NCBI GenBank assembly: GCA_965198005.1
Contig: CBDAOI010000004.1
Span: forward strand, 928,001 to 992,000
Length of the DNA stretch: 64,000 nt
Origin: Spirochaetia bacterium
Lineage (GTDB): Bacteria; Spirochaetota; Spirochaetia; SZUA-6; Bin103
Direction of reading: 5' to 3'
This document shows positions 1 to 64,000 of this stretch, piece by piece (the first letter of the stretch is position 1; the number at the start of each line of letters is the position of its first letter). The position numbers and the translations under genes are program-made. Under the pieces are notes generated by a model. It was not told where the DNA came from. It searched no databases and saw only the letters and a list, made by a program, of their open reading frames with translations.

Positions 1-422
1 CGGCGCCGATCGTGCTGGCGATCGCCCGGTTCGCGGACACGATCTACGCCGCCGGCGGCGGCTCCACCGAGGGCGGCATCATCGAGACGGCCGGCGCCGC
101 GAACGCGGCTGCCCGGGCCGGGATCGACGGGCATCGGACGGTGAGCATCGAGTCGCTGGCGGCGCTGGCGCCGGACGTGATCCTGATCACCCAACCGGCC
201 GAGTCGGGCGGTACGGCGTTGCGCGACGAGCTGCTCGCGGCGCCGGCTCTGGCCGCGGTTCCCGCGGTCGCGTCGGGACGGGTGCTGGTGGTGGAATCGC
301 GCTACTACACCACGCTGTCGCACTGGAACGTGCGCGGCATCGAGGAGACCGCCCGGCTGCTGTACCCGGATCGCTTCAGCGACGTCCGCTTCGCCGACTT
401 CGCACCCTACGAGGGGCCGTGA
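1..422 (+). CDS. ABC transporter substrate-binding protein (Fe-siderophore/cobalamin type), 5' end outside the window
   Basis: C-terminal periplasmic binding protein motifs (SIESLAALAPDVIL; PAVASGRV); its stop overlaps the downstream ATPase start. Confidence 0.8.
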   Translation, partial: APIVLAIARFADTIYAAGGGSTEGGIIETAGAANAAARAGIDGHRTVSIESLAALAPDVILITQPAESGGTALRDELLAAPALAAVPAVASGRVLVVESRYYTTLSHWNVRGIEETARLLYPDRFSDVRFADFAPYEGP

Positions 423-1249
423 CCGGCATCGCCGGCAACAACGATCTGGCCGCGGACGGGGTGACGGTGCGCCTCGGCGGCCTGCCGGTGCTGCGATCGG
501 TGTCGGTCGGCGCCCGCGCCGGCGAGGTGACCGGGGTGATCGGTCCCAACGGCGCGGGCAAGAGCACGCTGCTGCGCGTGCTGGCCGGCGTCCTGCGCGT
601 CGACGCCGGCTGCGTGCGGCTGGGCGGCGTCGACCTGCAGGGCGTGCCGGCGAACGCCCGCGCACGGCGCGTGGCGTACCTGCCGCAGCAGGACGCGGTA
701 CAGCCGTTCACCGCGCTGGAGACGGTGCTGATGGGGCGCTATCCCTACCTGCGGCGGTTCCAACTGGAGGGTCGGCACGACCGGCGGATCGCGCGTGCGG
801 CGATGGCGCGCACCGAGACCGAGCGGTTTGCGCGGCGCAGCCTCGACCGGCTCTCGGGCGGCGAACGGCAGCGGGTGTTGCTGGCGCGCGCGCTGGCACA
901 GCAGGCGGAGGTGCTGGTGCTCGACGAGCCGCTCGCCAGTCTCGACCTGCGCTACCGATTGGCCGTGATGGCGACCTTGCGGCAGGAGGCAGCGCGCGGC
1001 GTCACGGTAGTCGTGGCGCTGCACGACGTGGAGCTGGCCGGCCGCTACTGCGACCGGCTGGTGCTGCTGGCCCAGGGGACGGTCGCCGGTTGCGGCACCC
1101 CCCTGGAGGTGCTGGTCCCCGACCAGTTGCGGGCGGTGTTCGGGGTGGAGGCGGTGGTCTCTCGGGAAGCGGCGACCGGCGGCCCGCGGATCTGGCTGGT
1201 GGGCCCGAGCGAGCGCGCCGGCGCGGAGGCTGGCGATGGCGCCGGTTGA
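419..1249 (+). CDS. ABC transporter ATP-binding protein (FecE/BtuD-like)
   Basis: Walker A GPNGAGKS, LSGGERQR signature, Walker B VLDEP, ALHD switch. Confidence 0.92.
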   Translation: MTGIAGNNDLAADGVTVRLGGLPVLRSVSVGARAGEVTGVIGPNGAGKSTLLRVLAGVLRVDAGCVRLGGVDLQGVPANARARRVAYLPQQDAVQPFTALETVLMGRYPYLRRFQLEGRHDRRIARAAMARTETERFARRSLDRLSGGERQRVLLARALAQQAEVLVLDEPLASLDLRYRLAVMATLRQEAARGVTVVVALHDVELAGRYCDRLVLLAQGTVAGCGTPLEVLVPDQLRAVFGVEAVVSREAATGGPRIWLVGPSERAGAEAGDGAG

Positions 1250-1421
1250 CCCGTGCGAGAGACCGCGCGCCGGACCGCACTGCACACTACCGCAATGGAC
1301 TCTCTTGAAAACCCGACCGACTCCTACGCGTCCTACGCGGCTTCCACGTGATGTTTTCGAGTATGTACGGTAAAGTGCGAGTCGCTTTCGGATGATCGCA
1401 CCAGATTCGTGAGGAGGTTTC

Positions 1422-1902
1422 ATGAGCCGAGAGAAGGACACGCGGAAGCCCGCCGAGAGCACAACCGCGACCGGCGAGACGTCCAGGGGATTCACGGACG
1501 AGGAACGAGCCGCGATGAGGGAACGTGCCCGAGAGTTGAAGGCGGAAGCGCGCGCGAACAAGAACAGGGAGGAAGGGGAAAGGGACGTACTCGCGAAGAT
1601 CGCCGAGATGCCGGAAACCGGATCGCGCCATGGCCGAGCGGCTCCATGCGATCATCAAAGCCAGCGCGCCAGCCCTTTCGCCGAAAACCTGGTACGGAAT
1701 GCCCGCGTATGCCAAGGGCGGCAAGGTCGTCTGCTTTTTCCAGAGCGCGCAGAAGTTCAACTTGAGGTACGCGACGTTCGGCTTCAACGACACGGCGAAC
1801 CTCGACGAAGGCGCCATGTGGCCGACCTCCTTCGGGCTGAAGGAGTTGACCGCCACCGAAGAGGCAAGGATCAGCGCGCTGGTGAAGCAAGCGGTGCGCT
1901 AA
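1422..1902 (+). pseudogene. DUF1801/YdhG-like protein, frameshifted near 1615
   Basis: N-half ([18 protein letters not shown]) and C-half ([12 protein letters not shown]...RYATFGF) join if one A is removed from gaaaccg; GAGGAGG RBS upstream. Could be a sequencing error. Confidence 0.75.
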
Positions 1903-3332
1903 CTCACTTCCCGTACTTCGATCGTGAAGTTGCTGCCGAAGTCCTCGTCGTAGGATACGACTTCGAGATAGAGCCAGTCGCCGGAGAAGCTCTCGATCAG
2001 CGCTGACTTGTATTCGTTGCCGTTCATGTAGCCGGCCGAGGCCAGCTTCCTGCCATGGATGCCGTCATCGTACACCAGGAAATGGAACCGCCAGGTGCCG
2101 CGGACTTCCTCCTGGGTCACCTTGATCAAGTACATCGTTCCCGCAACTACGGGGATCTTGTAGTAGCTGTTTCCTTCGGCCTGCACCTGGCCAGCGTAGC
2201 TGGAGCCGGCTATGGTCAACGGGTCCCGTTCTTCACCCTCGTTGTCGAACAACTCCTCGATGACGTGGAGCTCGAAGTTGGCGCCCGATCCCTTGGTGTG
2301 ACTGCCATCCACGGAGAAGTAGAACCGCTCGCCGCCCGCCGTTACCGAGAGCACCTCATCCTCACCCCTGAGGTTGTCGGACGTGTCCTGAACGACGGCG
2401 AAATCGCCACTGTCGTCATGCGTGTACAGGTCGACGTCCAACGTCGGTGACAGGAGTTTGATAGTATAGGGACGACCGGGGGCAGACGCAAAGGAGTAAT
2501 AGCTCCTGCCGTCTCCCACCTCAGCCGCGATTTCCTCGCCGACCGGGACTTCGTACGGCGCTTCCTCCGAACCTTGATTCTGCAAGCGGTCGTGTTCTGC
2601 GACGGTCAGCGTAAACGGCGTTCCCGATGCACGATGGCGGCCGCGGACTTCGACGTAGAGGGCCTCGTTGGAGGCCACCAGAGTCACGAATTCGTCCTCC
2701 GTGTAGCGCTTGCTCGAGCGGGCCAGTTCGTCCTGGAATTGAGCGTCGGAATAGATGAACAGGTCGGCGTCCACCTGGAGCCCGTCGAGAGCGATTCGAT
2801 AGGTCGATCCGGCGGTCAGGTTGCCGAGCTCGTACAGGCTGGACCTGGTGCCCACCTGTCCCGCATAGGCAACCTCTCCATCGAGTCGGATCGGAGACAA
2901 CAGCGCGACTTCATCGACGTAGGTCTCACTCCTGGTCAGCAGCAGGTTGAATTCCGACTCCTTGAAGTCGTAGTTGTGGAGAACGAAGTACGCGGCTTCG
3001 GCTTTCGGCGTGAACAGTATCCGCTCGTCGTTGTGCTCGGCATTGGTCGACGAGGCGACGGAGTCCCGCAGGAAGGTGGCATCCGAGCCCTTGTAGTAGA
3101 GGTCGAGGTCGGCGGCGAGCCCGGTCAGGTCGATGCGGTATTCGACGCCCGCTTCCACTTCGGCCATGAAGTACTTGCGCTCGCGGTCGGCATCGGTTTT
3201 CCCGGAGTACTCCTGATCGACGGTCAGCACGATGGGGGCGGTCTTGTCATATCCTCGATTCGTGTCCTCGGCGTGGGCGAGAGTCGCGACCAGCGCACAG
3301 GCAATGAGAACGACAAGAGCTCGGTAGTTCAT
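1899..3332 (-). CDS. Secreted acidic protein with repeated pre-peptidase C-terminal (PPC)-like domains
   Basis: Signal peptide ([21 protein letters not shown]); repeated Y.I.L....D.DLY motifs; no catalytic domain seen. Confidence 0.7.
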
Positions 3333-3511
3333 GATCCCTCCAAGATACTGAATGTCACGCGTACGAACCGGTTGCGCTCGTCGCCGACGCGCCGCGCCCA
3401 GCCGTAACCGTAGAACAGGACGTCACCGGCAGCATCAGCCATCCCGCCGCGGCGCTCCATCAGGCCGCCCGGCGCAGTGGCTGGCGGCGGCCGTATCTAT
3501 CGTGCACGCGG

Positions 3512-3540
3512 TTGACATTAGTTCGATGTTTCGCTAAATA
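3512..3540 (+). promoter_or_regulatory. sigma70-type promoter of arsR copy 1
   Basis: TTGACA-N17-TAAATA, with the ATG 8 nt downstream at 3548 (probably leaderless). Confidence 0.65.
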
Positions 3541-3547
3541 TGCAAGC

Positions 3548-3991
3548 ATGGCGAGCGACAGGTGGCCGTCGTGGTGCGCGCCTCGGGCAGCATCTCCCGG
3601 TCGCTCGCGGCGATCCCCGGTGGAAGACGCCGCCTCGACCTTTGCGGCGCTCGGGTCGGAGCAGCGGCTGGCGGTGCTGACTACCCTGGTGCGGGCCGGA
3701 CCGGAGGGCTGCTGCCGATCGGTACGCTGGGTGAGCGCACCGGGGTCACCGGATCGACCCTGACCCATCACGTGAACCACATGATGTTGACGAACAGAAT
3801 CCCGCACAGCGCGGCGCAGGTCACGTCGACCACTTCAAGTGCGCTCGGCGGGTCTGGTACACCGGGTCAAGCGCGGGCGCTCGATCATCTGCGCCGCGGT
3901 CGCCTATCCGAGGGTGCAGGCGTTGTCCGCCTACCTGCTGTCGGAGTGCTGCACCGACAGCTCGCACGCCGCATGCAGGAACCGAGCATGA
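3548..3991 (+). pseudogene. ArsR-family regulator (C-terminal Cys-Cys type), frameshifted
   Basis: FAALGSEQRLAVL..LVRAGPEG, GSTLTHH and the C-terminal YLLSECC are spread over different frames. Confidence 0.75.
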
Positions 3992-3994
3992 GTG

Positions 3995-4250
3995 TCTATC
4001 GTGCACGCGGTTGACATTAGTTCATGTTTCGCTAAATATGCAAGCATGGCGAGCGACACGGGCAGCACGCTGGCGGTGGAAGACGCCGCCTCGACCTTTG
4101 CGGCGCTCGGGTCGGAGCAGCGGCTGGCGGTGCTGAATACCCGTGCGGGCGGGGCCGGAGGGCCTTACGCTTCCCGGCACCACGAACGAGCCATCGTGCT
4201 GCGGCGCTCGCATCTGCGCCGCGGTCGCCTATCCGAAGGTGAGGGCCGCG
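3995..4250 (+). pseudogene. Second, more deleted tandem copy of promoter + arsR
   Basis: Near-identical to 3496-3560 and 3620-3680; -35/-10 spacer shortened to 16 nt. Confidence 0.75.
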
Positions 4251-4271
4251 CCCGCGTCTTCCGCGGAGCAG

Positions 4272-5317
4272 GTGTCGCGACCGGCGCCGAACCTGCGCCG
4301 GCTGTGGCAACGGGCCGACAAGGCGTGGCTGGCGATCGGGCTGGTCCCGCTGCTGCTGGCGCTGCTGGATCCCGCGCTGCTGTGTTGCCTGCGCTGCGCT
4401 TTGCCGGCGGCGCCATCCTGCGCACCGGCATGTTCATCGCCGGCGCGGTGCTGGCCGTGGCCTGGTTGAGGGCGACCGGCGCCGAGGCGCTGCTGAGCCG
4501 GGCGTTCACGGGACGGGAGTCGCGCATGATTTTCCTGGGCGCGCTGGTGGGCGGGCTGGCGCCGTTCTGCTCCTGCGAGGTGATCCCGTTCATCTCCGCG
4601 CTGCTGGCGGTCGGGGCGCCGCTGTCGGCGGTGATGGCATTCTGGCTCGCCTCGCCGCTGATGGATCCGGCGATGTTCCTGATCACCGCGGGCACGCTGG
4701 GCACCGGGTTCGCCGTGGCGAAGACGGTGGCGGCGGTGGCGCTCGGCCTGGGCGGCGGCCTGCTGGTCAAGGCGTGCGCCGGCAGCAGCCTGTTTGCCGA
4801 TCCGCTCAAGGCGCATCCGGTGGCCGGCGGTTGCGCGTCGGGCTGCGGGACGGCATGCGACACCGAGCCGTTGGCCGGGGGTCCGCAGTGGGCGTTCTGG
4901 CGGACGCCGGAGCGCCGACGGATGTTTCGCGACACCGCGGCCGGGAACGCGCTGTTCCTGCTGAAGTGGCTGCTGCTGGCGTACTTGGTGGAAGCGCTGA
5001 TGCTGGAGTACGTGCCGGCGGAAGTGGTCGCCACGGTGCTCGGCGGCGACGGGCTGGGGCCAATACTCCTGGGTGCGGTCGTCGGGGCGCCGGCCTACCT
5101 CAACGGCTTCGCCACGGTGCCGCTGGTCGAAGCGCTGCTGGCGCAGGGGATGTCGAACGGGGCCGCCATGTCGTTCGTCATCGCCGGCGGCGTGAGCTGC
5201 ATCCCGGCCGCGATTGCGGTCTGGGCGCTGGTCAAGCGGCGCGTGTTTGCCGCATACCTTGGCATCGCGCTGGTCGGCTCCGTGCTTGCCGGCATCGCCT
5301 GGAGCCTGATCGCCTGA
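4272..5317 (+). pseudogene. ArsP/DUF318-family permease, frameshift near 4385
   Basis: PFCSCEVIP, FWLASP and GGVSCIPA motifs; N-terminus in another frame. Confidence 0.78.
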
Positions 5318-5319
5318 CG

Positions 5320-5966
5320 ATCCGCCGGGGCGCCCGAGGAGGATTCCGGCGAGCGGTTGCAGGCAGTCCATCGCCGCCAGCGAGCGAATGAATCGCTCCA
5401 GCATCTCCGGCGGCGGTGCCTCTTCGGAGGTCTCCAGAAACAGAACGGCGCCGGCCAGTGAATCCGCCGAGGGAAACACCGGCGTCCCCCGGAGCCAGTC
5501 CAATACCTCGACACAGCCGCCGAACAACCTGCCCTCGGCCACGCCCTCTCGCTGATGGAAGACCCAGCCCGTGCACGGATTGAGCTTGCGTCTGACGGAC
5601 TGATTGGAGGGATCCGTCCACTCCAGACGTTCCGTATCACGTCCGGATCGAGGTACGGCAGAAGGCGGATCGAATCGCCGCCGCCGATGGTGGCGATGAT
5701 GCCGTCGACGGCCGGGTCGGCGAACGCCGCCATCAGGTTCTCCGCCCGCGCCCGCGGGTTGCGTGCCAGCCATGCGGGGTCGCGCAGGGCGTGCGCGGTC
5801 TCGGTCACGGCGCCCCCGAACTCCTCCTCGAACTGCCGCTTGCCGGCGGCGTAGCGATGGGGAAACGCGCCCGGTCCGCCCCAGGACAGCGAGACCGCAG
5901 CTACGCGGCTGCGCGCCGCAATCGTCTCGGTTTGAACGTCGGGTTCGCTGTGGGCAGCGGTCTCAC
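5320..5966 (-). pseudogene. S66 peptidase (LD-carboxypeptidase/MccF-like), internally deleted and 3'-truncated
   Basis: SLSWGG, ATIGGGDSIRLLPYLD, GRLFGGC and LFLETSEE motifs in separate frames. Confidence 0.8.
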
Positions 5967-6114
5967 TGGGCGTCCGTGTATAGCACGGGCTGGGTGGCTT
6001 TGTCGCCGCACAGCACCGCCAGCGGCTGCCGGCCGTCGTCTGCCGCGGCACGGCGCGGGCGCCCCGGCCAATGGCACGCTGACTTTCCCGGCGCGGCCGC
6101 CTATGCTCAGCGGC

Positions 6115-6880
6115 ATGAATCTGGCTGACGATCCCATTGCGAACTACGTGCGGACTTCGAGCGATTGCGCGCGCGCAAGCGCTGGTCGGTGAACTCGGTG
6201 CCGTTCCGGTTCGTTGCGCTGAGCCTGGGCGCGGCGGCTGCCAGCATCGGCTATGACCGCGTGGAGCAGGTGGCGAACGAGCTGCGCAAGCGGGCGCGCT
6301 GGTCGAGCCCGTTGAAGTCGGAGATTCGCTACGTAGTGGCGGCGATGATTCTGCGCGCGGTCAGGATCCGGCCGCCATTCACGCCCGCGTGTTCGAAACC
6401 CGCGATGCCTTCAAGGCGCACAAGCTCCCCAGTCGCGGCATCGGTGCGACGCTGGCGGCGCTGTTGCTGGCCCTGCACCACAAGGCGGGTCCGGTTCCGC
6501 AGCAGCACATCGAACGGTTGGCGCGCATCTACCGCGGCTGGCGCCGTGAGCATCGCTGGCTGACCAGTTCCAGCGACCTGCCGGCGGCCGCGCTGCATGC
6601 CGCGCGCGACGTCCCGGTCGAGGTCCTGGCCGCGGCCGTGGAGCGCGCCTACACCCGCCTGAGCGACGCCGGATTCCGGCGCGGCAACCAGTTGCAGCTC
6701 GTGTCGCGTGTTGCACCATCGCGACCGTCTGCGCGCCGTCAAGCCGCGGCCGGAGAAGGCGGTGGCGTTCACGCTGGCCGCGGGCATCGAGTTGGCCGCC
6801 GACGCCGAGGTTGCGGGAGAACGCAACGCCGGCGACCTGGCGGCGCTGCAGTCATGTTGGAGGCCTCGGATCAGGTCACT
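6115..6880 (+). pseudogene. DUF4003-like protein, multiple frameshifts
   Basis: HRWLTSSSDLPAAAL and GFRRGNQLQLVS resemble DUF4003 motifs. Confidence 0.55.
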
Positions 6881-7189
6881 AGACAGGCATTCGCCTGGCC
6901 AAACACGTCTTCTCACTACAGCGTGAACCGAACAAGCTCTTGGAGCTTCCCCCGAGCAACACGATGGAAACCTCGGGAGACATGTGGACGAGATTCGTTC
7001 GAGCAGGGAGATGGGATGAGCCACTCGACGAAGATGACGATCGGGCGAAGGAGATTCTCGTGCTCTGTCGGCGCGGGCGTCATCCGGATCGCACATGACG
7101 CCGGGACGATGGCATCGTTCGATTCGCCCGGTCCCCTCGTCGTTCCAGGACAGCACGTCGCGCAGACTACGCAACGGGGTTGTCCGCTC

Positions 7190-7760
7190 GGGGAGCGGCG
7201 GCGCGCTCCAGCACAGCCTGCAGTAACACGTTGCAGCCGGCGGCGCAGTCGTCGCGGGTGGCGTGCTCCAGCTCGCTGTGGCTGATGCCACCCGCGCACG
7301 GAATGAAGATCATCGCGGTCGGTACGCGGGCCGCGAGGTGGCCTTCATCGCCGTCAACCGCGCCTCCTCCGGGTGGCGCAGATCGACGCTGAACGCGACA
7401 CGGCCGGGAATGGGGTTGCGCGAGTTGGGGTGCGCAACGAGCGAGCCTACGGTGGCGCACGCGCCCGGCAGGTGGGAGTGGCCGATCCGGTTCACCGCCG
7501 CCACGATGCGCGCCGCTCCGAGCAGTGCGTCGCGGCGGTCCGGCATCGGGGTGGGTCCGGCATGCGCTTCGCGGCCGCTCACCACCAGGTCGAACCAGCG
7601 CTGTCCCTGGGCCCCGGTCACCACGCCGATGGTGGCCTTCTGCCGCTCCAGGACCGGCCCCTGCTCGACGTGCAGCTCGAAGTAGGCGCCGAACTCGGAC
7701 ACCGCCACCCGGTCATCGCCGCGGTAGCCGATGCGCTCCAGCTCCTCGCTGAACGTGAGT
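7190..7760 (-). pseudogene. M20 Zn-dependent amidohydrolase (allantoate/N-carbamoylase type) fragment
   Basis: YFELHVEQGPVLE, HAGPTPM, VPTAMIFIPC.GGISH; N-terminus and middle missing. Confidence 0.85.
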
Positions 7761-8094
7761 TTCTCGGTGTCCGATCATCTTGGTGAGCTCTCTGAGGCGC
7801 TGCGCCGGGTGTTCGCGGGTAGATGCTGACCGGCTCGCACACCATTGCGGTTTCGGTAGTGGCGCTACCGGTATGGCTCCGTTCGGGCCAGCCGTCCGTA
7901 ATCCCGGTGATCTCGTCGATGAACCAGCACCGCCGGCCGCCGCGCGGCGTCAGCAGCCCCGCGGCGCTCACCAGCCGCCCCAGATCTGCCGCGCGCCAGC
8001 CGTGGACCGCGGCGTGCACGATGCCGCGGGGCGCGGTCCCGGAGGCACTCCTCAACCGAAAACGCGATCGTCACCGGCGGCAGCGTCCGTCTGT

Positions 8095-8559
8095 TTATTC
8101 GGTCGATGCTTTGGTGCGTTCGTCGATCCGGCCGATCTGAACCTTGATCTCTCCCACGTCTTTGGCCAAGTCGGTCAGGTCGGTGCGCACGCCGTCGATC
8201 TTGGCGGTCAGGTCGGTGCGTACGCCGTCGATCTTGGCGGTCAGGTCGGTGCGTACGCCGTCGATCTTGGCGGTCAGGTCGGTGCGTACGCCGTCGACCT
8301 TGGCATCTACCGCCTTGATGTCGGCATGCAACTCGGCGCGCACGCCGTCGATCTTGGCGGCTAGGTCGGTGCGCACGGCATTGATGTTCTCCCCGATCAG
8401 GGCATGGGCCTGCCGAGCTTCATCCCGGATGCTCTTGAATGGTCTGGTGATAGCGGCCGCGATCGCCACTACCGCTACTGCTGCACCCGATATTGCGGTG
8501 ACCGGACCCCACCACTCCACGCCATCGACCATACAGGCGGGACATACGATTGTCAACAA
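8095..8559 (-). CDS. Membrane-anchored coiled-coil protein with 11-aa tandem repeats
   Basis: Hydrophobic N-terminal segment followed by repeated LTAKIDGVRTD. Confidence 0.65.
   Translation of the reverse strand: MLTIVCPACMVDGVEWWGPVTAISGAAVAVVAIAAAITRPFKSIRDEARQAHALIGENINAVRTDLAAKIDGVRAELHADIKAVDAKVDGVRTDLTAKIDGVRTDLTAKIDGVRTDLTAKIDGVRTDLTDLAKDVGEIKVQIGRIDERTKASTE
8173..8304. repeat. 33-bp tandem repeat, 4 near-identical units plus a diverged copy to ~8376
   Basis: Unit ggtcaggtcggtgcg(c/t)acgccgtcgatcttggc. Confidence 0.92.
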
Positions 8560-8774
8560 TATGGCGGCTCATGCAGCTCATGGCTGCTCCGGCACTCCCC
8601 TGACCGGCAAGCTGGGCCTGCCATCACGAGTAAGTGGGCCAAAGATACTGCCGGGCTGGCTGATCTGTCTGTCCGGCTGTGAGCGCGGTCATTGGCCCGA
8701 TGGCGCACGCGAACTGCCGGGCCGGCCGGCGGCGGCTGTGGGCGCGGGCGACGGCCCGGGTTATGGTGCATCGC

Positions 8775-9683
8775 ATGCAGCGCATGATCATCGACTGCGA
8801 TCCTGGACTGGACGATGCCATTGCCTTGATGCTGGCCCACCGCCACGCGCAACTGGTCGGGATCACCACGGTAAGCGGCAACGCGCCGCTCGAGGCCACC
8901 ACCGAAAACGCGCTCATGCTGACCGCGTTGCTCGGTTCGGAGGTTGCGGTCCACCGCGGCGCCGCGCGCCCACTGGCGGGTGAGCCGGTGCACGCCGGGC
9001 ACGTGCACGGCGAATCGGGTCTGGGAGACGTTGCCCGCGTGGCCCATGACCGCAAGCCGGCCAGTGATGATGCGGTCGGCTTTCTGTTGGAGGCCGTCGA
9101 CCGGGACGTCCGGGTCGTAGCGCTGGGCCCGCTGACGAACTTGGCGTTGGCGATCGAGCGCGATCCGACCTGGGTGGACCGCATCGCCGGGATCTCGTTC
9201 ATGGGGGGCAGCACCGCCGGCGGCAACGTGACCGCGGCCGCGGAGTTCAACGTGTTCGCCGACCCGGAAGCGGCCGCGCGGGTATTCGGCTCCGGCGCCG
9301 GCATCACCATGTGCGGATTGAACCTGACCCATCAGGTGCTGACCACCGACCCGCTGGTGGAGCGCCTGCGGGCGGCCGCGTCGCCGCTGGCGCAGTTCGC
9401 CGCGCAGGCCTTCGCCTTTCTGCACGATCGGCTGGAGGAGCTTGCCGGCAGTCGCCAAACCGCGCTGCACGATCCGTGCGCGGTGTTGGCGGTGACCCAC
9501 CCGGAGCTGCTCGAAACCGCCCCGCGCCCGGTCAGCGTGGAGCTCGAGGGCACGCTGACCCGGGGCATGACCGTGGTCGACGAACGGCCGGGCCGGCTCG
9601 GCGGCCGTCCGAACGCGCAGGTCGGCTACCGCATCGACGCGCGGCGGGCGCTGGAGGTGGTGCTGGCGGCCCTCGACGCCTGA
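8775..9683 (+). CDS. Nucleoside hydrolase (IU-NH family)
   Basis: DCDPGLDD, LGPLTNLA, AEFNVFADPEAA, LHDP motifs. Confidence 0.93.
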   Translation: MQRMIIDCDPGLDDAIALMLAHRHAQLVGITTVSGNAPLEATTENALMLTALLGSEVAVHRGAARPLAGEPVHAGHVHGESGLGDVARVAHDRKPASDDAVGFLLEAVDRDVRVVALGPLTNLALAIERDPTWVDRIAGISFMGGSTAGGNVTAAAEFNVFADPEAAARVFGSGAGITMCGLNLTHQVLTTDPLVERLRAAASPLAQFAAQAFAFLHDRLEELAGSRQTALHDPCAVLAVTHPELLETAPRPVSVELEGTLTRGMTVVDERPGRLGGRPNAQVGYRIDARRALEVVLAALDA

Positions 9684-9957
9684 TCCGTGCCGCCACGGAC
9701 GGTCTGATCCACCCCATGCGCCGTTTCACGGTCTTCCGTGTCACGGAGTGTTCGGACCTGTTGACACGTTCCGAGGAATGTGAGCACGCTTCCGCCGTCC
9801 ACGAGCACGTTACCGGGCCCGGGCATGGCGTCGTTGGCGGCACCCCGGGTCGGGCATCGCCTGATGCCCACGCCGACGAAACTTTGATGTTGAGGAGGTA
9901 GTTGTCAGTTGAGTGAAATACGTGCCCGTGTGAGGTTACACACGGGCTGACGCACAC

Positions 9958-9985
9958 GGGCCGCCCCACGGGGCGGCCCTTTATT
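9958..9985 (+). terminator. Intrinsic terminator-like hairpin
   Basis: GGGCCGCCC-cacg-GGGCGGCCC followed by TTTATT. Confidence 0.6.
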
Positions 9986-10102
9986 GCCTACGGCGCCTCC
10001 CGCACGAGATTGTCCTGGCGTAGGAGACCCTGCCGCTGTGCCGTCGCAGCTTCGTTGACGATGAGGGGAACCAGAGCCGACGAATCCCAATACCGCACCG
10101 CT

Positions 10103-10400
10103 TCACCATCCGGTTTCACGTTCTGCCGCGATGAGGCGGCTGGCACTTACCCCTTCGGGCAGACTCGGGTTCGGGGAGGCAAGCAGTTGCTCCACGTCGC
10201 CGGGGGAGGTCGGTGGATCTACGATTCCCCGCAGTATCAGCTCCGCGGCAGCCCGGTAGTCTCCCAATGGATCGATGTAGTACGGGCGTATGCGAGCCAC
10301 TGGGTTGCCCCGCTTGGAAATCAATACGGTTTCTCCACCCGATTCAGAGGTGAAGTCGTTTACCGCGGTGAACGCTGCTGGTTTACTCGTCGTGGAGCGA
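10103..10400 (-). pseudogene. Phd/YefM-like antitoxin remnant
   Basis: GETVLISKRGNPVARIRP and a C-terminal ASRLIAAERE; N-terminus degraded and no toxin partner. Confidence 0.55.
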
Positions 10401-10518
10401 TGCCAATCCAGGCTTGGTTCCAGTGATCCTGCCTGGTCGGACGGCCACGCAACACGTGCCCCACACAATTTTGCTATTCGTTCGGAGGCGATAGGGCCGT
10501 CGATTGCAGGCGGTGCGT

Positions 10519-10857
10519 TCATTCGTCCGTAATCGGAACTGGTTCTATCGCCCCCGCGGCGTCTGTTCGGCACCTGGCCACAGTGGGGGCGCTTTGGCCG
10601 GCTGTATTCTTGGCGCGCACCTCCATCTCGTATTCCGTATCCGGCTTCAGCCCGATAAACGTGCATGACGTCAGCGGGGTCTCAACGCCGACAAGCCACG
10701 CCTCCGAACCCAACTCTCGAACCCGCACCAAGTAGGTAACCTGCGGTGTAACGTCCACCTCCATCCATTCGCTCCGCATCTCCTCCGGAGGCCAAGGCAG
10801 ACAAATGGCGTACGACTTTCCGTTCCACACCACCGGTGGTTTGGGTCCACTCACCAT
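10519..10857 (-). CDS. Small fibronectin type III domain protein
   Basis: YLVRVRE...W, GLKPDTEYEMEVRAKNTAGQS FN3 signature. Confidence 0.75.
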   Translation of the reverse strand: MVSGPKPPVVWNGKSYAICLPWPPEEMRSEWMEVDVTPQVTYLVRVRELGSEAWLVGVETPLTSCTFIGLKPDTEYEMEVRAKNTAGQSAPTVARCRTDAAGAIEPVPITDE

Positions 10858-10980
10858 AACAGTGCACGCTCCTGATCAGTTTCCGATGGCGCCATGCCGA
10901 ATGGCGCGCACGACTCTAAACTTGACGGCAGTCATTTGATCGAGATGGAGCCAGCGAGTCAAGGTCCCTGGGCGCGCGGG

Positions 10981-12294
10981 TCAGCCCAGGCCGAGCTGGC
11001 GCAGCTTGTTGAACAGGGTGCGGCGGGTGATGCCGAGCTCGGCGGCGGCGCGCGTGCGGTTGCCCTCCCAGCGCGCCAGGGCGGCTTCGATGAGGCGGCG
11101 TTCCTGCTCCTTGAGAGTGCCGGCGAGGGGCGCCGGCTGGAGATACAGCTCCGGTGCGCCACCTGCCGGCGCGGGCCGCGCGGCGCCCAGGTCGAGGTCG
11201 TCCGGGCCGATGGTGGCGCCCTCGGTGAAGATCACCGCCCGCTCCAGGATGTTCTCCAGTTCGCGTACGTTGCCGGGGAAGCGGTAGCCGGCCAGCACCT
11301 GCAGCGCCGCCGGACTCAGCCCCTGGAGCTGGCGGCCCATGGTGCGGTTGAGCCGGGTCAGGATGCGTCCGCCCAGCGGCGGCAGGTGGATGCGCACCAC
11401 GTTGAGCCGGTAGTAGAGGTCCTCGCGGAACCGGCCGGCGGCCACTTCCTCCTCCAGCGCGCGGTTGGTGGCGGCGATCAGGCGGGCCGCGATCGGCACC
11501 GCCGCGGTGCCGCCCAGGCGTTGGATGCGACGCTCCTGCACCGCGCGCAGCAGCTTGACCTGCAGGTGCGCCGCCAGCTCCCCGATCTCATCCAGGAACA
11601 GGGTGCCGGCGGCGGCCAGCTCGAACATGCCGATCTTGCGCTGCGCAGCACCGGTGAAGGCGCCGCGCTCGTGGCCGAACAGCTCGCTCTCCAGCAGTGC
11701 CTCGGGAATGCCTCCGGTGTTCACCGGGATGAACGGGCCGGCACGGGCGGAGTGGTGATGCAGGGCGCGCGCCACCACCTCCTTGCCGGTGCCGCTCTCG
11801 CCGGTGACCAGCACCGTCGACGGCGTGGGCGCCACCTTGCGCACCAGGGCCTCGATCCGCGCCATGGCGGCACTCTCGCCCAGGGGCGGCAGGTCGGCAC
11901 CGGCCCGTCCGGCCGCCTCGGCGTGGTCGCGCAGCGCCTGCGCCTCCACCAGCTTGGTGAGCCGCAGCACCAGCTCTTCCGGATCGAACGGCTTGACCAG
12001 GTAGTCGCCGGCGCCCAGCTTCATCGCCGCCACCGCGTCCGCCACCTCCCCGTACGCCGAGATCATGATCACCGGCAGGCGCGGCCGCTCGGCGCGCATC
12101 CAGCGCAGCAGCTCCAGCCCGTCCATGCCCGGCATCCTGAGGTCGATCACCGCGGCCGCGAAGGTCTCCTGCTGCAGCCGGCGCTGCGCGGCCAGTCCAT
12201 TGTCCGCGGTCACCACCTCGGCGCCGTCGAGCTCCAGGTAGTGCTGCAGCGACGTGCGGATGTTGCGCTCGTCGTCGGCGACCAGCACCCTCAT
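10981..12294 (-). CDS. sigma54-dependent response regulator (NtrC family), short internal deletion
   Basis: Receiver domain, GESGTGKE, GAFTGA, FREDLYYRLNV, Fis-type HTH; the usual LRER..DI segment after LPPL is missing. Confidence 0.9.
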   Translation of the reverse strand: MRVLVADDERNIRTSLQHYLELDGAEVVTADNGLAAQRRLQQETFAAAVIDLRMPGMDGLELLRWMRAERPRLPVIMISAYGEVADAVAAMKLGAGDYLVKPFDPEELVLRLTKLVEAQALRDHAEAAGRAGADLPPLGESAAMARIEALVRKVAPTPSTVLVTGESGTGKEVVARALHHHSARAGPFIPVNTGGIPEALLESELFGHERGAFTGAAQRKIGMFELAAAGTLFLDEIGELAAHLQVKLLRAVQERRIQRLGGTAAVPIAARLIAATNRALEEEVAAGRFREDLYYRLNVVRIHLPPLGGRILTRLNRTMGRQLQGLSPAALQVLAGYRFPGNVRELENILERAVIFTEGATIGPDDLDLGAARPAPAGGAPELYLQPAPLAGTLKEQERRLIEAALARWEGNRTRAAAELGITRRTLFNKLRQLGLG

Positions 12295-13553
12295 GCCGCG
12301 GCCCCCGCCCGCGGCAGGGTGACGCGCGCCTCGGTGCCGCCGCCCGGGCGCGGATTCAACTCCAGGGTGCCGCCCGCCGCCTCGATGAAGCGCAGGGTGA
12401 TCGGCAGCCCGATCCCCGAACCCTTCGACTTGGTGGTGTAGAACGGATCGAATACCCGCGGCCGCTGCTCCGGCGCAATCCCGCGGCCGCGGTCGAGCAC
12501 GCGCAGCGTGACCCGCTTGGCCGCGGCCGCGGCCGTTACCTCGACCGGCGCGGCCGCGCCGCCGCCGCTCTCCTGCGCGTTGCGGATCAGGTTCTCCACC
12601 GCCGAGCGCAGCCGTTCGCGGTCGCAGCGGACCGCCAGCGGCGCCGCCGGAACCTCCACCCGCAGCCCGGCGTGGCGCTGCGCCAGCGCCGTCAGAAAGC
12701 CGTTGAGCACGATGGTCTCGGGGTTGCCGGCGGGGTCGCGCAGGAAGTCGCCCACGCGGTCGGCCAGCGCGGCCAGGCGGTCCACCTCTTGGTCGATCAC
12801 CTGTAATTCCGGCGCCGCCTCTGCGCCGAAGTCGGTGGTCCGGCGCAGGATGGCGGTAGCGGTATTCAGGCGGATCGCGCTGAGCGGATTCCTGATCTCG
12901 TGGGTGAGGGTGCGCGCCGCCTCGCCGAGCTGCACCAGCCGGCGCTGCGCTTCCAGCCGGCGCCGGAAGCGGATGTTGTTGCGAATCAGGATGGAGCCGC
13001 CGCCGACCACGACCGCGATCAGCAGCGGGCTGGCGACCTGGGCGACAAGCCAGCGGCGCTCGGCGCGGAAGTAGCCGGTGGCATCCACCTCGAGCAGCAT
13101 GAACTCGTTGCGACCGAACCCGCCGGGCCGCCCGCGCCCGCGCCGAAGGTCCGGGCCGAAGCGCGGATCCTGCGGCCGCCAGCGGCGTCGGTACAGCGTC
13201 AGGCTGCGCCGCGGGCGGTCATACTCGAAGCGGTCTTCGCCCGGCGCCAGCAGCCCCGGATCGAGCCGCGGCGGCACCTCGCCGATGCGGATTCGCTCCA
13301 CCCGGCCGGCGGCGTCGTAGGTCGCGGCCCGAATGATCGGATCGGCAAGGGTGGTGTCCACCTCGGCGCCGGCGACGGCCTGGGCCACGATCAGGAACAG
13401 CCCCGAGGCGATGCGCTCCGCCTCGTACTGCGCGAGCAGCTTGCTGCGTTCGCGCTCGCTGTGGATGAACACGCCGGTGAGCACGCTGAGCGCCGCGAAC
13501 GCGGCCAGCGCCGCCCCCGCTCCGATCAGGCTGCCGCGCGTCGCCGGCTTCAT
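12291..13553 (-). CDS. Sensor histidine kinase
   Basis: Two TM segments, HEIRNPL H-box, N-box NLIRNA, DRGRG and GSGIGL G-boxes; 4-nt overlap with the regulator. Confidence 0.92.
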   Translation of the reverse strand: MKPATRGSLIGAGAALAAFAALSVLTGVFIHSERERSKLLAQYEAERIASGLFLIVAQAVAGAEVDTTLADPIIRAATYDAAGRVERIRIGEVPPRLDPGLLAPGEDRFEYDRPRRSLTLYRRRWRPQDPRFGPDLRRGRGRPGGFGRNEFMLLEVDATGYFRAERRWLVAQVASPLLIAVVVGGGSILIRNNIRFRRRLEAQRRLVQLGEAARTLTHEIRNPLSAIRLNTATAILRRTTDFGAEAAPELQVIDQEVDRLAALADRVGDFLRDPAGNPETIVLNGFLTALAQRHAGLRVEVPAAPLAVRCDRERLRSAVENLIRNAQESGGGAAAPVEVTAAAAAKRVTLRVLDRGRGIAPEQRPRVFDPFYTTKSKGSGIGLPITLRFIEAAGGTLELNPRPGGGTEARVTLPRAGAAA

Positions 13554-13756
13554 GGTCGGTGCGCCAGCACGCCGTGCGGCGCGGCGGACGCGCCCAGGGC
13601 ACAGCGGATCCGAGCCATGAACACAAGTTTACCGCCGCCGCGCCGGCTGGTGGCAAGGGCCCGCGCCGGAGCGCCCGCCCCCTGGCCGTGCCACGCGAGG
13701 ATGCGTGACGGTACGCCGCGTCTACCGTGCGCCGCGGGCCCGTACCCTCAGCCCCG

Positions 13757-14276
13757 CTACGCGTCTTCGGCGCGTGGCGCCGCCGGCCCCACCTCCTGCG
13801 ATTGCCGCATCATGCCCGCTCCCTTGCCGGGGCGGCCGAAGAAGCGCCCGCCCCGATGGCCGCGGAACTGGCGGTCGCCGCGGCCGTGGCGGTCGCGCAG
13901 CTCGCCGAAGCTGGCGGCGGCCTCGGTAGGGGTTGCCGTTGATCTGGCCGACCGTAGCGGTGAGGGCCACGAGGTCGTTGCCGCGCCGCACCTCGAACCG
14001 CAGCGCGTCATCGACGCCGTGGTCGCTGATCGCCGCGAACAAGTCGCGCTTGCCGGCGATCCCGGTGCCGTCCACGCCGACGATCAGGTCGCCGCGTTGC
14101 AGGCCGGCACCGGCCGCGGGGCCGTCCGGGTCCACGGAAGCCACCAGGGCTCCGGTCTCGTTCTGGTTGTCCCAGAAGCCGTGCCAGGTGCGCGCGGCGG
14201 CCGGCAACGCGATCAGGGCCGCGGCCACGAGCGCCGCACCGGCGATCAGGAAACGTCTGGGCTGGCGAATGTTCAT
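13757..14276 (-). pseudogene. Secreted PDZ-domain protein, probable deletion/frameshift near 13925
   Basis: Signal peptide, GALVASVDPDGPAAGAGLQRGDLIVGVDG PDZ motif, Gly/Arg/His-rich tail in another frame; GGAGGA RBS. Confidence 0.7.
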
Positions 14277-14380
14277 GGGTAATCCTCCTCCGATGAACGG
14301 TGTTGTTGGCCGCTGCGGTAGTCCGCTGACCGGCTGGCAGCTCGGCAGCTCCGCTCCCGCCGCGGCGTTACCGCGACGAA

Positions 14381-14397
14381 TGCAGGAAGCGTGCCAA
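14381..14397 (-). promoter_or_regulatory. sigma54 -24/-12 promoter
   Basis: Minus strand TTGGCACGCTTCCTGCA has exact GG-N10-GC spacing, about 105 nt upstream of the PDZ gene. Confidence 0.75.
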
Positions 14398-14725
14398 GCA
14401 GGTCCAAGTCGCTGGTGCGGCTCCGCGTCACCTCCGGGGCCGGAATTCTTTTCCCGCTTCCCGTGTGCTGAGAAACTTTTTCCCGCGGCCGTGAATGCGG
14501 CATTCAGCCTCACCCGGCGCCGCAAAAAATCTCGAGAATCTCAGAATCTCAATGAAAAGCGCTTGACCGAGTGTCGGCGCCGCGGCGGCGCCACTCCAAC
14601 GGCACCCTGCACCGCCGCCGCACCGCGCAGGCGCTCGCGCGACAGTTTCTGTCCGCTGCTGGACCACGCTGCGGACCCTGCAGAGCGCTACTTGCCCACT
14701 CAAGATTTCTGCGGTAGGATTCGTA

Positions 14726-14751
14726 TTGACCATAGTCATGTCCATGGTCAA
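14726..14751. promoter_or_regulatory. Inverted-repeat operator upstream of the TA operon
   Basis: TTGACCAT-N10-ATGGTCAA. Confidence 0.6.
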
Positions 14752-14777
14752 GCAGGAGGCACTCGAGGTAACGAGCA

Positions 14778-15062
14778 ATGCATGCCGACGAACAACAAGC
14801 GGGCGGCGGACCGACTGTCGTCAAGGCATCCGAATTCAAGGCCACGTGTCTTCAGCTCATGGATCGAGTAGCGGATCTGGGCGAAGAGATCGTGATCACC
14901 AAGAACGGGCGCCCGGTATCGCGGCTGGTGCCGTACCGGACCAGGCCGCGAACCCTGTTCGGCATTGATCGCGGCAGGATCGAGTTGGTTGGCGACATTA
15001 TCGAGCCGGTAGACGTGGAGTGGGAAGCCCAACACGGGCCCGCAGGGAAGGCGGGCAAGTGA
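14778..15062 (+). CDS. Phd/YefM family antitoxin
   Basis: KASEFKATCLQLMDRV...EEIVITKNGRPVSRLVP. Confidence 0.88.
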   Translation: MHADEQQAGGGPTVVKASEFKATCLQLMDRVADLGEEIVITKNGRPVSRLVPYRTRPRTLFGIDRGRIELVGDIIEPVDVEWEAQHGPAGKAGK

Positions 15063-15155
15063 TCCTGCTCGACACCCACGTGATGCTGTGGCTGAGGTTG
15101 GGCGAACCGGAGCTTGGCACCGGAGCGCGTGTCGAGATCGATCGCGCGTGGCAGT
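15059..15155 (+). pseudogene. VapC/PIN toxin, truncated after about 33 codons
   Basis: VILLDTHVMLW start overlapping the antitoxin stop. Confidence 0.8.
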
Positions 15156-15380
15156 CAGATTGTCGAGAGCTCGATCGACGGTGCGCAGCGCCGCTTCCAC
15201 GGTGCTGGGGTTGGCGTTGCGCGGTGACGGAGCCTCGGTCGGCGGGGAGAAGATCGGCCCGAGTAGGCGAGTACGGATCTTGACCAACAACGCGCCGCGG
15301 CGCACGCCATCTGCCGTGAGCCGATAGCGCCGGCTGTTGCCGACGCGCTCGGCCCGCGCCTTCCCTGGGTTTGGAAGGCC
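15156..15380 (-). mobile_element. C-terminal fragment of a winged-helix-tailed putative transposase
   Basis: AERVGNSRRYRLTADGVRRGALLVKIRTRLLGP...VDRALDNL; abuts the vapC break. Confidence 0.5.
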
Positions 15381-16220
15381 GTCAGGGGGCCGCTATGAGG
15401 CCGACTCGGACGCCGAGCGGCCCGCTGCCGGCCAATCGGCGGTGAATGCCGGCCCTGAACGGGTCCGAGTGCCGAGATCGTCGCCGCGGCGGCGCTCGTG
15501 CTGCCGCTCCTGTCCGAGCAGCCTCGAACTCAACCGACGAGCGGCTCGCGGTTGCACCTCCGGAGCGCCGCGACGGCCGCAGCAACGGCCCATTCCCCGC
15601 GCGCGCGGCGACTGACGGAGCGGCGGCTTGACGCTCGAGGAGGTCTGCCGTCGCTAGTAGCTGGTCCTGGAGGTGGCTGCGACCCGACCAGGCTGGGCTG
15701 CGGGCGGTGGCGGCGCGGTCAATACGGAGCCAGCGGTGCCGGGAAGCGGCGTTGACGGGTGTTGCAGGGGGTACCCCAGGCTTACCCCCGAGGGGCTATG
15801 AGGCCGACGTGGACGGTGATGGCCGGATGATACGCCTGCTTGCCGCCGCTACCACGGCCTGCGGACGGCCACATCGCCGGCGAATGACGGCTCCGGAGGG
15901 GCGATGCGCCCGAGTCGGCGCCGCGAGGGGCTCTCGGCTGCCGCGGCTGCCCGAACGAAATCTCAAGAAACCTTCAATTCGCCAGTTTTTCCTGTTGATT
16001 TGTGCCGCAGGGGTGGCATACTGAAAGTCTCAGGTTTGAACGGATGCAAAAGATGGCTGAAAACACTACTCAGCGCTGCCACCGGTTAGGGGCAACGCAA
16101 CCGGCGCGTCCTACCCTTGCCCCCCCCCCGGAATCCTTTCGCGGCGGGGGTTGACAAATGGTGGGCCCCCCAGACTGTCTCTTCAGGCCATCGACTGCCG
16201 TTCACCGAGAATTGCTGTAC

Positions 16221-16374
16221 TTCGATCTGGCTGGTTGCCCCGAGTCGTAGGTCCGTGCTACGGTCGCACCGTAGAGCCATGAGCTGCCAGATTTCTTCGA
16301 TTTTTTCGACGCGGCTGGTTGATCCGAGTCGCACGTCCGTGGTACGGTCGCGCACGTCCGTGGTACGGTCGCAC
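16221..16374. repeat. Two imperfect ~49-bp direct repeats (84-bp period), the second with an internal 21-bp duplication
   Basis: ttcga..ggctggttg..ccgagtcg...gtccgtg.tacggtcg at 16221 and 16305. Confidence 0.7.
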
Positions 16375-16787
16375 AGTAAAGTCATGCACGGTCCCTGTAG
16401 GCCCCCAAACAAGTTAGCGCTTATGGCCCCCCCCCCCCCCCCCCAAGTACTTGCACGAGAACCACTAAGCGCTTGGGCTGAGTGCGCCGCGCGCTGGGCG
16501 CGCCGCTTCGCCTGCACCACCACTACCTCGACCGCCTGCCTGGCGGCCCGCCGGCATTGCCGGTTACTCACTTTGGCTGCGTCGCCGACCAGCGCCCCAC
16601 GCGGCGCTCCGGGATCAGGTGCGCGCACCCGTTCAAGGAGGTGCCGGATGTAGGACGCAGGATGCAGAACCGACTCGAACTCGGGCTGCCGTTCTCGCTT
16701 TCCGGCACCTGCGATTGCGGGTGTACTTCGAGAGTGGGCGAGGGATGGGCAGTGGTATCAGCACTCTCGAATATTTAGGAGTCGAAG

Positions 16788-18590
16788 ATGCATTACGGAA
16801 TCTTTCGAAAGTTCCTCGCGGTACTGTTCGGTCTCGTGCTGACCGCAACCGCGCTCTGGGCGAGCCCGGCCGGCGAAGAGGCTCCGGCAGCCGCCATGGA
16901 GCAGGAAATGGTGATGGACCCCACCACCGGCCAAATGGTGACGGCGCCGGAGTATGGCGGGACATTTACCCACGCCACAAAGGGCGACTATCCGGTTGCC
17001 GACACGTGGTTCCAGCACGGGCCGGGAATTCTTCTCGCTCCTGTTGTAGAGAAGCTGGGCATTGCGGACTGGGCAATACCAAGGGACCAAAATAGCCTCA
17101 CTTCAACAGGCGTGGTGCTGGGAATTCCCCTAAGAGGGCAGCTGGCTGAAAGCTGGGAGCAACCCGACCCGCTCACTCTTATCTTCCACATCCGTCAGGG
17201 TGTTCACTGGCACGATAAGGCGCCGATGAACGGTCGGGAGCTGGATGCCTCGGACATCGAATACAACCTTCACCGTGTGACGGCTCTCGGCAGCGGCTTC
17301 ACCGAACCTAGTCCCACTGGCTGGATCAAGGATTTGCCAATCGAATCGATAGCGGCCACCGACAAGTGGACGGTTGTCGTGAAGCTGAAGGAGCCAAACC
17401 TCCAAGCGCTGATGAACCTCACCCTCGCCCAAACCGGCACCATATTACCCCCCGAGGTAATCAAACAGCAGGGCGACGTCAAAGATTGGAGGAACCTGGT
17501 CGGCACTGGGCCCTATATGCTGACTGACAGGGTCGAGGAAAGCTCGATAACCTACGAAAAGAATCCTGACTACTGGGGCTACGACGAGAAATACCCGGAG
17601 AACCGCTTGCCCTATACTGACAAGATAAGGACCCTGATCATGCCTGAAACGGCGACAATTCTGGCGGCGCTACGCTCGCGTCAGCTTGATTATACGGGTC
17701 AGGCCGGGGCATCTTCAATAACATCACTCGACCAGGCAGACAGCCTCAAGCGCACGAACCCTGAGATCGTGCAGTGGTATGTGTTCGGGCGGTCGGAGAC
17801 TGCTCTTGGTTTTGACGTTGTCAATCCGCCTTTTGACGACCTGAGGGTGCGCAAGGCGATGCAGATGGCAATTGACCCCGAGGCGATGAACAATACCTAC
17901 TTTAGAGGTGAGGGAGTCGCGACACCTCACGGGTGGGTAAGGGTCGAGGGGTATAACATCCCATTTGCAGAGTGGCCCACAGAGGTCAAGAAAGGCTATA
18001 TGTATGACCCGGAAGGTGCCGAGGCGTTGCTCGATGCGGCTGGGCTCCCCCGCGGTTCGGACGGCATTAGGTTCAAGACGAAGATGACTCATTACCAGCC
18101 GGTCGACATAAACCCCATGCAAGCAGAGGTTGAATACTGGCGTGAGATCGGCGTTGACGTAGTGATTGAGGTAGTCGACGCGCCTACGCTTGTCGATCGT
18201 GTACATAACCATACCTTTGAGGGTATGGTCACTTCGATTGCGGCTGTTGACTGGTCCCCGCCCGCCGCGGTACGCCAATCGCACTCGGCCACTGCTTTCA
18301 ACCGCACCGGGTTGACCGGCGCGAATACGGATTCCGTTTATGACGCCATGGTTGAAGCCGCCGACGCCGCTGCCACCCTCGAGGAGCAGCAGAGGCTGGT
18401 GGGAGAGGCGGATATGTACGCGATAGAGAGGCACTGGTATCTATGGGGTCCGATGGCCCCATTTATTCTCGCGCACCAGCCGTGGGTCAAAGGTTACAAC
18501 GGTGAGACCGATCTGGGGGCCGTCAGCTCTGGCTTGGTCTACGCGCGCCTCTGGATTGATAGCGCGATGAAGGAAGCGATGGGCTATTAG
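16788..18590 (+). CDS. Peptide/nickel-family ABC substrate-binding protein
   Basis: Signal peptide, LAESWE, GTGPY, PFDDLRVRKAM. Confidence 0.92.
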   Translation: MHYGIFRKFLAVLFGLVLTATALWASPAGEEAPAAAMEQEMVMDPTTGQMVTAPEYGGTFTHATKGDYPVADTWFQHGPGILLAPVVEKLGIADWAIPRDQNSLTSTGVVLGIPLRGQLAESWEQPDPLTLIFHIRQGVHWHDKAPMNGRELDASDIEYNLHRVTALGSGFTEPSPTGWIKDLPIESIAATDKWTVVVKLKEPNLQALMNLTLAQTGTILPPEVIKQQGDVKDWRNLVGTGPYMLTDRVEESSITYEKNPDYWGYDEKYPENRLPYTDKIRTLIMPETATILAALRSRQLDYTGQAGASSITSLDQADSLKRTNPEIVQWYVFGRSETALGFDVVNPPFDDLRVRKAMQMAIDPEAMNNTYFRGEGVATPHGWVRVEGYNIPFAEWPTEVKKGYMYDPEGAEALLDAAGLPRGSDGIRFKTKMTHYQPVDINPMQAEVEYWREIGVDVVIEVVDAPTLVDRVHNHTFEGMVTSIAAVDWSPPAAVRQSHSATAFNRTGLTGANTDSVYDAMVEAADAAATLEEQQRLVGEADMYAIERHWYLWGPMAPFILAHQPWVKGYNGETDLGAVSSGLVYARLWIDSAMKEAMGY

Positions 18591-18695
18591 GGCTTACTCT
18601 TCTCGGTGAGCTTGGAGTAGGAAGGGGGCGGGGAGGCTGTCGCTTCAGAGCGCGGTTCCCAGCTCCCTTTCTCATTGAATGACGAGGCGTGTGAC

Positions 18696-19694
18696 ATGAG
18701 AGCCTATCTCATCCGGCGGTTGCTGCTGATAATCCCCACCTTGTGGATATTGACCACCCTGGTCTTCCTGTCCGTGCGCTTCATCCCCGGCGATACAGTA
18801 GATGCGATGGTGGGTGAACTGGACGCCCAGGGTGTCGAGGTAGACCGTGCAGCAATAGAACGCATGCTGGGATTGGACGTGCCTGCCTGGGTGCAGTATG
18901 GACGCTGGATAGGAGTGTTGCCAACCCCCCACTGGATTACCGGCGAGTCCGAATTCAACGGTCTCCTCCAGGGCACCCTTGGCGACTCACTGCTTGGCTT
19001 CAGATCCGTAGAGGAGAAGATAATAGACAGACTGCCAGTAACCATTCAGCTTGGCGTCATGGCAATCGTAATCGGGCTGGTGATAGCCCTGCCAGTCGGC
19101 ATCTACTCGGCGATTCGCCAGGATACGGCCGCCGACTACGCGGGGCGCTCCATCGCCATCATCGGCCTGGCCACGCCCAACTTCTGGATCGGCATCATGG
19201 TCATGATCTACCCGGTCATCTGGTGGGGCTGGGCGCCGCCGCTGGAGCTGGTTGCCTTCACCGAAGACCCGCTGGGGAATCTGGCGGTGTTCATTATTCC
19301 CAGCCTGATTCTGGGAACGGCCTCGGCGGCTGCGACCATGCGGATGATGCGCACCATGATGCTGGAGGTGCTGAGGCAGGATTTTATCAGGACCGCCTGG
19401 TCCAAGGGACTGAGGGAGCGGGTCGTCGTCATGCGGCACGCCATCAAGAATGCCCTCATCCCGGTGGTTTCGCTGGTAGGCCTGCAGCTGCCTATTCTGG
19501 TAGGTGGCTCCGTGATCATGGAGAACATATTCAACCTGCCGGGGCTGGGTCGGCTCATGGTGCAGGCACTGAGTGACCGAGATTACCCGGTGGTCTCGGG
19601 AATCAACCTGTTTTTCGCCACTGGCGTGGTTGGGATCAATCTGCTGATCGACCTGGTCTACGCGGTCTTGGACCCCAGGGTTCGCTATGACTGA
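18696..19694 (+). CDS. ABC permease (DppB/OppB-like)
   Basis: YLIRRLL, FIPGD, EAA loop DFIRTAWSKGL, RDYPVV. Confidence 0.93.
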   Translation: MRAYLIRRLLLIIPTLWILTTLVFLSVRFIPGDTVDAMVGELDAQGVEVDRAAIERMLGLDVPAWVQYGRWIGVLPTPHWITGESEFNGLLQGTLGDSLLGFRSVEEKIIDRLPVTIQLGVMAIVIGLVIALPVGIYSAIRQDTAADYAGRSIAIIGLATPNFWIGIMVMIYPVIWWGWAPPLELVAFTEDPLGNLAVFIIPSLILGTASAAATMRMMRTMMLEVLRQDFIRTAWSKGLRERVVVMRHAIKNALIPVVSLVGLQLPILVGGSVIMENIFNLPGLGRLMVQALSDRDYPVVSGINLFFATGVVGINLLIDLVYAVLDPRVRYD

Positions 19695-20559
19695 GTTCTT
19701 TCGCAGGCTGGTCAGGGAGAAGCCACTGGGTATTGTCAGCGGGATTGTGATAGTGCTCTTGATTATCGTCAGTATCTTCGCTGATGTTCTGGCCCCCTAT
19801 CCACACTACGAAATGCACCTGGTAGACCGGCTGACTGGCCCATCCGCCCAGTATCTCCTGGGTGCCGACCAGTTGGGCCGAGACCTCCTGAGCCGCCTTA
19901 TCTACGGGGCCCGTCTTTCGCTGGTCGTCGGTCTGGCAGCGACCACGGTCAACGTTCTGGTCGCTGTTCTGCTAGGCGGCACCTCGGGATTCCTCGGCGG
20001 CAGACTGGACTTGGTGGTGCAACGGTTCGTCGATGCCTGGATGTCTTTCCCGGGACTGCTGCTGCTGTTGACCATCATATCCATCGTGGGCCAGGGGTTG
20101 TTACAGCTCATCCTGATCCTGGGCATATCGGGAGGCATTGGCGGCTCGAGAGTGATCCGAGGCGCCGTCATCGGCATCAAGGAAGCCGACTACCTGCTAT
20201 CGGCGACAGCAACCGGCAGCTCGACAATGCGATCGCTTGTCCAGCACGTCCTGCCCAACATCATGCCGGTCGTCATCATCATATTCAGCATCAACATTGG
20301 CGGCGTCATCATTGCCGAGGCTTCTCTGAGCTTCCTGGGATTCGGACTGCCGCCGCATGTTCCGAGCTGGGGAGCCATGCTCAGCCGGGAAGGGCGCGAA
20401 TTCATGGAGATCGCGCCAGGGCTCGCTTTCTGGCCCGGTTTCTGCCTGACGATTGTCGTGTACTGTTTCAACATGCTCGGCGACGCCATGCGGGACCTGC
20501 TCGACCCCAGGCTCAGGGGCGGTGGCGGGCGCCTCGGTGCCGCTGCCTCGACCCACTGA
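19687..20559 (+). CDS. ABC permease (DppC/OppC-like)
   Basis: LGADQLGRD, HVLPN, EASLSFLGFG, SWGAML; no ATPase follows. Confidence 0.93.
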   Translation: MTEFFRRLVREKPLGIVSGIVIVLLIIVSIFADVLAPYPHYEMHLVDRLTGPSAQYLLGADQLGRDLLSRLIYGARLSLVVGLAATTVNVLVAVLLGGTSGFLGGRLDLVVQRFVDAWMSFPGLLLLLTIISIVGQGLLQLILILGISGGIGGSRVIRGAVIGIKEADYLLSATATGSSTMRSLVQHVLPNIMPVVIIIFSINIGGVIIAEASLSFLGFGLPPHVPSWGAMLSREGREFMEIAPGLAFWPGFCLTIVVYCFNMLGDAMRDLLDPRLRGGGGRLGAAASTH

Positions 20560-20577
20560 GGTGCGATCCGAGCCGGG

Positions 20578-21075
20578 TCAGCCAGCGGGAGCGGCGTGCA
20601 GGTGGAGGGTGGTGGTGATCCGCACGCAGCCGCGCAGGGTGCGGGCCACCGGACACCGGTCGGCATGGAAGCCGTGGGCGCGCTCGGCCGCGGCGCGCTG
20701 GGCCGGGTTCAGCTTCAGGTGGTAGTCGACGTGGATCGCGCGGACTACCAGAACCGCGCCGTCCTTACCGATGTAACCGGTCGCCTGACTGGTGAGGTAT
20801 CCCTCGCCAGCCGGTATGTCGCGCGCTTCCAGCGCGCCTCCCAACGTCCCGGTCAGTCACCCGGCGGCGGCCGCCACCACGTAGTCCAGCGTCGTGGTAT
20901 GCGGCGCATGCTGCCCGGGGTCGACGCCGTAATGCTCGGCTACCTGCGAATGGACCCCGAACAGCACCGGGTCGGGCGCGGCCGGCAGGTACGCGCGGCG
21001 CAACGGCCCGCGCAACCGCTCGATGCGCACCTCGGATCGATAGACCGTGTCGGGCGGAACGCCGCCTTGAGCCAT
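20578..21075 (-). CDS. OsmC-like protein with in-frame UGA (probable selenocysteine)
   Basis: The two tracked ORFs are one frame: YVVAAAAG-TGA(20857-20859)-LTGTLGGALEAR...CPVARTL. Confidence 0.8.
20821..20837 (-). promoter_or_regulatory. Putative bacterial SECIS hairpin
   Basis: GCGCGCU-GGA-AGCGCGC with the loop 26 nt after the UGA. Confidence 0.65.
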
Positions 21076-21197
21076 GGCTCATCCTACACCCCGAGCGCCA
21101 AGCCCGCCAGTCCGTCAACGACAACACTTGCAGAGAGCTGGGCCGGCGCTCGAGATTGCCTGGCTTGCGCTCGTTCCGCGCCTCCCTGGGCTGAACA

Positions 21198-21235
21198 TGC
21201 TATGATGTCGTCATAAAGCGGCGCAAAATGACGAC
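21198..21235 (+). promoter_or_regulatory. Extended -10 plus inverted repeat upstream of the AAA_14 gene
   Basis: TGcTATGAT immediately followed by GTCGTCAT-N13-ATGACGAC. Confidence 0.5.
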
Positions 21236-21298
21236 GGACGTTGCAGTTTTCACACCGCACCGTGCAGGCGGCGGGCCGCGTGTCCGGCAGGCGGACGC

Positions 21299-22465
21299 AT
21301 GAGCATGGTCATGATCGCCTACCGATCGCGCAGCCTGACCGCACTTCGCTCGTCCTTCTTTCTGTTCGGCCCGCGCGGAACCGGCAAGACGACCTGGGTC
21401 CGCCACGAATACCCGGATGCGTATCGCATCGATCTGCTCGACGAGGCCCTGTATCAGAGTTATCTGGCTGACGCGGGACGATTCGCGGGCGAGCTGCGGA
21501 CGGTCGCCCCCGGCGGCTGGGTGTTCGTGGACGAGATACAGCGGCTGCCCGGTCTGCTCAACGAAGTGCACCGCCACATCGAAGGCGGCGGTCTCCGCTT
21601 CATCCTGACCGGCTCGTCGGCGCGGAAGCTGAAGCGAGCCGACGTCAATCTCCTGGGCGGGCGCGCGGTCCACACCCGCATGTATCCCTTCTTGCCGCAC
21701 GAGCTGGGTACCGACTTCGATCTCGACACGGTGCTCCAGCACGGCAGCCTGCCGGTAATCTGGAATGCCGACGACCCGGTAGCGGCGTTGCGTACCTACG
21801 TCCAGCTCTACTTGAAGGAAGAGATCAAGGGCGAAGCGCTGGTTCGGAACCTGGCCGGCTTCGCCCGCTTCCTGCCGGTCGCCGCCCTGTTTCACGGCCA
21901 GACGCTCAACGTCGCTTCCGCCGCGCGCGATGCCGAAGTCAGCCGGACGACGTTGGCCGGCTACGTGGAGATCCTGGAGGACACGCTGGTCGCGTTTCGG
22001 CTGCCGGCGTACGATCCCAAGTTGCGGGTCCGGGAACGGAAGCACCCCAAGCTGTACTGGATCGATCCGGGATTGGCACGGGCGGCAGCCGGGCGCTTCC
22101 GTGACCTCGACTCGCGCGAACGCGGCCCTCTGTTCGAGGGCTGGATCGCCACCGTGCTGGCCAGTTATCGCGACTACCACGGCGCGTTCGACGAAATGTA
22201 CTACTGGGCGCCGGCGCAAGCGCGGGACACGGAGGTCGACTTCCTGCTGTTGCGCGACGGCAAGTCGATCGCGATCGAGGCCAAGGCGTCCTCACGGATC
22301 CACGATCGTCACCTTGCTGGACTCCGTGCCGTCGCCCCGCTGCCCGGCCTGCAGCGCCGAATTCTCACGTACACGGGCGCGCGCCGCATGCGGAGCCCGG
22401 ACGGGGTCGACATCTGGCCGCTTCCCGATCTCCTGGAAGCCCTGGATGGCGACCGGCTCTGGTAA
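21299..22465 (+). CDS. AAA_14 + DUF4143 ATP-binding protein
   Basis: GPRGTGKT, VDEIQ, LTGSS, PKLYWIDPG, EVDF...AIEAK nuclease-like tail. Confidence 0.9.
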   Translation: MSMVMIAYRSRSLTALRSSFFLFGPRGTGKTTWVRHEYPDAYRIDLLDEALYQSYLADAGRFAGELRTVAPGGWVFVDEIQRLPGLLNEVHRHIEGGGLRFILTGSSARKLKRADVNLLGGRAVHTRMYPFLPHELGTDFDLDTVLQHGSLPVIWNADDPVAALRTYVQLYLKEEIKGEALVRNLAGFARFLPVAALFHGQTLNVASAARDAEVSRTTLAGYVEILEDTLVAFRLPAYDPKLRVRERKHPKLYWIDPGLARAAAGRFRDLDSRERGPLFEGWIATVLASYRDYHGAFDEMYYWAPAQARDTEVDFLLLRDGKSIAIEAKASSRIHDRHLAGLRAVAPLPGLQRRILTYTGARRMRSPDGVDIWPLPDLLEALDGDRLW

Positions 22466-22524
22466 CGGTCACTCCCTTGGAGGTCCCGTAAATACGAGCC
22501 ATCCGGGATGCGCGGCTCCATGAT

Positions 22525-22971
22525 CTACCGCTTCGGCCAGTCCTGCAGCGCTACGTTCCTTGCGAGTTGCTCCTTGCGCTGATTGCCGCTGGGATCCTCG
22601 AAACCGAGCGCACGCAGCCGATCCTCACGGTTCTTCCGCTTGCGAAGTTCCGTGCCGCCGAGATCCAGGTAAGGCGAGAGCGCCGTCCAGCGGGCGGCGC
22701 GCAGGAGCGCGTCGAAGTCGCCGGGGGACATGGCATCCGTGTTCCCCGCATCGGGCAGCGCTGTCGGTTCGAGGAGCGTGCACCCCGGCTCCAGTTCCCA
22801 CAGCAGCCGTTCCTCGACGGGCGAGCGGCTGTCCTTGTATTCGACGTGCACGAGGTGCAGCCGCCCGGTCTCGCCGTCGAACGGCTCGACGGCGGCGACG
22901 ATGCCGCTTCGGTTGCGGACCGTGGCAAGCATGCCGGCGCGGGGAACGGTGGCTGTTGCGGACTCGCTCAC
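22525..22971 (-). pseudogene. N-terminal fragment of a DrmD-like SNF2 helicase
   Basis: GMLATVRNR, LLWELEPG and FDALLRAARW resemble that N-terminus; no helicase motifs follow. Confidence 0.55.
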
Positions 22972-23233
22972 GGCGTGATCCCAGTCGAGGGGACGCGTCG
23001 GACTGAATGCGGCGGGTCACCCGCCCGGTTTGTCTCCATCTGGTTCGCCACGGCGCAAGATTGCCACGACTCGCGCGCCAGACGCGAGCGACAGAAGATC
23101 GCGCATCTGCTGGTGCTCCAGGGCGCCGGCCGTGCCGGCCTTGACCGTAATCGAGCCTGCGTTACTTCATTGGTAGGATAATGGTCCTACCGGCCGTGAT
23201 CGTGCCAGCGTATCGTCCCGTGCTGCGGCTGTC

Positions 23234-24412
23234 ATGAAGGCTCCGCAGCGCGTATTCACTCCCGGTGCGGGCGTCGCGCCGCCTGCGCTGACCGGGCGCG
23301 AGCGGGAGCAGGGGGTATTGACGCAGTGCCTGGCGGACCTTCTTGGCGGCAACGCCCCGCCGCACGACGTGGCGCTGATGGGGCCGCGCGGCAACGGCAA
23401 GACCGTGCTGCTCAACTGGTTCGCGGGCGCCTGCCGCGACGCTGGTCGGGTGGACGTCGCGCGGCTGTCGCCAAGCCGGATACGGACCGGGCAGGCGCTG
23501 GCCGACGCCTTGTTGCCGGTGTCGTTCATCCGGAAGTTCCTGCCAAGAAAACTCGGCGTCACGGGCGTCGGTCAAGCCGAATGGGCGGCGCCAGAGCGGT
23601 CCGCGCAGGACCTCACGGAGCGGCTGACTGCTCGCTGCCGCAGAAGACCCGTGGTCGTGTTGGTTGACGAAGCTCATACACTCACCCGTGACGTTGGTCG
23701 ACTGCTGCTCAATGTCAGCCAGGAGGTCCGCGCCAACGCGCCATTCCTGCTGGTGCTGGCCGGAACACCGGGCCTGCCGGCGCATCTCGGTACCATGAAC
23801 GCCTCCTTCTGGAGCCGGCTGGATGAAGGACGCCTCGGCATCGGCCTGCTGAGCGACGCTGCCGCCCGTGCCGCTCTAATCAACCCGCTGGCCGCCCACG
23901 GCGTGGGCATCGAGGCCGACGCCCTCGATGCGGTCGTCGAGCACAGCCAGCGCTACCCGTACTTCATTCAAGTTTGGGGCCGCGCCCTGTGGCAGCAGCG
24001 CTTGGCCATCGAAACCTCCCGGTTGACCGCGGCGCACGCGGACGCGGCGCGGTCTCACGTGATCGCCCGGGTCACGGATTACTACCAGGACCGCTATCGG
24101 GAACTGGAAACGCGCGGTCTGCTGCCGGCAGCCGTCGCGGCGGCGGCGCTGTTCGCGGCCGGCGCTTCGACCGCGACCGATCGCGACTTCGATACCGCCC
24201 TCGCCGCAACCGGCGACGGCGCCGCGGGGCGACTGGCGGCACGCGAGGAATTGAACCGGCTGGGCTACGTCTGGAGCCCGCCGGCCCAACTGCCGCCGGT
24301 CGTCTGGGTCGCCGGTATCCCGTCGCTGATGACGTTCGTTCTCGACCACGCCCCGCCGCTCCGCCCACCCGCGGGCGACGCCGACGACAACCGAGGCAGA
24401 TCCGGTCCGTGA
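23234..24412 (+). CDS. AAA ATPase (AAA_16-like)
   Basis: FTPGAG..PPALTGRE, GPRGNGKT, VDEAH, YPYFIQ; GGTAGGA/TCCTACC inverted repeat at 23172-23191. Confidence 0.85.
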   Translation: MKAPQRVFTPGAGVAPPALTGREREQGVLTQCLADLLGGNAPPHDVALMGPRGNGKTVLLNWFAGACRDAGRVDVARLSPSRIRTGQALADALLPVSFIRKFLPRKLGVTGVGQAEWAAPERSAQDLTERLTARCRRRPVVVLVDEAHTLTRDVGRLLLNVSQEVRANAPFLLVLAGTPGLPAHLGTMNASFWSRLDEGRLGIGLLSDAAARAALINPLAAHGVGIEADALDAVVEHSQRYPYFIQVWGRALWQQRLAIETSRLTAAHADAARSHVIARVTDYYQDRYRELETRGLLPAAVAAAALFAAGASTATDRDFDTALAATGDGAAGRLAAREELNRLGYVWSPPAQLPPVVWVAGIPSLMTFVLDHAPPLRPPAGDADDNRGRSGP

Positions 24413-24484
24413 GCTTGTCACCGCCCCGGATCGCTGCCGCAGAGTACACCGGCGGCAGTGGGGCGGGCGGGAGCGGCCGGGGGG

Positions 24485-24817
24485 TTAGGCGAGGCCGCCG
24501 CGTTCTTCGCGGAACCTGAGCACGTTGCCCACCTCGTTCGCAACTTCAGCTCTGAGCTCTGCGCGGAGCGTGGCAACGTCGGTCTTGGTCATCAGGGTTT
24601 TGAGTTCTGCCAGGATGCTGGCCTGCCCGTCCTGGAGGTTGGAGATGTCCTGCCTTATGTTGGCCTGCCCGTCCTGGAGGTTGGAGATGTCGTGCTTTAT
24701 GCTGGCCTGCCCGTCCTGGAGGTCGGTGACCTCCTTCCGGAGGTCGGTGACCGCCCGCTCAATGCGCAACTGCCCTGTGACCAGCAGTTGCAAGGTCTGG
24801 CTTAAGTCTTCCGCCAT
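24485..24817 (-). CDS. Small coiled-coil protein with 14-aa repeats
   Basis: LQDGQA(S/N)I three times (42-bp repeats at ~24620-24722); AGGAGG RBS. Confidence 0.7.
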   Translation of the reverse strand: MAEDLSQTLQLLVTGQLRIERAVTDLRKEVTDLQDGQASIKHDISNLQDGQANIRQDISNLQDGQASILAELKTLMTKTDVATLRAELRAEVANEVGNVLRFREERGGLA

Positions 24818-24945
24818 AAGTGCCCTCCTGGAAATGGATGTTGCATGATGTGCTACTCAGGCAACACAGGTCAACCCCTTGAACCGCTCCCGCAGAGTAC
24901 ACCGGCGCCAATGCTCCGGACGGAGTAGCCTATCCCCACTTAGCC

Positions 24946-25983
<1,038 letters not shown>

Positions 25984-25990
25984 GGTTCGG

Positions 25991-27148
25991 CTACTCCTCC
26001 GCCGCCGCGCCCGCCGCGCCCGCCGCGCCCGCCGGCGCCTCCGCCGCCGCCTGCCGCGCCCGGAACCAGGGCCGCAACGCCGGCAGGAACAGGTACTCCA
26101 GGGCGCCCACGAACAGGATCACCAGGCCCTGGATCACCACCACCAGGTCGCGCGTCACCTTGGGCATTTCGAACGCCAGCTCGGCGCCGCCCTGGTAGAG
26201 CGCGCCGAACAGCAGGCTGGCCAGCACAATCCCGACCGGGTGGTTGCGCCCCATCAGCGACACCGCGATGCCGACGAAGCCGTAGCCGGCGGTGAAGTTG
26301 AGCAGCAAACGGTGGTTTACCCCCATCACCTCGTTCAGCCCCATCATGCCGGCCAGCGCGCCGGAGATCGCCATCGCGCGGACGACGTTGCGTGCCGGCG
26401 AGATGCCGGCATAGACCGCGGCCGCGGGGTTGGCCCCGACCGTGCGCAACTCGTAGCCCCAGCGGGTGTGCCAGATGAAGATCCACACCAGGACGCCGCA
26501 CACCAGCGCCAACGGAAACGCCAAGTTCAGCGGCGTGCGCGGAAAGTCGATCCCGATCCGGCCGAGCAGGTCGTGCATCGCCGGCAGGGTCGCGTGCTCC
26601 GCGAAGGCGCGGCTCTGCGGCGACATCTGGCCCGGCTCGATCAGCACGTTCACCAGCAGATAGACCATCAGGGTGGCGGCGATGAAGTTGAACATGATGG
26701 TGGTGATCACCACGTGCGAGCCGCGCCGCGCCTGCAGGTAGCCCGGCACCCACGCCCACAGCGCCCCGAAAGCCGCGCCGCCGAGCACCGCCAGCGGCAG
26801 CAGCAGCAGGAACGGCAGCCCGTCGAGGAACAGGCACACCAGCCCGACCCCGAGGCCGCCGACGTAGCCCTGCCCCTCGCCGCCGATGTTGAACAGGCCG
26901 CAGTGCAGCGCCACCGACACCGCCAGCGCGGTGAATAGGAAGTTGGTGGCGTAGTACAGCGTGTAGCCCCACGCCTCACGGAAGCCGAAGGCGCCGCGCA
27001 CCAGGCTCACCAGCGCCTGCACCGGGCTCTCGCCGAGCACCAGGATCACGCTGCCCGCCACCGCGAGCGCCGCCAGCAGATTGATCAGCGGCAGCAGCGC
27101 GGTGGCGGCCCAGCGCGGCAGGCCGGAGCCGGGATCGGTGGCCGCCAC
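25991..27148 (-). CDS. Nucleoside/sugar ABC permease
   Basis: GLFNIGGEGQ, VITTIMFN, GYGFVGIAV. Confidence 0.92.
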   Translation of the reverse strand: MAATDPGSGLPRWAATALLPLINLLAALAVAGSVILVLGESPVQALVSLVRGAFGFREAWGYTLYYATNFLFTALAVSVALHCGLFNIGGEGQGYVGGLGVGLVCLFLDGLPFLLLLPLAVLGGAAFGALWAWVPGYLQARRGSHVVITTIMFNFIAATLMVYLLVNVLIEPGQMSPQSRAFAEHATLPAMHDLLGRIGIDFPRTPLNLAFPLALVCGVLVWIFIWHTRWGYELRTVGANPAAAVYAGISPARNVVRAMAISGALAGMMGLNEVMGVNHRLLLNFTAGYGFVGIAVSLMGRNHPVGIVLASLLFGALYQGGAELAFEMPKVTRDLVVVIQGLVILFVGALEYLFLPALRPWFRARQAAAEAPAGAAGAAGAAAEE

Positions 27149-27149
27149 C

Positions 27150-28766
27150 TCAAGCCGCTCCTACGCCGGCCATCAGCGCGCCCAGGGTCCGCTCCGTCGC
27201 CTCGGCGCCCGCCACCTCGCCGGCGACTGCGCCGTCGAACATCACCAGGATGCGGTCACTCAACGACATGATCTCGTCCAGCTCCACCGATACCAGCAGG
27301 ATCGCCTTGCCCTGGTCGCGCAACGCGACCAGCCGGCGGTGGATGAATTCGATGGCGCCGATGTCGAGGCCGCGCGTGGGCTGGCCGATCAGCAGCACGT
27401 CGGGGTCGCGGTCCAGCTCGCGCGCGACGATGATCTTCTGCTGGTTGCCGCCGGAAAAACCGTCGCAGCGCAGCAGCGGATCGGCCGGGCGCACGTCGAA
27501 CTCGTCCATCTGACGCTGCGAGGCGGCGATGATCCGCTGCCGGTGCATCAGCAGCGGGCCGTTGTAGGCGCGGTCGTCGTGGTAGCCCAGGATCGAAGAC
27601 TCGTTGGCGGCGAAGCTGGTCACCAGCCCCACGCGCTGCCGGTCCTCGGGCACGTGGCCCAGGCCGGCGTGGCGCATCCGGCGGGCGTCGGCCGTGTCAA
27701 GGCCCGCACCGGGGGCGGCTTCCCCCGCTTCCCCCGCGGCGCCCGCGGCGCTGGCGTACAGCACGGCGCCGTTCACCTCCAGCGTGCCGCCTTCAGGCCG
27801 GGTGATGCCGGACAGCAGCGCCAGCAGCTCCGACTGGCCGTTGCCGGCCACCCCGGCGATGCCCACGATCTCCCCGCGGCGCACCTTCAGGCTCACGTCC
27901 TTGACGCGGCGCACGCCGGCAGGGTCGGTGTAGGCGAGGTGGTCCGCCTGCAGCAGCACCTCACCCGGCCGGGCCGGCCGCTTCTCGACCCGCAGCAGCA
28001 CCTTGCGGCCGACCATCAGCTCCGCGAGCTGCTCGCGCGAGGTGTCGGCGGTGGCGACGTTGGCCACCACCGCGCCGCGCCGCATCACCGTGACCCGGTC
28101 GGTGATCGCCATGATCTCGCGCAGCTTGTGGGTGATCAGGATCATGGTGCGGCCCTGCGCCCTGAGCGCGGCCAGGATGCGGAACAGCTCGTCCGCCTCC
28201 TGCGGGGTCAGCACGCCGGTGGGCTCGTCGAGAATCAGGGTCTGGGCGCCGCGGTACAGCGCCTTGAGGATCTCCACCCGTTGCTGGATCCCGACCGGAA
28301 GGTCCTCGACCCGCGCGTCCACGTCCACCTGCAGCCCGTACTCGCTCTCCAGGCGGGCCAGCACGGCGCGTGCCCGGCGCCGGCCGTGGCGCAGCAACGG
28401 GCCCTGCTCGGCGCCCAGCAGCACGTTCTCCAGCACCGTGAGCGGTTCCACCAGCATGAAGTGCTGGTGCACCATGCCGATGCCGGCGGCGATGGCATCG
28501 GCCGGGCTGGCGATCTCGGCCGCACGGCCGCCGACCTCGATGCTCCCGGAGCCGGCCCGGTAGAAGCCGTACAGGATGCTCATCAGGGTCGACTTGCCGG
28601 CGCCGTTCTCGCCGACGATGCCGTGGATCGACCCCTGCGCCACCTCCAGCGAGACGGCGCGGTTGGCGTGGATCGCCCCGAACCGCTTGTCGATACCGCG
28701 CAGGGCGACCGCGACCGGCGGCCGGCCCGCGCGTCCGCCCCCGCGTGGCGGCCCCGTTACGGGCAG
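27150..28766 (-). CDS. Nucleoside ABC transporter ATP-binding protein (two domains); start uncertain
   Basis: GENGAGKS, ILDEPT, SGGNQQK, QPTRGLD. Confidence 0.9.
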   Translation of the reverse strand: MPVTGPPRGGGRAGRPPVAVALRGIDKRFGAIHANRAVSLEVAQGSIHGIVGENGAGKSTLMSILYGFYRAGSGSIEVGGRAAEIASPADAIAAGIGMVHQHFMLVEPLTVLENVLLGAEQGPLLRHGRRRARAVLARLESEYGLQVDVDARVEDLPVGIQQRVEILKALYRGAQTLILDEPTGVLTPQEADELFRILAALRAQGRTMILITHKLREIMAITDRVTVMRRGAVVANVATADTSREQLAELMVGRKVLLRVEKRPARPGEVLLQADHLAYTDPAGVRRVKDVSLKVRRGEIVGIAGVAGNGQSELLALLSGITRPEGGTLEVNGAVLYASAAGAAGEAGEAAPGAGLDTADARRMRHAGLGHVPEDRQRVGLVTSFAANESSILGYHDDRAYNGPLLMHRQRIIAASQRQMDEFDVRPADPLLRCDGFSGGNQQKIIVARELDRDPDVLLIGQPTRGLDIGAIEFIHRRLVALRDQGKAILLVSVELDEIMSLSDRILVMFDGAVAGEVAGAEATERTLGALMAGVGAA

Positions 28767-29743
28767 GAGTTGGTCGCCATGTAGTCGTGCACCGTCAGCT
28801 CGCCCGCGACGATCGCCGCGCGTGCGGCTTCCACCTGCTCCGCCACCGCCGCGCTGATCAGCGCTTCGTTGTGCTCGTCCAGCGCCCAGCCGACCCCGTC
28901 CTCGGCCAGCCCCAGGTCCCGGATGCCGGCCGACCAGGTACCGTCCATGGCGGTCTTGTACACGTCGTAGGCGGCCACGTCGACGCGCTTCAGCATCGAG
29001 GTCAACACCGACCCCGGATGCAGGTAGTTCTGGTTGGAGTCGACCCCGATCGACAGCTTGCCGGCGTCCGCGGCCGCCTGCAGCACGCCCAGCCCGGTGC
29101 CGCCAGCCGCCGCGAACACGATGTCCGCCCCGCGGTCGAACTGCGACTTGGCCAGCTCCGCGCCCTTGACCGGGTCGTTCCACGCCGCCGGCGTGGTGCC
29201 GGTCATGTTCTGGTACACCTGCGCGTCCGGGTTGACGTGCCTGACTCCCTGCTCGTAGCCGCAGCCGAACCTGCGGATCAGTGGGATGTCCATGCCGCCC
29301 ACGAAGCCCACCTTGCCGGTCTCCGAGGCCATGGCCGCGATCATGCCGACCAGGAACGAGCCCTCGTGCTCCTTGAACACGATCGACTGCACGTTGGGCA
29401 GGTCCACCACCATGTCGATGATCGAGAAGCTGGTGTCGGGGTATTCGGCAGCCACCTTCTCCAGCGCCGGCGCCTGACCGAAGCCCACGGCGATGATCGG
29501 GTCGTAGCCGCGCCGTGCGAAGTTGCGCAGGGCCTGCTCACGCTGCGCCTCGTTGGCCACCTCGAACTCCGCGTACTTGATCCCGGTCTCCATGCGGAAC
29601 TGCTCGACGCCGTTGTAGATCCCTTCGTTGAAGGACTTGTCGAACTTGCCGCCCATGTCGAACACCACGGCCGGCTTGATCTCGGCCACCGCGCCGGCGG
29701 CCGCCAGCAGGGCGATGCCTGCTGCCCATAGTAAGCGTTTCAT
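28757..29743 (-). CDS. BMP-family nucleoside-binding protein
   Basis: GGKFDKSFN, GVDSNQ, TSMLKRVD. Confidence 0.93.
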   Translation of the reverse strand: MKRLLWAAGIALLAAAGAVAEIKPAVVFDMGGKFDKSFNEGIYNGVEQFRMETGIKYAEFEVANEAQREQALRNFARRGYDPIIAVGFGQAPALEKVAAEYPDTSFSIIDMVVDLPNVQSIVFKEHEGSFLVGMIAAMASETGKVGFVGGMDIPLIRRFGCGYEQGVRHVNPDAQVYQNMTGTTPAAWNDPVKGAELAKSQFDRGADIVFAAAGGTGLGVLQAAADAGKLSIGVDSNQNYLHPGSVLTSMLKRVDVAAYDVYKTAMDGTWSAGIRDLGLAEDGVGWALDEHNEALISAAVAEQVEAARAAIVAGELTVHDYMATNSCP

Positions 29744-29929
29744 CGATTCGCCTCCCTAGCTTTCTGCGGAGCGCGCCCGCGCGTCCGCGCCCTGAGCTTT
29801 GCGGAAATGCTCGATCCCTGCAACCGCGTGCGGAGGATCGGGAGGGCCGCCGGCACCGCCGGCCGGCCGGCCGGGCAGGCTCTCGATTCGCACCCCCCAT
29901 CCATGCTATGAATCAGGCACATCCCGACC

Positions 29930-31186
29930 ATGGACACGAAACGTGTGGTGATCACCGGGCTCGGTGCGGTCACGTCGCTCGGCAACACCGCCGCAGAGAC
30001 GTGGTGCGGGGTGCGTGCCGGCGCGGTGGGCATCGGGCCGCTCACCAAGTTCGACCCGGAGCCGTACGCCTCCCGGGTCGCCAGCGAAGTGCACGATCTC
30101 GACACCGACGGCTACCTGGAGCGGAAGGAAACCCGCCGCATGGATCCGTTCACCATCTACGCGCTGGTGTCGGTGATCCAGGCGTTGCGCGATGCCGGCC
30201 TGGATCAGCCGGGGGCGCTGGAGCCGGCGCGCGCGGGCGTCATGCTCGGCGTGGGGTTCGGCGGCGTCCATTCGTTCGAGGCCGCCTGCGTCAAGCTGTA
30301 CGAACGCGGCCCGAGCGGCGTGCATCCGCTGTTCGTGCCCATGTTCATGGGCAACGCCGCGGTCGGACAGATCGCGATGAAGTTCGGGTTCACCGGACCG
30401 TCGCTGGTGATCGCGTCCGCCTGCACGTCGGCCACCGACGCCATCGGCCGCGCGCTGCGCTGCATCCGCGCCGGGCTGTGCGACGTGATGGTGACCGGCG
30501 GGTCGGAGGCGTTGATTTCGCCGATCACCTTCGCCGGGTTCGGCAACCTGCAGGCGCTGTCGACCGGCTTCAATCACGATCCCGCGCGCGCCAGCCGCCC
30601 GTTCGACAAGGATCGCGACGGCTTCATTCTCGGCGAGGGCGCCGGCATCCTGGTGCTGGAGTCCGCCGAGCACGCCGCCGCCCGCGGCGCCCGCGCGTAC
30701 GCCGAGCTGGCCGGCTACGGGGCAACCTGTGACGCGTTTCACCTCACTGCGCCTCACTCCGAGGGGCTCGGGGCGCAGTCCGCCATGCGCATGGCGGTGC
30801 GCACCGCCGGTCTGGCGCCGGACGAGGTGGACTACGTCAACGCCCACGGCACCTCCACGCCGCTCAACGATCCGATCGAGACCGCCGCCATCAAGGGCGT
30901 GTTCGGGGAGCACGCCTACCGGCTCAAGGTGTCCTCCACCAAGTCGATGATCGGCCACCTGCTGGGCGGGGCCGGCGGCGCGGAGGCGGTGGTCACGGCC
31001 ATGGCGTTGCACGAGCAGTTCTATCCTCCGACGGCCAATCTGGAAGAGCCGGACCCGGCGTGCGATCTCGATTACGTGGCCCGGCAGGGGGTGGCGCAGC
31101 CGATGCGCGCCGCCATCTCCAGCAGCTTCGGGTTCGGCGGTCACAACGGGGTCATCGCGATGAAGCGCATCGGCACGGAGTCTTGA
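29930..31186 (+). CDS. fabF: 3-oxoacyl-ACP synthase II
   Basis: RVVITGLG; catalytic C (SACT), H (NAHGTST) and H (GHLLG); SFGFGG. Confidence 0.93.
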   Translation: MDTKRVVITGLGAVTSLGNTAAETWCGVRAGAVGIGPLTKFDPEPYASRVASEVHDLDTDGYLERKETRRMDPFTIYALVSVIQALRDAGLDQPGALEPARAGVMLGVGFGGVHSFEAACVKLYERGPSGVHPLFVPMFMGNAAVGQIAMKFGFTGPSLVIASACTSATDAIGRALRCIRAGLCDVMVTGGSEALISPITFAGFGNLQALSTGFNHDPARASRPFDKDRDGFILGEGAGILVLESAEHAAARGARAYAELAGYGATCDAFHLTAPHSEGLGAQSAMRMAVRTAGLAPDEVDYVNAHGTSTPLNDPIETAAIKGVFGEHAYRLKVSSTKSMIGHLLGGAGGAEAVVTAMALHEQFYPPTANLEEPDPACDLDYVARQGVAQPMRAAISSSFGFGGHNGVIAMKRIGTES

Positions 31187-31203
31187 TTACGGAGGAGTCG
31201 TGC

Positions 31204-32094
31204 ATGGACTTGAGGACCTCGATCGGGAAGCTGGGCGTGTGGATGTTCTTCGACGCGGAGTCGTTGGCGGAGACCGTGGCGCACGTGCAGGAGCTGGAGC
31301 GGCTGGGCGTGGCGGCGGTCTGGGTGCCCGAGGCCGCCGGACGGGATCCGTTCACTCACCTTTCCTTCCTGGCCGCGCACACCGACTCGATCCGGCTGGC
31401 GACGGGTATCGCCAACATCTACGCGCGCAGCGCGGCGGCGCTGAAGGCGGCCGCCAATACGCTGCAGGAGGCCAGCGCAGGGCGCTTCATCCTGGGGCTG
31501 GGAGTATCGCACCGTGAAGGGGTGGGGCCGGTCTGGCGCCGCGAGTACGGCCGGCCGGTGGCGACCATGCGGGCGTTTCTGAACGACCTGCACGCCAGCC
31601 CCTACCGCGGGCCGCAGCCGGAGGCAGCCCTCCCGATCGTGCTGGCGGCCCTGCGGCCAAGGATGCTCGGTCTGGCCGCCGAGGTCGCGGCGGGAGCGCA
31701 TCCCTACTTCACGCCGCCCGAGCACACCGCGCGGGCGCGCGAGATCCTCGGCCGCGGTCCGTGGCTGGCCCCGGAACAGGCGGTCGTGCGGGAAACCGAT
31801 CCGGCCACCGCCCGGGCCGCCGCGCGCCGGTACATGCGCCCCTACCTGGGGCTGGAGAACTACCGCAACAATCTCAAGACCCTGGGATTCACCGATGCCG
31901 ACTTCGAACACGGCGGCAGCGACCGGGTGGTCGACGCGGTAGTGGTCTGGGGGGACGAGCGCGCAATCCGCCGGCGCCTGGAGCAGCACTGGAGCGCCGG
32001 CGCCGACCACGTCGGCGTGCAGACCATCGCGGCCGACGGCATCGCGCGCGTGGATCTCACTCTGTTCCGGGCCCTCGTCGACGCCGGGGTCTGA
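31204..32094 (+). CDS. LLM-class (F420-dependent type) oxidoreductase
   Basis: ATGIANIY, LGLGVSH, GAHPY, APEQ, GADHV. Confidence 0.85.
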   Translation: MDLRTSIGKLGVWMFFDAESLAETVAHVQELERLGVAAVWVPEAAGRDPFTHLSFLAAHTDSIRLATGIANIYARSAAALKAAANTLQEASAGRFILGLGVSHREGVGPVWRREYGRPVATMRAFLNDLHASPYRGPQPEAALPIVLAALRPRMLGLAAEVAAGAHPYFTPPEHTARAREILGRGPWLAPEQAVVRETDPATARAAARRYMRPYLGLENYRNNLKTLGFTDADFEHGGSDRVVDAVVVWGDERAIRRRLEQHWSAGADHVGVQTIAADGIARVDLTLFRALVDAGV

Positions 32095-32150
32095 CGCATG
32101 CGGAAGGTCCTGGCGCACCGCAAGACACGGAGCTAGGGCGGGTTCCGCGC

Positions 32151-32576
32151 ATGAGCCCCGCCCTGATCATCACCGTCGCCGTGCAGCTTTCCTGCCAGGT
32201 GTTCAAGCTGGTGTACTACTCGATTCGCAACCGGCGGCTGGAGCCGTTCCGGCTGGTCTCGGCGGGCGGCATGCCCAGCGCCCACTCCGCCTTCGTGGCG
32301 GCCCTGATCGTGTCGGTCGGCTTGGTCGATGGATGGGACTCCGGCGCCTTCACCGTGGCCGCGGTGCTGGCCGCGATCGTGGTGTTCGACACCCTGCGGC
32401 TGCGGCGCACGGTGGACCACCACACGCGCGTGCTGCGCGAGTTGGTGGCGCTGCTCCCGGTGGAGCGGCGCAAGTTTCCCTCGTCGCCGGTCGGGCACAA
32501 CGGGTTGGAAGTGGCGGTGGGCCTGGCGGTCGGCGTGGTCCTGACGGTGGCCGCCTACCTGGTGTTCGTCGCCTGA
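32151..32576 (+). CDS. Divergent PAP2 (DUF212) protein
   Basis: GGMPSAHSA, D...LRR, GH...EV. Confidence 0.88.
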   Translation: MSPALIITVAVQLSCQVFKLVYYSIRNRRLEPFRLVSAGGMPSAHSAFVAALIVSVGLVDGWDSGAFTVAAVLAAIVVFDTLRLRRTVDHHTRVLRELVALLPVERRKFPSSPVGHNGLEVAVGLAVGVVLTVAAYLVFVA

Positions 32577-33349
32577 GCGCGCAGCTCCAGCGCGGCGCCG
32601 ATTACCTGCTCGAACACCTCCAGCGGTTGCGATCCGGCGATCAGTGCCCCGTTGACCACGAACGCGGGCGTGCCGCGTACCCCGGCCGCCAGGCCCGCTT
32701 CGTAGTCGGCCTGCACCTGTGCCGCCTTGCGGCCCGAGTCCAGACACTCGTCGAACCGGGCGCGGTTCAGTCCCAGCTCGGCGGCCAGCGCCCGGTACTG
32801 CGGCACGCCGCCGCCGGCGCCGCGGCTGAACAGCAGTCCGTGCATCTCCCAGAACCGATCCTGGTCGCGCGCGCACTCGGCCGCCTCCGCCGCCTTGCGC
32901 GCGCGCGGATGGATGTCGTCCAAGGGGAAATCCCGGAACACCAGCCGCACCTGCCCGGTATCGACGTAGCGCCGGTGAATGGCCGGCAGGGTCTCGTGAA
33001 AGAACCGGCGGCAGAACGGGCACTCGAAGTCGCTGAACTCGACGATGGTCACCGGCGCGTCCGGGTTGCCGTAGGCCGGCTGGTCCGCCACCAGCTCGGC
33101 CATCGGCACCGGCGAGGAGGGCAGTCCGGGGATGCCGCGCGCGGGCTGCGGCCGGGCGCGCGCGGAGCCGGCCGCCGCAAGCTGCTGCTCGACCGCGCCG
33201 ATGCGGGCGTCCAGGAGCCGGCCGCCGCGCAGCAGCCGCGCCTGCTGCACCACCACCAGCGCGAGCACGACCGTTACCGCCGCCAGCAGGGCCGCGGCCG
33301 CCGGCAGGGCAATGCGTGCCAGCCGCCGCCGCGGCGCGCCGTCAGCCAT
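32555..33349 (-). CDS. DsbA-family thiol-disulfide oxidoreductase
   Basis: EFSDFECPFC, RDFPL, GTP. Confidence 0.9.
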   Translation of the reverse strand: MADGAPRRRLARIALPAAAALLAAVTVVLALVVVQQARLLRGGRLLDARIGAVEQQLAAAGSARARPQPARGIPGLPSSPVPMAELVADQPAYGNPDAPVTIVEFSDFECPFCRRFFHETLPAIHRRYVDTGQVRLVFRDFPLDDIHPRARKAAEAAECARDQDRFWEMHGLLFSRGAGGGVPQYRALAAELGLNRARFDECLDSGRKAAQVQADYEAGLAAGVRGTPAFVVNGALIAGSQPLEVFEQVIGAALELRAQATNTR

Positions 33350-33361
33350 TGCGGCGCATCC

Positions 33362-34249
33362 TCAGCGACCGAACCATCCGAACGAGTTGGCGAACACCAC
33401 CCAATAGTAGAGCAGGTAGAGCCCGGCGCCCAGCAGAAACATGGCGCTGGCGCGACTGATGGCCAGCATCGAACCGCGCAGCCAGCGCGCCACCGCGCCG
33501 CGGAACAGGGCCGCGCCCACCGTCACCGCGATCAGCACCGTGCCCATGCCGAGCGCGTAGCCCATGAACTGCCCGAACGCGGCGCCCACGCCCCGGGTGC
33601 CGAGGCCGATGCCCACGATCGCCAGAAAGATCGGCAGCGTGCAACTCAGCGAGCTGATCGAGTAGGCGGCGCCGAAGGCGAACACGTTGCCGAGGTTGCG
33701 GCGCGGCGTGACGTGCACGCGGCTGGCCGCCAGAATCGCCAGCTTGCCGCGTCCGAGCAGGAGCCACAGGCCGAGGGCCGCCAGCACCAGCCCCAGGGCG
33801 GCGCCGAAGAAGCGGAAGGAGGCGGTCAGCCACTGGCCGCCGGCGGCGACCACGATCCCCACCGCGGCGGCCACCAGCACGAAGCCGCCGGTGGCCGCCG
33901 CCCCGAGCAGCAGGGCGCGGGCGGTCCGCTCCACCGCCGGGCGGCGGTAGAACCCCTCCTCCTCGGTGCCCAGGTGGTAGGAGACGTAGGTCGGGAGCAT
34001 CACGAACCCGCACGGATTGACGCTCGCCACCATGCCGGCCAGGAACGCAAACACCAATGGCAGCGCGGAGGTCACCGAGGCCGCGGCGGACTCGACCCCC
34101 GCCTGGATGCGGATCACCCCGGCCAGCAGGGCCGCCACCACCAGCGCCGGCACCACCAACGAGACCACCTGGGCGCTACGCTGCGTGCCCGGTCCCGCGA
34201 CCGGCGGCGCCGCGCCGTGCCGCGCACTCAGCGCACGCCGCGTCCTCAT
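33362..34249 (-). CDS. CcdA/DsbD-type membrane protein
   Basis: NPCGFVMLP and SCTLP transmembrane cysteines. Confidence 0.88.
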   Translation of the reverse strand: MRTRRALSARHGAAPPVAGPGTQRSAQVVSLVVPALVVAALLAGVIRIQAGVESAAASVTSALPLVFAFLAGMVASVNPCGFVMLPTYVSYHLGTEEEGFYRRPAVERTARALLLGAAATGGFVLVAAAVGIVVAAGGQWLTASFRFFGAALGLVLAALGLWLLLGRGKLAILAASRVHVTPRRNLGNVFAFGAAYSISSLSCTLPIFLAIVGIGLGTRGVGAAFGQFMGYALGMGTVLIAVTVGAALFRGAVARWLRGSMLAISRASAMFLLGAGLYLLYYWVVFANSFGWFGR

Positions 34250-34974
34250 CGCGCGCCGCGTCCCGCCGCCGCGCTCACGGCCAGCAGCTCGTCCACGAAC
34301 TCGGTCAGCTTGGCGCGCGTCAGCAGGCCGGTCCACTTGTTGCTCAGGCCGCCGTCGGGCGTCACGAACAGGGTGGAGGGCATGCCCAGCACCCCGAACC
34401 GGGCCAACACCGTGGCGTCGTCGGTGGTGCCGGAGGGATAGTCGACCTCCAGCTCCGCCAGCAGCGCCTTGCCCTCGGCGCTGGTGCCGAGCCCGGTGAA
34501 CGGCCCGAGGTCGATGCCGAGCAGGATGATCCGCCCTTCGAACTCGTCGTAGACCTCCTGGAATTCCGGCATCTCGGCGCGGCACGGAGGACACAGCCCG
34601 GCCCAGAAGTTGAGCACCACCGGCTTGCCCTGGGCCAGCACGCTGCTGAGCGCGATCTCCCCGGCGTCCGCCGCCGCGGCGCCCAGCTCGGCGCCACCCT
34701 GATAGACGATGATCTTGAAATCCTCGACCCGCGGCAGCTCGGCCGCCGCGGCTCCCGCCTGCGCCGCGGCATCTTCACCGTCGCGGGCGCAGCCGGCAGC
34801 GGCGAGCAGAGCCACGGCCAGCGCCACGGCCAGTGCCGTGGCCAACAGCGCCCGTTGCGCCGGCGGCGCGGGCTGGCGCAGCCTCATCGCGGCCGGCTTG
34901 GCGCCGGCCGCGGCCGCCGGCCATTCACCGGCGCGTTGCCGGCGTATGCGTTGCTCTCGTTGCTCTCGGTCCAC
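34246..34974 (-). CDS. TlpA-like thioredoxin lipoprotein
   Basis: Lipobox AAGC, LNFWAGLCPPCRAEMP. Confidence 0.88.
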   Translation of the reverse strand: MDREQREQRIRRQRAGEWPAAAAGAKPAAMRLRQPAPPAQRALLATALAVALAVALLAAAGCARDGEDAAAQAGAAAAELPRVEDFKIIVYQGGAELGAAAADAGEIALSSVLAQGKPVVLNFWAGLCPPCRAEMPEFQEVYDEFEGRIILLGIDLGPFTGLGTSAEGKALLAELEVDYPSGTTDDATVLARFGVLGMPSTLFVTPDGGLSNKWTGLLTRAKLTEFVDELLAVSAAAGRGAR

Positions 34975-35168
34975 GCTTGTCTGACGACTCCAGCGACGGG
35001 GATCATACTTCGGACGGGCGTCGACGCTGAAGCCGCGCCCCTGGACTCATAATAACGGAGGCCCCTCGCCGGCGGCCACGAACGAACGGCGGATGCTGCG
35101 GGCGGTCGTCCGCGTCGGTTCGGTGCGCTTTGCAGGGGTGGGGCACTCGGATAGACTTGGCGCTCGCC

Positions 35169-35834
35169 ATGGCGCCAACGGCGGCCGCGCCGCGCACCAA
35201 CCAGCAGTGGCTGACCGATCTCCGCACCGCCGGGCCGGCCCGCGACGCCGCGTTGTCCGATCTGCGCCGGCTCCTGGTCGCCGGTCTGCAGCGCGGTCTG
35301 GCCCGGCGCGGGGGCGGGTCCGGCGGCGGGCGCGGCGGCCTCCACTTCCAGATCCACTCCCAGATCGAAGACTTCGTGCAGGAAGCCCTGGTCAAGATCC
35401 TCGACCGCCTGGATTCGTTTCGCGACCGCAGCCGCTTCACCACCTGGGCGCACAAGATCGCGATTCACGTAGCGCTGACCGAGCTGCGGCGCAAGCGCTG
35501 GCAGGACGTGTCGCTCGACGCGCTCCTGGTCCCTCCGCCCGGCGCGCGCGCCCGGGAGTTCGCGGACCCGCAGGCGGGACCCGCCCGGATCAGCGGCAGG
35601 AAGCAGGCCCTGGCCCTGGTGCAGCACTACCTCGAGCGGCATCTCAGTCCCCGGCAGCGCCAGGCTTTGGTGGCGGTGGCGCTGTACGGCATGCCGCTGG
35701 AGGAGGTCGCGCGGCGCATGGGGAGCAACCGGAACGCGCTTTACAAGCTGCTGCACGACGCCCGCAAGCGGTTGAAACAGAGGATGATCGCGGACGGCCT
35801 GACCCCGGAGCGGGTGCTGGCGCTGTTCGATTGA
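35169..35834 (+). CDS. ECF sigma factor
   Basis: EDFVQEA, FTTWAHKIA, region 4 NALYKLLHDARKRL. Confidence 0.88.
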   Translation: MAPTAAAPRTNQQWLTDLRTAGPARDAALSDLRRLLVAGLQRGLARRGGGSGGGRGGLHFQIHSQIEDFVQEALVKILDRLDSFRDRSRFTTWAHKIAIHVALTELRRKRWQDVSLDALLVPPPGARAREFADPQAGPARISGRKQALALVQHYLERHLSPRQRQALVAVALYGMPLEEVARRMGSNRNALYKLLHDARKRLKQRMIADGLTPERVLALFD

Positions 35835-35917
35835 CGGCGGTGAGCAGGTGAGGACGTGATGAGAGATTGCATGGTAAGCGCCGCGTACGCCGGGGCGTCA
35901 GATTGGAGAGAGGTCGG

Positions 35918-36211
35918 ATGAGACTGCTGTCGCGACTCCGGATCAGCGCCGGCGGGCTGCTGGGCGAGCCGCTGCCCGGGCAGCCGCGGGTCACGCTGCG
36001 CCATTTCCTGGCCGGGCTGGCGCGCGCGGTGGCCGCCACCGATGAACGGGAGCTGTCGTGTGACGAGTGCGGGGAAGAGCTGGACCGCCTGGTCGAGCTC
36101 GAGGCGGCCGGCGTCTCCGAGCGCGAGCTGCTGGCGCTGGTCCGCGCCCATCTGCAGCGGTGCGGCGACTGCTACGAGGAATACGAGACATTGCGGCGCA
36201 GCCTGCGGTAG
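35918..36211 (+). CDS. Zinc-finger anti-sigma factor
   Basis: CDEC and HLQRCGDC (H-x3-C-x2-C). Confidence 0.75.
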   Translation: MRLLSRLRISAGGLLGEPLPGQPRVTLRHFLAGLARAVAATDERELSCDECGEELDRLVELEAAGVSERELLALVRAHLQRCGDCYEEYETLRRSLR

Positions 36212-36753
36212 TGCGAGAGTGGTACGGCGATCTGCGCGCCCTGTTCCTCAACTGCACGCTCAAGCGGTCGCCCGGGCTGTCGCACACGCAGGGGCTGATC
36301 GACGTGGCGGCCGCGATCATGCGCCAGCAGGGCGTGTCGGTCGCCACGCTGCGACCGGTCGACCACGACCTCGCGCACGGCCAGTACGCCTACTACGGGC
36401 GGGTAGGGGGCTGTCTGATCACCGGCAACGAAGATGGCGCGAACCATTGCGCGATGAACATCCTGTACTCGCTGCAGCACCTGGGCTACGCCGTGCCGCC
36501 GCAGGCGGATGCCGGCTGGCTGGGCGAGGCGGCGCCGGGGCCGTCCTACCTGGATCCGGGGTCCGGCGGTCCCGCGAACGACTTCACCAACCGCAATACG
36601 ACGTTCATGGCCTGGAACCTGATGCACCTGGCGCGCCTGCTCAAGGACGCCGGCGGCATTCCCGCCCACGGCAATCAGCGGTCGCGGTGGGACGCCGGTG
36701 AACGGTTCGGCTTCGCGCCTGCCACGCCTGCCACGCCTGCCGGGGCAGCTTGA
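36211..36753 (+). pseudogene. Flavodoxin-family protein with large in-frame deletion
   Basis: NCTLKRSP...SHT joined directly to QYAYYGRVGG.LITGNEDG; central part missing. Confidence 0.75.
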
Positions 36754-36783
36754 CGGACGCCGCGCGCGGGCCGGGGCGAAAGC

Positions 36784-37374
36784 GTGATCCGGTCGGCGCG
36801 GCTGCGGTTCAAGTGGCAGCGACGGGTGCGCGCCCGGCACGCGCTGGAGTTCGCGCCGGGACTCAACACCCTGGCCGGCCCCAACGGTTCCGGCAAAAGC
36901 ACCATCATCAAGGCGCTGCTGCAGGGGGAGGACTGCGACCTCCGGTTCGAGGGCACCCGGGCGCGGCGGCTGTTCGACACCGAGCTGATGAACCCGCGCG
37001 TCCTGACCGGCCCCGCGCCCACGCCCGCGGCCATGGCGCTGCGCCTGCGCGGCCAGTTCTCGTCGCACGGGCAGATGATCCGGCAGGCGCTGGACGCGCT
37101 CGAGAGCGCCGAGCGCGGCACCACGTTCCTGATCGACGAACCGGAGGCGGGCCAGGACTTCGCCGCGGTGGCGCGGATCAAGCGGCTGCTGGATGCGGCC
37201 TGCCGGCAGGGATTCCAGATCATCGTGGCCTCGCATCACCCCATCTTCTGGTACGACACCAACCTGATCGAGCTGGAGCCGGGCTACGCCGCGCGGGTGG
37301 TGGCGGCGCTGGCGGCGCTCGCCCGCCGGTCGGGTCGGACCCACCGGACCCACCGGACCCACCGGAAAATGTAG
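36784..37374 (+). CDS. Small ABC/AAA-type ATPase
   Basis: GPNGSGKS, SHGQ, LIDEPE, SHHP. Confidence 0.75.
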   Translation: MIRSARLRFKWQRRVRARHALEFAPGLNTLAGPNGSGKSTIIKALLQGEDCDLRFEGTRARRLFDTELMNPRVLTGPAPTPAAMALRLRGQFSSHGQMIRQALDALESAERGTTFLIDEPEAGQDFAAVARIKRLLDAACRQGFQIIVASHHPIFWYDTNLIELEPGYAARVVAALAALARRSGRTHRTHRTHRKM

Positions 37375-37419
37375 CCGCCGGCCGGCGGCTGTGATAAGTT
37401 GAGGGCGGATTCCAGCGCC

Positions 37420-37734
37420 ATGCCTGTCTACGGGTATTTCTGCACCGTCTGCGAGCACCGGTTCGACCGGCTCGTCCCCCTGGCCGCGGTGGCTCACGGC
37501 GACCGCGGGATGGACTGCCCGGCGTGCGGGGCCGCCGCCCGGCGCGACTACGGCGCCAACCGGGTGGCCACGCCGAGCATCGGCGCCGACGCTGACCTGC
37601 GCGAGGACGCCGAGCCCTATCGCGCCATGCACTATCACGAGAAGCGCGGCGAGTGGGAGCAGGCGGCCAAGGCCGCGGAGGGCGTAAGCGACTTCGCCCG
37701 GCAGAAGTTCATCCGGAAGGCGGAGCAGGAGTAG
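37420..37734 (+). CDS. FmdB-family zinc-ribbon protein
   Basis: MPVYGYFC..C.H.F and CPACG. Confidence 0.8.
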   Translation: MPVYGYFCTVCEHRFDRLVPLAAVAHGDRGMDCPACGAAARRDYGANRVATPSIGADADLREDAEPYRAMHYHEKRGEWEQAAKAAEGVSDFARQKFIRKAEQE

Positions 37735-37785
37735 CCGGACCATCGGCAAACATCGGCACGCGCGGGCGTGTCGCCGGAGCATCAC

Positions 37786-38673
37786 ATGGACACCGACAAG
37801 GAAACCGCGCGCATCGCCGCACTCCTGCGCGACCAGGACTACATCGCCGACGACGCCATCGTGACTTCGCTGCTGATCGCCGAGCGGCTGCGCAAGCCGT
37901 TGCTGGTCGAGGGACCGGCGGGGGTCGGCAAGACCGAGATCGCCAAGGTGCTGGCGCGCGCGCTGGACACCGACCTGATCCGGCTGCAGTGCTACGAGGG
38001 GCTCGACGCCGCCACCGCGCTGTACGAGTGGGACTACAAGCGGCAGCTCCTGCACATCCGCTTGAGCGAGCACGACGGCGGTTCGCTGACCGAGCGCGAG
38101 CGGGCGCTGTTCGACGAGCGCTACCTGCTCAAGCGGCCGCTGCTGCGCGCCATTACCCATCACCGCAGCCCGGTGCTGCTGGTGGATGAGCTGGACCGCG
38201 CCGACGAGGAGTTCGAAGCGTTCCTGCTGGAGGTGCTGTCCGACTGGCAGATCTCGATTCCGGAGTTGGGCACGGTCACCGCCGGCCACGTGCCGTACGT
38301 GGTGGTGACCAGCAATCGCATGCGCGAGCTGTCCGACGCGGTGCGCCGGCGCTGCCTGTACCTGTGGATCGACTACCCGGACTACGACAAGGAGCTGGCC
38401 ATCGTGCGCCGGCGCGTGCCCGGCATCGACGCCGAGTTCGCCGCGCGCATCTGCCGGTTCGTGCAGGCGGCGCGCGCCGAGCCGCTGCAGAAGGTGCCGG
38501 GGGTGGCCGAGACGCTGGACTGGGCGGCCACGCTGGTGGCGCTGCACCGCGACCACCTCGACCGGGCGGTGGTGGAGTCGACCCTGGGGGTGATGTTCAA
38601 GAACCGGACCGACGTCAACCACGTGCGGGAGCGCGCCGCGCACCTGCTGGCCGCGGTCGGGGGCGGCGGCTGA
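37786..38673 (+). CDS. MoxR AAA ATPase (CoxD-like)
   Basis: GPAGVGKT, RLQCYEGLD, DELDRAD. Confidence 0.92.
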   Translation: MDTDKETARIAALLRDQDYIADDAIVTSLLIAERLRKPLLVEGPAGVGKTEIAKVLARALDTDLIRLQCYEGLDAATALYEWDYKRQLLHIRLSEHDGGSLTERERALFDERYLLKRPLLRAITHHRSPVLLVDELDRADEEFEAFLLEVLSDWQISIPELGTVTAGHVPYVVVTSNRMRELSDAVRRRCLYLWIDYPDYDKELAIVRRRVPGIDAEFAARICRFVQAARAEPLQKVPGVAETLDWAATLVALHRDHLDRAVVESTLGVMFKNRTDVNHVRERAAHLLAAVGGGG

Positions 38674-39848
38674 CCGACCGCAACCGCGAACCCGCGGCGC
38701 GCGGCCGCGGCGCACTGTCCAACCACGTGGTCGGCTTCTGCCGGGTGCTGCGGCAGGCGGGGGTGGGGCTGGGCCCGGGCGAGCACGTCGACGCCCTGCG
38801 CGCCGCGGCCCTGACGGTGGAGCACCCGCGCCGGTTTCGCCTCGCGCTACGCGCCGCCACCGCCAAGTCGCGCGCCGAGCAGGAGCTGTTCGACGCCTGC
38901 TACGGCCCCTACTGGGACACCGTGGCGGCGGCCGCCGGCCCGGAGGACGCCGCGCCGCCCGACCCGGTGCTGCCGCCGGCGCGACTGCCGGCGCGGGCGC
39001 AGTCGACCCCGCAGTTCGCCGCGCGGCGGGCGGCCGACAGCGACCCGGAGGCCGCGGCCGCGGCCTACAGCCCGCACCGGGTCTCGGCCCACACCGACTT
39101 CGCCCTGATCGAGGGCGACGAGCTGGAACGGATCTCGGAGCTGCTGCTGCTGATCGGCCGCCAGCTCGCCCGCTCCCTGTCGCGCCGCCATGCCCCGGAC
39201 GCCACCGGGGCACGGCTGGACCTGCGGCGCACGCTGCGCGCCGGGCTCCGGTCCGGCGAGCTGCTGGAGCTGGCGCTGCTGCGGCGCCGCCGGCGGCGGT
39301 TGAAACTGGTGCTGATCTGCGACGTGAGCAAGTCGATGGACATCTACAGCCGCTTCCTGATCCAGTTCATGTTCGCGTTTCAGCGCGCCTACCGCCGCCT
39401 CGAGACCTTCGTGTTCAGCACGGCTCTGCACCGGGTGACCGACCAGTTGCGCGGCCCCAACCTGCGGGCGGCGCTCGACCACCTGGCGGCGACCGTGCCG
39501 GAGTGGGCCGGCGGCACCCGCATCGGCGCGTCGCTGCGCCAGTATCTGGATGAGCACGGCCGCGCCACCCTCGACCGGCGGACGGTGGTGGCGATCCTCA
39601 GCGACGGCTGGGACACCGGCGACGTCGACGTCCTCGGCGCGGCGATGGAGGAGATGCACCGCAGCGCCGGGCTGGTGCTGTGGCTCAACCCCCTGCTCGG
39701 CCATCCCGGCTACCGTCCGGAGACGCGCGGCATGCAGGCGGCGCTGCCGTTCACCGACCTGTTCGCTCCCGCCCACAACGCCGCCAGCCTGCGCAGCCTG
39801 GCCACCCTGCTGGCCGGCGGGCGCGCCCGCCGCCGGCGTCCGGTATGA
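38670..39848 (+). CDS. VWA domain protein (CoxE-like)
   Basis: DVSKSM MIDAS, GGTRIG, SDGWD, WLNP. Confidence 0.9.
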   Translation: MTDRNREPAARGRGALSNHVVGFCRVLRQAGVGLGPGEHVDALRAAALTVEHPRRFRLALRAATAKSRAEQELFDACYGPYWDTVAAAAGPEDAAPPDPVLPPARLPARAQSTPQFAARRAADSDPEAAAAAYSPHRVSAHTDFALIEGDELERISELLLLIGRQLARSLSRRHAPDATGARLDLRRTLRAGLRSGELLELALLRRRRRRLKLVLICDVSKSMDIYSRFLIQFMFAFQRAYRRLETFVFSTALHRVTDQLRGPNLRAALDHLAATVPEWAGGTRIGASLRQYLDEHGRATLDRRTVVAILSDGWDTGDVDVLGAAMEEMHRSAGLVLWLNPLLGHPGYRPETRGMQAALPFTDLFAPAHNAASLRSLATLLAGGRARRRRPV

Positions 39849-39855
39849 TGCGCGC

Positions 39856-41391
39856 ATGAAGCACGTGAACGGGAAGGCGGACGCGGCGGGGGCGGCGGCG
39901 GGCGGCCCGTTGCCGCGGCTCAAGCGGCTGGACCGGGAGATCCATCTGCTGGAGCACGTCGCCGCCCTGCTGCAGTGGGACCAGGAGACCTGCATGCCGC
40001 CGGCGGCCATCGACGAGCGCGCCGAGCAGTTGGCCCTGCTGCACGGCGAGATCCACGACCGGCGCACCGCGCCCGAGCTGGGCGACCTGATCGCCGCCGG
40101 CGAGGAGTTGACCGGCCCGGGCGAACGGGACCGGGCGCTGCTGCGCGAGCTGCGGCGCAGCTACGACCGCGAAACGAAGCTGCCGAAGGCTCTGGTCACC
40201 GCGATCGCCCGCCAGGCGAGCATCAATCACGGCAGTTGGGTAGCGGCGCGCACCGCGTCCGAGTTCGCCATCTTCCGTCCCGACCTGGAGGAAACGCTGC
40301 GGCTGACGCGCGCCAAGGCGGACCACCTGGGATTCGAGGACACCCGCTACGCGCCGTTGCTGGACGAATTCGAGCCGTGGATGACGCCGGCCGAGCTGTC
40401 CGCCGTGTTCGACGCCCTGCGCGGTCCGCTGGTGGATCTGCTGGAGCGGATCACCGCCTCTCCCGTGGTGCTGGACGACGCCGTCCTGCGCCGCGACTAC
40501 GACGTTGCCGCGCAGCGCGCGTTCTCCGAGCACCTGCTGGAGGCGCTCGGGTTCGACGCGCAACGCGGCCGGCTGGACGTCTCCGCGCACCCGTTCTCGA
40601 CCACTCTCGGCGCGGCCGACGGGCGGCTGACCACGCGGTTTCAGCCCAACCTGCTGAGCGGGAGCATGTTCGGCACGATTCACGAGTGCGGGCACGGCCT
40701 GCACGGGCTGGGCGTGGCGCCGGAGCTGGCCACCAGCGAGCTGGGCGACGGCGCCTCGCTCGGCATCTGCGAATCGCAGTCCCGCTTCTGGGAGAACCTG
40801 ATCGGGCGCAGCCGCGCCTTCTGGGAGCACTTCTACCCGCACCTGCAGCCGCGCTTCCCGGCGCTCGCCGGCGTCGGGCTGGAGCAGTTCTACCAGGCGA
40901 TCAACGCGGTACGGCCGTCGCTGATCCGGATCGAAGCGGACGAGGTGACCTACAACCTCCACATCCTGCTGCGCTTCACGCTCGAGCGCCGGCTGGTGGA
41001 CGGCGAGCTCGAGGTGGCCGACCTGCCGGACGCGTGGCGCGCGGAGGCGCGCAGCCTGCTCGGCATCACGCCGGAGCGGGACGCCGACGGCGTGCTGCAG
41101 GACATCCACTGGTCGATGTTCGCGATCGGCTACTTCCCCACCTACACGCTCGGCAACCTGTACGGCGCCCAGTTTCACGCCGCCATGGCGCGCGCCATCC
41201 CCGACTGGGAGGAGCAGGTGCGCGGCGGGCGGTTCGGGCAGATCCTGGAGTGGCTGCGGCAGCGGATCCACCGCCACGGGCGGGTGTATCCGGCCGCCGA
41301 GGTGTGCCGGCGGGTGACCGGCGCGGCGCTCGACCCCGGCTGCTTCATCGCCTACCTGGAACGCAAGTTCGGGGAGCTGTACCGCCTGTAG
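39856..41391 (+). CDS. Carboxypeptidase M32
   Basis: HPF, HECGH, ESQ, IRIEADE, QDIHW. Confidence 0.93.
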   Translation: MKHVNGKADAAGAAAGGPLPRLKRLDREIHLLEHVAALLQWDQETCMPPAAIDERAEQLALLHGEIHDRRTAPELGDLIAAGEELTGPGERDRALLRELRRSYDRETKLPKALVTAIARQASINHGSWVAARTASEFAIFRPDLEETLRLTRAKADHLGFEDTRYAPLLDEFEPWMTPAELSAVFDALRGPLVDLLERITASPVVLDDAVLRRDYDVAAQRAFSEHLLEALGFDAQRGRLDVSAHPFSTTLGAADGRLTTRFQPNLLSGSMFGTIHECGHGLHGLGVAPELATSELGDGASLGICESQSRFWENLIGRSRAFWEHFYPHLQPRFPALAGVGLEQFYQAINAVRPSLIRIEADEVTYNLHILLRFTLERRLVDGELEVADLPDAWRAEARSLLGITPERDADGVLQDIHWSMFAIGYFPTYTLGNLYGAQFHAAMARAIPDWEEQVRGGRFGQILEWLRQRIHRHGRVYPAAEVCRRVTGAALDPGCFIAYLERKFGELYRL

Positions 41392-41542
41392 GGCCGCGGT
41401 ACCGGTTGCAGTGCCGGTGGTACCGGTCGCAGGGCGACCGTACCGGCCGTCGGGCAAGTCCCGGCCGTACCGGGCCGGCGCGCGCGGGTCGCGTGCGGCG
41501 TGGCCGGCGCGCTCCCGGGGCTCCCTCCCGGCGCGGGGCCGC

Positions 41543-42200
41543 TCAGCCCACCACGGGCAGTTCCGCCAGGGCGGCGTCCACCTGCTCCCGCGGATACTCG
41601 TAGTTGACCAGCCGGCCGTCGAGGAACGCGCGGTACGCCTGCATGTCGAAGTGGCCGTGGCCGCACAGGTTGAAGGCGATCACCTTCCTCTGTCCCGACT
41701 CACGGCACTGCAGCGCCTCGTCGATGGCGGCGCGGACCGCGTGCGCGGGCTCCGGCGCCGGCACGATCCCTTCGGTGCGCGCGAACCGCTGCGCCGCCTC
41801 GAACACCGGCACCTGCGGCACGGCGCGGCCCTCGATCAGCCCCAGGTCGCAGAGGTGGCAGATCAGCGGCGCCATGCCGTGGTAGCGCAGGCCGCCGGCG
41901 TGGATCGGCGCCGGGATGAAGGAGTGGCCGCGGGTGTACATCTTGAGCAGCGGGGTGGTGGCCGCGGCGCCGGGCCCGGATCAGGGGAGTCGGCCGCCAC
42001 AGCCGGTAGATCTCGCGCTCCCGGCTCACCTCCTGCTTGATCAGCTCCATGGCGAACAGCGGCGCCAGATCGTCGGGCCGCACCGGGTCCATGCGGCCGG
42101 GATGGATCACCGGCGGCAGCGGCTCCGGCAGATCGGCCTGGATGTTGTACCAGGCCGCGGGAATCTCGGACTGCGGCAGATCATACCGGACGGCGTCCAT
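41543..42200 (-). pseudogene. TrpB2-like PLP enzyme with most of the middle deleted
   Basis: WYNIQADLP...WRPTPL at the N-terminus and HAGGLRYHG...NLCGHG at the C-terminus; only ~660 nt remain. Confidence 0.85.
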
Positions 42201-42334
42201 GGTCAAGCCTCCTCGCGCCACGCGCGACGGCCCGGTGTAGCGCATTTCCAGCAATGGCTCCATCGTGGAGTGCGAAGGCTACGCAAAAGACGCGGCTTAC
42301 CGATGTCGAGGCCCCCGCCGCTTCAAGACCGATC

Positions 42335-42943
42335 TCAGATGAGACTTCGCGAAATCGTCTTCATGAAGTTCGCCCAGCCGACGAACATCTGCCCTCCGGC
42401 AATCCCAAATGCCAGGGCACTTTGCGCCGGTATGATGCGATTGGATGCGGTCACAATTTGGTTTCTCCTTATCTCCTCAGCGGACCGCTTTGACTGGTGT
42501 ACGATGAAATTGCGCAAGTGGCGTAGGTCGTCGAGCAACCACGGAGTCACACCCAGCGTCATCGAGATTCGGCAGAAATTGGATAGTAGTAGTCGATCGG
42601 CTGCGTCTATGGCTTCAGTCGGACGATACCAATTCGGTTCCTTGTTTCTTTTTCTGTACAGACTGACTAGTAAGTGGCTAGCCCTCTCGCGGTTTGCAGG
42701 CTTAGACGGCAGGCCTGATGTGACTGTTCCATTTCGATCGTTGAAACGACCCGTAGCACAATCCAAAATAAAGAATCGGACAAACTGCTCCCATTCAATT
42801 TGAAGCTGAACAATGGCTCTCTCTATAAGTAAAATGTCAATCACACTCACTCGCGGGCTCCGAGCGTGGTTGCGAATTCTATCCACTTGCACGTCGATGT
42901 TGCGATGCAATCTCCACACATGCTTATGAAAATGCATGCCCAA
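42335..42943 (-). CDS. HEPN-like protein
   Basis: Helical, WEQF near the N-terminus, RNFIVH (Rx4H); overlaps the DUF262 gene. Confidence 0.65.
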   Translation of the reverse strand: MGMHFHKHVWRLHRNIDVQVDRIRNHARSPRVSVIDILLIERAIVQLQIEWEQFVRFFILDCATGRFNDRNGTVTSGLPSKPANRERASHLLVSLYRKRNKEPNWYRPTEAIDAADRLLLSNFCRISMTLGVTPWLLDDLRHLRNFIVHQSKRSAEEIRRNQIVTASNRIIPAQSALAFGIAGGQMFVGWANFMKTISRSLI

Positions 42944-43991
42944 GCGCTCTTACCAATGTTTGCAGGCGAGGTTGGCGTGATGAGAGTCTATGTGTCGAAC
43001 TTTGGGTTGCTTTAACAAAGGCATGGTATCTCGTTTCGTTTGTGGCATCTTCGTTATCATCAAAGGCTTGCGCAATCTGAGAGAGTTCATCCAGTGCGGT
43101 TTCCCAGTCTATTCCGATACCGGACAAACCCTCGATGCCTTTTGTTGCACGACTGGACGGTAACCACCCCTTGAGGAAAGCGACGGCGGAAAACAGAGTT
43201 AGGAAGTTCGGTGCATCAAAGAAGATTGTGTTGTAAAAATCGTCCTTCAGGTGTACGAGGATTTCGTTGATGATGGCGTCTATATGTTTGCGGACCGGAC
43301 GGAAGAATCCCTCTTTTCTTGACTTCCGTTCCTTGTAGTAGCTTCCAATTTTTTGCTCGCCCCCATCACCGAATCCTTTGTCCAAGGCCATGAACATCTC
43401 GGCAATGACGGAAGTGTGCTTCAGACGAACGCTTTCTCGAATTGATACGACGCCTAGATCATGCCAAAGCGTACTCCAATGTACGGCCGTATCGTAGATA
43501 GCCCACTTCACGGGTTCGGAATACTGAGCATGCCTCAGTTCGGCAGGTGTGATCTTTACACTGTACGAATTGAGACGGGCGAATATTTCCAATATGTTTT
43601 CATCATTTGCGTTAATCAACTGAACGACAGGAACCTTGTATGAGAGGAAACACTCTTTCTCATCATCGTTCAGATCGTCGTATCTTTTCCCTTCGTATTT
43701 CGGTGCCTTGGACGTCAGCTTCAACCTGCCGGATGCGAACTCCAAGATCGCTCGTAAGCGCTGTTGCCCATCCACAACTTCTCTGATCGTCGTCTGAGCT
43801 GTTGCATCTATTCGAGTCCGGAAGAAAATCTGTGGCATCGGCAGATCATGTAGGATCGTATCGATCAAGTATACCTTCGCCGTGGGAGTCCAGACAGACC
43901 CGCGCTGAAAATCAGGCGATAACTTAAGCTGTCTCCTTGCAGCCCAGTCAATAAAGTCGGAAATCGTATAGGTCTGTGGCATGCTCGACAT
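42924..43991 (-). CDS. DUF262 (ParB/Srx-like, GmrS-type) protein
   Basis: PDFQRGSVW, VVDGQQR, IFARLN. Confidence 0.88.
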   Translation of the reverse strand: MSSMPQTYTISDFIDWAARRQLKLSPDFQRGSVWTPTAKVYLIDTILHDLPMPQIFFRTRIDATAQTTIREVVDGQQRLRAILEFASGRLKLTSKAPKYEGKRYDDLNDDEKECFLSYKVPVVQLINANDENILEIFARLNSYSVKITPAELRHAQYSEPVKWAIYDTAVHWSTLWHDLGVVSIRESVRLKHTSVIAEMFMALDKGFGDGGEQKIGSYYKERKSRKEGFFRPVRKHIDAIINEILVHLKDDFYNTIFFDAPNFLTLFSAVAFLKGWLPSSRATKGIEGLSGIGIDWETALDELSQIAQAFDDNEDATNETRYHAFVKATQSSTHRLSSRQPRLQTLVRALGHAFS

Positions 43992-44259
43992 TTGCCTGCC
44001 TCCAAGAAGTGTGTCGCCGCTATTTGGGCCTGTCCAGTTGTCAATAACCCCGGCAATCTATAGCGGTCAAATGGGAAATCGATACTGTTCCGCGTCCTGT
44101 ATACGAATTGCCCTCGTATACCATAGCTTGGGTTGTCGGTCAAGGAGCGCAGTATAAGAGCGGTCGTTGTCCCACTGGGCATCCGCCCATCAATGTCCTA
44201 CTAACGCAGGAGGGGCGGTTCATGTCGGCGCCGGAGGGGAGAGCGGCGTCCCGGGCGGC

Positions 44260-45483
44260 TCAGAAGGTCCAGTCGAACTGGGCGGGCGGGAGCGCCAGGG
44301 CGCGGTCGAGCGCGGCCAGCAGGTCGGGCGGCGCGGTGAGCTGGTCGGTGATGGCGACGGCGCCGGCCGGGCGGGCGCCGAGCCAGACGCGCGAGAACGC
44401 GCCCACCGCGGCGCGCAGCGTGGGCAGGCGCGGGTGGCTGCCGGGCGTGGCGGTGGAGCGGGCGCCGAGGCGCACCAGGTAGCTGCCGCCGGCCCCGCGC
44501 CAGCCGCCGGCGGGCAGGTAGGCCGCGATCGGGTCGGTCAGCTCCAGGTTGAAGGCCACCTCGGCGTGCGCCTCGACCGCGGCCACGCACGCCGGCAGGT
44601 CGAGCACGCGCGCCTGATAGTTGGCTTCGCTGCGCACGCCGTGCTCGTGCTCGGCGCGGCGGCTGCGCTCGTAGTTGCGGAACGGCCGGTCCAGCAGGTC
44701 CTGGAGCTGGATCGGCGGCGGCTCGTCCAGGCGCACGGTCTGCACCTGGTCGGAGAGCTGGTGCAGCAGCCCGAGCAGCTCCAGCAGCTCGCCGGCGTCC
44801 CGGTAGACCATCCAGTGCACGCGGTAGGGGCCGCTCTCGCCCTTGGCCTGGGCCCAGAAGTAGTGGGTCAGGCGGCCGTTCTCGCGGTAGCCGAGGCCGA
44901 ACCCTTCCGCGGTGACCTGCATGGCGGCCCCGGTCACCGCCGGGTGCTCGAAGTTGACGCCGCCGTGCGGGCGCAGGCGCCGCCGGCGCGCCCGATGGGC
45001 CTCGGCCGCGTCGTCCAGCGTCAGCCGCTCGGGCGGGCGCGGGCGCCGGTCGATCCGCAGGGTGGCCGGATCGAAGGTGACGCGGTGCTGGTAGGCGAGC
45101 GAGCCGAACCCGAGCTGGTTGTAGAACCCCTGATCGAAGATGCCCAGACCGGCCACGGCCAGACCGCGCGCCGCGGCGTTCGCCAGGGCGGCGGCGGTAG
45201 TGCGGCTGGCGAGTCCGCGGCGGCGGGCGACGCGGCTGGTCGCCACCCCGGCGACGCCCGCGAACGGCAGCTCGCCCGCCTGGTAGCGGATGGTCCCGTC
45301 GTCCACCATCACCGCGCACTCCGCGGCGCCGTCCAACTCCGCCACCAGGGTGCGCGGCGCTACGATGTACGCGTCGAACTGGCGATCCGCCTTCTTCCGG
45401 TCCGGCGGCAGCCAGCCGATCTCGCGCCAGATCCGGATGACGTGGTCGCGGTCGCGCGCGGCTTCGTACGGGCGGATGGTCAC
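44260..45483 (-). CDS. Eis-like GNAT acetyltransferase with SCP2-like tail
   Basis: GVATSRVARRRGLA, FYNQLGF; GTG start overlaps the upstream stop. Confidence 0.8.
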   Translation of the reverse strand: MTIRPYEAARDRDHVIRIWREIGWLPPDRKKADRQFDAYIVAPRTLVAELDGAAECAVMVDDGTIRYQAGELPFAGVAGVATSRVARRRGLASRTTAAALANAAARGLAVAGLGIFDQGFYNQLGFGSLAYQHRVTFDPATLRIDRRPRPPERLTLDDAAEAHRARRRRLRPHGGVNFEHPAVTGAAMQVTAEGFGLGYRENGRLTHYFWAQAKGESGPYRVHWMVYRDAGELLELLGLLHQLSDQVQTVRLDEPPPIQLQDLLDRPFRNYERSRRAEHEHGVRSEANYQARVLDLPACVAAVEAHAEVAFNLELTDPIAAYLPAGGWRGAGGSYLVRLGARSTATPGSHPRLPTLRAAVGAFSRVWLGARPAGAVAITDQLTAPPDLLAALDRALALPPAQFDWTF

Positions 45484-46559
45484 GCCAGGACTACCTCCCG
45501 CCCGCTGGCCGCGCTTTCGTACAGCGCGTCGATGATCCGCAGCGAGGTCACCGCCTGACCGGGCGGCGCGCTGGAGGGGCGGCCGTCGATCACGCTGTCG
45601 ATGAACTCGTCGTAGGAGGTGCGCGCCTGGTCCGGCCCGGGCCGCAGCTCGGTGACCTGAAACGAGCCCGCGGCATCGTGGCGGTACAGCTCCGCCTTGA
45701 ACTGGTGGAGGTTGCGCAGGTTGCGCTGCAGCATACCCCCGGCGGTGCCGAACACCCAGGTCTCCATCCGCTCCGCGCGCGGCTGGTTCAGGTCCCAGCT
45801 CGACTCCAGCACCAGGCTGGCGCCGTTGGCGAAGCGCACGAACCCCACCGCCAGATCCTCCACGTCCACGGCCACCCCGGTGCGGCGCGCGTAAGCCCGC
45901 CCCATGGCGTGGTAGGTGGCGCCGCTGACCGCGGCCACCGGCGGAAACCCCATGAACCAGAGCGCGAGGTCGAGGCGGTGCACGCCGAGATCGATCAGCG
46001 CGCCGCCGCCGGCGGCCGCGCGCTGCACCAGCCAGTTGGCGGTGCCGCCGCGGCGCACGCCGGGAATGCCGCGGCTGCGGTGCCACACCGAGCGGGCGAA
46101 GTACACCTCGCCGAGCGCGCCGCCGTCCACCGCCACCTTCAGCGCCTGGCTGGCGGGGACGAACCGGATGTTGTGGTTCACCATCAGCACCCGCCGCGCG
46201 CGCAGCGCGGCCGCCTCCATCTCGCGCGCCTGGACGGCGTTCACGGCCAGCGGCTTCTCGCACAGCACGTGCAGCCCCGCCTCCAGCGCGGCCAGCGTCA
46301 GCTCGCAGTGGCTGGCGTTGGGGGTGGCGATGCTCACCACGTCCACCTCGCCGCTGCGCAGCAGCTCGTAGGGGTCGGCAAAGGTGTGGGGCGCCGTCAG
46401 GCGCACCGCGGTGGCCGCCAGCCGGGCGGCGTCGACGTCGCACAGGGCGTTGAGCGTGGTGCGGCTGCCCTCGTGATAGGCCGCGGCGTGACCGTAGCCG
46501 CGGCCCAGCCCGATCACGCCGGCGCGCACCGGCGGCGCCACGCGCGCGAAGCCGCTCAT
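45480..46559 (-). CDS. Gfo/Idh/MocA oxidoreductase
   Basis: GVIGLG, HVLCEKP, GGALIDLGVH. Confidence 0.92.
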   Translation of the reverse strand: MSGFARVAPPVRAGVIGLGRGYGHAAAYHEGSRTTLNALCDVDAARLAATAVRLTAPHTFADPYELLRSGEVDVVSIATPNASHCELTLAALEAGLHVLCEKPLAVNAVQAREMEAAALRARRVLMVNHNIRFVPASQALKVAVDGGALGEVYFARSVWHRSRGIPGVRRGGTANWLVQRAAAGGGALIDLGVHRLDLALWFMGFPPVAAVSGATYHAMGRAYARRTGVAVDVEDLAVGFVRFANGASLVLESSWDLNQPRAERMETWVFGTAGGMLQRNLRNLHQFKAELYRHDAAGSFQVTELRPGPDQARTSYDEFIDSVIDGRPSSAPPGQAVTSLRIIDALYESAASGREVVLA

Positions 46560-46574
46560 CGGCTGCGCCCGCCC

Positions 46575-48087
46575 TCAGGCCCTGGCGCCGGGGCGCACCG
46601 GCGCGGGCGGGGGTGCGGGGGCGGCATCGGCGGCCTGCGCGGCGGGGCGGGGCGCGCCGTTGTCCACCGCACCCGGCGGCGCTCCGTCCGCGTGCCGGGT
46701 GCTGCGGGCGCCCCGGGCGGGGCGGGGGAACCGCCGGCAGCCGGGCGAAGGTGCGGCGCAGCAGCAGATAGCCGAACGCGAAGGCGATCAGGTTGGCCGC
46801 GACGATCGCCAGCCACACGGCGACGATCGGGGCCGGCTGACCGGCCGTGCCCAGCCCGCGGGTCACCAGCAGCGCGGCGCCCAGCATGATGCCCACCCGC
46901 AGCGCGTACACGGCGAACCCGCGCCACGACTTGCCCATCGCCTGGAACGCGCTCACGATCACGAACAGCGCGCCTACCACCCCGTAGGTGAACGGCACCG
47001 TGATCAGGTAGGAGCGGCCGTAGGCGATCACCAGCGGGTCGGCGGTGAACACCTGCACGATCAGGCCGCGCACCGCGACCGCCCCCAGTCCCACCAGCGA
47101 CCCCAGCGCGAACGCGGCCAGCATGTTGGTCCGCCAGGAGAGGCGGGCACGGTCGAGCCGTCCGCCGCCGAGGTTCTGGCCGATCAGCGCCAGCGCCGCG
47201 ACCCCGAAGCCGATCGCCGGCAGGAACGAGAAGAACTCGATGCGGAAGCCGATCGACAGTCCCACCACCCCGGCTTCCAGGAACGTCAGCGCCACCAGCT
47301 TGTTGAGCACGGCCAGCCCGGCCGGGTTGAGCATGTTGGTGAGCGCGGCCGGAAACCCGATCTTCAGCACCTGCCGCACCGACCGCCAGCGCAGCACCAG
47401 GTTGCGGAACCGGAACCGCACCAGCATGTTGCGCACCTTGAGCAGGGTCACCCCCGCCACCACCAGCACCACCTGCGAGAGGATGGTGGCCACCGCGGCG
47501 CCGCGCACCCCCATCGCCGGCAGCCCCAGCTCGCCGAAGATCAGCAGCGGATCGAGAATGGCGTTGAGCGTGGTGGAGATCGCGAACAGCCAGGTGACGG
47601 TGGTGTTGTCGCCCTGCGAGTTGAAGCCGAAGATCACCGCGAAGAACACGAACACCAGCACCGACCCGCCGGTCACGATGGTGAAGTACTCCAGCGCCAG
47701 CGGCAGGATGTCGCCGGTGGCCCCGGTCAGGGTCAGCAGCGGCCGCCGGAACGCCAGCGCCATGGCGGTGAAGAACGCCGCCGCCAGGATGTTGAGCACG
47801 AACGACTGCCCCAGGATCCGCTCCGCCTCGGGCAGGTCGCGCCGCCCGATGCAGGTCGCCATCAGCACCCCCGAGCCCACGGTGATCCCGATGGTGAGCG
47901 AGATCATCACGAACAGGGTGATCTGCGACACCGTGACCGCCGCAATGGCTGCGTCCGAGATCCGGCTCACCCAGAACGCGTCCACCAACTGGTACAGCGT
48001 ATGGAAGAAGATCGACAGCATCACCGGCCACGCCAGTGACCAGCTCAGATGCCGTATCGAGCCGCCGGTGAGGTTGCGCCCGCGCAT
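46575..48087 (-). CDS. MATE efflux transporter; apparent frameshift in the Pro/Ala tail near 46720
   Basis: NAILDPLLIFG, GVRGAAVAT, many TM helices; plausible stop at 46575 in a shifted frame. Confidence 0.85.
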
Positions 48088-48231
48088 GGTGCGGAAAGCT
48101 ACTACACTTGCCCCCCCGCGGCTACGCCCAAGCGCCGACGTCGAGCCTCGGGGCGCCGTCCGGCGAGTCCCTCCACCGAGTTTCGTTCGACCGTGGCGCA
48201 GTCGCTCGGGCGCGCGTCGGGATGTCGGGCC

Positions 48232-49113
48232 CTATCGAAATCGAAGCTCCTTCCCGTTATAGGTAGCCGTGACTCCCTGGCACGTGTAGTCGAGCAGCAG
48301 TCGGTTGGCAAAGGAATCTTCCAAGCGGAGCTGCCCACTCGAGAACCCCGTTGGGCAGGTGTAGCCGAGGGTCTGCCGAAGATCCCGCGATGCTACCGCA
48401 ACGTCGTAGGTCCTGCTACCAACCGTATACTTCAACCGCGTGCCCGAGTGAAAGCGGTATTCTCTCGGGTAAGGGGAATCTGTCTTGAAGGAATGGCCGC
48501 CGGCCCACTGCAGGCGATACTTCTGCTCCCCGGACACGGATAGTCTGCTGTCGTAGTCGACGGCAACCACCTGAAACCCACTGTCAATCGTGTACACCTC
48601 CTCGAAGGAGTCGGATTGCACTACCGGCTGGCCGACGACCGTCCACGTTCGGCTGCCCGCGAACGTGCCGGCTGAGTCCGGATCACTGTCGTCATGATCC
48701 CAGTACGACCTCTCGTATACCACAGTTACGTTGGAGTTGCTACATTCGCCCCGCTCTGAGCCGTCAACTGGAAATGTATCCCCATCGGCATTGGTCAAAT
48801 CCCCCGTCACTGTAGCTGCGGGGCAATTGACGAGGGACCGGTCAGGGGCAGAATCGAGGAGCAGAAGCAGATTGAAGAGACCGAACGCAGGCGCAAGCAA
48901 CCGAGACGTTCTGGACTCTGACTCCGATTCCGGATCATTCATGACCAACACCAAGTCCCGGGCCACGGCCTCGGTCATCGGAAGGTCGGACGGCGTTTCA
49001 TCGGACGCTACGGTTCCATTCCCCATTCCCATGTCCGGGCAACCCGCCAGGAGCAGGGCGATAATACACAGCACAACCCCGGCGTACGGGATTGGTCGAA
49101 TCCCCATCAACAT
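48232..49113 (-). CDS. Hypothetical lipoprotein
   Basis: Lipobox LLAGC, acidic beta-rich body, lower GC than its neighbours. Confidence 0.6.
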   Translation of the reverse strand: MLMGIRPIPYAGVVLCIIALLLAGCPDMGMGNGTVASDETPSDLPMTEAVARDLVLVMNDPESESESRTSRLLAPAFGLFNLLLLLDSAPDRSLVNCPAATVTGDLTNADGDTFPVDGSERGECSNSNVTVVYERSYWDHDDSDPDSAGTFAGSRTWTVVGQPVVQSDSFEEVYTIDSGFQVVAVDYDSRLSVSGEQKYRLQWAGGHSFKTDSPYPREYRFHSGTRLKYTVGSRTYDVAVASRDLRQTLGYTCPTGFSSGQLRLEDSFANRLLLDYTCQGVTATYNGKELRFR

Positions 49114-49476
49114 ATGAACATAATACATAATACCGCATAGCAATAGTCTGCACATGACGGTCAAGAAAGTCAAGTGGGGGCGGTCTTGCTGTATGTGAGC
49201 CGATAGACCGCTACCTGAACCGAGGAACATAACCGACGACACGGGTACGGGCATGGGGCACCCTCTCGAACAGTTCGCGCTGGGCGACCAACCGTTTGAA
49301 CGGACGCCGCACATGCGACCAACACCCCACGTGCCAAAGACTGCACGGGCGGTCGTATGCATCGTAGCCGTCGGTCTGCACGTAGCCCTGGTAGTCGCCG
49401 ATGATCTCGGTAGCTACGCACCCGCCGCGGCCCGGCTCATACCGGTACCGGCGCGCGGCACGGTGCTCGGACTGGT

Positions 49477-49636
49477 CTCATTACCCCTCATGGGGATCGA
49501 AAACGCCCGCCACCGACGCGCTCGGGCCGGTGCTGCGCGACCGCTCATTACCCCTCATGGGGATCGAAAACCGCTGGAGCCGGAGGTGCTCCGGCGCTAC
49601 CTGGCGCGCTCATTACCCCTCATGGGGATCGAAAAC
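49477..49636 (-). CRISPR. Orphan mini CRISPR array: 3 identical 28-bp repeats, 2 spacers (39 and 37 bp)
   Basis: CTCATTACCCCTCATGGGGATCGAAAAC at 49477, 49544 and 49609; internal CCCC/GGGG hairpin; orientation inferred from a leader-like stretch on the right. Confidence 0.85.
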
Positions 49637-49859
49637 CCCCCTATCTCAGCGACAGACTTGCCGTTTCGTGGCACTTGTGGCGGTGCCCGACAACTGCACG
49701 ATACCGCGGGAGATACCCTTCACTCCTATTTGTGCGCTTGAGCCACGGGCGAGCAGGGGTTTTCTGCTCCGGCGCTGGGTGGTCTCAGACGAGTGAACAG
49801 TTCTTCCCATGCCAACTGTCGGCCTGCTGACTCATCTGACCGCCAAGCAGCTCCTTGCT

Positions 49860-50050
49860 GAGTCTGGCTACCTCCACGTTGTGACGGTTCCTGCATACGA
49901 GCTTAAGAATCTTGTCTTCAGGTCCTCCTCGGCGAACCACAGCAGCCCCTGGTCGCGTTCATACTCCCGCTCACTGGACTGGTCGGTGTTGCTCAGCAGC
50001 GCCACGGTGCCCTGCTCGGCTGACAGGGGGATGTCGCCGGAGCCCTCCAT
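49860..50050 (-). pseudogene. Module G: short remnant of the haemagglutinin-like scaffold
   Basis: LSAEQGTVALLSNTDQSSEREYERDQGLLWF matches modules A, B and F. Confidence 0.8.
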
Positions 50051-50268
50051 ATGTACGGCAGTCAGGCGGCGGTGAGCAGGGCATTTCCCGGCTCGAAGCC
50101 CCCGTCTGTGCCCTCCTGCGCCTCGCCGAGTTCAGCCTCCATTCCCGCGGCGACTATGGCGCGTGCCAGCTCAGCACACAATCGGATCCTCGACACTTTC
50201 GTTTCTGTTCACCGTGCTGCTACAAGTCTACGACTGATTCTACGTGAAGTACTCTCTCCCGTTCGAGC

Positions 50269-50679
50269 CTAACCCCATAACTGTTTCATTCTGTTTCTAG
50301 TGATCTTCTTGAGCTCGAGATGGGTCTCTGCCAAGTTATCAGGCATGAATACTCTCCTAATGTCTGCAATCAGGTCTCTAATGAATTGAATATTGTCAAG
50401 GTCAAGAAATGACCGGAAATCATCCTCCGACGTTAGGAAATGACGAACGATTTCGATGGAGTACCAGCCCAACTTCTTTCGTCGGTCTTCATACGATTTG
50501 AAGTCACAGAAAAGTTGCTCCCGATCCCTTACTAATCGAATCATAACGATCTCGTCAGTGAGTACTATGAGTCCATTACCGCCGAAGGATCTGGAGTGTC
50601 TCGAGTCGACAATCCTAAACTCATGGTCTTTGTAAAGGAAAGACAAATGCTCCAATAGCAATCTAAGGATCTGATCCAC
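50269..50679 (-). CDS. Putative immunity protein F
   Basis: AT-rich 136-aa ORF starting 1 nt after the toxin F terminal stop. Confidence 0.72.
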   Translation of the reverse strand: MDQILRLLLEHLSFLYKDHEFRIVDSRHSRSFGGNGLIVLTDEIVMIRLVRDREQLFCDFKSYEDRRKKLGWYSIEIVRHFLTSEDDFRSFLDLDNIQFIRDLIADIRRVFMPDNLAETHLELKKITRNRMKQLWG

Positions 50680-50680
50680 T

Positions 50681-53600
50681 TCAGTATTCCTCCCTTGCTC
50701 GCAACGTCCACTGGTTTACCCACACGTAGCCGCGGTGATTGATCAGATACTCTACTTCTCTATGCAGCCAAGAATCCCCACGAATTCTATCTTTCGGCGT
50801 CGAGAGAAGAATCTGGTCACCTCTGTCAGCTATAGTATCGAGGAAGTGACGGTTCGCAGCCCATCGCTGTTCATCGTTTAGCTCATCCCAGGCACTGCCG
50901 ATATCAAAATAGCTCGCCCCTCAATCTATACCCGTCTCAATGTAGCCTGGATAACTACCTAACACCGCAGTGCCACTGCCTGTCAAGTGTGACTCGGACA
51001 GACCTACAATATGTTGAGGTAGTGTCGAGGCCGTTGGTGTGTGCGACGATGACTGAGCTTGTAACTCTCTGAAGGCTGCGACGGTAGCTTCCGGAATATA
51101 GAGCGAGACGATCCGCCCTGCTCCTCTCAATTGGTCACGTGTATGTGGATCGAGTTCGTTCCAATGCCTCCTGATCGGTTCGCCAGTAACTTCGTCGATA
51201 TACGTAACTACCGAATCGATTGTTCCTCCGGCCGCGGCAAGTATGCGAAGAACGTCTTGAGTGAGGTCCGAGTACTCGTCAGCAAACCACGATATGGCTG
51301 ACACAGCCTGTGCCGCCAGTGCTTGGCTCACGGGATTGTCGCCGCCGGCTTGCTCGATGCGGGTAACGAACTCGCGCATCGCAAGGGGGACCTCTGCGCC
51401 AAACCAGCGCGCCGTGGCGGCAGCGTAAGAGGCGATCGCTTGGCTCAGGGGATCGTTGCTCGCACCCATCTCGGCTAAACCCGCAAGAATGTTGCCTTGT
51501 CCTCGTTGGTAAGCTCTGATCACGAGGACGATGCGGAAGACGTTGTTCTCGGCGGCAGCGGCGCCGGCCTGGGCCGCGAGCTCCGCCTGACCGCCGGCTA
51601 CGCCCACTACAAGGCCGCTCGCCAAGCGCGCGAGATCCACACCGGCAGCTTTCATGGCGTCGAGTTGCTGGAATAGTTCGCCGAACGATAAAGTTCCGGC
51701 TTCGGCATCCTCTATCCATTTGATGATCCGCTGGCGGTAGAGGAGTGCGGTGGCTTCGCCGATGACGGCGCCGGCGGCGGCGGAGGGGCAGTCGTCGGCG
51801 GCGAGCAGGCCGGTGGCGCAGCCGAGGGCGGCGTGGGCGATCAACTGGCCGGCGGTGTCGAGGTCGCCGTTGTCGACTGCGGCGCCGATCTCCTGGGCGA
51901 GGTTCTCGCCGAGCACGCCGGCGGCCTCGGCCCGCAGCGACGACAGCAGCGCGTCGACCAGCGCTTCGCCTTCGATCAGGGTCGACACGCCGGTGTCCAC
52001 CGCGGTGCTGATCAGACTCTGCTGCAGGTCCTCCGCCACCCGCTCCGCCAGCGGCGCGGTGCTCACCAGCTCGCCACCCAGCCCTGCCGCCGCCGTCAGC
52101 CCGGTGGTCAGCCCCGCGGTCAGCATCGCCGTACCCAACGTGGTCAGGGTCTCCAGCGCGGCAAGCTGCTGCAGCGTCGCGCCGATGTCCCCCAGGTTGT
52201 TCACCAGCAGCACCGCGGCTCGGTTTACCAGCGAGGTAAGCCCCGCCTGGATCGCACCCTGCACCCCCGCCTGTAGCGCAACGTTGGCCCCCAGCGACAG
52301 CGCGTTGGTGATGCTCGCCGCCGCCCCCGAGAGCGCGCCGCCGGTGGCAACCCCCACGATCAGGCTCACCAGCGCCGCGCCGGTTGCCGTCAGCCCTTGC
52401 GACTCGTAGTCCCACTCCTCGAAGGCGGCATCGAGGCCGTTCCAGTCGACGTTCGGGTCGTCGCGCAGTTGCTGCATCCAGGCCAGCTCCGGGGACTGCA
52501 CCAACTGGTTGAGCGACTCCTGCTGACTGCCGACGCGTTCGTACTCCACCACCACGCCGTCGCCGGCGACGATGGTCAGTTCGCCGCCCTGCTCGATGGT
52601 TACGTGCTCGATGCTCTCTTCGTTGTGCCCCTGGTCCTCCTCGGTGAACCACAGCACACCCTGGTCGTGTTCGTACTCCTGCTCGCTGGACAGGTCGGTG
52701 TTGCTCAGCAACGCCACCGTGCCCTGCTCGGCGGACAGGAGGATGTCGCCGGCGCTGTCCAGCTGTACGGCGTCGAGGGTGAGGTCGCCGGTGGCGGCGT
52801 CGATGGTCAGGTCGCCGCCGGCGTCGATGGTGGTGGGGCGGGTGTCGAGTTCGGCGTCCAGCTCGTGGATGCTGGTGCTGGTGCCGAACAATCCCAGGAA
52901 CCCGCCGCTCTCGGTCTCCATCTGGTACTCGTCGTGCTGGAAGTCCTGGACCGACTCGATGGTGGTATCGCCCAACGCGAACAGGGTGGCGTCGGCGTCG
53001 GCGGTGAGCTCGGCCCCCTGCAGGGTGAGGTCGCCGCCGGCGAGCATGGTCAGATCGCCGCCGGCGTCGAGGGTCGCCAGTTGGTTGATCAGGGCGCTGC
53101 TGTGCTCGAACCCGCCGTCGAACTCGAATTCGTGCTCGCTGGCAAGCTGCAGTGCCAGGATGGAGATGTCGCCGCCGGCCAGCAGCGTCATCTCGTCACC
53201 CGCACCGAACAAGCCGCCGATCGACTGAATGAAGCTGTCTGCGTCCAGGTGCAGGCTGCCGCCGGCGGTGATCTGCGCCACCTGCAGCATCTGGTCGGCG
53301 AACCCGCCGTCGAACTCGATGCGCTCCGACAACGTCTCGTTGAGAATGGCCCCCGCCGCGATACCGACGTCGCCACCGCCGGCCACGATCCCGGACTGGT
53401 TGGCGAACAGGCCGCCGGCGCTGATGCCGATGTCGCCCTCCGAGAGCAGGCTGCCGCCGATGTTCAGCAGATCGCCGGTGCTGATGGCGAGCGCGTCGGT
53501 GCCGGCGATGAGGCCGGAGTTGATGACGTGGGCGGCGTTGATGATGGTGGTGCTGCCGGTGATGCTGGCGCTGCCGAGGTCGAGGCTGTCGAGGGTGGAG

Positions 53601-53770
53601 GAGGCCAGGTACAGGCGCGGCACCAGCACCTCCTGGCCGCCGACGGTGTGGCGCTCCAACCAGATGATGTTGCCGGACAGTGCGGCGATCTGGCTGGGGC
53701 TCAGGGCCACGCCGATGGTGAGCGCGAGGCTGCGGTAGGCATCGACGGCGTTGTCGTACAGCGCCTGCAT
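50681..53770 (-). pseudogene. Module F: orphan CdiA-like fragment (DUF637-like region, AAENN) with an unassigned toxin domain interrupted by TGA at 50921
   Basis: IIWLE...VLVPRLYL, WDY..QGLT, AAENN; the frame continues 79 sense codons past the TGA. Confidence 0.85.
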
Positions 53771-53832
53771 CAGACTGCGGTGGTCGTACCGGCCAGCTGG
53801 CCGAACGAAGGGTTCTGGTTACAGTCAGTAGG

Positions 53833-54098
53833 TCAAGTCGTGCGAGGCAAGAAAGTCAGAGCGTGAGACCGGTTGCTTCGTACCACTCGTCGAGATAGGA
53901 AAACGGTGTGTCTTTCCAACAGAACTTCAAAGCCTCGTCCTCTCTCATCGTCAGATCCTACTACCCAATTCTCGTCATTCCACTTCACAAGAAAACTCTG
54001 CCTCGTTTCCGAATGTATAGACACGCCGTTCCTCTCCAAGGCATAGCGTAACAACGACAACAGGTTGGGTTCATAGTACCTGTGTTTTTTTCCTGCAT
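53833..54098 (-). pseudogene. Putative immunity gene E, frameshift in an A7 run
   Basis: Directly follows the TNT-like tail; the ATG is out of frame with the body (WVVGSDDERG). Confidence 0.5.
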
Positions 54099-54114
54099 TC
54101 TGTCCTTCGTCCTG

Positions 54115-54260
54115 TTACTCGACGATGCGTATGAACCCCCGTTCAACTAATACGGCTACTCTCTTCGTGAATTGATACTGTATCCCCTCGCCCGCTTGTC
54201 CGAACCACGGAGCCGTTGTGCCCGCCTCGACCTCAAGCGGCTTCAGGATCTTGGTCCCAA
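54115..54260 (-). pseudogene. Module E: C-terminal end of a TNT-like (DUF4237) NAD+ glycohydrolase
   Basis: LKPLEVEAGTTAPWFGQAGEGIQY...LVERGFI. Confidence 0.75.
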
Positions 54261-54669
54261 AATGGACATCTGGTCTGATCCGTCGTATTCGCCCCAAGTT
54301 GTTTGATATCGATGTAAAGGAGTTTCCGATCCCGTCATTTGTAGAGAAGAATGAATGGAACCGGATGTTCCCGACGTGGCGCCACCGAAATCCAGAAGTG
54401 CACGTTGAACCGAGTGACCTCATAAGCTTCGGCACGTGACCTTGCAACGTCCAATCGAGGACGGCCACGCGAGACCAACCTGAGATCCAGTTACAGAGAA
54501 GAGCGTTCGACGACGTATCTGAGTATAACGTCTCAATTCCAGGGACCGCGGCGCAACGCCGGCGGCTGCTTTGGCGGGATTTATCCCCCCGCAATCGAAC
54601 GATCTCGGGAACTGGACTGAGGCACGGGTAAACGCGATGAGGAATACTCAGAGATCGAGCCCGCGTCGT

Positions 54670-55037
54670 GACGGTGAGGAACGCGGCCGCCAGGATGTTG
54701 AGCACGAACGACGGCCCCAGGATCCGCTCCGGCTCGGGCACGTCGCCCCGGCCGATGCTCATCGCCGTGAGCACCCCCGAGCGGACGGTGATCCCGATGG
54801 TGAGCCAGATCATCACGAACAGAGTGATCTGCGACACCGTGACCGCCCGGATGGCGGCATCCGAGATCCGGCTCACCCAGAACGCGTCCACCAACTTTCT
54901 GAAGCCGCTCTGCGGGGAAACCACCGCGGGCGACGTCGAGCCTCGGGGGGCGGCGGCTGGCGAGTGCCGCAAGCGCGTTTCGTTCGACCGTGGCGCAGTC
55001 GCTCGCGCGCGTCAGGATGTCGGGCCTATCGAAGCTC
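54670..55037. repeat. Diverged partial duplicate of the MATE 5' region and upstream spacer (47764-47990 and 48136-48249)
   Basis: LVDAFWVSRISDAAI.AVTVSQITLFVMI coding match plus non-coding match gtttcgttcgaccgtggcgcagtcgctcg. Confidence 0.9.
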
Positions 55038-55560
55038 TTTCCTTCCAGCGTCTTGCGGTTGGCTTGCAAGCTGTAGCCCAACTCATGCAAGAGCCGGTTC
55101 ACTGTCCGCTCGCTCACCGCATGACCTTGCGCCTGCCGTGCCGTCGCCAACCGCGCCGCGCTGCTGCAGTTCCACCGCAACGGTCCCACCGGATCCAGCG
55201 CAGGTCACCGGATCCACCAACCGCTGCAGGGCCTTATTGCTCCAAGTCTCGGGTCGTGCGCCGTCAACCGCTTGCGGTCCGCGCCACGCCGCCGCACCCG
55301 CCCGGGGTCGTCCTCCGCGGCTGACGCTTCATGCGCGGTGAGTTCTTGCACACCGGCGCGAGTGGTAGTGCGCGACATCCCGGTGGCGGCCGCCACACGC
55401 GCGATCCCATCCCGCCGTGCCCGATCCCGCGTGCTTCGACTGTCGCCCAGCGGCGGCGTAAGCGTTCGTCGAACAATGGATCAAGGGCTACGAACTTGGC
55501 CTTTACCGCTTCAGTGAGGGCGGCGTCCATTCGGACATCAGTATACCACTCACATCAATC
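55038..55560 (-). mobile_element. ISAzo13-family transposase, N-terminal remnant
   Basis: DERLRRRWA..EA..G.GG, PLRW, LLHELGYSLQANRKTLEG; frameshifted. Confidence 0.85.
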
Positions 55561-55587
55561 TATGACCGTACCATTTTGGCGAGCGAC

Positions 55588-56058
55588 CTAAGCGATTCCC
55601 ATTTGGCGGTAAATATCTCGGACCTCCTGGTCGATCAGGGCAGCTCTGTCGGAGGATGACAGTGAGTTCCATTCCACGTGAGTTACGTTCTCAATCTCGC
55701 TAGCTACGGGAGGATAGACCGACAACCAGGATTTCATATTGCGAGACGAACACGCCGGGCACGTCGGCCACATAACTATATGTAACCTCCTGTCATCACG
55801 CGCACGATCACATGCACAACCGAATACTCCGTGAACGACGTCAGCTGTCTTACGATCATCTGTTGCGGCAAGCAATGGATGATTGTGAACAAGAGTTCTC
55901 ACTTCGTGAAATACATCACTTGTAAGCGCGTCCAAGTACATTTCCACACCCGTCTCGGTTCGCAACACAAACTGACCATAGCTCAGCTCAGGTACACCGG
56001 ATGCGATGAACTTGGCGCAACAATCAGCGCAAGTGAATCTGTACAGAATAGCACTCAT
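55588..56058 (-). CDS. Putative immunity protein D with CxxC pairs
   Basis: ATGA overlap with the restored toxin D stop; CADC and CPAC. Confidence 0.72.
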   Translation of the reverse strand: MSAILYRFTCADCCAKFIASGVPELSYGQFVLRTETGVEMYLDALTSDVFHEVRTLVHNHPLLAATDDRKTADVVHGVFGCACDRARDDRRLHIVMWPTCPACSSRNMKSWLSVYPPVASEIENVTHVEWNSLSSSDRAALIDQEVRDIYRQMGIA

Positions 56059-56970
56059 AGCGTCGGCACAACCATTTGAGGCGTGAGCAGTGCATCGAAG
56101 TTGGAGAGACCGCGTAGTTGGTTCCCGGTCCACGTACCGAAGGATACTTGATAACGTGGCATCCGGCCTCAGCAGCCATGCTACCAATCGCTCGGGTGGC
56201 TGCATCCGCTTCCCCTCCGGCGTAGCCCCATTGCCTGGCAACGGAAGGATCTGTGAGATCAAGGATCCTTGCGTTGGACAAGTCCAAGTCGTAGCGGATG
56301 GTATGAGTTCCCGAGGCACCATGGTGGGAAATTTCTCCGAGTGTCGTACCAGAGTCGTCAGACATGTAGAACGCTTTTCCGAATCGACTCTCCCTGGAAA
56401 AGAAATCCGGATCGATTCCTCCAAGCACCCCCTGTGCGTTTTCAGGACTCGTGACAGTGTGAAACGTTGAGGCGACGTTGTCAAGGCCCTTCTTGCGCAG
56501 GACCTTGGTGATTTCTTATACGATCTTCTTGGCGAGGACACTGCCGGGGATGACGTTGCCGGCCGTCAGTTCCAAACTGATGGAGATCGCAAGATCGGTG
56601 GCCAGCTCCGTAGCAAGCTCCTGGTCGCCGCTCATGGTGGCTTCGGCCAGCCGGCCACGATCCCGGACTGGTTGGCGAACAGGGCGCCGGCGATGACGCC
56701 GGAGTTGATCACGTGGGCGGCGTTGATGATGGTAGTGCTACCAGTGAATGCGGGCGCTGCCGAGGTCGCTGTCAAGGGTGGGGGACGCCAGGTAGCGGCG
56801 CGGCACCAGCACCTCCTGGCCGCCGACGGTGTGGCGCTCCAGCCAGATGATGTCGCCGGACAGGGTGGCGATCTGGCTGGGGCTCAGGGCCACGCCGATC
56901 GTGAGGGACAGGCTGCGGTAGGCCCGACGGCGTTGTCGTAGAGTGCCTGCATCAGACTGCGGTGGTCTTA
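56055..56970 (-). pseudogene. Module D: collapsed CdiA-like fragment with a RES-like toxin domain
   Basis: Scaffold piece, then the linker shared with module A (TAA at 56516), then SRFGKAFY, ILDLTDP, YPSVRG.G.NYA; frameshift near 56108. Confidence 0.75.
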
Positions 56971-57124
56971 CGCGCCGCCGACGTAGGAGTCGCCCAGGCG
57001 GTTGAGAATGTGGTCCGTGTGCAGCAGCCCGACCCTGAATCACCAAGTAGTCAAGGTTGGAGCGGGAGGATCTTCCCGGCTATGGTCAGAGGATCGTGCT
57101 GTCCAGATTACTTCAGAGATCCGT

Positions 57125-57475
57125 CTACTTGAGGAGAATGTGAGGCTTTGCGATACCCTCATCAACGTCGATCTCATACTCAATGCCATTGAAGTTATAC
57201 GCGTATACTCTACTTTCACGACAGTACAAGTTAGTGAACGTTGAGTTTGGAGATGGACTATATCGGATCTGCCACACTACACGTCGATCCCGACTCAATC
57301 TGTACAGATTCCGCACTATGCACTCCTCCGGATATCCATATGGATCGTCCAAATAATGTAGAATGACTAATCTTCCGCCATCATCGAGACGGATTTCGTA
57401 AGATATCTTCGAATCGTTAAAACACATTTTATGCTCCAAGGGGGGGATTGATGGCTTTCTCTTAGAAGTAAACAC
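57125..57475 (-). CDS. Putative immunity protein C (its toxin is largely lost)
   Basis: AT-rich intact 116-aa ORF within the array (NLYRL...VWQI...YEIDV). Confidence 0.65.
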   Translation of the reverse strand: MFTSKRKPSIPPLEHKMCFNDSKISYEIRLDDGGRLVILHYLDDPYGYPEECIVRNLYRLSRDRRVVWQIRYSPSPNSTFTNLYCRESRVYAYNFNGIEYEIDVDEGIAKPHILLK

Positions 57476-57719
57476 GACGTATGATATTCTATGAGTCGAC
57501 AGTTGACAAGTTGACGGACGTAACCGACATAATCACTACAACATTCGCGTAGTGTGGTCAAACCAGTCTGACGCGACTCTATGGCGATTGGGCTAACACG
57601 CTTGTAAACATCCGGTTCACGGGTATCTTTGGGGGCAGTTGTTGAGTAACCGCCCTGAACGGTAACCACTGTCACTCAAGTTTCGACTGGACGCACCTGA
57701 GGGAACTGCGGCTCGGCCA

Positions 57720-58000
57720 GTCGGCACAGTGACGGGGATCGGGCGGGGAACGCTGTGGGACGGTCCTGCGGGGCTCAACAGTCTGCGCAAGCATTGGTCA
57801 GGGCTGACCCGGTTCGTCGCCCAGCAGGACCACCCGATGGACAACAATCAGGCTGAACGCGCGTTGCGTGGGCCGGTGGCGGGGCGCAAGAACTACTACG
57901 GCTCGGGGGCAACCTGGAGCGGTGATTTCAGCAGCGCCACGCTGTTCAGCCTGCTCCACACGCTCGACCTGTGGGAGCTTACGCGCGCACTTGCCTGACC
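57720..58000 (+). mobile_element. IS66-family transposase C-terminal remnant
   Basis: HWSGLTRF, MDNNQAERALRGPVAGRKN. Confidence 0.85.
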
Positions 58001-58149
58001 GAGTAGCTCACCGTATGCGCTCGCCGCTGGCGGTCGGGTGCCGAAGGACTTTGAGCGCTTCCTGCCTGTCCTCAAACCACCCCGCGCCGCAAGCAACGCG
58101 CGCCCCGCCACCGGATGCTTGAGCTTAAGCGGCGCGCTCCCTGACGGTG

Positions 58150-58450
58150 GTGCGCTACTGCGGACGCACCTTCAGCCTGCAGGAGTTGGAGCTGATCCGC
58201 AGCCTCGTCCGGTAGCGGCGCCAATAGGCCAGCCGTGTTCGCCAAGCCGCTGAGCGATCCACGGCCGAGGATCCGGGCCGCCATCGGCTGGCCCTGTCGC
58301 GGCTGGTCTGCGAACACCTCGACTGGCGGCGCCCGAACGGGGAGTTGAAGGATATGAGTTGCCGGGTCGCCATGCCGCGCATGCACCCGCGACGGCCTGA
58401 TCCAACTACCCCCACGGCAGCAGGCCTGCTACAACGGCCGCCTGCGGGTG
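58150..58450 (+). mobile_element. DUF4338-like IS-associated ORF remnant
   Basis: RYCGRTFS.QELELIR and LVCEHLDWRRPNGELKDMSCRVAM across frames. Confidence 0.65.
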
Positions 58451-58712
58451 CGCCGCACGCCGCAGGCAGAACCACAGTTGCCGATCGTCGGAAGCGTCCA
58501 AGGGCTGTCCGAACTGCACCCGCGCTCAGTCGGCTACGCTATACCGCGTGGGATTGGTTACCTACAGGGTGGCTACGTGAGGTTTTCTGATGCCTGTTTC
58601 ATATCTTCCCCCTGCGCCAAGCTCGGCCTGGCGCGACGAATATTTGACTTGGGGATAGGTTCTTCTGACGACTATAATCAATTCGCCGGTGGAGTCGCTA
58701 CGTGGATAATCA

Positions 58713-61463
58713 CTACAACGGACTCGAAGGACCAAAGGCGGAGTCTGGAAGCCGTCCCACAGCGTAATACTGGATGCCCCCGCTGTTAGAGACGCCCCAC
58801 TGCGGCTGAGCACCTACCCGACCCATCTGAAGCGTAGTGCCCGGTGGAACAGTTACGGATTGGATTTGGGTCGGAACTTGCGGTAGCGCGAGACGCTGCT
58901 GAATTTGTGCGGGCGTCATTCCGACTACTTCATCCCGTCTAACAAGCCAGCCACCGCGAGGATTACTGTCTATGTGTACGCGAACGAAATCTAAGTCTGA
59001 GGCGGCTTCGAACTGTGTAACAACGGTCCCATGTGCAAACGGTGGTGACTGTCCTTGGGATACGAAGAAAGCGTTTGCGTCTGCTGCACTTATGTTTCTG
59101 ATGTCACGTATTTGGTTAGTCGGAATAGGGTTCGTGTGGAAGGACGTGGCAACTTCGGTGAGGCTATTCGAAGTCGTCGGTGTGTCTCCGACATCGGGGA
59201 GCTTGGCCGTGGGCTTGAGCGCTCTCAGGGTCTTAACGGATGCTCCAGGAATGAATAGGGATACGATTTGACTGCCGCCCTTCAGCCGGTCCTGGGTCTC
59301 AGGGTCAAGCTCGTTCCAGAGGCGCGATACGGTGCTCCCAGTGACTTCATCCAGAAATGTCACCGTGACGTCGATGGCAGCGCTGATCTCCTCCAAGTCG
59401 TCTAGGAGATCCGCGGTCGCCTGCGGGAACAGTGCGTAAGACAGGGTGACGGCTCCCTCGATTCCTGCCGATAGCGCTTTGCTCAAGGGATCTTCGCCGC
59501 GCCCGATCACACCTAGCGAGGCGCCGACGTTCTCGAGTACCACCTGCGCGAAGAACGCGGGGGCAATCACGGCGGTCGCCTGCATGCAGGCCAGGGTGCA
59601 GGCCTCGCCCGCGGCGATCAGCGCTGTGACGTGCTCGACTAATCTCTCCCGGAACTGGGCAACAACAGAGGAGAGCTCGTTGTATTGCGCAGCGTTCGCG
59701 CCTGCTTGCGCAGCCGCGTTCACGTCAAGCCCGGCCAACGCCGCGGTGAATCCGCTGGTCAGGCGCGCGATGTCCACGCCGGCAGCGAGCATTTGGTCGA
59801 GGTCCTGCAGGAATTCCTCCGGATCAACCTCTCCCGCAAGGACATCCTCCAACCGCTCGGTGGACCACTGCTCGATGTGCTCGGTGTAGATCATCGCGGT
59901 GGCTTCGCCGATGACGGCGCCGGCGGCGGCGGAGGGGCAGTCGTCGGCGGCGAGCAGGCCGGTGGCGCAGCCGAGGGCGGCGTGGGCGATCAACTGGCCG
60001 GCGGTGTCGAGGTCGCCGTTGTCGACTGCGGCGCCGATCTCCTGGGCGAGGTTCTCGCCGAGCACGCCGGCGGCCTCGGCGCGTAGCGAGGACAGCAGCG
60101 CGTCGCCCAGCTCTTCGCCTTCGATCAGGGTCGACACGCCGGTGTCCACCGCGGTGCTGATCAGACTCTGCTGCAGGTCCTCCGCCACCCGCTCCGCCAG
60201 CGGCGCGGTGCTCACCAGCTCGCCGCCCAGCCCTGCCGCCGCCGTCAGCCCGGTGGTCAGCCCCGCGGTCAGCATCGCCGTACCCAACGTGGTCAGGGTC
60301 TCCAGCGCGGCAAGCTGCTGCAGCGTCGCGCCGATGTCCCCCAGGTTGTTCACCAGCAGCACCGCGGCTCGGTTTACCAGCGAGGTAAGCCCCGCCTGGA
60401 TCGCACCCTGGACCCCCGCCTGTAGCGCAACGTTGGCCCCCAGCGACAGCGCGTTGGTGATGCTCGCGGCCGCCCCCGAGAGCGTGCCGCCGGTGGCCAC
60501 CCCCACGATCAGGCTCACCAGCGCCGCGCCGGTTGCCGTCAGCCCTTGCGACTCGTAGTCCCACTCCTCGAAGGCGGCATCGAGGCCGTTCCAGTCGACG
60601 CTCGGGTCGTCGCGCAGTTGCTGCATCCAGGCCAGCTCCGGGGACTGCACCAACCGGTCCAGCGACTCCTGCTGACTGCCGACGCGTTCGTACTCCACCA
60701 CCACGCCGTCGCCGGCGACGATGGTCAGTTCGCCCTCCTGCTCGATGGTTACGTGCTCGATGCTCTCTTCGTTGTGCCCCTGGTCCTCCTCGGTGAACCA
60801 CAGCAGCCCCTCGTCGCGCTCGAAGTCCCGCTCGACGGACTGGTCGGTGTTGCTGAGCAACGCCACCGTGCCCTGCTCGGCCGACAGCAGGATGTCGCCG
60901 GCGCTGTCCAGGCTTACCGTGTCGAGCGTGAGGTCGCCGCTGCCCGAGACGATGGTGAGGTCGCCGCCGGCGTCGATGGTGGTGCGTTGGGTGTCGAGTT
61001 CGAAGTCCAGTTCATGGGTGTTGGTGCCGGTGCGGAACATGCCCAGGAACCCGCCGCTCTCGGTCTGCATCTGGTATTCGTCGTGCTGGAAGTCCTGGAC
61101 CGACTCGATGGTGGTATCGCCCAACGCGAACAGGGTGGCGTCGGCGCCGGCGGTGAGCTCGGCCCCTTGCAGGGTGAGGTCGCCGCCGGCGAGCATGGTC
61201 AGATCGCCGCCGGCGTCGAGGGTCGCCAGTTGGTTGATCAGGGCGCTGCTGTGCTCGAACCCGCCGTCGAACTCGAAGTCGTGCTCGCTGGCAAGCTGCA
61301 GTGCCAGGATGGAGATGTCGCCGCCGGCCAGCAGCGTCATCTCGTCACCCGCACCGAACAAGCCGCCGATCGACTGAATGAAGCTGTCTGCGTCCAGGTG
61401 CAGGCTGCCGCCGGCGGTGATCTGGGCCACCTGCAGCATCTGGTCGGCGAACCCGCCGTCGAA
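58713..61463 (-). CDS. Module B: orphan CdiA-like fragment (AAQYN variant) with an intact C-terminal toxin-like domain
   Basis: Scaffold near-identical to F; tail GGWL...MTPAQIQQRLALP..P..V.VPPGT...G..GAQP...GGIQY. Confidence 0.85.
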   Translation of the reverse strand, partial: FDGGFADQMLQVAQITAGGSLHLDADSFIQSIGGLFGAGDEMTLLAGGDISILALQLASEHDFEFDGGFEHSSALINQLATLDAGGDLTMLAGGDLTLQGAELTAGADATLFALGDTTIESVQDFQHDEYQMQTESGGFLGMFRTGTNTHELDFELDTQRTTIDAGGDLTIVSGSGDLTLDTVSLDSAGDILLSAEQGTVALLSNTDQSVERDFERDEGLLWFTEEDQGHNEESIEHVTIEQEGELTIVAGDGVVVEYERVGSQQESLDRLVQSPELAWMQQLRDDPSVDWNGLDAAFEEWDYESQGLTATGAALVSLIVGVATGGTLSGAAASITNALSLGANVALQAGVQGAIQAGLTSLVNRAAVLLVNNLGDIGATLQQLAALETLTTLGTAMLTAGLTTGLTAAAGLGGELVSTAPLAERVAEDLQQSLISTAVDTGVSTLIEGEELGDALLSSLRAEAAGVLGENLAQEIGAAVDNGDLDTAGQLIAHAALGCATGLLAADDCPSAAAGAVIGEATAMIYTEHIEQWSTERLEDVLAGEVDPEEFLQDLDQMLAAGVDIARLTSGFTAALAGLDVNAAAQAGANAAQYNELSSVVAQFRERLVEHVTALIAAGEACTLACMQATAVIAPAFFAQVVLENVGASLGVIGRGEDPLSKALSAGIEGAVTLSYALFPQATADLLDDLEEISAAIDVTVTFLDEVTGSTVSRLWNELDPETQDRLKGGSQIVSLFIPGASVKTLRALKPTAKLPDVGDTPTTSNSLTEVATSFHTNPIPTNQIRDIRNISAADANAFFVSQGQSPPFAHGTVVTQFEAASDLDFVRVHIDSNPRGGWLVRRDEVVGMTPAQIQQRLALPQVPTQIQSVTVPPGTTLQMGRVGAQPQWGVSNSGGIQYYAVGRLPDSAFGPSSPL

Positions 61464-61718
61464 CGCTTCAGAATGACCGGTAGATCCATAATGATTCGAT
61501 GCTCTAATCTAAAGACTCTTGAGATCGCGCGAGGTTGTGTAGATCATCAGGACTTTAGAACTGCCTATTCTTTGTTCGTCGCTCGGGCAGGGGGCGATCT
61601 CGAAGGCGTGGGTAGTCGTACGGGTACGTGAGTTAGTTAGAGTTAGGTGCCGGAACTACTAGTAGTGGAGCTATGAATGCAGATCATCTATGAATATAGA
61701 ATCACGAGCCGAGAACCC

Positions 61719-62060
61719 CTAGGTTCCTCTGGAACTGCGGTTTAGCTTATCTATCACGCGGAGAAGCTTCTTGACTTGGTACTTTGCCTCATGATCAGTC
61801 CTGTTCTTCGCTGCTTCGAGCGCTCGCTCGACCGGTGCTCGCAAGGAGACAATGTGTCTTTCCCTAATCAGGAAAGTGGCAAGAAATCTCAGGTCTTCGT
61901 CATCAGAGGTCATCCACTCTCCGAGTATCTCGTGTACATCGGACCGATCTTCATCAGCGAGGCGGTCGTACACGTCCACGATCTCAAACGGTATTGCTCT
62001 CGGTCCCCAAGTGACACGTTTCGTTTCACTTAACCAATAAGCTCGAATGTCATCTTTCAT
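61719..62060 (-). CDS. Putative immunity protein A
   Basis: AT-rich 113-aa helical ORF, ATGA overlap with the toxin A stop. Confidence 0.75.
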   Translation of the reverse strand: MKDDIRAYWLSETKRVTWGPRAIPFEIVDVYDRLADEDRSDVHEILGEWMTSDDEDLRFLATFLIRERHIVSLRAPVERALEAAKNRTDHEAKYQVKKLLRVIDKLNRSSRGT

Positions 62061-64000
62061 GGTATGGGAATTATCTCCAGATATTCTGGCGGGATTTCGT
62101 ACGGGAACTGGATCTCATAGCCGCCACCAGGCATCTGATAAACTCTCCCATCCCCGGTCGGTACAGTGCCCGAGACGCGCTTCGGAGCGGGAATCTCGTA
62201 GCCGGCTTGGCGTAAGCCATCAAGATCGATTCGTATCTTCATATTGGGCGCATCCCTGGTCGGCGGCAGAGCGAGCTCTAGTTGAGCCTGTAGCGGACTG
62301 AGATCACCTATAGGCGTGGCATACGTACCTCTGCGTAGTCCATCTTCCATTATACTATCACGCCATTTCGAAGACGTGTAGTGATACGCCGAGCTTGGGT
62401 CGGAGTGGGTTGCCACGTTTGTGAAGACGTCCGAAACGTCGTCAAGGCCCTTCTTCCGCAGGACCTTGGTGATCTTCTGAACGATCTTCTTGGCGAGGAC
62501 ACTGCCGGGGATGATGTTGCCGGCGGTCAGCTCCAGGCTGACCGAGATCGCAAGATCGGTGGCCAGCTCGGTAGCGAGCTCCTGGTCGCCACTCATTGTG
62601 GCTTCGGCCAGCTTGGCTGCGTCGTGTGCCAGCAGGGCCTTGTCGATTGCCTCCAGGGTTCCGATGAGGATCGGAATGAGGATGAAGACGTTGTTCTCGG
62701 CGGCGTTGGCGCCTGCCTGGGCAGCGACTTCGGCGTCGCCGCCGGCCAAGCCCACCGCAAAGCCGCTGGCCAGCCGCGCCAGATCGACACCAGCGTCCCT
62801 CATGTCCGCCAACTGGTCGGTGATCTCGTCTATCGAGAGGGTGCCCGTTTGGCCGTCGTCCAGCCAGCCGTCGATCTGCTGCTCGTAGAGGAGTGCGGTG
62901 GCTTCGCCGATGACGGCGCCGGCGGCGGCGGAGGGGCAGTCGTCGGCGGCGAGCAGGCCGGTGGCGCAGCCGAGGGCGGCGTGGGCGATCAACTGGCCGG
63001 CGGTGTCGAGGTCGCCGTTGTCGACTGCGGCGCCGATCTCCTGGGCGAGGTTCTCGCCGAGTACGCCGGCGGCCTCGGCGCGCAGCGAGGACAGCAGCGC
63101 GTCGCCCAGCTCTTCGCCTTCGATGAGGGTCGACACGCCGGTGTCGACGGCGGTGCCGATCAACCCCTGCTGCAGGTCCTCCGCCACCCGGTCCGCCAGC
63201 GGCGCCGTGCTCACCAGCTCGCCGCCCAGCCCCGCCGCCTCGGTCAGCCCGGTGGTCAGCCCTGCGGTCAGCATCGCCGTACCCAACGTGGTCAGGGTCT
63301 CCAGCGAGGCAAGCTGCTGCAGCGTCGCGCCGATGTCCCCCAGGTTGTTCACCAGCAGTACGGCAGCTCGGTTTACCAGCGAGGTAAGCCCTGCCTGGAT
63401 CGCACTCTGCACCCCCGCCTGTAGCGCAACGTTGGCCCCCAGCGACAGCGCGTTGGTGATGCTTGCCGCCGCCCCCGAGAGCGTGCCGCCGGTGGCCACC
63501 CCCACGATCAGGCTGACCAGCGCCGCGCCGGTCGGGGTGAGCCCCTGGGTCTGGTAGTCCCACTCTTCGAAGGCGGCATCAAGGCCGTTCCAGTCGACGT
63601 TCGGGTCGTCCCGCAGTTGCTGCATCCACGCCAGCTCGGGGGTCTGCACCAACTGGTCCAGCGACTCCTGCTGACTGCCGACGCGTTCGTACTCCACCAC
63701 CACGCCGTCGCCGGCGACGATGGTCAGCTCGCCGCCCTGCTCGATGGTTACGTGCTCGATGCTCTCTTCGTTGTGCCCCTGGTCCTCCTCGGTGAACCAC
63801 AGCACACCCTGGTCGTGTTCGTACTCCTGCTCGCTGGACTGGTCGGTGTTGCTCAGCAGCGCCACCGTGCCCTGCTCGGCGGACAGGAGGATGTCGCCGC
63901 CGCTGCCCAGATCCACCGCGTCAAGGGTGAGGTCGCCGGTGCCTGAGGCGATGGTGAGGTCGCCGCCGGCGCTGATGGTGGTGGCAAGGGTATCGAGCTC
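62057..64000 (-). CDS. Module A: CdiA-like protein (runs off the window) with a HYD1-like ADP-ribosyltransferase tail
   Basis: Scaffold plus AAENN; tail YHYT...YAT...LALP...GGGYE. Confidence 0.85.
   Translation of the reverse strand, partial: ELDTLATTISAGGDLTIASGTGDLTLDAVDLGSGGDILLSAEQGTVALLSNTDQSSEQEYEHDQGVLWFTEEDQGHNEESIEHVTIEQGGELTIVAGDGVVVEYERVGSQQESLDQLVQTPELAWMQQLRDDPNVDWNGLDAAFEEWDYQTQGLTPTGAALVSLIVGVATGGTLSGAAASITNALSLGANVALQAGVQSAIQAGLTSLVNRAAVLLVNNLGDIGATLQQLASLETLTTLGTAMLTAGLTTGLTEAAGLGGELVSTAPLADRVAEDLQQGLIGTAVDTGVSTLIEGEELGDALLSSLRAEAAGVLGENLAQEIGAAVDNGDLDTAGQLIAHAALGCATGLLAADDCPSAAAGAVIGEATALLYEQQIDGWLDDGQTGTLSIDEITDQLADMRDAGVDLARLASGFAVGLAGGDAEVAAQAGANAAENNVFILIPILIGTLEAIDKALLAHDAAKLAEATMSGDQELATELATDLAISVSLELTAGNIIPGSVLAKKIVQKITKVLRKKGLDDVSDVFTNVATHSDPSSAYHYTSSKWRDSIMEDGLRRGTYATPIGDLSPLQAQLELALPPTRDAPNMKIRIDLDGLRQAGYEIPAPKRVSGTVPTGDGRVYQMPGGGYEIQFPYEIPPEYLEIIPIP

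Follow-up and report, generated by a model that had tools for sequence, protein, structure and literature searches.

A 64,000-nucleotide stretch of a Spirochaetia genome (hereafter the window, meaning the whole of the DNA analysed) carries three copies of a 28-nt repeat, separated by two spacers, at the foot of an array of CdiA-like toxin genes. What is so small a CRISPR array doing in this position, and can it still serve any purpose? A preliminary description, prepared from the letters of the window alone, had proposed an orphan array and left its role open between a satellite, a regulatory or self-targeting device and cargo of a toxin island; an ordinary array collapsed in assembly was named there as counting against the idea. 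We compared the locus with the remainder of the host genome (G000; 4.89 Mb in 4 contigs, 66% G+C, 90.4% complete by marker genes), with related genomes, and with public sequence collections. Together, these comparisons indicate that the mini-array is probably what is left, next to the leader, of a type I-D CRISPR-Cas locus, and that it most likely persists as an inert relic in the assembled genome.

The array, its leader and its flanks

The features of the locus are collected in Table 1. The three repeats are perfect, with start-to-start distances of 67 and 65 nt, and none of 100 dinucleotide-preserving shuffles contained a match to the 28-mer at up to three mismatches. The 28-nt boundaries are correct, as the conserved unit in the arrays of related genomes comprises exactly the same 28 positions. 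The locus therefore exhibits identical direct repeats within the 23-47 nt range and spacers that are similar in length and mutually unrelated; in addition, a leader lies upstream of repeat 1, and the same repeat family forms long, cas-adjacent arrays elsewhere. A search of positions 48000-51500 against Rfam identified neither CRISPR-DR nor any other family (E up to 1). The repeat is predicted to fold into a small hairpin with 7 unpaired nucleotides after it, at a stability not above that of shuffled sequences (z -1.06), so that folding alone is insufficient to fix the strand of the repeat; the strand of the array was assigned instead from the direction of the cas operon in relatives. Between positions 49300 and 50300, a simple scan limited to the sigma-70 consensus found no promoter or terminator.

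Table 1. Features of the mini-array and its surroundings, in window coordinates
Feature	Position	Strand	Remarks
IS66-family transposase scrap	49244..49447	-	NF033517, PF03050
Stretch between repeat 3 and IS66 scrap	49448..49476	-	29 nt
Repeat 3, last before array cut	49477..49504	-	28 nt, perfect, not degenerate
Spacer 2	49505..49543	-	39 nt; targets searched, none found
Repeat 2	49544..49571	-	28 nt, perfect
Spacer 1, newest	49572..49608	-	37 nt; targets searched, none found
Repeat 1, leader-proximal	49609..49636	-	28 nt, perfect
CRISPR leader	49637..49784	-	148 nt; aligns with leaders of G011 and G022
cas2 3' remnant	49785..49922	-	last 45 codons and stop (49785-49787); directly upstream of leader
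CdiA-like gene scrap, internal	49921..50059	-	139 nt; joined to cas2 at 49921/49922
Low-GC ORF of 136 codons	50269..50679	-	no family match; downstream of CdiA-like module
CdiA-like toxin module 1	50921..53770	-	DUF637 and hemagglutinin repeat
CdiA-like toxin module 2	58713-61439		DUF637 and hemagglutinin repeats
CdiA-like toxin module 3	62057 to beyond 64000		DUF637 and hemagglutinin repeats

The DNA between the array and the toxin genes can be read by comparison with two genomes of the same family, G011 and G022, which possess complete loci. Nucleotide alignment to both is continuous from the end of cas2 through its stop codon and the intergenic leader into repeat 1. Across cas2 and leader, identity with G011 and G022 amounts to about 75% (over 169-197 nt), versus 68-73% over 107-139 nt for the loci of other phyla. 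The leader also retains two GCGC-containing motifs that are seen just after the cas2 stop codon in nine other genomes, in an alignment that omits a Dehalococcoidia locus with only 110 nt of upstream sequence. When nine G011 proteins (eight Cas proteins and a WYL regulator) were compared by tblastn with the whole host genome, residues 171-221 of Cas2 matched positions 49788-49940 of the minus strand (72.5% identity over 51 amino acids, E 7e-18), and this was the sole match at E < 0.6 among the nine queries. Since the remnant is too short to score on any family model, its identity as cas2 derives from its similarity to the Cas2 proteins of G011 and G022. Upstream of it, the 5' half of cas2 and the entire cas operon are absent.

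The point at which cas2 is interrupted can be placed almost to the nucleotide. Position 49921 is the last to match the toxin genes and 49922 the first to match cas2, with 2 nt fitting both sides. The toxin-gene scrap is 86-92% identical to 52633-52771, 60782-60910 and 63781-63899, and these three paralogous sites lie one inside each of the CdiA-like modules that occupy 50.9-64 kb. The modules share long duplications among themselves (1569 nt at 96% and 1317 nt at 90% identity), and the third contains a PT-VENN match (E 0.0011) that falls just under the Pfam cut-off. The short open reading frame between the scrap and the first module is, from its position, possibly the immunity gene of that module.

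On its other side, the array ends beside a fragment of an IS66-family transposase. This fragment matches positions 189-240 of the 387-position profile NF033517 (E 3.9e-13, below the full-length cut-off) and PF03050 (E 4.4e-12). Its counterpart is an open frame of 530 codons located elsewhere in the genome (contig C4, 2007428-2009017), to which it is equivalent at residues 300-352 and weakly similar at residues 505-516 (E 0.017), which means that the fragment has itself lost an internal part. The short stretch that separates it from repeat 3 could be the stump of a third spacer. In the G022 array the terminal repeat is degenerate, whereas repeat 3 is perfect here, which fits a cut through the interior of an array. 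The junction between repeat 3 and the transposase scrap is taken from the assembly, as it is bridged by none of the public contigs listed.

These results both sustain and correct the preliminary description. Its three perfect repeats and two spacers (37 and 39 nt) are confirmed by position and by shuffling, and its view that the array is genuine, has a leader and is an orphan is borne out, in that neither an intact cas gene nor another copy of the repeat was assembled. The stretch to the right that it called leader-like is shown by homology to those of relatives to be a true leader, and its remark that neighbouring DNA is decaying was apt, as both flanks consist of gene scraps. Its statement that no cas gene could be recognised in 64 kb has to be withdrawn, given the 3' fragment of cas2.

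The wider setting is also irregular. In all ten genomes of the same genus, resemblance to the window ends where the MatE gene begins (window position 48089), and in the three of these that were compared further (G010, G009 and G007) the genes beyond that point match contig C3 of the host genome, not the window. The stump therefore sits in a strain-specific patchwork at a synteny break. No synteny was found with the type I-D locus of G011, the flanking genes of which map elsewhere in the host genome.

Type I-D loci associated with the repeat

To which CRISPR-Cas system does the repeat belong? At up to three mismatches it was found in 3 of 13 genomes of a sister genus (57 copies in G011, 11 in G022 and one in G018), in none of the 10 genomes of its own genus and in none of 77 genomes of other families; the copies of the sister genus carry one or two differences from the repeat of the window. 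The single repeat of G018, with 10 kb to its left and right free of any cas remnant, was rejected as a guide to the window locus. In G011 and G022, by comparison, the arrays directly follow cas1-cas2, lie on the strand on which the repeat reads GTTT...GAG, and have spacers of 35-49 nt, mostly 36-40.

The order of both of these same-family loci is cas6d-cas10d-cas7d-cas5d-cas3'-cas4-cas1-cas2-leader-array. Pfam alone reads the G011 operon as cas6-(1036 aa)-csc2-(220 aa)-DEAD helicase-cas4-cas1-cas2, and NCBIfam yields sub-threshold type I-D matches only (cas3_cyano and cas_Csc2). The PADLOC models identify Cas10d (E 2e-232), Cas3d (E 6e-117), Cas6d (E 6e-69), Cas5d (E 3e-56), Cas4d (E 1e-40) and Cas7d (E 2e-11), and by these models the whole operon is type I-D. 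A gene for a WYL-HTH regulator adjoins it. Within the family, Cas10d occurs in two of the 24 genomes, G011 and G022, and is absent from the host genome; identity between the two Cas10d proteins is only 68%.

The repeat is also found far outside this family. A scan of one genome per species, for the exact repeat pattern with two positions degenerate, located it in 11 stretches of 10 metagenome-assembled genome (MAG) records, titled Dehalococcoidia, Candidatus Entotheonella, Versatilivoraceae, Vicinamibacterales (three), Latescibacterota, Bryobacterales and Spirochaetia (two, which are G011 and G022). Their arrays contain 10-101 repeats with 0-2 differences from the repeat of the window, the variant of which, with T at position 5, is the main form in none of the ten records. 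Type I-D loci in MAGs that bear the labels of no fewer than seven higher taxa are thus served by this repeat family.

Host genome, spacer targets and public sequencing runs

The preliminary description had called for a search of the genome for the same repeat and for cas loci, and this search revealed no second array and no intact cas locus. No repeat copies beyond the three were found in the 4.89-Mb assembly. The Pfam models Cas1, Cas2, Cas3_HD, RAMP, Cas6_C and Cas5d had no match in it, nor did the PADLOC models for Cas10d, Cas6d, Cas5d and Cas3d, among which the Cas5d model matched none of the control genomes although it did score the G011 protein. By these models and by tblastn with the G011 proteins, none of the type I-D signature genes cas10d, cas7d (csc2), cas5d (csc1), cas3' and cas6d was detected in the host genome; of the adaptation genes cas1, cas2 and cas4, only the last 45 codons of cas2 are left; and no cognate operon was found elsewhere in this 90.4%-complete assembly. 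Nine other array-like loci proved to be plain tandem repeats without unique spacers. They were collected by a scan for exact 18-mers in at least three copies spaced 40-110 nt apart, which is blind to arrays of two repeats or of mutated repeats.

Neither spacer led to a target in comparisons with host, virus and plasmid sequences, the check that had been suggested. Within the host genome, matches are at chance level only, the longest being 17 letters without a mismatch or 24 with two mismatches. IMG/VR contained no exact match to either spacer, and contigs of JGI metagenomes none to spacer 1; phage and plasmid records gave partial matches of 21-65 nt with E values of 0.02 to 1. The loci of relatives, 346 kb with two full type I-D operons among them, yielded matches of 17-19 nt at best, and the 359 spacers of ten related arrays have no 20-mer in common with those of the window.

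One of these partial matches required closer inspection, as it lies within a cas gene. Positions 3-19 of spacer 2 match cas10d of G022 at 17 of 17 letters. Extended to all 39 nt, the agreement comes to 25 positions, with 18 among the first 19 and 7 among the next 20. Read in frame, spacer 2 encodes PATDALGPVLRD, where G022 and G011 retain SLR(D/N)PD(R/H)WPVLR, such that the spacer and the Cas10d site have only PVLR(D) in common. Spacer 2 has, moreover, an equally long 17/17 chance match in the host genome. With 25 of 39 positions and no homology at the protein level, the candidate anti-cas10d match was judged to be due to chance, in a comparison made against the cas genes of G022 and G011, not those of the lost operon itself. 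The preliminary description had also read its own spacer 2 as coding DNA, which literally holds for the plus strand at 49572-49608 (spacer 1 in Table 1), but a 12-codon frame weighs nothing.

Four public sequencing runs (X1, X3, X5 and X8) were compared with the window; all four consist of contigs, by which presence can be demonstrated but absence cannot. In X1 and X5, which come from two different studies, a contig spans positions 49875-50700 with zero differences, and therefore the junction between cas2 and the toxin-gene scrap is real. Contigs of X1, which may be the source sample, also cover repeat 3-spacer 2-repeat 2 and repeat 2-spacer 1-repeat 1 with no differences, and repeat 1 with the leader with two; a contig of X3 covers 49609-49719 with none.

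Other contigs of these runs (three records in X1 and one of 255 letters in X3) match the window up to 49922 and then diverge. Translated by hand from the minus strand in the frame of cas2, the diverging letters read MVAKISEKIG before PEDK, at the place where G011 has MVDKISRKIK before PEDK. Because these contigs continue in frame as upstream residues of cas2, an intact and closely similar cas2 that runs through the breakpoint appears to exist in the same communities. Among the listed pieces, those with a match ending at 49922 depart from the window at 4 of 99 letters in X3 and at 3 of 48 in X5, and the intact-cas2 contigs are 94-96% identical to the window where the listed pieces can be scored. 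A degenerate cas2 pattern did not recover the intact allele from the metagenome contigs of JGI.

The repeat itself is abundant in these samples. Summed depth reaches 640-3370 in the bins of the repeats versus 2-7 in the unique flanks, and most of the contigs compared can be placed at two positions of the stretch (497 of 533 for X1, 316 of 352 for X3, 313 of 339 for X5), which indicates that many spacers accompanied by the window repeat are present in all three runs. In the RNA library X8, a single 204-nt contig lies over 49710-49914 with five differences and one gap, ending before the junction, and no contig lies over the array; this neither shows nor excludes transcription of the copy in the window.

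Origin of the stump, alternatives and known systems

The anatomy described above suggests the following history. A complete type I-D locus, with the minus-strand order cas6d-cas10d-cas7d-cas5d-cas3'-cas4-cas1-cas2-leader-array, would once have lain here or in donor DNA. Illegitimate joining of the middle of cas2 (at 49922) to a CdiA-like scrap of the adjacent toxin array would have removed everything from cas6d through the first half of cas2, and a second event near a copy of IS66 would have removed the older part of the array, after repeat 3. What survives of the locus is a 45-codon end of cas2, a leader of 148 nt and a repeat-spacer-repeat-spacer-repeat unit. The operon loss looks recent, since a closely similar intact cas2 persists in the same communities, and a recent loss would account for three unmutated repeats (84 nt) with neither selection nor use in trans.

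What could such a remainder still do? According to the account of type I-D in PMC10212523, Cas6d generates crRNA by cutting the repeat hairpin at its base, and Cascade with Cas10d, together with Cas3', is required for interference; on this account no activity is to be expected of the stump in the genome as assembled. Any transcript would not be cut into crRNAs without Cas6d, guided interference would fail without Cascade, Cas10d and Cas3', and growth of the array would be impossible without Cas1-Cas2-Cas4.

The preliminary description had taken the unmutated repeats as a sign of recent acquisition or of use in trans. Perfect repeats and conserved leader motifs would indeed also fit an array that is still usable, and it is unlikely that the isolated array is served in trans by an incoming type I-D system or by one that escaped assembly, its spacers still immunizing the cell. 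The assembly consists of 4 contigs and is only 90.4% complete, so a cas locus could possibly reside in the missing 10% or on a plasmid; intact-cas2 contigs, which could come from the same cells, and hundreds of repeat-bearing contigs occur in the same runs, the repeat serves type I-D loci in MAGs of at least seven higher taxa, and isolated arrays of Pseudomonas aeruginosa provide a precedent (PMC13142298). Against this stand 4.89 Mb with neither an intact cas gene nor a second repeat copy, the lack of a sigma-70-like promoter in the simple scan of 49300-50300, and flanks of truncated cas2 and transposase scrap, which are the signature of decay and not of a duplicated leader-array unit. The intact-cas2 contigs of X3 and X5, with 4 of 99 and 3 of 48 letters different, must in addition belong to other genomes, those at least. 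Use in trans is thus conceivable but unsupported, and a recent deletion would suffice to explain the repeats. Transport as cargo, which the preliminary description had also put forward, is rather improbable and likewise unsupported: the stump would have arrived already truncated on a mobile CdiA-like toxin island or another transferred segment, never having worked in this lineage. The strain-specific patchwork, in which G010, G009 and G007 match contig C3 beyond the MatE start, the lack of the repeat and of Cas10d in all ten congeners, the direct fusion to a toxin-gene scrap and the different neighbourhood of the G011 locus are all in keeping with such an arrival. The greater similarity of cas2 and leader to two genomes of the same family (about 75%) than to other phyla (68-73%), and the closely similar intact cas2 in the same communities, speak against it, and no stump-bearing toxin island was seen in the repeat searches of relatives and of the one-genome-per-species set. 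The question of cargo concerns origin alone; the functional verdict, an inert stump, is identical.

It is very unlikely that the orphan array has a purpose of its own, either with anti-cas spacers that block re-acquisition of cas genes or as a self-targeting or regulatory element directed at the toxin island or the host. The type I-F orphan array of Escherichia coli offers a precedent (described in PMC8616872), and the 17/17 match of spacer 2 inside cas10d of G022 seems at first to agree with it, but that match covers just 25 of 39 positions, its in-frame residues differ from the conserved Cas10d site, the host offers an equal chance match, and nothing better was found in the 346 kb of relatives' loci or in the host genome. 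Either role would also need Cas proteins, none of which were found. The matches to the host are partial and at the level of chance, so that self-targeting is not indicated, and the array is chromosomal, flanked by the cas2 stump, and neither the stretch nor its spacers matched phage, plasmid or IMG/VR records, which does not suggest a mini-array of a virus or mobile element. The earlier proposal of a satellite, regulatory or self-targeting mini-array is therefore not upheld: the array has its native leader and a truncated cas2 attached, its two ends are illegitimate junctions with gene scraps, and the spacers match nothing. We regard as hardly credible the remaining alternative, that an ordinary long array collapsed to three repeats in assembly. 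Identical repeats can collapse, and many arrays with this repeat occur in the same metagenomes, but collapse would neither truncate cas2 nor place toxin and transposase scraps at the two ends; the cas2 junction is identical in contigs of X1 and X5, runs of two studies, and X1 covers both repeat-spacer-repeat pairs and the junction of repeat 1 with the leader (zero, zero and two differences).

If, as we favour, the array is the stump of a type I-D locus, the annotation is mostly settled: the locus is a decayed one, neither a new toxin-linked array nor a new regulatory one, and has no place among the working defence systems of this genome. The apparently intact allele in the same communities means that gain and loss could be studied there, and a single 28-nt type I-D repeat serving genomes labelled as many phyla may merit a study of its own. 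A further idea, improbable as we judge it, is that the stump constitutes dormant, re-armable immune memory, the two spacers of which could immediately be processed and used by an incoming type I-D operon of this family, which could also lengthen the array; it draws on the match of the leader and intact repeats to a family that is abundant in the same communities and shared, nearly to the letter, by MAGs of at least seven higher taxa. Were it true, a locus stripped of its cas genes but still in possession of leader and array would be in a reversible state within a community-wide pool of immunity.

Among known systems, the closest are type I-D loci such as CRISPR1 of Synechocystis sp. PCC 6803. 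As there, the repeat family in relatives directly follows an operon for Cas10d, Cas7d/Csc2, Cas5d/Csc1, Cas3', Cas6d, Cas4, Cas1 and Cas2, with a neighbouring WYL regulator; spacers of the related arrays are mostly 36-40 nt, and a hairpin with 7 unpaired nucleotides fits a cut at the stem base that would leave a 5' handle of about 8 nt. The Synechocystis repeat is described as yielding repeat-derived handles of 8 and 29 nt, for a repeat of 37 nt (PMC10212523), in contrast to the 28 nt of the window repeat, and the operon of the relatives differs in beginning with cas6d and in placing cas3' after cas5d. Unlike such loci, the window keeps no cas gene but 45 codons of cas2.

Small or isolated arrays have been described in several other settings. 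The isolated CR3 arrays of P. aeruginosa, which work in trans as reported in PMC13142298, likewise consist of a leader and array apart from an intact cas operon, but those genomes keep a complete cognate system and their arrays still acquire spacers, whereas no cognate system was found in the host genome here and the array has been cut down to a pair of spacers. Mini-arrays and solitary repeat units carried by viruses and mobile elements (Faure et al. 2019, as cited in PMC8616872) resemble the window array in having one or two spacers and repeats identical to those of a full system; as described there, they reside in the genomes of viruses or plasmids of hosts that possess the cognate system, whereas the window array is chromosomal, keeps a stump of cas2 and lacks its system in the assembly. 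The CRISPR4 array of E. coli type I-F is similarly a small array left after loss of all cognate cas genes, but its spacers are reported to match type I-F cas genes (Almendros et al. 2016, in PMC8616872), and those of the window have no match to the cognate cas genes of relatives.

The window array corresponds best to orphan arrays that are vestiges of cas loss, a known class (Shmakov et al. 2020, cited in PMC13142298 and PMC8616872), with which it shares a true array, a genome without cas genes and flanking products of decay. It differs from that class, as presented in those sources, in that its origin is visible at base resolution, through the cas2 stump, the leader and the breakpoints, and need not be deduced from statistics. 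It is thus a well-resolved new instance of the known orphan-array class, from a type I-D family with a 28-nt repeat, and no new kind of element. As such it provides a clean, base-resolved example of how an orphan array can arise, with a junction inside cas2 to a recombination-prone array of toxin genes and a cut beside an insertion-sequence scrap.

Surroundings of the CRISPR stump

The remnant array lies in a segment bracketed by a duplication: the 5' end of a MatE gene and the region upstream of it are present twice, in copies that are 87-89% identical and 6.7 kb apart. The second copy sits within the adjoining CdiA-like toxin array, where one ORF matches MatE and also has a TNT (tuberculosis necrotizing toxin) domain at its C-terminus; the duplication accounts for this odd composition. 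Three CdiA-like modules were recognized in the window, each with DUF637 and hemagglutinin repeats, and the last one with an additional PT-VENN match (E 0.0011, slightly below Pfam's cut-off). Their 5' parts are long and near-identical, whereas their 3' ends differ, and low-GC DNA follows every one of the three. The toxin array continues past the window end. On the other side, downstream of the stump and co-directional with it, an ORF with a lipoprotein-like start had no Pfam or NCBIfam match and no DNA-level conservation among 10 congeners.

Features in and around the stump (window coordinates unless marked)
Feature	Position	Strand	Remark
MatE 5' duplicate, first copy	47753-47990, 48136-48239
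MatE 5' duplicate, second copy	54659-54896, 54931-55033
ORF, 376 codons	48232-49362	minus	lipoprotein-like start
GCGC arms	49725-49775	minus	equivalent place in 9 other leaders
CdiA-like modules	50921-64000
MatE/TNT ORF	54115-54972
ISAZ013-type transposase scrap	54581-55189		among CdiA-like modules
RES-domain ORF	56024-56428		among CdiA-like modules
G022 interposed DNA	L006 2127-2735		609 nt
G018 repeat	L017 9987-10014		single copy

Inverted arms in the leader

In each of the 10 leaders aligned, the stretch just past the cas2 stop holds two inverted arms that contain GCGC and are separated by about 35 nt. Changes at inner arm positions appear to compensate one another among the 10 leaders, and RNAalifold paired 8 positions of the alignment. 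The arms could fold into a hairpin resembling a terminator, or be a site bound by a regulator.

Related arrays in other genomes and communities

The sister-genus genomes G022 and G018 also hold copies of the repeat. In G022, lower-GC DNA that may be an insertion is interposed between two repeats of the array, and is followed by one further normal repeat and then a degenerate last one. G018 holds a solitary repeat with 2 differences, and no cas remnant was found within 10 kb on each side of it.

The 28-nt type I-D repeat occurs with at most 2 differences in arrays of 10-101 repeats in public MAG records (L026-L036, L014, L006) labelled Dehalococcoidia, Ca. Entotheonella, Versatilivoraceae, Vicinamibacterales, Latescibacterota, Bryobacterales and Spirochaetia. 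Comparison of the 359 spacers of these arrays revealed no 20-mer common to different genomes. This pattern suggests a type I-D module that passes between phyla. Hundreds of contigs from three studies (public runs X1, X3 and X5; window 49449-49692) bear the repeat with other spacers, and cas2 is intact in some contigs of these runs, with a few letters per hundred that differ from the relic. In the communities that hold the relic, a living version of the locus seems to be common.
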